Below, piece by piece: positions 1 to 64,000 of a stretch of DNA of 64,000 nucleotides. The stretch covers positions 18,280,357 to 18,344,356 of the forward strand of contig OZ316892.1 in NCBI GenBank assembly GCA_973895155.1, in the 5' to 3' direction. The stretch comes from Marsupella aquatica. Its lineage: Eukaryota > Plantae > Marchantiophyta. Under the pieces are notes generated by a model. That model worked only from the letters and a program-made list of their open reading frames with translations. It was not told the DNA's origin and made no database searches. Made by a program: the position numbers and the translations under genes. How positions within the stretch are numbered: the stretch's first letter is position 1; every line of letters begins with the position of its first letter.

Positions 1-229
1 AATGCAAATAAACCAAACCCTAGCTGTTTGGAATTGTTCTTCAAATGTCAAATTTCGGGAGAGAAAAATAAAGAAGTGGAATAGATCAAGGTTTATCATT
101 ATCATACACGCCTGAATAATTTAGCAGGAACCAGGGATCTCCCTCTCGGTCTGTTCTAAGAAGAAATCTGACGGAGGTGATGATGATTCACTTGAGATTC
201 TTCAATGGTGCTATAATTTAATTACGCGC

Positions 230-1716
230 ATGTGTGTTCTGCCAAGTTTAGGGATGCAGTGTTTAGGGTTGGCTTCAAATCCCAGCTATGCAAATACTTG
301 CATTTCCCCGTCCCATCTGAAATGGCTTCGAAATATTGGATCGGAAAGACAATTTCACACGGTATCCAATCGGAGCAGGAGAGATTTACGTTTCAGTCGG
401 GCAGGGGCAGTGCGGGCCTCTGCAAATGGAGATCTTGGTGATGATTTCCAGGAAGCCATGGAAGCCATGGAAGTCCCACATACTCGTGGCATGGCCAGCT
501 CAAAAACGAAGGAGCAGCCTCGAGGGTCGTTGTGGAGAACCCGATCGGTCATCAGCAAGGAGACTGTTCAGGCTGTTCACGAGCTGAAGAGGAACAAGAA
601 TAACCCCGTTGAGCTTGCGAAGGTCTTTCAGACACGGATCCCTCGATTGCTGAAGATGGACCTACTCGCCACCCTTTCGGAACTACAGCGCCAGAACGAG
701 ATCGAACTAGCGCTTCAGGTCCCCCTCTTTCTCCCTTCTCTCTGAGGCCCACGCAGGTCCATTTGGATGTACTCATTCATTCTCTCTAGTGTTGAAAATT
801 GTCTCTCTATAGGGTATTTGGGTCCCTGTGGACTTTAATATTTCATCTATTCGTTCATTCTCTTTAGCCTTTTGCATAGTCACTCTACTCCCCAATTCTC
901 CGTCTGGACTATAAATTTGTCTCCACAGTTTTACACTTCCTCTCTTCGGCCTATTGTTCAGGTGGACCTTAAGTTCATGTAGAATTTCATTCTCTGTAGT
1001 TTTTGAACATTGTTGATCCAATGCAACGATTGGTTCATCGTGGGTATGAAATTCATTGGTACGGGGAATCATTCTCTCGGTAAACCTGTGTCTCTCTTCG
1101 TCTCTTGTTTGGTGACTTCCTCCAGGTCTGCCTTGAATTTCTGGTTTTTGGATGATCCTCCTATATTGTCAGCCCCTTGATTCTACTGCGCCCCCCTCCC
1201 CCCCAGACTCACCCTAAATTTATTGATTCTCTGAAGTTGGATTCTTTGAAACATATCCATATATAGGAACGCCAACCACTGTCGTCTTTGATGGTTAATG
1301 CTTGCAGTAACTGGATATCTGTTCTGCAGGTATTTGATATTGTGCGAAAGGAGATTTGGTACAAACCAGACCAATTTCTGTATCGAGCAATGATGGATGC
1401 ACTGGGAAGGAACCGTCGCATTCCCGAGCTGAAGAAGAAGTTTCTGGAGCTTCAAGATGAGGGCATCAAGCCTGAGGTGCCAATTTACCGAGAACTTGTG
1501 GGGGCTTATGTGCGGTCGCACATGCTGCCTGAGGCCGAGGAGGTGCATGCGAAGATGGTGGAGATTGGTTGTGGTGATGATCCTTTATCCCTCAAGTTTA
1601 TAGAGATTGGTAAAGAGAAAGAGGCTGTGAGGATAAAACAACGGAGAAAAGCTGCAGAGAAGCTAAGGGCTGAACAAGAGGAAGCAGAGAGTGCTCTCAC
1701 TGAAGTGCAAAGTTGA
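230..1716 (+). CDS. Short pentatricopeptide-repeat protein of the THA8/THA8-like family (probable organelle RNA splicing factor); exons 230-718 and 1330-1716
   Basis: Joining ORF 230..745 to ORF 1288..1716 through a GT(719)..AG(1329) intron gives RLLKMDLLATLSELQRQNEIELALQ|VFDIVRKEIWYKPDQFLYRAMMDALGRN, the typical THA8-family signature. The N-terminus looks like a transit peptide. Confidence 0.88.
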
Positions 1717-2329
1717 CTAACAGGAGGAACCACTTTCGAAACGGAGAGGCATTCAATGAGGGACGTGTATCAACTCAGGTCATTCTTGATTATATGTACA
1801 ACGGAATCGCAGTTATCACACTACCTGTGAACCTGATTGGTGGTCAAGGCTACCTTGCAGAGAATTCAATGTTTGTACTCTGGGTTTGGCTGTTCTTCCT
1901 ACTAGGTACAATGTGTTTAATGAAATTGGACGGAGCTGGTGGCAAGCATAATTAGAATTGTGTTTGCACTTAAATCCACTTGTTACTTCGCAAGGCATTT
2001 AGAAAACTTTGACTGCGTAGGAAGCAGCACAAGTCAAAGGAGAAGGCGAGAGTCGAGGGTTTCGTGATTGTTTTGGGGTGTGAGAGGTGAAGCCGTAAAG
2101 GTAGGATGGAGCACAGGATGTCCTAGAGCTAGAGGGGACGACGGCAAGCAAGTTGGTGCGCTGAGCGGGAACAGCAGTTGGGGAGTGTTGGACATGACTG
2201 GTGGGGGCCAACATTAAAACCCTCGACCCACCATCAGTGCCCACACAAAACAAAAGGTGAAGAAAAAGGACCAACAAAACCCCACCTAAACCCCACTCCC
2301 CCAGCTGTTCTATGCCCCTAAATGCACAT

Positions 2330-2840
2330 CTGATAATATATGGTGTACAATGAGTAACACAGTGATTAAACAGAAAGGTGATATTCGGTGTACATTGAGT
2401 AACACTCACTGATAAAACAGAAATTTGATGTGCAATTACTGGATTCGGTAACGCTCCGTGATTAAACAGAATTTTGATGTGCAATTACTGGGACGCCGGG
2501 GACGCCTGTTCTACACCTGTTCTCTGCAACTGCTCGCACACATTGCCTCTCCTTCTCTCCGTGTCCCGAGTCAATTGCTGCCCGTCCTAAAGTCAATGAA
2601 ACGACCTCATGGAAATCTGACAACCTCTACTGTAATTGTTCTTGATATATCCATAATTTGTATCTGACAAGTAGTCGGAGCTCCCACTCTAGTTAAGCGT
2701 GTCCATATGATTCAGTCCTGAGTCAATGAAAGGACCTCTAGGAAATCTGACAAACTCCATTTGTTCGTGATGTATACATAATTGTAAATAACAATCATTC
2801 GGAGCTCCCACTCATGTTTAGTGCGGCCATACGATTCATG
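2330..2840. repeat. Two local duplications: ~50-bp degenerate tandem units (2330-2490) and a ~130-bp direct repeat (~2590-2715 / ~2720-2840)
   Basis: Recurring gtgattaaacagaa...tgatgtgcaattactgg; agtcaatgaaa.gacctc..ggaaatctgacaa...ggagctcccact occurs twice. Confidence 0.7.
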
Positions 2841-3719
2841 AGGATTGTAGTTGGGACCAAGGGTGTTATAGCGCTCCACTTGAGGTCCGACTGCATTTGA
2901 GAATTCTAGTGGGGACCAAATATTTTCGGGAGCTCTACTTGACGTCTACGTGCAAATTGCATTGAACAAGAGTTTATTGGTCTCGGCTCCCTCGGGTGCT
3001 CTCTAACTACAATCAGCTGCGGTCGCCTACAACAAGTGGTCTCTTCGTGTCCATGGCCAGACACATTCACTTAAGAGCGTCAGTATGTTTTTGTCCAAAC
3101 CTTTTGGTTTCAAATGGAGAATGACCAGACACATCGGGTTGATGAACCTTGGACGAGGACAAATTTCATTTGATAGCACAAACATCATTCAACAGTTCCT
3201 CCTCAATGGGCACAATTTTCAGGAACCTTAAACCAGGTCAAAAATGGTGTGAACACCTCTGCTATACGACATTTAATTTGCACCTAGTACCACAAGTGGA
3301 TCCGGTGCTCAAAATTGTGAAGGACAAAACATACGAGGTGCTCGGTCTCTGCCTCAGCTATATACACCCGGAGCTAGACATGGATGTTTCGAAATCTACA
3401 AGGCACCTCTGCCATTTCTCCTGTATGCGGATCAAAAACATTTCTGCACTCTCCTCCCTTGCTGGAAGAGGTCAGTGACAAACAGGACTGGGGGATGTCT
3501 CCTGCTTATCGTACACCTGGAAGTGTCATTCTGAACCAAGAGCCTGAATAGCCCACTGCTTCGATTGGAGACAATAGTATGATGTGAAACTCCAAAACCG
3601 GCAAAAATTGAGGCGGAGGAGGACCCACGATTTGATAAGCAGAAGCTACGACCAATCATCGTCCACAGATTCGATGTTCTTGCTACTTCTACACTGCTCT
3701 CTTGTTGTCCGCAACTCCA

Positions 3720-6700
3720 TTACGGTTTCCTTGAAATGAATGCAGTCACATATAAGTCTTCAAGAGGTGGAGTCTTCTTTGCTGCTAACGTCTTGAGGCA
3801 CTTATGGTAGGAAAAATCATCCTCAGTGCCATCGGTGCGCACCAGAAAAAAACACTTTGTCGGCCTGTCACTTGGCCTTGATGCTTTATACAACGCGACC
3901 TGTTTCAAGTGACATCGCCGCCAAGAATCAAAATCAATAACATTGGCAGATTACACGGTCATAGGCAGATTTCTTTCGGTCCGTCGACGTCCCTGGTTGC
4001 CTTAAAAACAGTCTCCTGAATTCAAAAGAAAGACGGACATTTTCAAGGTAAAGAAAGACGGGGACATGGACACTCCAATCAAATTCACATCCTTTCAGTC
4101 AAATTACCTTGAAGTAGTCCACCCCGCATCCAACCTTTGCCGCACAACTTGGATGATGCTGCAGAACTTGCGTCATAAGCATCTGATGGACCTCACCTTC
4201 CAATCTTTGTTCCGGCTCATAGCTGATATGAATGACAACAACCACGACTCATCAGAATAAATGCCTTCTGCACAAAGATCCTGTTGGCGAATGAGAAGCT
4301 GGCCTGAATCCTGGCCATATGTAAACTTTCTAAATGACCTAATCCTGGCCTGAATTTAGGAAACTCCTCGCCGGGATTAGATCAGTTACAAAGAGTCTCC
4401 GATTTAGGAGCCTTACGGATCGACATACAGCAGACAGCAGCATGATACTGGAAATCAATATGATAAACCAAGCATATCAAGCAAGTATTTGAAAACTTGT
4501 CCCACCAGTTACATAAAACAGTTCACAGATCTACCAACTTTAGTGTTAATACGAATACAATTTAGTCAGAATACGTACGTTTGAAGAACATTTCTCACAA
4601 AACGGACAGTTTCGACGATCTCTTCCCAATCCTTGGAATCTTTTCGATCGTCTAACCTCCTTGGGGTCATTCCATTACTAGCTCTCCCTAAACCATAACT
4701 CCCATTTCCATCTTTTTGCCAACCTCTGGGCGACCACCCACGGGTTCCTTCACTCCTGTGAACAGCTGGAGAATGGAGATTTCCAGCACTGGTTGGCCTG
4801 TCAAGAGGGGCCCAGCCTGAATCAGTTCCACCTTCTTGCACTGCTGTTAGAGTCCACCCATCAGAAGCCGGTTCAACATCATCCCAGCCTGATGTCGGGA
4901 TAGAACCCGGGTTTGATTCCTTATCTTCCCAACCCGACTCAGGTATTTCCCCACCTGTGCCACCATCACTGACTCCAACAACTAGAGAATCCAGGGACAT
5001 TGGAGCGGGTGATGCATTAACACTGTCAGAACCTGCACCCACAACCTTAGGCCCGAAATGTCTGATTTTTCCGAGCGGCATAGTATTCGCTCCAGTTGGC
5101 TTGAACACTCTTGGTTCATCTCTTCGTGACGGACGACCACTTGACTCCCTCCCCGACTTGTCGCGAAAAGAGTCGGGAGATTGCCCAATGTCACCATCAG
5201 ACCTTGGCATGTCCTCAGGAACACTAAACCAGGCTCCTGTTCCTCGTGCATCCGAAAGTGGTTCATCAATACCCCAACCATCAATTGCCACAGGATTTGC
5301 CTCCCATGCTATATCGTTGTTGTGCTCTTTATCGGTCGCAATGGCTGAGCCCCACCCATGCATTGCCTCTACCGTTGCTTGACCACTGGCAACAGGGACA
5401 GTCTCTAAAGTTTGTCCGTCAGCAGCATCCCAACCTCCAGCGCCTAAATCTTCTGCTGGTGCTGCATCAGCCCACCCACTTTCATCAACCGCAATCGGAG
5501 CTTCCCAACCTCCAGCCGTGTTCTTCACAGGGGAGTCAGCCCAACCATTTGCTTGACCTTGCGATGATGATCCACCCCACCCGCCTTCTTCTAGGTCTGT
5601 TCTATTGGCTGCGACTTCCGGTCCATTACCCCAATCTCCAGGACCTGCGGGAGATGTCATCCACTCTCCTCCACTTGCATTTGCAGCACCCCATTCATTC
5701 GGGTCTCTGTCAACATGGCCTTCATTTGCAGCAATTGGAGTCTCTGGGAACTCCTCCTTGATTTTACTGTTTAGGTTTCCTAAGAAGTCAAAGATATCCA
5801 CCGACTGCACGGGTAGCTGCGTGTTGTCCAATATTACCTGACAACCAAAGAACATAAAGCTGAGCAACTTACACAGAATGCCAAAGAAAGACAGATATAC
5901 GAGAGAGCAGAGGTTATATGATAGATCACCATCTGTTAGAATTCACTATCGACAGAAGTGCTGTTGACAATTGCTGCTAACGACCCAACCTGCTAAGTTG
6001 CTTTTATGCTACGTACCTTCGGTTGCAGTTGCAAACTGAAGTCTGCTCCGGTTCCAACCGGCACCCTCTTCCCAAAAATTGAAGATGCCAAAACTCCACT
6101 AAGAATCTCTTCGTCACCCTTCTCTCCAGCCTCCATAAAGGTCTTAATCGGTGCCTGATGATCCGAGACAGTTCGAAAGTCAGGAATAGCTCATCGTTTC
6201 GAACAGATGAAGCTCCGGCAACGTCCAGAACGCAGCCTCACATACAGGACATACAACGACATTCAGGTAGCGGAAGATACTTACTCGAAAAGCACCAGCT
6301 GTAAAAGGGGCGGACGTCTTAAGGCTTCGCATCAGATCTCTGTAGCCAAAAGGAGTGATCCCATTGACTTCGCCCGAATGTACCATCAGGTCCGACACCA
6401 GTTTTAAATGAGTACTACTTACGGAACTTCCTCCTGCTTTGGTGGCTAAGGTAAGCCTCTGATAACAAATGAATCAATATCCACATCAGTTTTCCTGAAT
6501 TTAGCTGCACTAAAAATCTACAAGCATTTGCCAAAGATGTACCCCATGCATATCCTCCATCAAAAAGTCCCAACGTTAGAATGATCACAAACCACATTTT
6601 CAGTTTCAATGAGTCCACCTGTAAGATACAATCACGGGCTGCTTCCACTCCAAGGGAATGTCGAACTTCCTGCGGACTGTACGGAGAACTTCTTTTCCAA

Positions 6701-9700
6701 TCTATACTGTCAATAAGAGCACATGCTTCTTTCATGATACTCCAAGGCGAGCCCCTGCTGGTACTGAGCTTTTCCTGAACAACGACTTCCACCACCAGCT
6801 CTCCATTCGGATTAGCCGGTATACGTTCACCATCATCTGAAAGTCCACACGGAGACCATGCAGCATCCTCCCAAACTAACTTAGCAGACTCAATGCGCTC
6901 ATCACCTGTCAGAACAATGAATTCATTAGTTTGATACACTACCAGGAAAACCGAAAGTTACCGATCATAGTAGACGAGTTTACTAGAGAGAAGTTCTTGA
7001 CCCGCAGAACAGACAAATCACTGAAGAAACAACCATCCCTTTGTTGAAAATTGCAAGCAGAAGAACTCCATGGCGAAGGATTGGTATTGAACAATTTGTA
7101 AGCACTCTTAAGTCAAGATATATCTGCTAGATCTGCAGAGAATACCGGTTGGGACATTATCCGCAGTATGAACCAACCATTCCACACTTACCCCCTGAGA
7201 CAGATAGCTAAAGAGCCACCACATGGACTCCAACAACAAGAGCCCTTTACATGTTTAGTGTGACATGAAGATGAACTCCATATTTGTGACACCAAAGAAC
7301 TGGATGAACGATTCCTTTCTCACACAAGAATCTAAAGAAGCTGAAGCCAACTTCCGAGCCAAGATAAAAAGGGTGTTAGAGTTTCCATTGTTCGTCAACA
7401 CGAGTACACGACTGGGCTCCTGCCCTCTGGAAAGGTAGTGTCATGTTTAGTGTGATGAGATGAAAAATTCTCACCGACATAAGTTGCCTACAAATGATAG
7501 ACCACTTCCAACTGAGAATATGTGCTAAAACATTACGGATCACCTGCTCACCTTTTACTGTAGTTTTGAGGATGAGTGGCATCATGACATCCCGCAATGC
7601 GTCCACAAATTCCAAAATTTTCTTGTTGGAACTTTTAGCCAACCTCTTCGAAGTTTTTTTGGATTTTAAAGTGGCCGAAAAATACAGACAGGGCCCAGAT
7701 TCATTGCTGATGCGTGCTCCCATGCAATTGCAACCAGCTCTGAAAAATACAACAAGACTGTAAACTTAGTACGCAAAGATAAGAGCATGGGAAACAATTT
7801 TACAGGCTTGGGTTGCAGCACGAAGAGTTTCTTCAACTTTATCAACTTCTCACCATTACATTCAGTTCAAACAAGTGCACGCTGATTTTTATTTCAGAGA
7901 AATCAGCTCCTAGTCTTGAGATTATTTTCCAATAGAAGAACAGGGCACGGGGCGAGGAGAAAACCGGCTGAAAAATATTGGATTTCCCAGGTAGTTACTG
8001 CCCATGATTTTGGAATAACTCTTGGTCTTGAATGCAGCCTCCAGCACACTCGCAACTCGCTCCATTTTTAGATTGATCTGAAATAGAGCTTTCTGCCGTT
8101 ATCGAAGAAGCGAGTTCGACATGTCAGAAAGATCAACAATAAATGAGGATAATGTCAATCTTCACCACGTTATTATTCAGTGATGATCACATATAAGGTT
8201 GGGGCCATCCTTACGACGATTAAAAATAGTCGGCATATTGCATCGTAGAGGAGTCAATGGACACAAACGTTGCATTGCCAATGCATACATCATTAAGGAA
8301 CAGTTTCTCACTTTATCGAACTGAATATGTCCCACCCAAGGTAGTCGCAGTTTCAACCCATCCGCGATGCATTGGCTCCATTCTGGGGAATTTTCTGGTA
8401 CGTATCTAATGTGACACGAATCCAACAATTAGACAACTGGACCTAGTGAACAAAAGCAAGGTTTTGCTTACAATCGGTATCAAAGAGTCTATACAATTAG
8501 GTCCGTCCAGCAATGATCTCTCTAGCATTGTCTACCTCCATAGCTAGCAGAGAATGACGACATCTACTTACGCCAAGGTCAACCTCGTCTACGGGAATTC
8601 GACACATTCCAAGTACTTGTAATAATACTACAACTATCACAAAAGCTTGCGGCCAAGGGAGAGGCACATACTCTATTGACATCGCTTTGGCGACCATGTC
8701 AATCGACACAGGTTGTAATTCATCTTGTATCCGTAAAGCACGCTTCTCTTCGCAGAAATTAGTATTGCATCGGCAAGGTTTCAGTCGAAGTATGTTACGA
8801 CGATCTGAAGCCTTCAACTTTCCACCGCTTCGGGGAAATATTGTATCCTGCAGTTAGGAAAGTAGATAAGCATAGTACATATGAAATGCCGAGATAACAA
8901 AATTCTACCTGTAACAGGCAAATGGGATGATTCAAGAATTTAACTACCTGTAAAAGTGCCAATGGGCGAATCTTCTTTGATCCAACGTTATGACCTGCGT
9001 CCATCATGACCTGGTAGGCAGGTTGAGCGATGGCGGTAGCAGCCAAAATTCCCACTGCTTCACCTGGCAGAACAGTCTCCTTCCCTGCTGTAGTATCGTC
9101 GGACTTTGACTTGTTGGCACCATCATACGAAAACTGAATAATCTCTAATCCACATTTATTTCGGACTGTTCCATCGTAAGCAACGTGAACGTCTCGTAGA
9201 AACAGCATGAGTTTCTTAAAGAGTTCTCCTGGCTCGGCTACCTCTACACTCTTTCGGAGCAAATCTGCCCTCACGGCTATCGAATGGACATAAAACTCCA
9301 ATGGATTCAAGCCATCAAGTAAGGAACTCCTGACTAGGCCTCGGGCCTCCCACCTTGCTTCACAGGACATTGAAGCTGCAAGACTGATCAGTTTTGCGTT
9401 ATCCGTTATATTTAACAGATGTTCGCTTTTGTCCAGCTGCAAGCCTAGACTCCCAATTTGCTGAAGGACCTTTGAAAGGGAACCCTTGCTACCAGAGCGA
9501 ACCATTGCTAACAACTGATTTTCGTCACTTATTTTCGATCCAAACTCTTCCCCAATCTCGGAGAATTGCTGTTGAAAAAATGCCACAGCAATATCTTCCA
9601 GACCTTCCGGATATTTTAGGTCTCCTGTGGATCCCATATCCATGTCTGATTGAATGGCATCTAGTTTTTGGAACTTCTCATCAAAAATGAGCTCCTTATT

Positions 9701-12700
9701 AACTGCCATGTTTTGGGAATAATTAACACTGTCCATCAGCTCTTCAATCATCGTTTTCCGTGACTTTTCATCAGGAGCCACATAGAAATCTTTTAAACTC
9801 ACACTAAACCCACGGGAAAGTAGCCACTCGCGTAACGCAGACTGAGAGCAATCCAAGTGACCCACTGCTGCATATGGACTGTACTGGGCAAGAGAACGCA
9901 TTAGTCCATTCGGATTAGTTAGCCAGTTCCTTCTACTGTATGACACCAATTCCCCGTCTCGGATGTCAACAGCACCATCATTACTGCTGATGGAGAAACC
10001 CTCCGGGATCGTCAGGTCAATGACCTGTTTGCCTGTCCACATGGGACCTCTTGCTGACTTCAAAATCGCAGGAATGGGGAATCTTCTTGTGCTCCAAATC
10101 GCCATTTGGTACATTTCCTCCTTGTTTAAAAAGACAGGAGAGGCAGTCAGCAAATGTGTGGCCAGAATATTATCTTGTGACATGCCTATTATGGTTTCCC
10201 CATCTGGTGAGGGCAAAAGCTGCTCCGGTAATATCATCAACTGGTGCAGCTCCGCTTTAGCCTCTTCAGACTGAGGTACGAAGACATGCAGGCAGTCACC
10301 ATCAAAATCGCCATGAAGAGGGGCACATACTGATGGGTTGATAGTAAAGACGCCGAGGTCCTGAATCTGTACCTTCAGAGCTAGCAGGGAATGCTTATGA
10401 AGCGAAGGGGGTCGATTAACATACACCAAATCTCCATCCTTGATATGACGATGGACAATATCGCCAATCTGGAGCCCATGGCTTGTTTTTCTGGTCACTT
10501 CTAATCGCTCTGATCCTCTGACCAGCCTCAAGGCTCCACAAGCCCTGTACCGTCCGAGAAGTGATTGTCCATTGTTTACATATTCCTGCAGCTTGTCGAT
10601 ATTCAACTTGTTTACCCGTTCAGGGATAGTCACGTGTTTTGCAATTTGCTGAGGAATTCCAATTTCCTCAACTCCTAGATAAGGATCACCAGTAACTACA
10701 TTTCGGGCCGAGTAACCACCTCGTTTCCCGAGCACATGTTTCTTCAGCCAGTCCAAACTCCATCTGCTATCCTTTTTCTGAACTCGGCCACCGTGATCTA
10801 TTCTTTTCTTTTCCTTCCCGGGAACAGCCTGCAGTCACCAACGATGGCCAGTTTAACAATCTCAGAAGTCCAATGAGCTGGACTGCAACTACCATATACG
10901 ATCACCTTCACCCATTTCAGGTCAGTCAAGGTCCGGCCCAAATTTCAATAAAGCATATACACCTAGATTGACATCAAAAGTGCAGTACAGGATACACAAG
11001 CTCATTCACCGAAAGCCATCTCGCAAATCTTCTGGCAAATTCCACAAAAACTGGCAAAGCTAACTTAGCTTTACGATGCAGGAGTGCTGATTATACACAA
11101 TCGAAAGGAAAGAGATCGAGAATCAGAAAATATCTCGGGATGTATTTCACCTTTGGGGCACCCTTTTCTCGGAGGTACTGTCCAAATAAGGACTGCAATG
11201 CGCTGCTCTCAATACTTGCAGCTTGGAACGATGGCTCGCCAAACCTCGACTTCCTAATCGCATTGATTTTGTTAAGGAGTTTGTTGAAGATCAATGTGGC
11301 TCGATCACTCTGCGATCCACAAACACGAGCGCATCACCCCGGACATCAGTTCGGTTACATAATTCATTCAATGCAGACCCGTCCTCAAGGAATTGTACGA
11401 AACACACGCTGCAGCATATCACACCTTACACGTGCTATTCAGCCTCAAGGACATTATGTGCTGATCACGACAATCATCAGGACAGTGTGAACGAAACAGA
11501 GCCTCTACAAAATCGATGCGAATCCTCTCAAAATGCAACTTCTACAATTCTATTTAGCATAGCCTGGTACAAGATCACTGGGTACAGTCTCCCAACAATC
11601 TGTTGGCAGTCCAAACTATTTAGTAACGCCAGGCCCTTCGTCATTGCTGGGCTACCTTGGTCCCATTCAAAGCGAAGCCAAGCCAGCATTAATTTCACTG
11701 TAATGACAAGCTCGGTGCACGGTCGTGAATTAACCAGCCAACTGGTAAAGACGCTTTGTGATCAGCTCTACTACAAACTTACCCCTTGCTTAAAGCTGAC
11801 GTTTGTGATGTCAAACACGTCGTCTCGTATTCTTGAGCAATTCGGAGGTACTGGCACGCACTCAAGAATGAGAGCTTCAGGGCGAGCCACTTCCGGATGC
11901 ATGCCGAGATTGGTCATAGCAGACTCCGGGACTTTCTTCAGTATTTTTAGGGCCTGAATTGCACTACACAAACATTAGCCCAATTCTTTGTACTGCCATC
12001 TCAATTTCATGTACACAGCAGATATTTAAAAAAAAACCAAGTAGTACTGGCCAATCGAATATAAACACGGCTAAGTTCCAGAAAAGTTTGATTTAATGAA
12101 AATTATGCCACCTGAACTTGTCCAACGATCACTGAAGAAAGAGGCGCACGCTTTTCCAGGAAGTGTTCAAAAGATCACCTCAAACGGTAGCAGAGATCGA
12201 GTCCTCTCAACACAGCTATCACTAGCGGAGACCTTTCCGTCCACAAAGCTCCAAAAGCCAGGGGCCACACTGTCAAGGTCATCATTTTTCTTGGTTTTAA
12301 TTTCCATTTTTATACCCTTAGACACGTGTTTCTCTTTGCCTTTCTCTATGACCTCCATCTTCAGTAGCACCTCTGGGTATCGATCGGGATGAGCACCCTA
12401 CAAAGCACAGCAGTGAATTACCTCAGCCACAGCGAAACAAGCTCAAAAACTTGGTATAAGTTTGCTCTAAGATAGAAACTGTGAAATCAGGGTAAGCTTT
12501 AGAATTGCTAGTATTTCTTACCGAACAGTACTTGCATCGTCCACGTCTAGACTTGGATTTTTGTACTACAGGCTTAGCATGACACACATCCACAATAGTT
12601 ACTCCGTTGGGCTGTGAACCTTTACCCTGCAATGGTCAGCCCGGACAGTGTCACAATTAGAGTTGACACTGGGTCATTGAAGGTGAGAGGACAGCATCAA

Positions 12701-14188
12701 CCAAGAACAAAAGGTAAAACAATAAACTTAAAACCACATTATGTTTACGAGGGACTGGTGTTCAGAATAGAGACATACTTTGTCGACCCTCTTCCTTTTT
12801 CCACTTGTAGCTACTGAGAGGGGGTTCCATGTTTCTGTATTATGAGTAAGGTCAATGACTGATGCCGCGGTGTTTGCAGAGGAATCCGTTGGGCTCTTCC
12901 TCTTTCGTAAGACTCGCCTGCCTGGACTATTCGGAGCATTCGAGGTCTCAGGCCCTTTCTCGTCATCGTCTCCATCACTTTGAACCCTCAGATGCTTACT
13001 GGAACTACTCGGGAAGCCCTCCTCGTCGTCAGAGGACAGTAAAATCACCACCTCCGATTCTTCTGCAGGCTTTTTACTAACGCGTGCTTCCTGTACACAA
13101 CCATGCCATCTGGACCCTCAAGAACTGTAATGCTCGAGGCATGAAAACATTCTTTCAGCATTGATTTAGATCCCGCGAACAAAAATCGGCTCCAGGTAAT
13201 GACCCTCGGGAGTTCACCTATGCAGTCGATTAACTAGCTAGAACTTATCAATATGAAGAAACCCATACCCCGTCAATGAACGTTTCTACAAGTTTTCGCT
13301 TCTTGTGCTTCGACGATAAGCGGCATTGAACATCATCTCCATCCTCGTTGTTGTCATCGTCTACCACTTGACGATGAGAATTCCTTGGACGCTGGGGTAG
13401 ATCTGTCACAGCCGAGATGTTCTCCTCCACTTCAACTTTAGGTGTCAAGGTTTCGTTTTGCTCCAACCGCTTCTTCAGACCTGGAGCCAAAAGAGAACTC
13501 AACTTCCCTGCTTTCTGCGTGTCACCGAAGATACAGTAAGTTGACTATGATGTCTCGGATTTCATGATAAGAACAAAGCACCATTTTTCCGAACATAAAT
13601 ACAGAGAATAAACAAGCGTCTTACCTTCTTCTTTGTCTGCCCACAGTTGAGACAGATCTTCCTCAATATTGCGATAAGTTTCCCTACATGATGGGGATGA
13701 AAGATTGGCGTCGTAAGGTTGCAGTGGGCAAAATGTCCTGCAATGTGGTAATGCCAGCCACCACACAACAACGTCAAATAAGTACAAAGGATTTTCAATG
13801 CTTCATTTGACACAAAGTAGTTGGGAAAACCTCATTTCCCAAAAATAGAGTTTAGTGATATACCCTGGCATTGATCGACTGTTTCGCCATTGCACGTCCC
13901 ACAAGGTCCCTTTGCAATTGGCTGCCCGAGTTTGGGATCATCGAGATCTTTCGTTTTTGTCAAAGGATTATCGGTCGCGTAAACCGAAAGCTTATACTGC
14001 AATACAATTCAAGAAAGGAAAACCTCTTCAGTTTAATGACAGAGACGGCAGAAGGAATGCAGGAAGCTCGACAAGAAAATCCAGGAAGGTCCTCTTACAA
14101 CATCGTCAGCTGTCATAAGCCCAAACTGAATGCCACATATTTTCGCCAGTGGCGGCTCCCCAGCACTGGGTATAAGATCCGTCTCCAT
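3720..14188 (-). CDS. Plant-specific RNA polymerase IV/V largest subunit (NRPD1/NRPE1 family), multi-exon, with GW/WG-rich CTD and terminal DeCL (DUF3223) domain
   Basis: Start METDLIPSAGEPPLAKICGIQFGL (14188-14099). Zn motifs CGTC..QCQGHF and CLNC..CKYC. Large exon 8948-10828 contains VNRPPSLH, metal-A site HGDFDGDCLH, a divergent bridge helix AEPGELFKKL and trigger-loop region PGEAVGILAATAIAQPAYQ. Later exons give GKRVPVGTG, the CTD (4579-5837) and DeCL (4108-4222 QHHPSCAAKVGCGVDYFK; 3720-3899 CFFLVRTDGTEDDFSYHKC). NRPD1 versus NRPE1 is unresolved, so no symbol is given. Confidence 0.95.
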
Positions 14189-16630
14189 TTTCGAAAGATA
14201 GCTTCAATGATAGCTGTTGCGGATGCTATAGCTGTAACACTACAACGGGAAAACGGGTCAGCTTCATAAACTAGCTAGAGAGTTCGAAGAACACTGAGCA
14301 AAAAAATCTTGGTCTGACTCTGTTCAAATACCACACACAGCCTCCCACGGCCTTATTAAACCCTACCGGCCTCAATGCGGAAGCACGCGTACTACTATTG
14401 CGAGATATCGAGATGGTAACTATTGCGAGTTGGCATTATATGAAGGATGGCACCAAAACCGGATACCGCAGGTATGTTCAGTGTTTGACAGGAATACCGA
14501 TTGCTTCGAGGATGATGGTAACCTTCATACGCAGGACCGCTTTTATCTGACACTGGCTTCTTGGAAATATCCCCCTAGCCTTATGTACACGAAGTTGATC
14601 TCGAAAGCAGCAGACAATGGTGCATAGACATACTTCGATTGTATTCTGGTGTCTTTAAACTTGCGGCCATGTTTATTCAAATTGTAAACCGGCTCAAAAT
14701 CTGGCTAGGACACCGAGAAACAGAACACAGAATTCCATCATCTATTCCGGAATGCCCTCTCCTTCCCGAAAAGAGCTCTAACTTCCTGACCGAAAAGATC
14801 TCCAACTTCCTGAATAGAGTACCTCAGAGTCCATGACAACCGTTCGTTCAGCAAAGAACACTGGGTGCCTTCTCGTCCGCTACTGACATGAACCAAACGG
14901 CTAAAGATAACGCGAAGACTTCGAATTCCCTACCCCTGCAACAACAACGAAGCTTTCCACACTCGCCAGTGACATCCGCAGCTGTAGTCACCACTCAAAA
15001 AGGTCCGAGTAGAATCATTGAACATCGACTAGTGACCGCGCATTAGAATTGCAAACCAACTTAGACTCCAATTCCGGAAAGAAATATGAAAACAGCAGAT
15101 GGCATCAAGTCCATAACTTACCGGACGCCTGAAAAAATTCCTCCCTGCCTCATCTCGAGCTAGACGCGACACTGCAGTAGCTCGCATTGTACGAGCTTGA
15201 TCGGCCAAGTCGAATTTCCCCACTTCTCTGCTCGTACTCCATTCTCTAATCGAGCAATCGCAAATCTCCCAGGCGAAGCTCCTCGTAAAGATTGGCGAGC
15301 TGGCTCCTCGGAGTTCAGTGCAATTTTCCCTCCAAAGATTTTCGTGACAGATCCGAGTCAAGACAGTGCAAGATCACGTCCCGGAACCGCGAGCGTGTGA
15401 ACTGCAGAGTTCAACCGGAATCAACCGAACCGCTCTATGTGACTTTCTATCTTAGAAGGTTTCTATCCAGCTGCCATCCCCGTCCTCGCCTTCTCCTGCC
15501 ACCCTCTTGTCTGCTCTACGATTTTGATATTAGTTTCTTGCCAGGCAAAATGAAGGCCAATTGATCAATCGGGCTCATATTCCAACGCAAGAATCCAACA
15601 ACCACAACCTCATCAAGGAAAAGCATCAAAATTTCTACGTCATAAAGGGATCGCCGCCAATGTCGCCTCACTCTACACTAGCCTTGTCCTCATTGGGTCT
15701 CAACGTAGTTCTTAAAACTACAGTAGCTCGACCGGTCCTGCAAACTACCGTAGACCCGAGTCTGACACTAATCCAAAGCAATCACTACTATTGGAGTCTT
15801 GGTTATAGTTTAGTGTCAGGAGCCGAATACGATCGAGCGCGCCAAAAGTCGACGGTCTACAGCAACGGTGGTATACAGTGAACAATGTTGAAGAATATTG
15901 CTGCAGTAATTTTCTGCTCGAGCACAAGATGCGAGGAGCCGATGCGAGGAGCGAGGATGAGACGTGATGCTCTCTAGCCGATTGTGGGAGAAGAAGTGCG
16001 AAAATTGTAGCAATCGAATCTTGAAGGCTTCTCTAGGAAATTGGAGTGCCCGAAATGGGCAACATGAAAGCAACTCTCTCAAAGATCACGCAGCTCTTCT
16101 TCAATCTACCTTCAATGCGGTCCACCAACTGCTTCACATGCATCCACTTGCCACTCTACCACAACAAATCATATCCTGAGATGCCAAGGTCAAGGCCAAG
16201 ACTCACATTCAAAGCGAAAGACACCACGCGCTGCATGGGGGCGGGGAAGAAAGGACTCAACACGAACACGACGAGAACATTTCTCCAATGCCCCACGGCC
16301 TCAACGACGTTCGCCTGGCGCCCCGCAGCAAACGATTTTTTGGGGGAAAGAATTTCAGCCACGACCCTGAGACGAACGACGCATGGACAGCGAAAGGATT
16401 GGCATTGAGTTACACCAGCTCAAAATTTGTGCGAGAAGCTCGAAGCAAGATCGAGCTCAATGTCGCACGAGTGTCTACACTCTCTCTCTCTCTCTCTTAG
16501 TCTCTCTGCTTGCTGACGAGCAAAGAGCGATGGGGCGTGATCAGGCGACGGTCGGCTCGACGGCGGGCAACGGCAACCGCAGCTCCTCCACTCTTGGGGA
16601 ACCATGGTTAGAGCACTTTCCTCACGACGG

Positions 16631-16896
16631 CAGTGAACGGCGGCAGGTCGACTGTACATGGACTTTTACCCCGACGGTCGTGGTTGGGGACAACGTTCGT
16701 CAAAAGCGAAAGTAAAAAAGTGTACTCTATCTGCTGCGGCACTTTTCGGGAACACGGTCCATAGTAGATTAGTAGTGGAGCGTTTTGCGAGCGACAGCAG
16801 TGAACGGCGTAGGTCGACTCTACGTCGACTTTGACCCCCGACGGTCTGTTTGGAGAGAATGGTACTGAAAAGTAAAACTTAAAAGTGAACTCTATC
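16631..16896. repeat. Degenerate direct repeat (~100 bp shared, ~167-bp period)
   Basis: cagtgaacggc..aggtcgact.tac...gactt...accccgacggtc...aaaagtg.actctatc at ~16631-16730 and ~16798-16896. Confidence 0.7.
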
Positions 16897-19800
16897 CTAA
16901 TGCGAAGTTAGAGCCATGGTGGACCCAGCCACTCAGCCATGCAATAACTTGACTCATTTTACAGTCATGCGTCTAAGAAAGAAATGTTAAACTGATTTGT
17001 TAACTGAGCTGACGATATCTTCAAACTCATTGGTCTGGCAACAGTAAAAATTGATGAGTATGGACCCAACACGGGTTTCAATGGTGGCAAATGGCAAGGA
17101 TTTTTTAAAAAACTAGCCCAAGTTATTGGCCAGCCCATTCTTAAAGTAGGTCTTTAGCAAATATTTGACCCCCAAAATGTTTTTCCTAGAAAACAAAGCA
17201 AAAAGTAAAAATAAAGAACCACTAGTGGTGGGGTGGCTTTTTCAGAAGGACTGGTTCACCCCTGATTCTTTCTCTCCTCCCCTATAGGATCCCCATTTGT
17301 GCGGAGGGCATCCAGGTCTAGGGGGTCCTATAGGGGGGGGTGGGGGCTGGAATCTTTTTTTACGTGAGTTTGTGCCGGCTACAATATCCTAGGATGTTCT
17401 TTATATTGACCAGGTGGTGAAGTAAAAATTGTCTTCATGAGGTTGATCCAGTGCTTTGTCCAGTGCCCATTGTAACTTCTTGTACCTTCTTCGGACCGTG
17501 TCGCCCAATTCTTTGTTTCTACTCTTGCACTCATCATTTGACACCATTCTGATGGGACCTTTGGACAACTTATTGGCCCTGGAACCCTTGACAAATAGAA
17601 TGGTTCTTTTGTAGCTAGGCAGATCATGTTCACAATTTCACAGGAACATAATCATAATAACCTCTTAGTAGCAAAGAAAATTGTGATTATAGACACTTCA
17701 TATATCAACCACTAATGATAACTGCCAATCATGAAAACTCTATGAATAAAGTCCATCAAATGCTAATTTTACCCGAACAACAGGAATGGGACTCCAATTG
17801 GTGCATAAGATGGAGCCGCCATGGATGTATAATTTGTTCTGCCTCCATGAAGTTGAAGTAAAAGTCTGTTGTTGATTATCCTCATTATTAGTACTGTATA
17901 GGACCTTCTCTAGTCAGAGTCTGAACAAAGTAATCATCATGAGAATAGTCAGTTCGAGGAAGTACTCAAATCATCATTCATTTATTCTGGGCACTTTCAA
18001 CTACATCACATTACATATTTACTTTGCTTTACATTACTGTAGAGTCATCTTGTCATCACGTTTGAATTGTTGCAAGTGAATGACGAGGGCTGTCCTAGTC
18101 TGCGGCCAACGAAATACCGGTACCACCGTACTTCTTATACGGTTACTGTAGTCCACTACACAGGTACAAAATTATGAGGTTTTTCAGTACTGTACTTGCT
18201 GTACTCAACCGATACCATACGGCGTGAGTCATCCCCACGAGTGAATAAATCATTCTGAGGACCAGTTGCGTTTTACCGTTGATGGCTTTAGATTTACGGC
18301 CCGCCTTAGCCAACGAGTGAAACCGAGAAAAACCATGTATTATAGAGGGATTTCCTTTACGCATTGGGGACATTTTACAAGACCACTCAAACAATTTGAG
18401 GCACCCACCTTAAGATGTCAGAATATATCAACCATTCCAAAACCAATTTGAATTTTGGTGAGGATCTTGTGAGCTAAACATCCCGACATGGCTAAGCGGA
18501 GAAAATTTTGGACCTCCAATAGCGGTGTTTCAAAGTTTTGGCACAAAGTTCTCTCCTTAATGGTTCCAACTGGGTAATCACTCAATTGTAGTTAGGCTTG
18601 GGATTCCCAAACTCTAAAGTGCTTCCATTTGCAAAGAGAAATGCAGCCCCTCATTTTTGTTTTTGATGCTCAGATTGAATGGATCAACAAACCTTTGTTA
18701 AATATCAGCCACCCTTGTCTTGTACAGTCCCACTAAGTTGCAACATGTTTTTTCTCAAAGGGGAAACCTCCATTAGCAAGCCACAATTTAATTGGAGTTA
18801 AATCATGGAAAAGTACGGTTGGTGCTGAAACATAGGAGTTGAAGGAATGTAGTGATGGTGACAGACGAAGAGACAGTGAAGGAGTGTGGATGAGGAGGCC
18901 CAATCACCAAAATAGGCTCCTCACTCTTCACAAATGATAGCGGTGATCTCATCGATTGGTGGATGTGGATTTTGAAGGTCCATCCTTGGATGATCACTCA
19001 CTCAGGAAATTGATTAATCCACATCATCCAATCATCAAGTAAATCGCAGGATAGTAGATTCTATGTTGTAATGTTGATTGACTTGGCTCCTTTAATTGAT
19101 ATTAAGTCTTTCATCACAATAGAGCAATAGTAGCAAACTACAGTCTTCACCCAAAACCTAAGGCTCAGTTGTGGTAATTTATTTTCAAAGAATAGGTTTT
19201 ATTAGAAAAATGCAACTAATTTTGCAGGAATATTCCCATTTGTAACAGGGTGCTCAACTCAGGAAAGGGCTTGTTAAATCAGGAAGCTCCATTCTGAGGT
19301 CCTTTCAACAGGTTGCTTTTGGTCGTGAGTTTCCCAAGGTTGCCAATTAGACCGGGGTTGCCAATGTTAAATGGAACTGAAAAGATCCAATTCGCATAAC
19401 TGTTGAAGATAGACTCCAGCAGTTTCCCCTACCTATTCCGGGGTGGTAAGTCAAAGCCTTCCAGGTGCTGCGAGCTGAAGCCTGGGGGCCCTATTGTCTA
19501 AGCAGATGCAAAGGTAGAATCCTTGTTTCACTTTCTTAAGCTCTTTCAAGCGCGAGGCGAGGGAAGGGCTCAGACAAACCTGAACCAAAGCTTGTCCTTG
19601 CCATTTCAACTTTTATCAAAATCATGTGGGGAGTGGGGAGTGGGGAGTGGAGGGTGGGGAGGAGATAGGAATTTAATAGATAGGAGGGAGGAGGGAGAGA
19701 AAGTAAAGGGGGGGGAACGTAGGGGACAGAGAGAATCAATTATCTAATTATCTATTACAGGCCAAGGGGCAAGAGAATTTGAGGGAGGTGGCAGATAAGT

Positions 19801-20106
19801 TCAAATCATTTTCCTTCCCCAGCTTCCAATTTTCTGTACTCTAACATTTTTTCAATGCTGAATTCCTCTCGAAATACTTCCTTGTCCATAGTACACTACC
19901 ATATACACTAATGTGTGACAGGACAGGCCAATTCAATATATCCCATTCCATATCTTCTAATTCTCGATTCAGTGAAATCTACTCCACAATGTTCACAAAA
20001 TTTTATATTATCTTTCCCATTTTCAATTCCTCCATATTTTCCGCAAATGCAAACTCCACTTACCCATGTGCACAAGAGGTCGTAGGTTCAATTCCTAGCC
20101 AGTCCT

Positions 20107-20190
20107 GTTCTGGAAATCCATGTTGTTCTTGAAAGTTCCCCGCACATCTTCTTATTAGCCGGTCGATGTTCTTGAAAGTTCCAAGGCTTC
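20107..20190. promoter_or_regulatory. Cluster of heat-shock elements: two perfect three-unit HSEs
   Basis: gTTCttGAAagTTCc at 20125-20139 and 20168-20182, plus gTTCtgGAAa at 20107-20116. About 1.2 kb upstream of the HSA32-like ATG. Confidence 0.55.
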
Positions 20191-21354
20191 CTCCTCCGTG
20201 ACGCCCATGAGCCCATCGGATTCAACCAATGGATGAAGGAAACGAATTGATGAAGAAACCTCGATTGGGTTGGTACGCATTCCTGCAGGGTCGTAGCAGA
20301 GGAAATCAGCGCACACTAGCTCGGTCGATCCAGAGAATTCGATGTGGCCCGGGTAGTTCAGAAAACACGTGATAGTCTCGTTCGTGGCAGCGCCACTTGG
20401 CGTCCTTTTCGACGGGGGGAGAGCAGAATTGGAGTCTGTCTTCAGCCGAGGATTGCAATATTGCATGCTTCGGCGATCACTGATGAGGTGAGGGAACGAG
20501 TGTGTGATCACTCGGTGCGGAGCAGTAAGGTGTGCGGAACGACTGGTGGCGGAACGATTCTCGGATTTGCGCCTAGGCCAGAAGCAGCAGGTGAAGCATC
20601 CGTTTACTTGAATTGAAATGCAGTTTGGCTCTCGCATCAAGCGACATCTCCTCCTGTGTTCTTGTTGTGAAAGTTTGGCTATCGCATCCTCCTGTGTTCT
20701 TGTTGTGACAATTTTGTCGAAGCGAATGAGAGAGAGGGAGGGGCGACTGTTGTGCTTCTGAAGTGCGAAATTCGATTGATGTAAGTTTGACGTGGCCAGA
20801 TCGAGGTAAAGGTCAAAGACAAGTAGTGTGCCAAGAACGTCTTGCTATCTTTGAAAAGAAAATCCGACGATAAGCATATAATTATCTTGAAAATTTGCTC
20901 TAGACAAGTGGGAAGAAGGTACTTACAGTTTCGTACTACAATAAGCGATTATTGAAATCCTGTGTATCGCGTGAGAGAAGCTTTCAAGGGAAAAGGAACT
21001 CAATTTGCCTATGAAATTCCCTGTGAAGATATTTAGAAGTATAGCACAGAAAGAAAATTTTGACCGAGTCTTACGGATAGCAACGGTGAAATAATCTGAA
21101 AGCTTAGCGAGTGAAACCAGCTTCGAGAAAGGGATAGAGAATGAACCAGATCGAAACGAACAAGTACGGTTCAGGGCAGAGAGGACGAAGTTGCCGAGGG
21201 ATTCGAGTAGAGTTTGCGAGAAACATATTTTTCTCAATTCTGTGTGAGCAACGATCAGCGATGATCTCGTCGGGGGACACGATCTGGAGGTGGATTCCTC
21301 GACTCGGTGAGAGATTATGAAAACTTCGACGTCGTGTCTTCATGTGCAGCACTC

Positions 21355-23617
21355 ATGGATCGATTGGGGCGAAGCTATACCTTTCCGGCTTCCTATCAGG
21401 AAATGCAGAAGAAGACGCCGCGGTCACGTTTGCAGGGAGTGACAGAAATTCGCGGACCATACTACTCTGTTATGGGGCCAACGTACTTGGAGGTACTTCG
21501 TTCCTTCATGCTTACATTTGCCTTCATGCAAGCAATCTCAACCTCTCCTGGAGAAAATGTCAGCTCAATTGAGATCAACATTTCGTGTTGCTCGGTCTAG
21601 CGCAATATGTCTAGGTTTTCCCTTGTCCTAAATGCATACACTCCTTCTACTCGCTTGCTTATAGAACTCGAAGCAGAGTAGTCAATTTAATATTCTACTG
21701 CTAGTGGAGCGGAAGATTTTCATCGTTCTCTCTTCACGAGCTCCAATGGAGTTAGTGAGGTCTTGTAGGGCTTGATCGGACCTGTATCTCGTTTGAGGGG
21801 ACATGTGTGGTTCTTTTCGGCCTATCGTAGGATGAGCAATTGCATTTGAATTTGACTATTAGTGGCCAAAGCAAATTCCATTCAATTGTCACGGATGTTA
21901 TCTTAATTTCATGTAGGCGTTTATGTGTTCAACTACCGCAATATGATAACTGCCAAAATAAAAGTATACACGATGTTGGGAAAGTCTCCACGCATTTAAT
22001 TTCATCGCCTTCCTGCAGGACATTCTGGAGGCTCAAGGACACTTCGTAGATGGGCTTAAGTTTGCTGGAGGGTCACTAACCCTGATGCCAAGAGAAAAAG
22101 TCAAGCTGATAACTGCATTGGCCCATAAACATGGCATTTATGTCAATACTGGAGGATGGGCAGACCAGATGCTCGCCAAAGGGCCGCGTTTCTTTAATCA
22201 ATATGTGAGAGTAGGTGCCCCACTATTCCCCAAATTTATCTCTGTTGATGAGCTTCTATATAATATTTATAATCATGCTATCCACAGGGAACACTCACTC
22301 AGCAGCTCTTCGAACTACTAAAAACACTAGAAGGTTCTAACCTGACTTTCTTTTCCATACAAGTTCTTTAAGGATCTTGTGATCTTTCGACCACACCAAT
22401 TTGCTGCTGGCATTTCGTGTGGATCACCTGTCTTCAGATTCTACTGCCTGGTTAAAGAAAGTCTATCTGATAGCTTTGGGTACATTTGGCACTCGCAAAT
22501 GCGAACCCCTCACTACTGAGAGTCCTTTTCTTTTGTGCAGGAATGCAAAGACCTTGGATTTGACATCGTTGAGCTGAGTAACGAGTTTCTACAATTCCGA
22601 GAAGATGATTTGATGCGACTGATACGTACTGTGAAAAATGCTGGCCTGAAGGCGAAACCTGAAATTCTCTTTGAACCAGGTCGTGGCACTACCAATGAGC
22701 ACTGCGATAGAGGTAATTTTACATAGTCTATCCAAAACTTGACCACTGACATCTTGGATCAGTTCCGGACAATTATTAGGTGGCATGTAGACGACTAATG
22801 GCATGCCTAGGTCATCTACATGAAGTTTCAATTAGGAGAGGTTTGTGCTTTCTTACTTCTGACTTACTAGGGAGCCTTAATCAAGGATTCTTCTGACTCC
22901 CATTTTGGAACTTGCGCCCATACACAGGAGACTGACGTAAGAATAAAATAGTCTGGATTTACGGCAACCCTCTCCCTGAAATTTTGTTGAGGTGACTGTC
23001 TGTTATGTGCATGATTGATGAATCACTGACAAACTCTTTTATGGTGGCAGAAAAACATGAGGATCTTGAGTTACTGATGAAGCGAGCCGAGAGGTGCTTG
23101 GAAGCTGGAGCGTACATGATTTTGATTGAATCAGATGGCTTAACTCGGAATGTGCCTTCATGGCGTACAGATGTGCTGGCTGCAATAGTTGGTCGGCTTG
23201 GTCTTGAGAGGACAATGTTCGAGGCAAATGAGCCCAATGTCTCCGAATGGTTCATCAGGAACTACGGATCCAAGGTAATTAGCTGTGAGGTCAATTAAGG
23301 TCTCATGAAATTCATGCGACCATGAGTACAATCAAAACTGGCTTGCCACTCTGGCCTTCATTGGAGTTTTGCTGTCCGAAATTTCTATTTCTTTTTCATT
23401 CATATTGATTTTGGTTGCTTCATAGTACTTACTGCAAAACTTAACTGGTGCAAATCTCTGTTCCTCCTAAAATTGCAACTCGACTGTGTTCACTGAAACT
23501 GTACTTTGTTTCTTGCAGGTCAATCTTTACGTAAACCATTCTGATGCTGGACACCTAGAAGGCCTCCGTTCAGAGGCAGTTCAGAGTGGCCGTATCCAAA
23601 CTACTTTCTCGATATAA
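21355..23617 (+). CDS. HSA32: Heat-stress-associated 32 kDa protein / phosphosulfolactate synthase (ComA)-like; exons 21355-21492, 22019-22210, 22541-22712, 23051-23274, 23519-23617
   Basis: The spliced product contains GVTEIRGPYYSVMG, FVDGLKFAGGS, AHKHGIYVNTGGWA, ECKDLGFDIVEL, RAERCLEAGAYMILIESDG, RLGLERTMFEA and FIRNYGSKVNLYV, matching the HSA32/ComA family. All introns are GT-AG and in phase. Confidence 0.93.
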
Positions 23618-23751
23618 AATGTGGCCTTCGAATTGACTGAAGTTGGAGGTATTTAACGTTGATCCTTGCTTTGGTTTGGCTACAGTGAAGTTCAGGCTTG
23701 AGAGTCGGCAAGTGACCCTGTGTGCCTTAGTTGGTGTGCCCATAATCTGTC

Positions 23752-23876
23752 AGAACGGGATGTGGCCTTATGCGCAAGAATTGCTGAATGTGGCTACCCT
23801 CGTCTGTGGTAAGAACGGGATGTGGCCTTATGCGCAAGAATTGCTGAATGTGGCTACCCTCGTCTGTGGTAAGAAC
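23752..23876. repeat. Exact 60-bp tandem duplication downstream of the HSA32 stop
   Basis: agaacgggatgtggccttatgcgcaagaattgctgaatgtggctaccctcgtctgtggta occurs twice consecutively. Confidence 0.95.
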
Positions 23877-24124
23877 TCGAGTGAGGACCAACTCCCTGAA
23901 GCTGGCTAATGATCTCGCATCTTCTAAAGAGGAATGCCGTTTAGGTAGAACCAAAGCAAAAGAAATAACGCTGCAGTAGTCAGCTTCGATCCATGCGCTT
24001 ATAGCTCTGAAGTTATAGGCACTTCATACCCGGGAAGAATACTTTCCTTTGAGTCGTCAGATGGCCCTTTTATATTTCAAGCTTCAGAGATCTGTTCTGT
24101 AAGTCAAAAGAACAAGACTACTAT

Positions 24125-24625
24125 AAGGGTTACTGTAAGATTTCAGTTCAATGTACAGCTGATATGAATAACCTTTCTGAAGCTTGAGGAAGTCAAGAAT
24201 GATTCCCATTGCAACAGTCAAATATGAGTGTGAGCTTGCCGTACGTCAAGGCCAAGATTACTTTGAAAGTTACTGTAAGATTTCAGTTTAGATTGCAGCT
24301 GATATGAATAAAACTTTCCGGAGGTTGGAAACCGAGAGAATGACTCCCATTGGCACAAGTAAAATCTGCGTGGGAGATTGATGCATGGACCACTGGAATC
24401 ATTTGAGAAAAGTTGTAACGAAGTATATAATGAGAATGGGCACCATGTTGAATTCTTTGTGACAGTGGTAGACAGTGTACAGTGAACGTGTCAAATATGA
24501 GTGTGAGGTCGACGCATGGACCTCTGAAATCGTTTGACAAAAGTTACAACAAACTAAAATAATCAGAATGTCCACCATGTTGAATTCTTTATGAGAGTGG
24601 AAGACAGTATACAGTGTGAAAACAG
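24125..24625. repeat. Degenerate ~130-140-bp duplications overlapping the 3' end of the kinase-like gene
   Basis: gttactgtaagatttcagtt at ~24129 and ~24269; caccatgttgaattcttt.tga.agtgg.agacagt.tacagtg at ~24441 and ~24573; gtcaaatatgagtgtgag occurs twice. Confidence 0.75.
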
Positions 24626-27218
24626 TTCGGAATGGAAGAACAGTGATCTTGCAAAAAGCTCTCAACTTGGCCACTAAACCAAAGTAGGGCAAATTCAGGG
24701 AGTTGAGCATCTGCTAGCAAGATGAGAAGCTGCAGCCATCGCTCTATCCCTCCGGCTTTGTACCGCTCCCAACCCATCTCCGCAGGATACCGTTCGGAAT
24801 CGACTCCGAGTTCCACAAGTTGTTGATAGTACTCATCAAAGATCTGTCTTTCATTCTGTCTGCGGAATTTGATGGAGGTGTTGCTTATCATGAACTGCGC
24901 AAGCTCTGTGAATGGGCATCCCATCCCAACTTCGGACCAGTCCACCATGACAGCTTGGTCTTTGCTTTGGTCAGTCCTCCAAAGAATATTGCCTGCACAG
25001 AAGATCCATCCAGGTTTAGAGTCTATGAATGGGTCTTGCGCATTCTGCCTCTCTAGAACAATACATCAGTCACTAATGCTATCTCCACAACATAATTTCA
25101 CACAATTCTGCCCCCTTAGAACAATGCATCCAAGTCGTCCACGCTTTCTGCACAACATAATTTCACAGCATATCGTCTCTAATGAAGTATTGCTCAACTT
25201 GGTAACACATGAATTCTCCGTTCACAACAGTAGAAATGTAGGCTGAAAGCTCCCATAAGCTTTTTGGACCGAGTCCTTGACACCCCCTAGTAGTCCAAAA
25301 GACCACGACAGTAACACCCCCTACTAGTCCCAAGAAATAGAGAATGAAAGCTTCCTGTAAGCTTTTGGACTGCAACCCACACCCTGGTAGCCCCAACAGA
25401 CTACCCGGCCTTCGCACTTATGCTCGATAACATTTCCAATGAAACCCATTTGCTATCCACAATACTATGCAACCATCTCACTTATGCTTGACAGCACTCT
25501 CACCCAACATCATTTTTTATTGGCCCACTGCCCAACCATCTCACTTATGCTCGAGAACACTTCTACCCAAGATCACTTACTATTGACAATATTGGACTAG
25601 GACATAATTATACAGTGCTTTTGACCCGCCCTACAGTAGCAATCCTTGAAGCATCCCCACCCGTCTCAGGGAATGCCTCGCCAGCAGCAACTTTAGCGAG
25701 AGGTGCTCTCGCTAAAGCCCTTCTTCAATCCCCACAGTGCCATGAAAAATGGATTAACCCGGGCTCCAGTCCAGCCAGATTACGCCTACCATGCCCCAGA
25801 ACTGTCGAGTACCCAGCATGGAGTAGCAGCCCCCACCCAGTCTCCGAGCCAAAGTGTGTGGCAAGCACCTTTAATCATCAATTCTCTGCAGAAACTTCAC
25901 TGTATCCTCTTATAGGAGCTCCCCACTCCACTCATTCATCCTGTACAGAATATAGGTTATAGGTGGGTAACCATTTCTAGTCCACACTCCTATTCTCATA
26001 ATTTGGTACCCAAAGGAAGAAGTCCAATAAATTACCAGAAGAGAGAAGTTCAATGATCAATTACCCCCAGGAAGAAGTCCAGTGACAGTCACGGAGAGAG
26101 TAAAGGAATGGACACACTAAATTACCAGAAGAGAGAAGTTCAATGACAATTACCCAAAGGAAGAAGTCCAGTGACAGTCACACAGAAAGGAAAGGAAAGG
26201 AAAGGAAAGGAAAGGGTTTACCTGCGTGGAAATCGCCGTGGGTGAGAGTGAAGCAGCTCGCCGTCCTCTTCTCAGCTCCGAGACTCACGACGCCATTTTC
26301 TCGTTGCCACAGTCTCCAGTGAGTCGCGCGCAGCAAGCTCTCGACTGCCCGTCTCTGCAGCTTCGTGAAGACTTTGGCTCCCAAATCGCTGGAGATCAAT
26401 TCGACCCAGCGCGCACTCATATTCTCGAACGCCGCCTCCCAACTCCACCGCCCGTCGCCATTGCGCCACTTCACCCCTCGCATCCACTCCTCCTTCAGCA
26501 GCGACTCGTCCATCCAGAAGCGCGCGTGCACCTTCGCCATTTCGTGGAAGATCGTCCGCACAACCTCGAGCTCGGAGATGTGCTGCACCGATTCGGGTAA
26601 TGGCGTCGGTGGCGGCCCCCAGCATTGGTTTCCGAGCATCTGGCTCGCGGGCACGGCTTTCCCTGTGAGGTCTTCCATGACGATGACGAACGCTCCTGTG
26701 AGCAGCGAGCCGCGGCTGTGGTACACTTCCGGCAAGATGGAGGCGAAGATTGATTCGTGCCGCGGCGCGAATTCGTCGTAGAAGATGGCCTCTCGTGCGT
26801 TTTGGAGGTACTTGCTGTGGAAACGAGCTTCGAAGCTGGATTTCTCGCTCTTGACAATTAGAGATCGTGGAAATTGAGCTACGGGAGGAGATTCGTCCGG
26901 TTTAGGGCTTGTCTTCTCTTGTTGTTGTTGTGGCTCGTTCTCTGGAGAATACTGGATAATGATCTTGTAAATGAGCCCAACCAGGCCTCTGCCCGGCAAT
27001 GTCTCGGACGATCTTGTGATGGCGTCGATCGGCGGGGGAGAGCGTCCGAATTTGCTCTCCAGCAGGCGACGGACCCCGGCCAAGGTGGTCGGATTGTCTT
27101 CCTCCTTGCCGAGGACGCCGAGGCCGCGCATTGTGCGTGTGCACTGGCAGAAGAGGTACGAGAGAAGCGCCTGTAGCCAGATCCATAAGTTGAAAATCTC
27201 TGTCCCGTAGATCATCAT
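24589..27218 (-). CDS. APH / choline-kinase / ecdysteroid-kinase-like small-molecule phosphotransferase; exons 26222-27218 and 24589-24992
   Basis: The spliced product has a Gly-rich loop (GRGLVG), SLIVK, REAIFY, VIVMEDL, AKVHARFW, the Brenner motif LTHGDFHAG|NIL split by a GT-AG intron, and VMVDW (DFG equivalent). Confidence 0.85.
26020..26215. repeat. Intronic ~90-bp direct repeat plus (GGAAA)n microsatellite next to the kinase donor site
   Basis: aattaccagaagagagaagttcaatga...ggaagaagtccagtgacagtcac occurs twice; gaaaggaaaggaaagg run at ~26185-26213. Confidence 0.8.
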
Positions 27219-27579
27219 CTTGCGAGCACTGTCGACCGAAAGTGAATTCGAATTGAGCACCTTCTAATCGATAATAAGATCAAAAGACACGAGCAATGTA
27301 GCTCGATAGTTGTTACCCTCAAAATCAGTCGCGCTCAGCTGATTTTCCAATGCAGGACAATCCTTCTCAGCAGCTCATCCGTCTTCGATATCTTCAAGCA
27401 ACATGTAGCTAGTGGCCTCGATCAGCGAACAAACAATGCGGAAGTGGCTCGATTTCACTTTCACCGCCACCGGTTCTCCGTTGAAGTGCTTCAACGCTTT
27501 TGAAAGTTGGAATCAGCTCAAACCCGGCTACTACTCTACTCAATTCAGCTCCACAGTTCCGCAGAACGCGCGGCCTGAA

Positions 27580-28060
27580 GCCAGAGTCCTAGGGAATTCC
27601 CTAAAAATTCGCAAAACAAGGCAATTGCACTCTAGAAACCACGAATGAGAAGAACCGGCCAGATTCCTAAGGGAGATGGAAATTCCTCAATCTTCAAAAA
27701 ACAATGCCGTTGCACTCTAGAATGTGTTCTTGAGAAAAAATTCCCTAATGCTCGGTCTGATGCCAGAATCGCCAGAATCCTAGGGAAATGGAACTTTCCT
27801 AAAAAATTCCAAAACCAATGCCGTTGCACTCTAGAACGCATAAATGCGAAATAATAAAACTAGTAAGAGAAATTCTCTAATGCTCGGCCTGATGCTAGAG
27901 CCCTAGTAGGGAAATGGAAACTCGCTAAAAATTCGCAAAACAATGCAGTTGCAATCTAGAAATCATGAATAAGACGAACATGCCAGTGTGGTAGGAAAAT
28001 GAGAATTCCTCATAATTCCAAAAAACAATGCCGTTGCACTCTCGAACGCATAAATGAGAA
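27580..28060. repeat. Five-copy degenerate tandem repeat (~85-125-bp spacing) upstream of the kinase-like gene
   Basis: Core caatgccgttgcactctagaa (with variants) at ~27617, 27702, 27817, 27941 and 28026, each preceded by ggaaat..cctaaaaattc-like sequence. Confidence 0.85.
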
Positions 28061-29149
28061 AGAAAAAGTACGAGTACGAAGACACTCAGCGACTGCCGGT
28101 TGTAATTCCCTGCAATGGAAAGAAAAGAACGAAGACTCTAGGAACTGCACGGAGCTAATAAGAGTTTTTGTCTCAGCACAGCAGTCAACGGCCGGAGTTA
28201 CAGACTGCTCAACGCAAAAGACGTTAGGGCTGTGAGGGAGGGGGGTATGTAAACATGTACAGATTGGACATAAAATGCCGAAGACGCTCTTCCTCCGCAC
28301 GAGAAAGTGCACGAGTGTGGATGGAAACCGGGGAGAGTGCCACAGTACCAGTACCGTAGCCGACACGAGAAATCAGAGCAAGATGAATCAATTTCCTCGC
28401 CTGCCATGGAACGGGTGCGCCACTGCTTTGCAATGTCAGTAGCAGCACGAGTGGGGCAAGAGTTCTGGTGTCAGCTGCTGCTCATCTCAAATTTCCCATC
28501 TCGAGGATTGTCCCGTTGCAGCACTCATTCCGTGGGGCAGAGAAATTGCATAACTATTGCAGTGGGGCTGCGACAGACAACGTCCGACAAAAGGGTTCCG
28601 ATTGCAATTCGGAAGAGTGAGCGATTTCGTGCACTCGAAGCAAAGCGCGTACCTTGAAAAAAAGTGACATCCGAATGTTTTGTATGCGGAAGTTCGTGTT
28701 TAGATTTTGAAAACGAGGTTTATTAGGGCCTCTAAGCAAATTACTGGTATTCCAAATCGAGATTTTGCTGTTTTGTTTTATTAAACCGCCACTAGCCAAG
28801 ATTTTGTTATTTTGTTTTTGTTTTCTTAAACCTCCACTAGCCAAGATTTTGATATTTTGATTTTTGTTTTCTTTGAAAACGCCAGCTAGCCAAGACAAAA
28901 AGGAGGTTACACATATTTCACCACTTTCAGTACTATTTTTTCCAAAATTGTGTAGCAAAGTCTCACAAATAAGAATGTGAAAAAGTGAGAAATTTTGGAC
29001 ACTCCTTTTATAGGACCAGTGGTGGTTTAAACCAAACCACCTCTCGCTAAGTGTCCAATACTTGTATCTTTTCCAGATTCCATTCACTTTTCTCCTCTAC
29101 CATAGCAATGCTCTATGATTTCAGGAAAACATTATTTTTGATGGTAACT

Positions 29150-29340
29150 ACAGTAACCCTTAGCTTAGCTTTTAAAGGGGCAGGTGTGATTTAAGTAAAG
29201 GGCTATGAAAAAAATTACTAATGGTAACCCCTAGCTTTTAAAAGGGCAGGTGTGATTTAAGTAAAGGGCTATGGTGTACTGGTTAATCTAGAGGCCATCA
29301 GGGCAAAGACCAGCAGGGCAAAGACCAGCAGGGCACAAAA
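29150..29340. repeat. Local ~50-bp duplication and short cagggcaaagaccag repeats
   Basis: tagcttttaaa.gggcaggtgtgatttaagtaaagggctatg occurs twice. Confidence 0.75.
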
Positions 29341-29869
29341 AAGAACAAACCTAAAGGCCAGATCACACAACAGCTGAAAACCCAAAGGATCCTAGGATCA
29401 CTCTAAAACACCCTAAGATTCCAATAGCTAATACAGTAGATGGGTGAACAATCCCGTCCTCGCCGATCAAGAGGTCAAAAGAGCAAGGGTGTCTATGACG
29501 CCCAGAAATTGAGATCCAGGCCCTACCCTGACTTCCTTCCTGCCCTCCTGTTTTAAAAACGCAAGCCCAATGACAAAGCTGCCCCTCCTTTTTCACGCTC
29601 AGCTCCTTCCCCTCCATTTTGGAACCAGGGCCCGCTTGATTCTCACATTGTGTGGCAACAGCACCTTGTCATGTGGCAGACAACTAGTGCCAAATAACCT
29701 TGGGTTAAGTACAAGAGAAAGAGTAAGGCATATACCAAATGGGGGTCAAGGTAATAATAAAAATAGTTTGGGGGACAGATTGAGAGGACAAGGTACTGTA
29801 GTTAAACACACTTTTAGGTTCTTGGGTTTACCTTTGCACACTTCTTCCTGTTTAATGCTTGTCCACTTT

Positions 29870-30320
29870 AAGACTATTGCTTTTTCTTCATTGTATTGTG
29901 GAGCCCTTTTGTATCTCCGTATCTTGAGTGGACTTAAAATTAATCTGTAAGGAAACCCTTTTGTGTCTCTGTTTCGAGTTTGGTGTTCTCCGCTTTGTAC
30001 CTCTTTTGCTTTTTGTATCTCTGTTTCTTGAGTGTTCATAAAATTCATCTGTAAGAATCCCCTTTTGTGTTTCTGCTTCGAGTTTTGCGTTCTCCGCTTT
30101 GAAGCTCTATTGCTGTTTCTATCATAGTATTGTCTGGCCCTTCTGTATCTCTGTTTCTTGAGTGGACGTAATATTCATCAGTAACGAAACGCTTTTTGTG
30201 TCTCTGCGTTGAGTATATTGTTCTCAGCTTTGGATCTCTTTTGCTTTTTCTTCATGGTACTGTGGCAATTCTGTATCTCTCGAGTGGACGTAAACTTCAT
30301 CTGTAAGGAAATCCTTTTCT
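29870..30320. repeat. Degenerate ~105-130-bp tandem repeat (3-4 copies)
   Basis: Recurring tgtatctct...gagtggac.taa..ttcatctgtaaggaa...cttttgtgtctctg...gttctccgctttg. Confidence 0.8.
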
Positions 30321-31906
30321 CTGGTGAGTAAAAGAAAAATACATGTGTGAGTAACCGTTACCCATACATCACAATCTTAGCAGAGGTGGTATGTTGGAGT
30401 ACTTCCAAGTAATAACGTAGTGTAAGGTTCACTTGGCCACGGACATGGGAAATTCTCAACATCAACTAGGGGATTATCGTCAACTTCTCGACATCAAGTT
30501 GGGGAATATCGACTTCTGCCTTTCGAGTGTATATATATTCTTGTACATCAAGCAGCGGCAATATCTTCTCACTTCACCCAATTTCTTTGTGATCGAATTT
30601 CTCGATATCCACTAGGAAGGTAAGTAAGAAGTGACAATATCTTATCAGTATCCAATTTTTCTCGTCGATCAAGGAAGGTGGTAGTATTGGATCCAATACA
30701 AATCTCAGTTTGGTTGTATGGATGAAATTTCAGATGAGTGATTTTGTTCCTTCTACTGAAAAGTAGCTGAGGCAAGAAGAGTTAGAAGCAGTCCAAGTTG
30801 CATACCTTCAAACATGACAAGGACCTTTCTGGTTACAGTAATGTAACTATCTTTCCTTCCCAAGAGATCTCAATACTATCAATAATGACGAGACATTTTC
30901 GGCTTGACTTGTGATCCCTGCAAGACGAATCAAAATCCACGGCAAATGTGAAACAAACCAATCCAAACTATGCAGAACTTATCTTGAAGATCCCCAACTC
31001 ACAAGATTTCATGGACCAAAAAAATTCCAACAGAAGCAGGAATCCATAGCGTGCTCAAAAGACGATACGAAAGCTTCCCTTCAAGTAGAGGGAAGTGCCA
31101 TTCCCCTTAGTTTAAACATCTCGATGACCAAAAAAAATTGGAGTTGGTCAGTACAATTCTCACTAATTAACAATAAATCCCAACTGGGGGCACTTCTATG
31201 ACGGGATTCCGGCTCATCAGTAGCATGCCAGGATACTACTAGCTTATCAGTCCAGTAAAGATTTCCTTCCGTCTCGAAATTTGTATCTGCGGATCCTCTC
31301 TTGCAAGCGCAGTGGGGAGCTGTCGCACTGATCCCTATGCTGCTTTGAATCGTGCCATGTAAAAATGCGAAGTTATTTTCGGGGGAACAAAAAACCAAAA
31401 GATCTGTACAAAAAGAATGTGATCTAGGGAAAATCTAGTCCCTAGGGGCCGCTTGTTTGGCAAAGTGTACTTGAAATTTGTATCCCCAAGCATCAGGCCA
31501 GAATAGTTAAGGCCTTCCAGACTTCTTTTCTGTTGCATCGGACCAAAAAACCATGCAGACTCCAATTGAGGTAATGCCCAGCTGCCTGCCTGCATTGAGA
31601 ACCTAAGCTATGGGGAGCGCCCTGGAGTAACAATAATGTGTCGCTGGTAATATCCAACGCTTCTCGGGAATCGCAGCAAGGAGATTTACACTCTTCGTCG
31701 ATGGCGGTGGAACTGAGTATCAATGAATAGTAAAAGCTTTCACAGCTCTGCAACAGAAACATTGCAAGATGAAAGTCGTGAGTGTCCGCCATATCTTACA
31801 GTCGAGTATATTACACAGAAGATGGGGAGTCTACCACAGAAGAAGTCCCCATCAATAAGCACGGATTCGTCCGACCCAATTGGGATAATAAAATGATAAC
31901 GATCTC

Positions 31907-34535
31907 TCAGTGTCTGCCGTTTAGTAAACGCTGCGTGAGAGATCCTGCAGTGAGCAAACAGAAATTTTCATTCAGTTGAATTGACCCAAGTGACGCAAGG
32001 GTTCACTGACATCAATCCTTCGACTTCCATGGAACGAGACAATCTCCTTCCTTTCAACTTCGAATTCATTCTGAGAATCAATTCGTAACCATTTAGGTTT
32101 GACAATTCACGTCGTTCTCACAGTCAAAAGTATCATGCAGCTCACTTTTTCCGCCAGACCATGCAGCAAACTCAAGCACACTTGAAATCTACAAGACAAG
32201 ACGAGATTGCGCTGTGGACAGGGAAACGACGAATGAATTGAAGAGAACATGAGAACAAACCTCCAACGCCGTCTGCCTGCCCCAATTGTGTGTGGAAGGC
32301 GGGACGGGCTTTCTGGATCTTTTCAGCCACCTCACCAATCACAAGTCGGGTCAATAGCAGTCCAGCCATAAGAGCTGCCGCCATGAGGAACAGAAACACA
32401 TAATCCCAGCTGAGCTCAGAGATATATCCTGTCAACAGGGGGCCGATAGCTGCCCCGACTGAGCCCGTGCCGTCAATGATAGCTGTAACAGTGGCAAGCG
32501 CCCGGGGATTCCCTCTCAGGGACGTGTGAGTTCCAAGATCTGCTGAAACCGCAGTTGTGATGAGGGCGTAAGGGCCATTCACCAGCATCCCCGCAATCAT
32601 CATGAGTGCAATGTTCACCGTGAAGGAAACACTCCCATAAATTCTGTACAAGTAGAGAGCCGGAATGGCAGCATACATGAATCCCGCAGCTATGATCGCA
32701 CGCGCATTCAATCTGTCCGAAAGATGACCGGCGAGAATGCCACCAATCACTCCCCCAACATCAAAGAGCGTGGAAAGTCTGCCAGCCGTTTTATCGTCCA
32801 GATAACCGCCGGCAATTTCTGCAAGAGTAGCCAAACAACAGTTTCTCTTCAGTATATAGACTCAAACAACACGAACCAGTGCTTAAATCCTGAATCTATT
32901 GCATCCAATTTGGCCCTCACTAAGGACCCTCACATCTTTTGAAATCTGTAGGGATAACGTCTCTACGGCGCCCTTAAAATTGGAATCGGAGGTAAGATTT
33001 GGGTAACATGGCATCACCTGCCGTGCAACTCAATCCTTGGCCTTCCACGAATCTAGCATTAATTTAAAGGCCCGGACTCAGAAATTCTTGAAAGTGCGGT
33101 CGAAACAAAGTACTTCTAATATATCGGGAAGAAGCGCATCTGCAAAAGGCTTAATAATTCGGAGTTTCCTGTCCTAGAAGAAATCCTCCGGTGACAACAA
33201 TCTAGAGAAGAATTACACAGCACGCAAGACTGCCACCAAAAAGATTTCAAGAGAAAGATCAATACTTGTCTGTGTGATGTAGAAAGGAAGCCAATTCAGG
33301 AATGTGTACGCCACCAGCTTGGCAAAGAACAGGCAGAAAGCGAAAGGGGCGACTCCAGGAATATTCCAAGCCTGCACGAAACCAACAGCCCCATGATGAA
33401 TTGGCGAGTCCTCCTCCTGTTCCTCGGTCCTCTGCAAAAGTCCGCTCTCTTCGTCCGCTCTACCTGTATCTGCACCGTTCACACCTTGGGTGCTGACTTC
33501 AAGACCAGGCTCTGGATCATCCTTCACCAGTCCAGCCTCTTCGTCGCGCTTCTCCAAGAATCCAACCGAATCTGCAATTCTGGGAGGAATAGAGTTGTGT
33601 TCCTTCGCAGAATCCTCGTGAACGACAAGGCCCACATCCGCCGGCTCTACCACCAGGAAAAAAAACATGAGAAACCCTCCAGCAACTTGGAGCAGTCCAG
33701 GGAGGAGGAATGACCATCCCCAACCATAAGCAAGCCCTGCAGCTGCCAAAAGCGACCCTGTAATGTTCCCAACTGAGGTGTGAGCATTCCAGACACCCAT
33801 GATCAACCCTCTGTGCCCTTTCCCGAACCATTTCCCGACAATGGACACCACTGAGGGCCATCCTGTCGACTGCAGCACCCCGGCCAACATTTGCACCCCC
33901 AGGAAATAGTAGATGGAATGAATGTTAAACCAGTATCCGAATCCAAACATACACACAAAAAAACCGCTCCCAACCATCCCCAATGTGAGGAAGTACCGCA
34001 AGTCGAGCCTGTCTCCCAGCTGGCCGGCAAAATACATTCCAACGGCGTACGACGCTAGAAAGGAAAGATCGACATCGCCTAGCAAACCCTTCCCTCCCTT
34101 CTCGTTGAAAGGAGCCCATCCTGCCAACGACCCTGCCCCAGAACCAGACGCGGATGATCCATTCTCGGCTTGGAACCTCGTGCCATGCACCCGATCATAG
34201 TACCAGTGGCCGTGGTGAGATTCGTTAGCACTCGACTGCCTTGTAACGAGGTGATTGACAGGTAAGAATGGATACAAGGCGACATGAGTTGTTCCATTGA
34301 GTCCAGCGGCATTATTATCATAATCGACGTCGTCGAGCACACTCTTGACAATGCTGAAAGGTTTCCGCGAAGCGTGGTAACATGCATATGCAATGAAGGT
34401 CATGAACAGGACGGAGTATTTGTACGTGTTGAGGCTCGCGTCCTTGCCTCTAAGTCTTCTAATCACCCGAACGCCGATGGGCGGGCCTCTCTTCACGGCA
34501 CCATCGTCCTCTGGAAGGACCAAAGGCGGAATCAT
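31907..34535 (-). CDS. Glycerol-3-phosphate permease (G3Pp) / SLC37-like sugar-phosphate exchanger, MFS; exons 33266-34535, 32261-32818 and probably 31907-31944
   Basis: Motifs [86 protein letters not shown] and [13 protein letters not shown]. The short last exon ([12 protein letters not shown]) is less certain. Confidence 0.95.
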
Positions 34536-36164
34536 TTTCTCCGCACTAGATCCCAACGCCTCAAGCGCTCCCTCTCGATCGAACAGGAAAAACGACACAC
34601 GGAAGTCCCCCCGAGAATTTCTTTCTCACATGACAACAGAGCGGATGATACAATCCAAACACAGAGAAAGCCTCCGAAGAGGAAGAATGTCTACAGAAAG
34701 AGAGAGCACACAAGAGACGAAACCGAAAACTTCTCTCCCATGATCACTACCATGACCGTGAGGATTCTATCCCGCGCAGACAGCGAAATTCCACATAAGT
34801 CCGATTCTCGGATTGACACGGCGCAACGCAGCAGCGCCACAATTTCCAAATTAGGTGGAGTGGAGGAGAAAAGGAAGACGAGACACTCATAGCCACCCAA
34901 GTCCAAGATAAATCAATCAACGCCGACAACGAACTGAGTAGAATCCCCAAAAGAAATCTCACTGACAACTCCCTTTACCTCGTCATCAGACAGTAGGACC
35001 GGACGCTATGCGAACCGACAGGCCCACAATCAAACGTCTGCCAGACGGAGGAGCAGGAGAAGGGATCGGAGACGAAGGGAAGGGGGAAGGCAAGCGGAAG
35101 GGGGAAAAAACGCATACAACACAGCATAGCAAGAGGCTCAGATCAAGAGACGAGCTCTGATAAAGCTGCCCGAAGAACCATGATCACACTTCTCTGCTAC
35201 TGGAAGCCGCATCTTTCTTCTAATACTCACAGATCAGTGAATTGCGCAGATACGCCCTGGGGCCTCTCTCACTTCTTCAGAAGCCACTGAACTCCTCGAG
35301 CGCGGTCGCGCCGCCCCTACTTCTGTGCTACTACTCAAGGAAACAATTACCACGCTTTCCTTCTTGTTGCGGTTGGGGTGGGACCGCTGAGCCGGTGGCG
35401 TTTGAAGTTCATTCACGTCGAAGGCGGAAGGAGCATGATTCCATCGCTGCTGCCCGATTAGCACGCAGTCAATTCGAATTGAAACCTCGAGCAAAGCGGA
35501 GATTCGGAGAAGTGAGTCCAAAGAAAGGCATATGAGAGAGAGAGGAGAGAGAGGAGAGAGAGAGGGTTTTCCACAGGACTTTAGAAACATCTGCCTCTCG
35601 TGAAACCCGAGTCCGCTGTGACCGCCGGTCTGAAGGGGGGCAATAGCTCGGGTCAGGTCAAGCTGACCAGTGGTTCATTTGTTTGCTCAGAAGCTTTCCC
35701 CTCCTCCCGCCTCCTTGTTCTGTTCTCATGGCCTTCTTTCAAGAGAGGGTGTTCTCATGGCCTTCTTTCGAGAGAGAGTGGCAGAAGGTTCAGGCTTTCA
35801 CTATTATTCATAGGGCCAAGGCAATTCATTTGAGAACCTGAGAACCTCTAGACAGATTCTCCTTCATGACCATTCTATGGGGTTTACTCCAGAGTTCTAT
35901 TAGACTTTTCAGTTTATCACCTAATAGTGTTTTTTAGTTTGTTGCTTGTTTTTTAGTTTTTTGCTTTTGTGAGATGCTCCTTGACTTGTTGGGCCTCTTT
36001 GGTCTTCTTGGGGTCTTTCCTTCCTACCCCCCCCCCCCCCTTTATTTGGTTCTTTTGCCTTTGGGATCATGTCTCCTGGTTGGGCGCTCATGTCTTTTGG
36101 GCACTGTGTTATATATGACAAGGTTTTCATTAGGGGTGTCTTTAATCCTTGTCCAAAATTTGGG

Positions 36165-36410
36165 TTTTTATGAGGGCAACGTTTATAGGAACTTGGGGGG
36201 CACAAATGGTGAGTGTCCCCCACCCATTGCAACAGTGAGCTAGGGAAATTGTCTGTATTAAGGGCTGCCTGGCTTTACAAGAACTTGGGGGCACAAATGG
36301 TCACTGTTCACCCATTTCAAAAGTGAGCTAATAAAATTGTTTGTATTAAGGCTTGCTTTACAAGAACTTGTGGGTACAAATAGTCACTGTTCACCCGTTG
36401 CAAAAAGTTA
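36165..36410. repeat. Three-copy ~85-95-bp tandem repeat
   Basis: tttacaagaacttggggg(g)cacaaatggt....tgt....cacccattgcaa.agtgagcta repeated at ~36182, ~36273 and ~36357. Confidence 0.8.
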
Positions 36411-38206
36411 GATCAATCGCATACACTAAAGTTAAAATGCTAGTTCCAGAATAGAAACGGACCAGTATTCCATTCTTTAGACACTGCCAGCTCAAGAGGC
36501 TGTCTGAGTTTTTGATACAAAAAGCATTGCCACATATGCAGAAAAAAAAGACTTACAAGGGGCTCACTAGCAGGCAACTAGGTAGGTAATGGTTTTGTCA
36601 GATTGTGCCCCCAAAGTTCATGTAAAGTGAAGTTTGGTTTTTCTCACATTTGAATGGCTAATGTTGCAATTCAGTCCTATAAAGAAAAATATACCAGACT
36701 CCTACTATAGTTCTTGTAAAGCGCCCCTAATTGCATGCTGTGAGGGATGTTTTTCATTCTTGTCTAAATTTTTGGATTACAAATTGGGTCCTCTTTAGTG
36801 GTGTCTGTACTTTTTGTTTATTCCCTTCTGTATAATTTAATTTATGGTCATATCATATGTCATATGTACATGCAAGCAATGTTGAATAGTAGACCCAATG
36901 TGCAACAATAAATGAGTTACCCACTAAGACTCTTCCAGAATAGCCATGCCTGACAACCAGTTAGGAATCCAAAATAGAGGTGGCCAAAATCAACACAAGT
37001 ACCCAATGTACTTTTTTTTTAATGCATTTCGTTTTCTGCTAGGGTGGGCAATGTCACCTTGTGTGAAGGAGAAGATGCTAAGGATATTCCTTGATTATCT
37101 GTGGGATCCAACTTTGTTGATTAGACTCTAAGATTAGAGATCATAGTAGGATTTTAGCTGGTGGGGTATGTGGCTAGGTGTGAAACTGCCTAATTGAAGA
37201 CCCCAAATTGACAAATTTTAGCCAAAAGTGGCGAAGGGTGGAATTTTGCAGTTATTGCCACTATCATTAAACGCTGCCAGTACCCCCAAAGTCACCCCAA
37301 GGCCCAAGCCCCAAGGGGAACTGCAGTGCGATTCAACCATGCTTCAATGATTCGAGCTTCCGCCGAATCCCTCCCCCCCCCCCCCCCCATTTTCTCTGGG
37401 GCTGTGCCCACCCTAAAATAGATACCCGCTACTACAAATGCCATTACCCCAAACTCGCTTTGGAGTCGTCGATTGCTGAAATCGACGATACATAAACCCA
37501 CAGCCAATTGTACATGGAAACGTGTACCTTCAGATTTGACGTATGGGGTTAATCTTTCAAAGAATCCTCTTAGAATATACTTATGTACCAGAGAGATATG
37601 CTAGCACGATAGGTCACCCCATTTGCAACTGGGACCACCATAGCAAGATATTCTTGTCCAAGTGGAATATTCATAGGGACGTGGCAATTGGCTTCCAGGT
37701 TTGCTGGAACTTTCTAACAACGCCCCTTAGACAATGTTCCACCTGTTTGTTAGCCTGTAATTGTTTTTTGTCTGGAGTGCACCGTTTGACAATTGTGCTT
37801 TTTTTTTGTTGCGTATGTTTGGAAGTTTGCGGAATTCTTTCCCAGGGTCTGGGAGCACCACCCTTGGGCAGAGGGCGACTCAGAAATTCATGTGTTCATT
37901 GCTACAAAAGTGTTGCACCTATTGACTGGCTTTACTGGTCATGGTAATTGCACATCAAAAACCCACAGCCAGATATGTATTTAGAATAGCCCTCACTTAC
38001 CCAGATGACACTACAATAGTCTAAATATTGCCAATTGTGTGGCTCTGTTCTGGTGTAGTTTCCCCTTAGCTTTTTAAGAATCAATGGGGAAAACAATACC
38101 AGATCCACTAACTCAGTCTTGGACCCTCCCTTGCTCCTATTCTGTATCCTATACTTTCCTCATATATATCACACTGCCAAAAACTGAAGTCACCCCTACC
38201 AGAGTA

Positions 38207-38550
38207 TGTTAGATATTGCTCTAGTCTTGTGGCTCTTGTGCTAACCACAGTTAGGCTAACTCAGGTTAGGACCTAGCTAAGGTTAGCGGTAGTGCTGTTG
38301 TGCATATAGCCAGGGCTGATGCCAGACCCTGGTGGAACAAAGGTTCATTGTTACGGAGCTAGTTGAGAGATAGGGAGAGCTTGTGCTGTGGATGCTTGGT
38401 ATGGCCGGTCGGCCTAGAGTGCAGTAAAGCTCTTGTGTGTTCCCGTGGACGTAGCCTCATGTGGAGGTGAACCACGTATCTCTCTGTGTCGACTATTGTG
38501 CGTTGGATGATTCATGGGCTTGCCGTTACGAATGTCGTCCATGCTCAACA
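38207..38550 (-). mobile_element. Solo LTR (344 bp), probably Copia-type, with 5-bp target-site duplication
   Basis: TG...CA termini (tgttag...tcaaca), flanked by GAGTA at 38202-38206 and 38551-38555. The minus strand carries the GTGGTTCACC...GGCTACGTCCAC motif I recall from plant Copia LTRs. Homologous to 47104-47438. Confidence 0.8.
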
Positions 38551-38924
38551 GAGTACACAATCCCAAAGGCAAGGAACCCAAAAAATGAAAAAACACCAGG
38601 AAGGCCAAATAGCCCAAAGGCCTGAGAGCCCCATAGATAGTACACCACAACAACAACAACCAGAAACTGAAAACCTAAGGCCCTACTGATAGGCAACCTG
38701 AAAAGCCGGCTATATCCTCAACTGTGATGGCAATCCGTATTACCCTACCTTGGGATACTTAGGTTTGGGATCATACAACTATTTGAGTTCACTTTGTTCA
38801 ATCAACAATATTTGGTTTTTTTTTGGTGGGTTTTGATAGCATATGTACAGCATGTCTATGTTGTCAACTTTCCTTTTCTGTTTAGTCAAACGAAATGCCA
38901 AAGGGAACCACCTGAGTGAGGAGT

Positions 38925-38995
38925 GGTGGTCAGCTCAACTGGCTAGGGGTGACTTGTGACCAACTGGTCTCAAGTTCAATCCTGGTTCAATCCCT
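38925..38995 (+). mobile_element. tRNA-derived SINE-like head (degenerate Pol III A/B boxes)
   Basis: cagctcaactggctag (A-box-like) followed by aagttcaatcc and ggttcaatcc (B-box-like). No complete cloverleaf. Confidence 0.4.
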
Positions 38996-39067
38996 ATAAG
39001 TGGCCCTCCTACAACTGATTTTATTCTGGTTTAAAATTGGTTACTGCTCCAAATCATCTTGGGAAGG

Positions 39068-39246
39068 TTAATTAGCTTTTAATTACTTTGTCACTAAAGT
39101 TGTTCTAATTGACAATATTGGCACCACTTTTATTTCATGTTTATCAATATGTCAAAGTTTGTATATGGACGATGAGGTTCACTAATGTGACCAAATAGAA
39201 AAACCATGGCATATTTATTATAAATACATAACAACAGTGACAGTAT
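39068..39246. mobile_element. Truncated copy of the AT-rich fold-back MITE family
   Basis: ttttaattactttgtcactaaagttgttctaattgacaatattggca matches the TIR of the 46146-46376 element. Confidence 0.6.
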
Positions 39247-42120
39247 CTCTTCCCTCCCTGAAAGCCAATTGGCCACGTGAAGTTTCCACCCAGGCAGACC
39301 CCACGTTTGACCTTGTCTAGTAGGACCATGGGCTGCTTAAACAAATGCTAAATGCAAGTTTATAAGCGGTCCAAGAGTCCTCCATCATCCAAGACTCAAG
39401 CATACTAACTTAACTGACCTTGCTTGTGGTCCCAGATAAAAGCAAATTGCGCCTAGTACTGTAGAGAAAACTATTTAATTAAGAGCCAGATGAGTAGTAA
39501 CCCCCACCACTGAAGATTGGGCCGCTTTTGGTAAGAAGAGTGCAAAGAGCTCCAGTTCACCCCAATTTTAACATGAACCAGTTTGTGTTGCAGCCTAAAC
39601 TTTTACTGAAACAAGAGAAAAAAAAATATTGGAGCTCTAGGTTCAAATGAGATTTCATTTCAAACTTTATGCCAGCATGGGATTTCTAAATTCCATGAAA
39701 GCTGTAGACATGTCCAGTTAACCCTGATGTAAAAAAGACTTCCTCACACAAACAAAATCTTGGGATCCCATCGGAGTTCAAAGGTCTGGATGAATTTTGG
39801 GAACTCATCCGAGCTTATGACTCACACAAAGCCAAAATTCAATTAAAAGAGTACTTTTTCCTTTTCACTTACTTGTGGCCCCCCTTTCCAAAGAAGGGAC
39901 CTACTGTACACTAGTCCAGGACTTTCTCTGGAACCTTTTCCTCTGGTTTGTGACAATACTGTTTGGGCCCATCAGAGCAAACAAGAATTACTTTTGGGTG
40001 TCTCTTGGCCATGCTGCCCATGAGCAGCACACGCCAGCTCATTTTTTAATTGCAAAATTTAGCCAAATTTCACCTCCCCAAAAAGTGTTCCCCACTTTTG
40101 GTAGCATTTGCTACATTTTTTGCATACAATTCCTCACTTTCACACCTAGTCATCCACCCCATTTACCAGAATCTAAAGGCCATCTGCAAATCTAGGCATA
40201 TCTGATGGTCAGATTTAATCAGGGAAAACTGACAAAGAATATTCCTAGCATCTCCTCCCTGCTCCACACTTGCCAGAACAAAAAAACCTTAAAAAATAAG
40301 CTGGCACACACCAAAGGGTGGAGTTTGAACTGACATACAAGTTGTGTTGTTGGACAGGACAACTTGTTATTTGTCTGCTCCAAAAGGGGTCATTTGTCGG
40401 ATATTTGCCAATATTCCCTGGCCGGCCCCAAACTTTCCCGACCCCTCCCGGCCCGGTCCCAGACTCCCCCGGTTTAGTGAGCCGATTCCCTGGTTCAGGG
40501 TCAGGGGCGGGGTAAGGGAAGGTCGGGGGCGGGGGGGGGGTGGGGGTGGGACAGGTCGGGGCCAGGACGACCAGGTGTGTCATTTGTTGGGGTCCAGACC
40601 CCTTATTTGTCGGACAAGTCCAAACCGGGCCAAAGGGGTTATTTTGTGGCTCAAAGACTGGTGGCTAGTCAGTCCAATTTCTTGGGAGCTGGGAAATCCT
40701 TGTCCAACCACACCTTATTAGAGTAACCTGGGAGTCCCAAGCTTGTCGAGCTACGAGTTGTCCAGCATCATCTGTGACCCAAGAGTGAAAGCACAATTTG
40801 TCAGCATTCAACCGAAACTTTCAACTGATGATGATTCTTCACAGTTCATACCTGTGAAGCAGACAACTTAACAACTGAACAACCTCCCGTCCCATTCTTC
40901 TCATTCATCATCCAGTGACACAGCTACCACACAGCTCGAACGCAATCCCAACGACATGCGGTAGCTTCCAACTGAAACTGATGATGCTTCAAACACACCT
41001 CTGGTCTCTGGACGACTGTCTGGTCCACCTCCCTCCACCGTCAATTTCTTCAGTTCATCCCATTCGTCCTCACTTCCGGGCCACAGCTTCCACACGCCTC
41101 AAAACTCAAATCTCAACGACACAATTGGCAGCTCCAATCCAATTCTGCTGTTCTTCTCTCGGAAGTTGTTCCAACTCTGACGACCTGGAAGCCTGGAAGG
41201 CTGGAAGCTACTGTGGTAGCTTAGTACTGTAGCAGTTACCCGCAGTCGGCAGTCCCTAGCATCTAGAGCTCGACCTGAAAAACGCTGCAGAGTCCATCAT
41301 GAGGCCACGTTGCGTCTTTGCACGTCGACCTTGTGATTGCCACTGCGGAAGCTATCGCACATTCTGTTTTGTTTTGCAATTTTGCGCTATGTACTGCGTC
41401 CTGCCGTCCTAGCGTTTTCAATGCTGGAGTATTTTCTGCGCTGTTGCACATTCTGTTTTTTTTTGCAGTTTGCTCTAGTAGAGCGCACTCGCATTCCATG
41501 ACACTGCTCACTTACGTTGCACTCCTACTTCGTGAGTTTGCAGTCGCACTTGCGTTGCAGGTCCGTAGAGGTTGCGCTTCAACTTTTTAATTCAACGCAT
41601 TTCGCTGAAGAAAATGGTGTTACATCTCGCAATTTGTGAGACTAGCCACCGAGTGAGCTTCACTTCTTTCCAATTTTCGAAGCAGTTTTCAGTCCCTTCA
41701 TTCCTTTTCTGCACAGGGCTTGAGGTGGAAGTATTCTGTTCGGAGAAATGCATCTCTGCCTTTGAATTGTTTAATCGGTTGCTGTTCCCGTCCTCGTTTG
41801 ATTCCTTCTCAGGGGATATGGTTCAGCAGGGTTTTCGCTTCGGTACTCCTGTCTGTGATTCCAAGGTCAAACTCCAGAGATCTTGCGGCAATGCTGCCAA
41901 GAATTCCCTTCAAACCTCTTCTAAGGGCGTATTTCACTATAAATCCGGTCTGCTCAAGAATTTTCAGTTGATCAATTTCTATGATCTCAAAAAGAATTCA
42001 GGTTTCTAAAAATGAATTCCCTTCGCTCAAGAATAATTCTGTTCGATGACTTCCCTTGCCTGCCACTGGTCTTCAATAGTCGTTCGATTTGATCTGACAA
42101 AAATTCCTCTTCAGAGTAAA

Positions 42121-42620
42121 ATGAAAACAGAATACATCGATCAAATCCTAGCACATCAAGAAGCCCATCCGAATTTCTCAGAAACAGAAATTAGCAGTCT
42201 ACATGGCTTTCCGGTTCAGCCATTGCCCTTGTCCAAGTAAGATCGAAGACGACGTTAACAAAAACAAAATCATCCCATTCCTCGACGGAATATGACTTAA
42301 CTGTCTGCCTCGAGCATTTCATTGAATTCCATTGATTGGGATATCGAGAACATTATAGAATTCTATTGATTGGGATAGCGTCTCGATATCACTCTCCACC
42401 TCAAGTTTTGCACTGCCCGTTTTGACAGTAACGACACACCATTGTGGGGAAAGCTTTTTTTGGCCGTGGCGGGCACGAAACCCATTCCAAGTAACGTGTG
42501 TGAGGATGGCGTCTTGTTCAGTGTGGACCAGCAATCAATAATCGATGCAATCACCGTAGTCAGAAAGATGCACTCCAGAGACCGCATTTACGGGTGGAAG
42601 ACGCATATTCTCGAAGATCC
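42121..42620 (+). pseudogene. Possible highly degraded pogo/Tigger (CENP-B-like) transposase N-terminal fragment
   Basis: Interrupted frames give QILAHQEAHPNFSETEISS (HTH-like) and SVDQQSIIDAITVVRKMHSRDRIYG, which resembles the segment preceding the IYNxDET motif. Weak by-eye similarity only. Confidence 0.25.
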
Positions 42621-43426
42621 TGAGCTGATCCTAATTTCGTCCCCACACGGCCGCGATCCGAAGGACGGAACGGGATATCCGGCGGATCTTCAATTGGATA
42701 TACCGGTAGTTCACGTGGATGGTGCTTTTTGTCCGGCAGTCCCTCTTGCTGTTGAGATTACACTCTACTCTACATACCTCACTTGTAAATGTGGCACTGA
42801 AGAAAGGCTACTGTAGTCGTGTGTAACTGATTTTGGAATTAGTTGTTATTTCCATAATCTCCTGCATGGGATTTAAAGCCGGGATGGACCAGGACGTTTC
42901 CCATGTCTATCCCCATGGACTGTGACATAGGGATTGATTGTTTTACACCTCGTCACGGGTGAAACGGGTTACAAATGGATGGTAAAACGCCTTTAATTTT
43001 CCATAGGTGGTTTAACTGCATCTCAGTTACCACTGGTAGCAGGAAGAGCGAGTAAATCCAGCGCATTTTACGGGGAAACACTCCCGGGAGATCGCTACAG
43101 TACAAGGATGTCAGAAAAGCTCTATCCTCATGCCCAAAGTTGGCCTCGTTGTGCAGCTCCCATGAGAAGGTATGATCAAGCTTGGAGTTTTGTGTCATGT
43201 TTGTTGCTATGTCCTGCAGTCTATTGTCCTTTAGTCTGCACTCTGCAACACCTTCCGTGCCTTGTCTTTGCGCCCTCAGTCTGCACCTTTCTTAGTCTTG
43301 CTATTGACAGCAGACAGCTCTGGCCCTGCGCTTTCCAACATTCGCTTTTCGCCTGCCATCCTGTGTCATTTTCTGCTGCAATCCCTGGTTGCCTGGCTCG
43401 CTTGCTTCTCTAATGTTTGTGGCCTT

Positions 43427-43575
43427 CCTGGATACTCCAGGTTCAGTTGCCGGAGTGCTCAATGCCTCCTTGCGGTATGAGCTTCAGTCAATCATTTTTT
43501 CCTGGATATTCCAGGTTCAGTTGCCGAAGTGCTCAACGCCGCCTTGCGGTACGAGCTTCAGTCAATCATTTTTTC
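43427..43575. repeat. ~74-bp tandem duplication
   Basis: cctggata.tccaggttcagttgccg.agtgctcaa.gcc.ccttgcggta.gagcttcagtcaatcatttttt occurs twice. Confidence 0.9.
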
Positions 43576-43869
43576 TATGGCTTGTTGTAATCGGTTAATT
43601 TAATACAACACATTCAATGAGCAAATGTGGATCCATGTCATCGAACAACTTCAATCTGCTTGCTTGAAATACTGTCGAGGCATTTCATGTAATTGAATGG
43701 AATGAAGGTCCAATGATGAAGTAAGGAAGCATCTGAGTCTAAGAAATGAGGCGCCTAAACTGGAGGAAATAACCAATAAGCTAGAAGATATAATTTTCAT
43801 GCTGCACACTGCCCCTACCGATTTAATTCACTGAATATGAGATTGAATCCCATGGAATAGCTCAGACAT

Positions 43870-44403
43870 CCCAATAGTCCAAGGATACTTAGTAAAATAC
43901 TTGAGGCGCTATGTGTAAAACATGCAGTGCTGAGAACTTAGCCAATAAATTAAGGTTACCAATTGTATTACTTGGCCCAATTAGCGTTACAAGAATCAAT
44001 CCTAGAATGCTAATTCTTTGCCTCTTGCTCCATAAATCTTACTTAGGAAAGATGGACTCCATTTTCATTACATGGCATTTCATGTAATTTCAATGTTGGT
44101 CAAATTTGTCACGATCCACAACAATCATCCACTTTCCATGGAGGACATTATGGGTAACAGTAGGGACTCAATGTGGGTAGTGGTCAGCCTCTGTACAGAC
44201 GACAAGCAAAGGTGATCCCAAGCTGCAACCAAAGAAAGTGTGCTCGCAGTAGCATCCAACTTGTGGGCAAACTGTGCACTAACTGTTAACCATTGTATGT
44301 GGTTGAAGGGAATAGAGGATGGCTTCCATTCCTCAAGGAATTCAGCAATGGTTTGGTACTCGCTATCATAGGCGACCACGTGGTCAGAACTACCAATGTC
44401 CAT
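43870..44403 (-). pseudogene. Degraded C11orf68/Bles03 (DUF1917, UPF0696)-like gene fragment
   Basis: AEFLEEWKPS..QWLTV..SLVAAWDHL..LTTTHIESL/(frameshift ~44161)VTHNVLHGKWMIVVDRDKFDQH* parallels the recalled C11orf68 pattern PPS..WIAV..LQAAWEAL..LAITHHVLSGKWL..KLDHAW. A TGA at 44090-44092 replaces the conserved Trp. Confidence 0.7.
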
Positions 44404-46145
44404 ACGGATGTAACAATCCTGCAAGGTAAGAATCCTGCAAGCAATAAGGAAAAGGGTAGCATGACTTATATAAGGTCCATCCATAACCATACAACCGTAG
44501 TTGAGAGTCCTTTTAGAAATCCTGGAATTTATGGTTCATGATTGTTTTAAGTGGAAGGAGAGTGGCATTTAGAGTTGGTGTTCAATGGTCTAGGGAAGTA
44601 TGACAGAGATCATGTTGACATGGATCTATCATTGATGTATGAATTTCAGTGACATTCTAGCACAAGTCAAAGCGTTGTGAGTAAGATGAGAAGCGCTCTG
44701 AATCCTATGTAATGAAAAGGTACAATCAAGTCTGAAATCATAACAGTTTTGATTTTTAAGAGAAAAGAATTGGTAACGTCCTTAAGGGCATAAGCACATT
44801 CATATAGCAACCCGGATGACCACGGTGAGGGGGACACGCAGGTTCCAGCTAAAATAAAAGTTTGACAGTACATTCAGCAGCACAAAAGCAGCGATGACAG
44901 AATGCAGGAATTAGCCAGATCAAGCTAAAATGCTACAGTGCAATGCAAGAATAGAATCGCCAATGACAGCAGCTGGGAAGGGGCATCGACAGGCAGCGAG
45001 AACTTTCCACCGTAGGCTCAATGACAGTAAAGCAAGATTGTGGACAAAAGTTGAAGTTCAACCTTGGATATTTAAAGAAAACACAAGCTCGGCCCTTTCT
45101 TACTTCTTAGGGATCGCTTTGTCTACCACACAACGAGGCGATGCTTCATAGCAACATTGTACAACACAAGGATTAGCTATGGGTTCCAAAATCGAGTCAA
45201 ATTTCAATGAAAAAGCGGAAGCGGAAGATTCTATGAAAACACTGGTCTCACCTTCCAGAGCAGGCGCAAAGCTAACTCTGGCCTGTCACCGATGCCAGAA
45301 TAAGCCAGAAATGAGACTGGATGGAGTGACCGGCTGAACGGACTCGTTCACCGGGAGATTGAACTGGAACTTACTGTCACGGGTCGTATGACCGTTTACA
45401 GGTCATTTTACGGACGGAATGGGTATGAACAGTACCCAAACATATTTTAAGGTTTGTGGCCAGTCCATGCAGGTTTGTCTTGTCCATCGGGGCTTTATGC
45501 TAAACATCCCGGTCCATCCGGGCTTTACATTTGCATGGGATACACTAGATCTCGTTAACTTTTTTCCATACTGCATTTACGGATGGGCGGCAGTTCTAGT
45601 TTGAAGTTTAATTACGACGCCATTTCTGGCTAGCTTGCATAATTATTATAGCCCATTCTAATTGTTCTCACCTATAGTGGTGTAAGCTAAAGATTAATGT
45701 GGCCCACACTAAGCATAGTGAGGAGACCAAACAAAAAGGTAGCTCAATTAGAGTGGACCACACATCAGGGTATAATTTCCTACCAAAACTAGATTGGGCC
45801 ACTCTAAATGCTCTCATTAACTTCCTACAAAATATACAAGGTTAGCTGACTTTCAGAAAGTTTTTTTACCATGCCAGTCTTACCATGCTATTCTTGTGGC
45901 AGGTAAAGGCATACCATGTCATATCATGCAAGGATCACTGAATTTCACATACTTTTATATATAGTTTGTTTTGGACAATGATTTATTATCTTATGTGCTT
46001 AATTAAGCAACAAGGCCTCATGGGGTAAACTACAAAAAAAATTGTTGGGACCACTTGTTACTCTCCCCTTTTTCATGTTGTACCAAATTCAGCGGTCCTT
46101 TTGGCTGGCACAAAATGCTCAAACATTTTATCTGTCTCAGAGGAG

Positions 46146-46376
46146 GATTAATTTTTACAACTTTTAATTACTTTGCCACTAAATATGTTCAAATTGATAT
46201 TACTGCCATGATTGTTTTTGTATTTTCAAATATGCCACTATTTTGTACAAAGACTACACATTTATGTATTTAACAAAATAAACAGTGGCACATAAATACA
46301 ACAAAAACAATTATGGCAGTATTGTAAATTAGAATATCTTTAGTGGGAAAGTAGTTAAAACTGTTAATTTTTAATC
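46146..46376. mobile_element. AT-rich fold-back MITE with ~80-bp terminal inverted repeats
   Basis: ttttaattactttgccactaaatatgttcaaattgatattactgccatgattgtttttg pairs with caaaaacaattatggcagtattgtaaattagaatatctttagtgggaaagtagttaaaa. Confidence 0.8.
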
Positions 46377-47103
46377 AGCTGTTTGGCATCTTGGAGGTTC
46401 TGGATCACCTCACTGTGGTTGCAGCTGCCTCTATTTCAAATCATAAACACCTGAGGTTGTCGGGTGTGAAGACTCTACTTGAGCTTGAGCACATCATGAA
46501 AACTTGAATAGTTCTGAATAGGTACTGTGAAGCTGTTAGAATGAACTTTGAGGCAGGATGGTGGTCCCTTGCGTGAGGCAGGCCCTATGTTCTCAAAAGT
46601 AGTTACCACTTAGTCTCAGTTGGATGCTGACTGGCCTGATCACGGATTCAGTGGACTTCTTTCTTTTAATTTTTTTTTTCTTTCCAAATTTGCAGTACTT
46701 ATGTTTGCTCCTTAATCAAGGGTTTTGATGGGAAGAGTTGCTCTTGAGTGAACCTTCAGGGTTGACAGGCGGATAGGATCTGGGATCGAGTATCTGGCTA
46801 GTGATGTTGTCTACTACAATGCTCCATTGAGACTCCCCCCTAGTTGTACTTTGCTTACATCCCTCTATGGCTATCTGCCTTTTGGCCTGCAAGCCCCCCC
46901 CCCCCCATTGGTGGGGTTCACGCAGAATAAATGAGTTTAATGTTTTTTTCTAAAGTATGTATTTTCCATAGTACTTTGGCAAATAAGGTGTTTGTAACAC
47001 AAAAATAGATAAAGTTTACTTCATATAGTTCATAAAGTATGATAGGTCAAAAAACCATCTCAAAAAATCTATTGTTACCTTCTAGACATGCTCTTATACC
47101 AAT

Positions 47104-47438
47104 TGTTTAAGCAAAGATGATATTCACAATGACAAGCCCATGATCATCCAACACACAAGTAATCGACACAGAGAGATACATGGTTCACCTCAGTTGAATA
47201 TATGTCCACAAGAACACACGAGAACTTTACTGCACTCTAGGCCCGTCGGCCATACTCCGCAATGCAAGTTCTACCTATCTCTCAATTGGCTCCGTAACAA
47301 TGAGCCTCAGTTTGTACTATCCAAGCAAACACTTCTTGCAGATATAGTGTGCAACATGACTAACCTAACCAAGTGTGCAACAAAGGTTAGCCCTAACTAC
47401 AGTCATAACTCTAGACCTAGAAGAGTAAATGTGTAACA
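47104..47438 (+). mobile_element. Older solo LTR of the same family as 38207-38550, opposite orientation
   Basis: TG...CA termini; caagcccatga..catccaac..acaa...tcgacacagagagatac.tggttcacctc...ctttactgcactctaggcc aligns with the reverse complement of the first copy and shows CpG-type transitions. TSD degraded (ccaat/caaac). Confidence 0.72.
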
Positions 47439-48111
47439 CAAACACCCCAAGGTGTACCTCAAGTTGGAAGCCAACCAGCCTCCCCCAAAGGTTTATTTGA
47501 ATGCAACAGTGCCTAAGCATTGCTCTCCAATTCTCTGGTGTAGAGGGAGTAGCAAAGGATCTCAACTGATCAGGACTAATTGATGGTTTGGCGGGGGTTC
47601 TCAAGACTATACTCATCTCATAATTATATGCTTTTGGGGATATGTCATTCCCAAGCCAGATTTGGTCCAAACATTGCCACTTTTTTTTCTATACAATACT
47701 TTGGCATTTTTTTCACTACTGGGTAAGCAAACTAAGTATAGCTAGCTTGAAACTCTTTGATGGTCAACATCTGGCCAGGTTGCACCATTGGATGGTTGTT
47801 TGTGTCCTCCGCCCTATTGCAGCACCCTTTCCAAACCCTTGACACTGGGTTGGGTCTCTTACTTTGCACCCCCTCTGCCCCCTCTTGTCCCACTCCCATA
47901 CCCCCCCCAAGGTGAGAGAGGGTGTGGTAGTTAACTTGAAGAGAGTGACAAACATCCAATGGTGAAAAATTTGCAAGATGTTGACCGTTGGATCATTCCA
48001 AACCAACCAAAGTTACTTTGCTTAATTATGAAAATAGGTGGCTATGTAGTAATCTATCTAATAAAGCGCGATTGAAAGCTAAGGGGAAGGCCAAAGGTGT
48101 AGAGGCTTACT

Positions 48112-48270
48112 ATCTTGCAATTGGGGTTGGAACTGGAAAGGGGCATTATAGTACACCATGTATTTATTGCAATTGGGGGTGGAACTGGAAAGGGCCACTA
48201 TAGTACTCACCGTGTAGTTATGGTCATAGGGAGTATAACTGGAAAGGAGCACTATGGTACTCATAATACA
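48112..48270. repeat. Three-copy ~55-bp tandem repeat
   Basis: tgcaattgggg.tggaactggaaaggg.ca.tatagtac repeated. Confidence 0.8.
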
Positions 48271-48344
48271 TTTAGGAGTAAAACTCACCATTCAGGCTCA
48301 TTGAACTAAAATGTATGTAGAGTAGGTAGACTAAAACAGAGACG

Positions 48345-48582
48345 CTTAATAAACTTCTGAGTTTTTAAGTACATTGCCACTAAACATGATTGAATTTACA
48401 ATATTGCCATTGATTTTTTTGTATTTACAAAAATGTCACTATTTTATATAGTTCCTCTTGTTACCTTGATAAACTTGTCATTCATATAGGAAACCATTTC
48501 ATTTTTATAAATACAAAAAATAGTGACAATATTGTAGAAATGGCAAAGTAATTAGAACATCAAAGTACTTTAAAGCTGTTTC
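48345..48582. mobile_element. Further degenerate copy of the fold-back MITE family
   Basis: ttttaagtacattgccactaaa...tttacaatattgcca...tttttgtattt and inverted aaatacaaaaaatagtgacaatattgta...ggcaaagtaatta. Confidence 0.6.
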
Positions 48583-50715
48583 GATAAATCCATACAGTCA
48601 TGTGACCCAACGAACCAGCAAAGGAAATGCATTAGAATTCCGGAAATTGGGGAGAAGACTGTAGAGAACAGTGCCAACACTGCGTTGCTGCGTGCTCGTT
48701 CTCTACTCGTGGGTTCCAATTCTCGCATTGATTTGGCCGTGCCCAAAAGGGTGTCAAGAGCTCACTCCAACCTGCTTTTCGATTACGTACTTATCTCGAG
48801 CAATGATGGGGATTGCGGGGCTTTGGGTGGCAATCATGAAAAATGCCTCGGTGGGCCTTTCATTCAGAATCTTCGTGTTCCACGAGGGGAAGTCATTAGC
48901 TTCTTCGGATTGGCCTTTTTGTTAGACGATGATGGATCCCCGTCTTCGTGTCCAGACACGCAGAGCCCAGTACTGTAGCTCACTAGGACAATCATTCACA
49001 CATACATAGAAGGAGCTCCAGCCTTGGTCATGTTTGCAGCCTCTCATCTCGTGGCACAGCTTTAGAACTGCGCTGAACAAGCAACGCTCCGCTCCACATA
49101 AGGAGGTTGCTCTCCTCTTGGTAGCAATGGGTCATTTAGGGGATTGAGGAAACAAGAAAAAACAGATTGAGGAAACAAGAAAAAACCTGAGTTGGAGAAC
49201 GATGCAGTGAATCAAACCACTTCTATGTGAGCGAAGAGCACCTTCTACTGGGACACTTGCAACGGCATGGTTACATCTGGAAGTTGCCGAACGTGTGTAC
49301 TTGCACCAATAGAACTTTATTTAGGTTCAGGCCTTCACACATCTTTTGCACCAGATGTACAACCAGACTATAGTTTGACATTGCACTGTCCTTTATTGTG
49401 TGGACACTAGAGTTTTGCTTTCGTGTCAGCTACATCGGAGCCCTGGGAGGAGGCGAGATTGGGTTGACTGTAGAGTGAGTTACCTGTGAGCTTCAAGCTT
49501 GCGAAATGCAATCAACTACATAACCGTGCCAGTGAGGACGCTCTTGGCATAGGTTAGGCAGTCTATTACGCCAATCTGGTGCAAGTCTTTCAACCCCATT
49601 CTGGAGTCCGGGCAAGAATCTTTATCGAAGCTTTATACATGTCCTCTCAATTTGATTGGGCACTGGCAAACAGAAGTTGGACACTAAACTCACAACAGTA
49701 CTCCAATCTGGTTGAGAATCTGGGTCGAAGGGTTCTACATGTCCTCTTAATTTCTTGGGCACTAGCAAACAGCACTATGCTTGGACACTAAACTCACAGC
49801 AGTAAAGCAGATGCATTCAGGTTTAAAGATTACATCGTCGAGTATAGTGAATTCAATCCAAGGAAAAGCACCAGAGTACTTCGCATCCATGACATGTTTT
49901 ATTTTCTTGCAGTAAGTATTTCTCAAGCATCTGTGTCCAAATTGGAAGAATGTGAAGAAGTGCGAATAGCAGAAAACCCACCCTCCATTCAATATTTCTG
50001 GAACATACAATATGTACTGCATTAACTCATCAATCCTGAAAGATTTGCTCCACAAGTATTGTTGCAGTGACGCAGATTCCACAGAGAATTCTTCAGAAAG
50101 TTTCCGTATTGCAATGCCATCATGAAGTAGCAGGGCACTTTCACGGAAGTGCAACCATAGAAGCATTCATAACTACCAGAAAATTGTTTTTCTTGCATCG
50201 TATTGCAAGGAAATCACGAGGCAAGCCATACACTTTCATGCGAGTGCAACCATCCAGGCTATCGTGGGGAAAACAATGGTTGCCAAAGATCGCCAATCTC
50301 ACTGAAGTGACAGTTCTACGAATCGCCATATCTCCTACAAAATTTCTTGACTTTACATTTCTCGGTTCCCCCTGTACGCTTCAAGTGGACATCAACACTG
50401 GTTGGCTACAGGAGATCGGAAAGCTGCTTGTCTGCAATCTTCCCTTGTTAATTAAGTTTACAATCTAAGCACCTAATGGAACGGTAAGGTTGCCGGGAGA
50501 ATAACACAAGTTCGCAATGAGTGCCAGCTGAATGAAGGATACTGAATAATGCCAATCTTGGCATAGCGGGCTTGTATTAAGATTTTCTAGCTTGTAAGTA
50601 AGGGTTACAGTTCTGTATCAAGAGCTCGGAGTTATTGAGCTTCTCATCTATGATTCCCGCTAGTTCTATGGACTAAAAACTGAATGGTCATGATAAATAA
50701 TCGTTAAAATAGTCA

Positions 50716-53700
50716 CTATTGCTGCCCTTCACTAATTGTTGCAAAATTTGGTTCCTCTTGGATTTCGGTACGCGATACATGTCTGTCAAGAATCTGCAGA
50801 CTAAGTTGTTCACTAGCCAAGAGTTTCCTACGTTCTTTTCGCCTTCTTCTCTTCAAGGCTCGTCTGCTTACATAATCAGCCGGTTTTGGGGACTTGGGCT
50901 CCTCTGGGCGATAATTATGCCAACGATCATACTGGTGACAAGATAGCAGGGGTCGCAGTCTTGGGGCCGCCGAGCAGCTTGTTGAGCAGCTTCCATTATG
51001 CTGCGACAGACAGTCTTCACAAGACCTGTAAAACCACATTTGACAAAGAATCATTCATGAGTATTTCATAATAGTTATACACTTTGGAGTGAAGTGGGGC
51101 CAACTCGTAAATTTCAGACCAGAACCTCCAAATAAGAGGCGGCATTGTGAAGAACTATAATCTGCAAGGGTCTTGATATCACTTTTAGATAATAGAATCT
51201 GGTCCGGGTAGCACTTTTGGAGGACGAAAGAGCCAGACTAAAGTAGAACACGAGAACCTATCTTAATATTATTGATAAAAGTATGTCGACACTGAAACTC
51301 AATCCCCCACCTCTTAATGGAAGACAGCTTGCCATATTGATTGAACTTCACAATATGTTCTCCTCCCTTTAAAGCTTTTAACTGAAAGTTTCCTTGCATT
51401 GAGTACTAGCATTGGATAGGACGTCTAGATTAATACCTTGAGGCTGGCTTAGAATAAGACCATGATATCAATAAATTCACAAAACTTACAGGAATAGCAG
51501 GTTGCAGTCAAGGTTTGCGCAGTTGCGATGGCGTGGTTCAGCGATTGGATCTCCACATAACCGACATCTGGCAAATGCTTGAGAGGCAGAAGAATTGGCA
51601 CAATCCTTCGCCTCTGTCGTATCAGATTCCAGAAGTGCTTCTTCTTCAAGTGCACTTTTGATGTCGTAGTCCCTTGGAGGAACTGCCAGTCGTGAATCAA
51701 ACACAAAAAGATTTCCGGCCCACCTCCTTGCTCCTTCCTCTTTAAGATAATTCGACACACCACCCTTCAGCGTATACAAATTCTTGAATCCCTTCTGTCT
51801 GCATAAGAAATACACAACATTATGACCATTTGTTCTAATGTCTAATGTTTTAGTCTCACTTCCAAAAATCCGACCTGACTTTGGAGTGATTATCGGTCAA
51901 GACATCCTCCAACTTGATCTTGTCCATGACCCACAGTCACCTTGGAAAAGTGACTTCCATGCCACCATATGCATTTAGTGCACTTGATCGGTTGACTAAG
52001 AGTCTACTCAAAATCCCCAATCAAGTTGCACTATTTGTCTTGCTTCAGTTGTATTGACTGAAGTGCCGGTTTCCACTAATCTAGCATCATAGGTCTTGCC
52101 ATCACGGATGACACAATTTTTGACCCAGCAAACCTTAACTGCACAAGTGTAAAGAGATTTAAATTCGTGATCTATATCCTAAAGCAAGAAACACAGGGTG
52201 GATATTGGCACTACGTCTTTCAAGTGCGATCTAACTCGATCGCAGTGAAGTATAATCTCAGCCTACATAATCTTAACGATGCTTTTACGCCAAAACATAT
52301 ATAACATGTCGAGTAGAAACCTTCATACCTTAAAATAGTTGAGTAAACATCGCACCGTATGCCACCGGTACAGTACATCATCACATCGACCTCTTCCTTA
52401 TCGACATTTGCCAAGGGGTCACTATTTCCAGTCTAAAATATTTCATGCACACACAAGTTTAGAAGGAATTCATCCATTATCCGAGAACAATTGCGAGATT
52501 GCTTCTGTTGTAATGTGAAGACATGCACACACTAAATAAAAAATTTACATTAGCGCGTTGCCAAACAATTAGAGCGGGAATTGGAACCTCACGAACTCAC
52601 AAACACCAGAGTGGTGAGAGAGTCCAGGCCCCATGCTAGAAAAATGGTCAAGCGGATTGTAGATTGCGTAATGGAGGAAGTACAACGATTTCACAAGCTT
52701 TTTGAACAGCAGGGCATTTCTATGCAAGTAAGATGACAAGATCTGTCTTATAAGGTTATTTAAGAACAAAAGCCGTTAATAACGTGGATGATTTTTCCTG
52801 TGCAAATGTCCAGAACAGAGTTAAGTAACAAAGTTGCTTCCGAGTGAAAGCATTACCTCGTTTTCTTTGAGTCCAAACTCAGTACTCTTGAAACAATCAA
52901 CATTGGGTCTTTGAGTTCCTTTGAAGTGGCCCACATCCCACTCATATCCTGCATCATATCAGGGAATTTCATCAAGCCAACCCACCATACATAAACGCTG
53001 GACTTTTCAAACAATGTCGTTAAAAGCAGTTCAATTTTCCAAAACCGTGGGGTAGCGAAACCTTACCATTTCGAACATCCAACAAGACAACTGATTTTCT
53101 GGCTTTGACTGTCTTATCGTGCTGCTCATCTTGTGAATTTCCAAGCGCCTGTGACACAGCTGCGCTCTTGTTTCCTAATACAGTTGCAGCATCAAGTCGC
53201 TCGGTCCACTCACGAGGACTGAGGTGCACTGCTCTGGCAGAAGGTTCTGTGATAGGTAGATGCAGTGTCCCTCCTTCGACCTTGAAAGGGAGACAGAAAA
53301 CACATTATCTCAAGACGACATGGAAGATGCGGACCTCTTCAAGTTTGGAGTTGATGCCAAATGAAAGTGAGGACCATAATATTTTCTGTCACATAGAAAT
53401 TCTGATTTGTAGGTGTACAGAGCAATGAGTTTAGGATGCGAAGATCACAGAAAGAAAATTCAAGTCCAAACAAAGGTTAGTGTATCAAGGGTTTTGGGTT
53501 TAGGGTCGTAGGACTAAAGGAACTGAACTCCAGAGGATTCAATTCAGAGAATTTTAAGCATAGACTCCAGGAAGCATACCTTCTACTTGATCATTGATCA
53601 TCCACAATAATTACTGGCATATAAGTTTTACAATCACTAGACCCAGACAGAAACAGAATTGCAGGGAAACTATAGTGGCTAAACTTGTAAATATGTTTAC

Positions 53701-55256
53701 AACACAAACATATGTTGAAATTCCTTCAGAATGTATAGTCAGAGTCACCTACAACCAGATAAGGTTTTGTTCCCTCGTCAGATGACATCCTGGACGCCCA
53801 AAAAAGTCTCTTGAGCAGTAAAGGGAGAGAGAACATACTTGGACCAACGATGGCTTATATCGAAGCCTCAGCCTTGGAAATCCATGCCCCCCAGGAGAGG
53901 GAGAGATTTGAACCAGCATATTTGCAAAACGGGAGTCCTCTTTGACCCACTCCGCATACTCGACGGCCTGCTCCTCTGGACCACTAAGCTGCAGAGATGT
54001 TTTTCACAAAGTTTACTCAACTTGCTAGATAGAAGATGATTTGACTACACCAGTCGGAGTTATCACTACTGCTAAGTGTGAACTGTTACCGATCCATTCA
54101 TTTTGTCAAAAAATAGCTCTAATAACAGTTAACAATCACGAGAATTCACCAAAGCGTAAGAGTTTACCAAATGTAATCGAGCTAAAACTCACCTGTGCAT
54201 TTATGCCCTGATGACTAATATATATTCTCCCTCGAACATCCTTTCCCTGTAATTGTATTTCAAATATCATTAGTTATCAAATCCAACACCTTGTCTATTT
54301 TGAACTCTCCCTGATCTGCTCCGTCTTCACACCACTAGTTTCAGCATTGTTGTCGAGCTACAAAATGAAACATTCTTTACTGCACAAAAGAGTGACCTTA
54401 GAGCTGAGAAATTCGCAACTCTCTATATTTCAGAGGACAGCTCAAAATATATCTCAGATTGGTAGTTTACATCTGACAACACGCTAATAGTTCATAAGGT
54501 ACCTTTTTCAACAACCTCCGGTCATAAGCGATCGAGGTGGGAAACTAGGAGTGAATCCTCCGGACTCAATTGACGCACCTCCAAAAACGACGTGTGACAA
54601 GCCACCTCGTGATGCGGGTCCTCAATGCTGACGAAATAATAGAAGTTCACCACCCATATCTCAGGTGCACAGGTCGTCTTCTCAACCTCCCCAGCATCAG
54701 TTCCCTCTGTCTCAACTCCCCTGCCAACCCCATCCCCATCCACAATTCCCACTCCATCTTCCTCGAAGCTCTCCAGCCCCAATTCTTCTTCAGCACAAAC
54801 GTATCGTCCCTCCTGACGAGAAGCAATGTGAAATCCACTTCTGGATTCAAACCCATTCCTATTCTCCACACCACGAATTCCTCTCCGCGACACAGAGGAT
54901 GACCTCAATATCTGACAGACCCGTGAGGCTCTAAAAAATCTCGGCCCAGTAGCTCTCCAATTACGGAACCCTAATTTGGAAGTAACTGATGCCTGCTCAC
55001 CTCCGAACGTACTCCAGTGCCGCCTCGAACAACCGGCGGACAGTGCACTCCGACTGCTGCATAACTCGTCAGAGCAGCAGCAAGTACCAAGAGCCGAGAC
55101 ACATTCTCGAGAAAAAGACGGAGCCGCTCTTGCAACTCCGCATTTGGTCGTCAGATTCCGAAAGGTAATGGCAAGCACTTGCTCTGATCTCCAACAGTTG
55201 GTGTGGGAACTCAGAACAGCAGTGGACAGATTGGAGCAATTGGAAACGATGGACAT
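50716..55256 (-). CDS. STR8: Rhodanese-like domain protein STR8 / TrhO(YceA)-type tRNA U34 hydroxylase homolog, probably plastid-targeted; about 8 exons
   Basis: Exons give VVNFYYFVSIEDP, RGRIYISHQGINAQ, HGFPRLRLRYKPSLVQ, HLSPREW..LLDVRNGYEWDVGHFKG, MMYCTGGIRCDVYS, YTLKGGVSNYL..GNLFVFDSR and NCANLDCNLLFL|SCEDC. Long Ser/Arg-rich N-terminal transit peptide. Confidence 0.9.
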
Positions 55257-57987
55257 GATGAATTGGTCGTAAGGGGAGGGCGACCTCCCTGCGAGCTGGA
55301 TGGTGATCAGCGTTGCAATGCTGCTGCTGCTGGGCTTGGACTGAAGCCCAGCTCTTGCCAGCATCGCTCGATGTCCAACGCGAATTGGGAATTGTTGAAT
55401 CGGAAGTCGACCATCTTGCTCTCTCTCAACACAAGCACTGAATCAACGGATTTACAGTTCGAGAATGACGGATATGTCTGTTTGAGGTTGGCTTTTTCTG
55501 ATGAGTAGATTCCTAGAAACAGCTTTTTATTGACATGTGCCCAAAAGTAGTTTTATTGACCTGTCCCAAAAAGTACTCAATATGGTCTCTCAAAGTTGGG
55601 TCATTATGAAAGTTACACATTTAGTGTATATCTCATTCTTAAAGCTATAGATTTGTGGTATATCTTGTAACTCCTGTTAGGGACCAAGTTATGATAAAAT
55701 TTTAAAAATGGGAGGAGATAGCATTCATTCACCGAGTATTTGCTTCACCTGTTTCATAGCCTATATTCTTTTTTCCTCCATTCTTCATCAGCCATCACAT
55801 CAAATGCAGCAGCCATCACCACATCAGGCTCAAAGCCCATGTGACTTCTTCAGTTGTGATTTTCCGGAGTTTTGGAGTCCGGGATTTTTGGATTTTTTGC
55901 CTAAAGTTGCAAGAAAGTTACAAGTTAAGTGATGAGCATGCAAACATTCCCTACAGTAGGTGAAGATCAGCTTCCATAACTTTATGACAGTTCTTGTATA
56001 CTGGAGTTATGGGAGGGCCTTATCTTGTTAATGCCAGACTTTGAGACGCCCTAGTATCACTAGCTGATGTGCCTCCTAAACAAAACTAATTAACAACCCG
56101 CCCCGTCCGCCCCACATTTTGTATTTGGGTTAGTATTAACTTGTATATGGATTCCCATTGTCATGTGGCAAGTCACTTCTGGCCAGCGTTAACCTGCCAC
56201 TACCCCCTTTCTGGGTTGCATTGTCCTGAGTAAAAATGAGGGCCAAATGTGTAGAGTTTTTGTGAGGGAAGGGTGGAGCAAAAAATGATGTGTTTTCGCC
56301 CCTCTGGACCTGCGACTGTGCCCTGCAACGGGAAGGGGAAGGGGGGCCCAAGGGGGGTCGCGGTGGGTTAAGTCTGGCCAGTAGCAACTTGCCGCATGGC
56401 AATGGGAACTATATAATGTTAATACTAACCGGAATATGAAAAGGGGTGGATTGATAATTAATTTTGTTTTGGGAGAACAATAATAATATCGAGTAGTTTG
56501 GGGGACAGGTTAGCAAAAAGTTGTTCCCAGAAATTGAAGTTAGTGGACCATCATGTTGACACAGTGCTCCCGTGTACCACATTTTGGTGGTCCATGGGAG
56601 TTTGGGGCCCATAAGTTGATGATTATGAGCCCTAGAATAAGTGATTATTTTGCACCTTCAAGCAATTAGAGAAAGAGAAGGAAGAGACATGAAAAATCAC
56701 AAGCTCAAATATTCTGTGCTAACAGAATGAAAACCAGTTCAATGAAACATACCCCTCCTAAGTTTATGATGGAAAACTCAACCAAAGTGGCCAAAAATTC
56801 AGTGTCACTTTGATGGAAGTGTAGCTACCTACTCCTCTAGCCCTAAAACCCTATATCCCCAAAACTTAGAAATATTTGAATTTGTGAATATCAAATTATG
56901 GCACCTCTGTAGAATAGTTTTGGCATGGGCAAGTTTTACCCCCCATAGAATGGGCCAGCTATATGAGAAACAAGAGTGATCAAGTTTTATACATGAGAAA
57001 ATATTTGTGGAGTGGTCGAATATGTTTGGAGGTAGAAAATATGGAGGAGGCTGGAGGTTGTTTGTTCAGTCTCGGCTGACCAAACCTTTGTTGGTCGTGA
57101 ACTTAGTAAATAGCAACACTCATTACATTATTTAGTTGTATTTAGTCTATGCAAGTAATAGGCTGGCACTGTCTTTTTGTTAGGCTTCTGTTTACATCAA
57201 AATGCTTAGAATATTTTGAACTTTTGCATCACAAAATTCTTTCAAGGTTTACCCAGCACTCTAAAATATTTTGTCAGTCAGGTCCAAAATTATAATGATT
57301 ATTTATTTACTTCTGTATGCTAGTCTAGTGCTCTCACTTGATGCAATGATTGCCATCCTTGTGTTTTTGGTTGAAGACTAGAGGGTGGATGGTGTGAGTG
57401 GATGGTGGGAGTTTTTGCGTGTTGATTCCCAACTTTCAAGGAATGCAACTGCTGAAGGCAATCTCCTTGGAATGTGAAATTTGACCAGCTGGAGCAAAAT
57501 TGCAGATGTGCAAATTCTTCATGTTGACATGAGGTAGACTTTTCTTGCAGCTTATATACCACACTGCCAAAGACAAAAAGTGCCAAATGGAGAGAGAAGA
57601 TCCAAAAGGAAAGAGACCCAATAAAATGGGGACAACTACGGAAAGACCCCTAGAAAGCAAAGAGGCCTAAAAAGTCCATGAGTTCCAACAACGTTAAAGG
57701 AACAAAAATCTGACAAAAGTAGGTGCCTAAACTAAAATCATACTAGGCAGCAAACTAAAGCTTAGTGAAGCTTGATCACGAGTAAACCTCATAGGTGAAA
57801 ACCAAGAGGAATTTGTCAAGAGGCCTTAAAACGAACACCCTTTTTATTGGAGATGAATGGAAGGATAAAAGTCGTAGGAGAGTACCAAGAGGAATTTGTC
57901 TAGAGCCATATATCCTAGAGGCCCTAAACCAAGAGACTCCTAGGAGATAGTAAGCTTTCCTTTGCTGTGACAAATCATGTGAGTCTA

Positions 57988-58286
57988 CAAGCAAGCCCAA
58001 GATCTGGATATCGTCCAAGAGGTACGAAAGGGAATGTCTGGGGGGCCTTAAAACCAACAGCCTTGTTCTGGGAGATTAGGGAGTGTCAAACACTGCCACA
58101 AGCAAAGTCCTATCGGCCAAAACTTTTCAGCCCTAAGATTCCTATGGGCTTGTATTTAGGTAGCCCATCCTGGCCATAAAATAAAACATTTTTTTAATAG
58201 GCCTTGGCCATATCTTTATGGCTGTGTGTTGACACTCCCCATTGTAACCTTTCTTTGGACAATACCCAGATCTTGGGCTTGCTTGC
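57988..58286. repeat. Inverted-repeat (fold-back) element
   Basis: caagcaagcccaagatctggatatcgtccaa (57988-58018) is inverted at 58255-58285 with 2 mismatches; the inner pair gggagtgtcaa / ttgacactccc is also present. Confidence 0.7.
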
Positions 58287-58299
58287 TGATTGAGATGAC

Positions 58300-59600
58300 T
58301 CGTAAAGACCCGTCTTCTTGAACAGCTTTTCAACAGTCTTGAATCTGCATGCCTGTTCTCTCTGGAACAATGATTTGACAATTTCATCCAGAGAAATGGA
58401 TGAAATTGTGGTGCATCAAGAACTTTTCAGAGACCACTGTCTAGAAAAGTCTGTTGTGCCAAATGGAGCTCCAAAGCTGGAATTCTGGTGGCATGGCAAG
58501 TAAGTGTAAAGAGTTTGGAAAGAAAGTGCAAAGAGCCAGCTATGGCGCTAATCTCGTTCCAGTGGATTGGAGGGCATACAGTTGCAGCGCACAGAACAGT
58601 TATTAGTACCATGCGGGAAGAAGCAACTGAGAGGGTGGATATGATTGAATGATTCTGGACAGTCCTCAGCGATGACTGTGTGCACGATAGATTGATAGTC
58701 TTCAGTTGCCGATATCGTTATCCACTTTCCAAGAGAATCTTATCGAGTTGCATCTTTGCTCGGACTCCCATGCATTGGAGGCCCACTTTTTTACAGTTTT
58801 CAGACCGGGTCTATGGTGCTGCGTCCAGTAGTACAGTAGCTTGTGAGACATTCCACGTCTGGCCCACAAGGTTCCCCCGAATTGAATCCCCCCTCCATTC
58901 CAAGAAGCAAGCTCTTGTGTGCATGCGAGAGTTTTCTCGATGAGCTCTTGCGACTGGAACTGAAGAGGCCCATAGCCTGAAGTGTGGCATCGCTTCTCTT
59001 CCGACGAGAGGTTAATCTAGTCATGCAGCGAGAACATTTCATTTCGATACAAGCGAAGTCCAGCATACGTACACGACAGTAAACTTCCGGAGACTAACCT
59101 GAATTGAAGACTAAAAACAAGAACATGAGTTTGCAAAACAATCTTGAACTTCAGAGGATTTGCAAAGCAGACTCTGAGATCAAACTATGAAGTAGTGGCT
59201 GGCCAACCCCAAAAAGCTAGGATCCATGATTTGCAATTGATGGCCTAAGGGTCAGTTCCCAATTTTCCAAGAGAGAGTGAGTATCCAAGCCCAAACAAAA
59301 TCTGGTCCGGAACCACTTGGTGGATGCTTCGGCACGTCAACTTCATCCTGTCTTGGCAGTCATAATCTCATGAACAGTTGTTCTCCTGGACCGGCGGTGG
59401 TGAGAATGGTACCACGCCGGGCAATTTTACACAAGGAGACTGTTCGATTCGCCCTTTTGTATCAATACCTTCGCTTCTGGGGATTCAGAACGTCAATGGC
59501 GAATTCTATGCCTGCGCAATGCAACGCCTTATTTACGTGCCGTCATGCAGGCCAGACATGAGAGTAGCTGGACCAGGCTTGAATTTCATGACCTTGGTGC
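58300..59600 (-). pseudogene. Possible decayed F-box/LRR-type gene
   Basis: Stop-interrupted minus-strand frames give TLMSGLHDG..KAL..NRTVSLCKIARR (F-box-like) and RQLKTINLSC (LRR-like). Weak. Confidence 0.25.
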
Positions 59601-61003
59601 CTTTCTCTCTCCCCACTTGCAAGCGCTCTCTCACCATCAAAACTCGTGCTTTCTTGCTAGACTCTTGGGGTCCACAGTTTACGCTCTAAGTTTCCGGCTG
59701 GTCACCGACCCTGATATGTAAACCCGTCGCTGGCCTACTGGCCTCTTACTTTTCTCTTCTCTATTCCATCTGGCGTTACAGCCTCTTGCCTCCAGGTTAA
59801 TCCTTGAAAGGATTCCTGAATGAGTAACCAGCTACTGTGTTACTCTTTGAGTAATCCGTCTAACTTTTAGTTGGTTTCGTGAGAGTCTAATAAGCATTCT
59901 CCTGTGGTCATGGTTACAATTGGGGCCTAGGGACTAGACGGTTCAGTGTAATTTTTCCTTCTCAATTGAGCTGCAGCTGAAGATTAATCAGTGAAGGATG
60001 CGATCCCGATCAGAAATTGAAAGCAGGATGCGGGGCTGATCCTGCTTCACTCTCAGTTTGAAGTTGCACCTTGGAGCTCGGTGGCTCCTCGTATAAATAT
60101 GGGATGGAAGTTGTTTTCTTGTGAAACGGGGTTCTCTCATCACTATCCTTCGGAGTCTGCTTGGAGTCTCTTTCCCTGAAGTCCTTCTGCACTTCAGAGA
60201 CTTGGAAAGGGTTTTAGCTAATTCGAAGGTCGATTGGTGGCTGATTCTGTCGACTTGAAGCGTTTATAGGTATTGTCTTTGTTCTTACGCCTCTTCAACA
60301 GTGAGCCTCAATTCTTCAACTGCTTCAATGATCTCACTTCTTAACAGTTCGTTCCCCTCAATTGGAAATCTCACGTCGCCACCTGATGAGAATGCACGAA
60401 ATCCAAGTTCAAGAATATACACAAAGACCATCAATTTCCTCGATCTTGATGACGATTAGTTGCTGTTTGTGCTGGTTCGTCAATTTCATCATTCAGTGCA
60501 TGTGAGGTCTAGTTTTCCTCTTGCGTTCTAAAGTCTCTCCGAAAATTAAATCTCTCGATTTGACAACGTATTCCACGCCCGGCGAACATCTGATTGCAAA
60601 GCATCCGCCATGTAATATCTCCATCTAATTTCGTTTTAGTATCTCGCTGTCAATGTCGCTCACGAGTCATGCGTCTCCTCCCATTTCATCCGTGCTGGAC
60701 GGCTCTGTATGTGTCTGTTTTCCTACGGTCGAACAGAGAGTATTTTGGTGGCCCGAAAAGCTCTAGGGTAAGCAATTGAGGAGGAGGGCAGACGTCGGAG
60801 AACCTCAGCACCCGTTCCTGCAAATGATTACCTAAGTTGTGATGGGCTCTCAATCCACCTCACTCCTAAAAAAGAATAGACCAGACACCAGCAAGTCTTG
60901 AGCAAAAATTGATAAACGAAAGTCTCGGCGCGTCATACCACTGGAACCCTCATTTAATTCCACGGGACTTGCAGGAAGAAGACTTTAAATTGCACCGCTC
61001 TGA

Positions 61004-64000
61004 ATGACATCTTTTCCGGGAGGAATGGCAGGAACAAGCTTCTGGTCCAGGTCATCCCAGCCACGTTTCAAATCCGCAATGGTCAGTCACGAGAGAATTA
61101 TTTTTCCTCTGAATGTCTGGGTCATTTTCGTCATGGTCATGCTGTGTGCCGAAACAAAAGCATTCGGTGCAAGTGCAGCAGCACCAACATCAGAATTCCA
61201 TGTTCATCCAGCCACAGGCAGGATCCATGACAGCTATGGCAGGGAGCGCCTTTTCCACGGCCTCAACGTGGTCGTCAAGGGTTCGCCATGGCACCCTCGC
61301 GTCGACGCTTTCGATCCGCAATCCTCCTTCACAGACGAGGACATCGCACTGCTGCAAGAATGGGGCATGAACGTCGTCCGCCTGGGAATTATGTGGCCAG
61401 GCGTGGAGCCCAACAGAGGGTATGTGAACGCCACCTATCTCGAGCTCATGCGCTCCATCGTCAGCAAGCTTCACTCCGCGGGCATCTATACTCTTCTAGA
61501 GTTCCACCAGGACCTCTATGCCTCCCAGTTCTGCGGGGAAGGGCTGCCTTCTTGGATTCTTGACGACAACGACCTGAGCCTGAGGCAGCAACCTCTCGTC
61601 CACGTCCATCAGAGACAAAATCCTTCTTCAATTCTCCATTTCAATCCAGTAGATCAAAATGCTACAAACTCCGAGGAAAAGGAGAATCATCAAAAAACCG
61701 TCACCAACACTTCGCCAGGGCAATCACCTGGAATACCTTCACCACCACCACCATCGGCCAGGCTACTGTTTAGGGGCGAGGAGGGGCAGGTTGAAAGTCG
61801 GAAGCCACAGTCGACCAAGATGAGATACCCAGCATCGTTCCCGGAGCCCCTGGGCAGGAGATGGCCGTGGCCTTCAGAGTGGGAGCAAGATGGGTGGGAG
61901 CCTCCGGTTGAACTCTGCAATACGCACGCATGGTGGTTGTTCTACCTGTCTTACGCCGTCTCTCGAGCATTTCAGGACCTCTACGACAACAAGTGGGGCT
62001 GGGGAGACTCACTTGCTAGGTAAGCAATGCACTCCAATCCCATTCTTTACGTCTGCTGCTGCAGTGCTGCTCTCGTAGCTGCACGCGTGCAACCTCCCGT
62101 TTGATAGATGATTCTTTCGTTCTTCCGGCAGCAGCTTTCTAAAACCCTCCTGTATATCTCTAGGGATTCTTTCAAGGGTTTTAACGTAGATTGCGAGGAC
62201 TTGATTGAGCGTACTGAAAAAGGCTGAGAGGACTCAAATTGGCATGCTAACGAATTGGAGAGGTTGGGAGGCTACAATTGAGCTTAGTTAGGAAGAGGTG
62301 AGAACCCGATGCAGCGTACTTAGCAGAGGCAGTGGGGACACGAAGCAGAGATTGTGAGAACCCAATTGAGCATTCGTAGTACAGGCTGTGAGGATAAAAT
62401 TAAGCATACTTACCAAAGACTGTGGGTACCCAATTGAGCACTCTAAGCAGCGGGTGTGAGAACCCAATTGAGCATACTTAACAGAGGCTATGAGAACCCA
62501 GTTGAGCTTCTCGGTGCAAAAGGTTGTGAGGACTCAATTGAGCAGAGTCGCAGTAGGCTGTGGGTTCCCAATTGAGCAAACTTACCGGAGGCTGTGAGGA
62601 CCTGATAGAGTTAGCTAAATGTTGCGAAACATCTAAGGAGCATAATGAGCATAGACTGAGGACCACATCGACCATCCTTCTCAGACAAATTTAGTTCATT
62701 CCGAGTTGGCTGACAATACTAGTTAACCATTTTCTGACCAATTCCTTGTCCTTCGACCCTTTCTAATCCAGTAAAATATCCACTCACTGGGAATACTTGT
62801 AACAAAGGACCAGAATGAATTTAAGTCGGCACCGAAAACCGTGTGATTTTGAGGCGAGTGTGAATTGCTGGAATGAATATTGCTGAGGCTGATTTAGTGA
62901 GAGCATATCTTGGTTAGGTACTGGACCGTTGTTGCTGGAGCATTCAAGGATCAACCGGGCGTTCTGGGCTACGAACTCATGAACGAGCCGTGGCCCGGAG
63001 ACGTATTCTCCAACCCGCTCCTCTTCCTTCCCGGCGTAGCAGACAAAAAAAATCTGGCTCCCTTCTACGAAAAACTCCAAGCTGCTGTCAGGTCCGTGGA
63101 CAGGGAAAGAATCCTCTTTTTCGAGACCATCACCTTCGACAATTTCCGCTGCGGATGGTCCACTGTGCCGGGAGGAGACGAGTGGCAGAACAAAACAGTC
63201 CTGAGCTACCATTACTACACCCCTCCTAACTTCTCTCCCAAGCAGGCGTTTGCGGAACGGGCCAGGGAGAGCAAGAGGCTCGGATGCGGATCTATGCTCA
63301 CAGAGTTTTTTGTGTCTACCGGGCAAGACTTACGACACCAAAATGATTTCCCGAAGGCGCGGAGAGATATACTTCGAAGGGCCTTTGGGACGGAGGTGCT
63401 GGGCCCCATCCTCAGCGCAGAGAAAGAGGCTATGTTCTGTGACCCAGCTGGAGAAGGCTCTTCAGACGTGAGGTGTAGTAAGAAAAGGAGGCGAGCTTTT
63501 GAAGAAGATTTAGAAAGTAGGTTGGAAGAGGAGATCATGCAAACTGAAGGACGAGATGTGAAAAACGATCTGAAAAGTAGTCAGGGGAAACCATTTGTGG
63601 CTAATGACAAGGACGTGCAAACGAAGAGCTCAAAAGAGGTAGATTCTGTGGATGGAGTCCTGTCGGCAGCTGATACTTACGTTCAATCCTGGATCGGATG
63701 GGAGTACAAGGCCTTCTTCCACAAAACGGGCTCTATTGCGGAGCAATCGTTGTTCCGCAAAGATGGAGAACTGGATCAAAGCCTGGCGAAGAAGCTGAGC
63801 CGTACCTACCCTCAAAGTGTCTCTGGAAACATCATCGCCTTCACATTTGACCCTCCCTCATCTTTGTTTTCGTTTTCCTATGTTGCTGGGCGCGATTGCA
63901 TGACTGGAGACAGGTCGACCCCCACTGAGATTTTCGTCCATAGAGAGTTCTATTACCCGAACGGATTGCTCGTAGAACTAACCCCTCCGTGTGCATCCTT
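61004..64000 (+). CDS. Glycoside hydrolase family 5 endoglycoceramidase-like protein, partial; exons 61004-62019 and 62918->64000
   Basis: Signal-peptide-like segment, then GRERLFHGLNVVVK, WGMNVVRLGIMWPGVEP, LLEFHQD, GEGLPSW | acid/base GYELMNEPWPGD, LFFE, LSYHYY, nucleophile MLTEF, QSWIGWEYK and LSRTYPQSVSG. The frame stays open to the window end. Confidence 0.92.
62215..62615. repeat. Intronic minisatellite, ~34-bp period, roughly 10-12 degenerate copies
   Basis: Recurring gctgtgagaacccaattgagca followed by a variable ~12-14-bp segment. Confidence 0.85.

Follow-up and report, generated by a model that had tools for sequence, protein, structure and literature searches.

The 64,000-nucleotide stretch of Marsupella aquatica DNA analysed here (the window; contig OZ316892.1) carries a gene that probably belongs to the bryophyte NRPE1 group and encodes the largest subunit of RNA polymerase V (Pol V) of this leafy liverwort, as an ordinary member of that group and not as a hybrid enzyme. 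An earlier note had described it as a Pol IV/V subunit of mixed identity, with the N-terminus and active site of NRPD1 and the tail of NRPE1. This impression arose because markers diagnostic in angiosperms were applied to a liverwort protein in which ancestral features have been kept. Since the combination of a CKYC-type motif with an Argonaute-hook tail has already been published for bryophyte NRPE1, the gene is likely to be an ordinary one.

The gene lies on the minus strand, from an ATG at 14188 to a stop codon ending at 3720, both ends having been verified. Its 20 exons, joined across 19 GT-AG introns, give a single open frame of 2055 amino acids (aa; Table 1). Over its full length the protein is 69.7% identical to protein P0001 of Calypogeia fissa. 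One spliced contig of a relative matches exons 1-18 in depth and ends at 4579, so that it is uninformative on exons 19-20. A possible small exon near 4015 was left out of the model, since homologues align without it.

Table 1. Location of the gene and of its features within the window.
Feature	Position	Strand	Remark
Coding region, probable NRPE1 (Pol V largest subunit), intact	3720..14188	-	20 exons, 2055 aa
Exons 1-5	14188-14099, 13996-13864, 13737-13625, 13514-13269, 13090-12779	-	
Exons 6-10	12626-12522, 12397-12179, 11953-11783, 11309-11151, 10828-8948	-	
Exons 11-15	8847-8672, 8405-8312, 8092-7965, 7739-7552, 6905-6619	-	
Exons 16-20	6458-6285, 6154-6017, 5837-4579, 4222-4108, 3899-3720	-	
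Domain A, exons 1-3	13625..14188	-	cysteine clusters CGTC (aa 62-65), CQGHF (aa 73-77), CLNC (aa 103-106)
Low-complexity insert, 222 aa (aa 107-328)	12537..13642	-	between halves of predicted clamp-head zinc site
SUMO-interaction-like motif VVILLSSDDEE (aa 208-218)	13019..13051	-	function predicted only
Second SUMO-interaction-like motif VIDLT (aa 272-276)	12845..12859	-	similar in C. fissa and MpNRPE1a
CKYC box (aa 329-332)	12525..12536	-	likely zinc ligands of clamp head (predicted)
YPEVLL (aa 340-345)	12362..12379	-	YP kept, no YPxxxF
Catalytic core, exon 10	8948..10828	-	Pfam Rpb1 domains 2, 3, 4, 5
Metal A motif DFDGD, exon 10	10309-10295	-	
Funnel segment (aa 855-965), 111 aa	9482..9814	-	
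Acidic, Gly-rich tail, exon 18	4579..5837	-	15 GW/WG/GWG hooks; predicted Argonaute-binding platform
DeCL (DUF3223), exons 19-20 with stop codon	3720..4222	-	E 7.8e-8 and 3.1e-11

In the domain A alignment, C99 and C102 of the moss paralogue were invariant (42/42 rows). The clamp-head insert that follows measures 222 aa in the window protein vs about 20-84 aa in those angiosperm sequences whose insert could be delimited. The matching insert of the moss paralogue P0150 is disordered (pLDDT <50) in the AlphaFold model of that paralogue, which is not a model of the window protein, and Foldseek searches with it returned only polymerase matches of low TM score. The splice 12522->12397, which had been proposed to bring CKYCS before YPEVLL, proved exact: removal of the intron 12521-12398 joins CKYCS to GAHPDRYPEVLL, and at the same junction the C. 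fissa orthologue reads CKYCSGAHSDRYPELLL. The C[KR]YC box is present and YPxxxF after it is absent, the protein having YPEVLL; this corresponds to the shortened CYC-YP without F that was published for bryophyte NRPE1. A CxxC..[YF]P arrangement was common to 17/19 non-angiosperm NRPE1, including lycophytes, ferns and gymnosperms, and the sixth-position F was found in none of these 17. In this regard, the bryophyte NRPE1 table of Felgines et al. (2024) already lists the CxxC-YP motif alongside hooks, with 12 hooks, CLYC and FPEVQL for MpNRPE1a and with CKYC and YPKPDI for MpNRPE1b. The zinc role of the CKYC-type box in AtNRPD1 is a prediction by Felgines et al., who also found YPxxxF to be required for CLSY docking in Arabidopsis. 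CKYC..YP is likely to be the second half of the clamp-head zinc site, already present in the NRPD1/NRPE1 ancestor.

The catalytic motifs RPPSLH, WTG and GEL that had been noted before are all in exon 10, together with GDFDGDCLHV. They do not make the protein NRPD1-type, as had been supposed for both its N-terminus and its active site, given that the motifs concerned are common to non-flowering NRPE1 and in part to Pol II, and that the F of YPxxxF is missing. The G preceding DFDGD occurs in 4/27 NRPE1 rows, the orthologues of the window protein having A, and WTGKQ and GEL are also found in Pol II. The marks of the Pol II subunit NRPB1 were absent from the protein, which has 0 heptads and reads HGDFDGDCLH vs NADFDGDEMN. 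The foot between domains F and G is deleted (77 aa vs 251-255 over the same span of two RPB1). The funnel, of 111 aa, can be compared with 111-118 aa in seed-plant NRPD1 and 56-84 aa in seed-plant NRPE1; it is also long in other bryophyte NRPE1 (94-134) and in fern NRPE1 (119-122), and reaches 126-132 aa in liverwort and moss NRPD1, the tips of which differ in sequence from that of the window protein. Seed-plant NRPE1 has the short funnel of the Arabidopsis structure, in which the Pol IV tip insertion is missing and which reportedly keeps RDR2 out; neither the window protein nor fern NRPE1 has this short form.

It had also been claimed that exon 18 holds 15 Trp next to Gly and that DeCL follows, which was confirmed: 15 of its 19 Trp adjoin Gly (10 GW, 2 WG, 3 GWG), and DUF3223 was recognised in exons 19-20. 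These hooks form a GW/WG platform, 15 in 451 aa, between domain H and DeCL. When the tail of the window protein was shuffled, 15 hooks were reached in 1/100,000 cases (mean 4.7), and in its 1012-aa core none of the 13 Trp adjoins Gly. All 11 bryophyte NRPE1 rows have hooks, which occur in 0/6 bryophyte NRPD1 rows with a tail (three more are without one). The C-terminus carries DeCL in place of heptad repeats, as in Pol IV/V largest subunits.

In the maximum likelihood (ML) tree (66 rows, 1073 columns, LG+G4), the window protein was sister to P0001 (100/100), within a liverwort NRPE1 clade (100/100) and the bryophyte NRPE1 (98/98), and outside the 27-row NRPD1 clade (98/96). A C20 tree of 29 rows gave supports of 100/100, 97/94 and 90/95, the last for the union of bryophyte and vascular NRPD1. 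In unrooted trees NRPD1 stood apart from all NRPE1 rows. In trees rooted on Pol II, a distant outgroup with no full-length plant NRPB1 and no algal sequence, NRPE1 was paraphyletic and bryophyte NRPE1 joined NRPD1 (98/97 with LG+G4; 74/66 with C20). Rooted trees of Huang et al. likewise give paraphyletic NRPE1, and in You et al. bryophyte genes could not be assigned to the NRPD1 or NRPE1 clade. AU tests were run under two models on nine fixed trees, arranged by hand and not optimised under constraint; the placement of the window protein as a liverwort NRPD1 was rejected (p=3e-40 and 3e-5), and NRPE1 monophyly of all land plants was not (p=0.31 and 0.38). Partition trees put the protein with liverwort NRPE1 in 3/3 cases. 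Its core identity was 85% to P0001 and 62% to MpNRPE1a, compared with 38% to the C. fissa NRPD1 paralogue and 39% to MpNRPD1 of Marchantia; its best angiosperm matches were NRPD1 (~36%). In both liverwort species pairs, all 11 segments of the protein were closer to the NRPE1 paralogue, and therefore it is no chimera. Sites diagnostic of vascular NRPD1 vs NRPE1 numbered only 4 and 9, the window protein scoring 0 vs 1 and 3 vs 2, so that these counts did not clearly place it with either. Of 18 extra fragments that were placed, a plant NRPB1 fragment went with RPB1 and the other 17 with NRPD1/NRPE1 clades already known from land plants; thus the trees had no row recognisable as algal or hornwort, and a Selaginella NRPE1 homologue search aimed at such rows gave one match.

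The window protein is the leafy-liverwort counterpart of MpNRPE1a (Mapoly0004s0120; bryoNRPE1a of Felgines et al., 2024), to whose clade it belongs and with which it shares CxYC plus [YF]PEV, the GW/WG tail, DeCL and a long N-terminal insert with a SIM-like motif. The two differ in CKYC/YPEVLL vs CLYC/FPEVQL, in G vs A before DFDGD, in the number of hooks (15 vs 12) and in length (2055 vs 2258 aa), the window protein being without an extension past DeCL. The unnamed C. fissa P0001, its sister in every tree, has CKYCSGAH..RYPE, 12 hooks and DeCL; the window protein has a tail about 90 aa longer, and the two are not the same gene. Arabidopsis and Brassica NRPE1 (PDB 8hyj, 8him), to which the orthologue gave its best sequence matches in the PDB, share DFDGD, the foot deletion, the hook tail and DeCL, whereas in angiosperm NRPE1 loss of YP, and frequently of CxYC as well, goes with a short funnel and no long clamp-head insert. 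Arabidopsis NRPD1 (PDB 7eu0, 8xmb) and bryophyte NRPD1 share the C[KR]YC box, YP, funnel length and DeCL, but the window protein departs from them in its lack of YPxxxF, its long hook tail and its position outside their clade. According to its published description, the charophyte NRPD/E1 (Chakraborty et al., 2024) also combines hooks and DeCL with a Pol IV/V-type core; it is single-copy and without C[KR]YC.

The earlier note had left a choice between a Pol IV with an Argonaute hook and a Pol V-type subunit with a kept motif. It is the second half that stands, as the ML tree places the protein with NRPE1 and the motif survey shows that bryophyte NRPE1 routinely carry CxxC-YP, findings which that note had itself named as contrary to its proposal. 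It is extremely improbable that the gene is a chimera of NRPD1 and NRPE1, or an NRPD1 in which an Argonaute hook was acquired or retained. The CKYC box, the G before DFDGD, WTG and GEL do resemble angiosperm NRPD1, and the best angiosperm matches are NRPD1, but the active-site residues have the wider distribution given above, T6, T7 and T8 were rejected by AU under both models, and neither liverwort pair had a segment nearer to its NRPD1 paralogue; the ML tree, AU tests and segment comparison together refute this proposal. We regard as very unlikely that the gene, although Pol V-like, is not orthologous to vascular NRPE1 but a bryophyte-specific sister of bryophyte NRPD1, with a separate Pol IV/V division in bryophytes. 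Such a history would agree with the distinct bryophyte cluster in Felgines et al. and with the paraphyly of NRPE1 in rooted trees, as in Huang et al., and T3, in which all bryophyte paralogues form one clade sister to vascular NRPD1, was not rejected (AU 0.12 and 0.07). However, T3 was 14-16 log units worse, T4 (fully independent duplication) was rejected (0.038, 0.031), ML trees unite bryophyte and vascular NRPD1 (98/96; 90/95), extra losses of genes and tails would be required, and the methods of the Felgines preprint name neighbour joining for trees.

Also unlikely is an ancestral-type, incompletely specialised Pol V that would engage Argonaute, RDR1/2 via the long funnel and CLSY/DRD1 at the clamp head, making some siRNA precursors in addition to scaffolds. 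The retained CKYC..YP is consistent with it, as are the 111-aa funnel, long in bryophyte and fern NRPE1 and short in seed-plant NRPE1, the algae with a single hook-bearing polymerase proposed for both jobs, and the fern and lycophyte 24-nt siRNA abundance that tracked NRPE1 detection (You et al.). Against this, the NRPD1 that liverworts and mosses carry as a distinct gene has no hooks, a longer funnel (126-132) and a tip sequence of its own, YPxxxF is absent from the window protein, funnel length alone is no proof of binding, and siRNA production is reportedly driven by moss NRPD1. The separate NRPD1 of liverworts also counts against the claim that RdDM architecture differs here from that of flowering plants, for which only the long funnel leaves room. 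It is similarly unlikely that liverworts, mosses and ferns have a partly dual-function Pol V of ancestral type, with an RDR-contacting funnel, a remodeller-docking clamp head and access to chromatin through a SUMO-binding insert motif lost in seed-plant Pol V.

The conserved VVILLSSDDEE-type motif lies within the probably disordered clamp-head insert and was present in 10/11 bryophyte and 3/3 fern NRPE1. It was named, like VIDLT, for its resemblance to the SUMO-interaction consensus. Our literature search found no published report of a SUMO-interaction-like motif in the NRPE1 clamp-head insert, and a preprint on RBR/LxCxE had no bearing on it. Taken alone, a function of this motif in SUMO interaction may be tentatively entertained; it is more likely than a dual-function Pol V and less far-reaching.

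If the gene is an ordinary NRPE1, the subunit is predicted to make non-coding scaffold RNA. Judging from Arabidopsis, DFDGD would bind the catalytic metal, the GW/WG tail would hold siRNA-loaded Argonaute, its hooks binding an AGO4-clade protein, DeCL would be needed for methylation, and siRNA precursors would be made by the separate hook-free NRPD1. Both paralogues of non-flowering plants would have retained CKYC..YP; in NRPD1 it would have grown into YPxxxF, and in angiosperm NRPE1 it would have decayed.

With this gene, one leafy-liverwort NRPE1 is added to the described group, and CxxC..YP is seen to be no marker of Pol IV beyond the flowering plants. Should the two side leads, the long funnel and the SUMO-interaction-like motif, be borne out, cheap tests in Marchantia could address if an RDR is still a partner of early Pol V and if SUMO contributes to Pol V targeting, and insight may be gained into how Pol IV and Pol V split their work. 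Should Pol V be dual-function in these plants, the RdDM of liverworts, mosses and ferns would be wired unlike that of flowering plants.

The window gene, modelled with the closest database protein as template, is intact: it comprises 20 exons separated by 19 introns, each with GT-AG ends, and its open frame of 2055 amino acids (aa) carries the catalytic motif, a hook tail and the DeCL (DUF3223) domain, and falls in the bryophyte clade of NRPE1, the Pol V largest subunit. In a full-length alignment with P0001, the NRPE1-type protein of Calypogeia fissa, the value was 69.7%; at the CKYC junction the window protein reads CKYCS followed by GAHPDRYPEVLL, and P0001 reads CKYCSGAHSDRYPELLL. Pfam assigned exon 10 to Rpb1 domains 2-5 and exons 19 and 20 to DUF3223. 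From domain H to DeCL the tail spans 451 aa and has 19 Trp, 15 of them beside Gly (predicted Argonaute-binding hooks), a number reached in 1 of 100,000 tail shuffles; none of the 13 Trp of the core lies beside Gly. The CKYC splice join, GW/WG tail and DeCL described in the earlier note were thus borne out by the gene model, the P0001 alignment, Pfam and the shuffles.

Features located in the window
Feature	Positions	Strand	Remark
NRPE1 gene	14188-3720	-	
VVILLSSDDEE in clamp-head insert	13051-13019	-	
Second SUMO-interaction-like motif	12859-12845	-	
Funnel segment	9814-9482	-	111 aa
Gene with PPR repeat in 3' exon	125-1716	+	NRPE1 stop lies about 2 kb beyond its end, on the opposite strand
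rpoC1 (plastid RNA polymerase beta') N-terminus, short fragment	19908-20087	-	E 8e-18; likely plastid DNA inserted into the nucleus
Ecdysteroid-kinase-like (EcKL/DUF1679) gene	24589-27263	-	
MFS transporter gene	32172-34625	-	presumably resembles glycerol-3-phosphate permease
Glycoside hydrolase family 5 exon	61004-62023	+	

Although none of the runs was registered as RNA, sequencing run X1, from a related organism, gave a 6792-base contig in which introns are skipped at the modelled sites; it is an assembled contig from a relative and not a single molecule of Marsupella aquatica. For 26 of the 30 bins, its depth and the model's exonic bases differed by no more than about 5%. The mismatches were the two DeCL bins (the contig terminates at 4579), one partially covered bin and the 5' end. 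That the CKYC and GW exons share one transcript is supported in part: the bin spanning the CKYC exon and its successor (30.1 expected, 30.1 observed) and the hook exon bin both match, but the support at CKYC is bin depth, its splice joint being absent among the joints listed. In the DNA runs X2-X4, diverged contigs (<95% alike) covered parts of the gene within 3500-14400, some with joints; they represent an allele, a paralogue or a co-sampled relative.

Exon 10 was most similar to P0001 (85%), MpNRPE1a of Marchantia polymorpha (62%), Riccia proteins and MpNRPE1b (55-60%) and moss NRPE1 (42-44%), and less to paralogues of NRPD1, the Pol IV largest subunit (MpNRPD1, 39%; second C. fissa protein, 38%), a ranking that makes a leafy liverwort the likely source. 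A maximum-likelihood tree (LG+G4) was built from a chosen set of 66 core sequences, which excluded most of the redundant matches from angiosperms and RPB1. It grouped the window protein with P0001 (100/100), within a liverwort clade containing MpNRPE1a/b (100/100) and the bryophyte NRPE1 clade (98/98); all 27 NRPD1 rows formed a separate clade (98/96). A subset of 29 rows, analysed under the C20 mixture model, gave the same result (97/94; NRPD1, 90/95).

The earlier note had proposed a mixed identity, with an NRPD1-type N-terminus and active site. These marks proved to be common property. Of 19 NRPE1 rows from plants other than angiosperms, 17 show CxxC followed by [YF]P (bryophyte 8/10, lycophyte 2/2, fern 3/3, gymnosperm 4/4), and in none is the sixth position F; Ephedra NRPE1 combines CKYC..YPPFK with 17 hooks, and among eight angiosperm NRPE1 rows CxYC is kept in four and YP in one. 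The first box cysteine and two domain-A cysteines are invariant in all 42 aligned rows, RPB1 among them, which fits the zinc site predicted for NRPD1 by Felgines et al. NRPPSLHKHS is the same in liverwort NRPD1 and NRPE1, WTGKQ and GEL also occur in RPB1, and the G preceding DFDGD is found in 4 of 27 NRPE1 rows and is absent from the closest orthologues. With the tree placement and a motif commonly kept in bryophyte NRPE1, the mixed reading gives way to an NRPE1 assignment. Riccia fluitans NRPD1 (P0009, aa 292-315) has CRYC..YPKLKF and so provides a liverwort example of the complete CYC-YPxF motif, which was absent from all 12 bryophyte proteins examined by Felgines et al.

The two paralogues are sharply distinguished by their hooks (11/11 bryophyte NRPE1 rows versus 0/6 bryophyte NRPD1 tails). 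The NRPD1 proteins of C. fissa (P0012) and Ceratodon (P0018) have hook-free tails of 443 and 314 aa before DeCL, so tail length by itself is no NRPE1 mark. Four proteins of the fern NRPE1 clade (P0013, P0017, P0126, P0139) end 11-19 aa past domain H, without hooks or DeCL, in agreement with the tail loss reported in the accessible text of You et al. (PMC5569507).

The NRPE1 paralogue was nearer to the window protein than NRPD1 in 11/11 segments for both the C. fissa and Marchantia pairs, and in 9/11 for the moss pair (one tie, one reversal); all three partition trees placed the window protein with liverwort NRPE1. Judged by these sequence comparisons, it is not a chimera of NRPD1 and NRPE1. 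Among nine fixed trees, the AU test rejected those that made the window protein the sister lineage to liverwort NRPD1 (3e-40, 3e-5), that placed liverwort NRPE1 next to liverwort NRPD1 (0.0005, 0.002) or that placed bryophyte NRPE1 next to its vascular NRPD1 counterparts (0.002, 0.003). It did not reject NRPE1 monophyly (0.31, 0.38) or all bryophyte paralogues as one clade sister to vascular NRPD1 (0.12, 0.07). Rooted on RPB1, a distant outgroup, and with no algal or hornwort row recognised in the trees, NRPE1 was paraphyletic, bryophyte NRPE1 joining NRPD1 (98/97, LG+G4; 74/66, C20). In the portions available, Huang et al. (2015) also describe NRPE1 as non-monophyletic, with assignment by the WG/GW tail (PMC4476159), and You et al. 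(2017) describe bryophyte genes as not assignable (PMC5569507).

A 222-aa insert divides the predicted zinc site of the window protein; AlphaFold modelled the corresponding insert of a moss paralogue as disordered. The window protein's insert carries VVILLSSDDEE, which resembles a phospho-regulated SUMO-interacting motif (SIM). A SIM-like pattern, composed after the motif was seen, matched NRPE1 inserts in bryophytes (10/11), ferns (3/3), lycophytes (1/2) and gymnosperms (0/4), and NRPD1 in 2/6, 0/3, 1/2 and 1/4, respectively, one further NRPD1 being unscorable; the match rate was 1-9% for shuffled inserts with a length of at least roughly 60 aa. Since the rows are related by descent and the pattern is post hoc, the motif is a lead only. 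Literature searches at the level of listings found no report of it in the NRPE1 insert, which supplementary figures of Felgines et al. may describe. That non-seed-plant Pol V is partly dual-function and SUMO-recruited seems to us quite improbable.

Funnel lengths in NRPD1 were 111-118 aa (seed plants) and 126-132 aa (bryophytes), and in NRPE1 94-134 aa (bryophytes), 119-122 aa (three ferns, a fourth being incomplete) and 56-84 aa (seed plants); that of RPB1 was 94 aa. At 111 aa, the funnel segment of the window protein equals that of seed-plant NRPD1 in length; shortened funnels are confined, in these rows, to NRPE1 of seed plants and Selaginella. The paper on the Pol V structure, in its accessible part, attributes the lack of RDR2 binding to an absent funnel-tip insertion (10.1101/2023.04.30.538882). 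Given the long bryophyte and fern NRPE1 funnels, this explanation may not be transferable to those groups, length not being equivalent to binding.

The window protein is of a known kind, a bryophyte NRPE1 retaining the ancestral clamp-head motif. Such a combination has been published before: in Supplementary Data 1 of Felgines et al., MpNRPE1a is entered as having CLYC, FPEVQL and 12 hooks, and a pine NRPE1 as having CRYC. The single algal ancestor, as presented in the available text of Chakraborty et al. (2024; PMC11194755), resembles the window protein in having hooks and DeCL and differs in lacking C[KR]YC.

By analogy with Arabidopsis, Pol V would produce chromatin-bound RNA and the hooks would hold AGO4-siRNA (PMC4476159, in part); DeCL, needed at nearly all loci in that plant according to the accessible text of 10.1101/111831, would be similarly required. 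A literature search found no Marchantia NRPE1 mutant studies; the dependence of moss siRNA on Pol IV is cited in the available part of Rymen et al. (PMC7714444). The siRNA precursors would derive from a separate NRPD1, like that present in C. fissa, Marchantia and Riccia.
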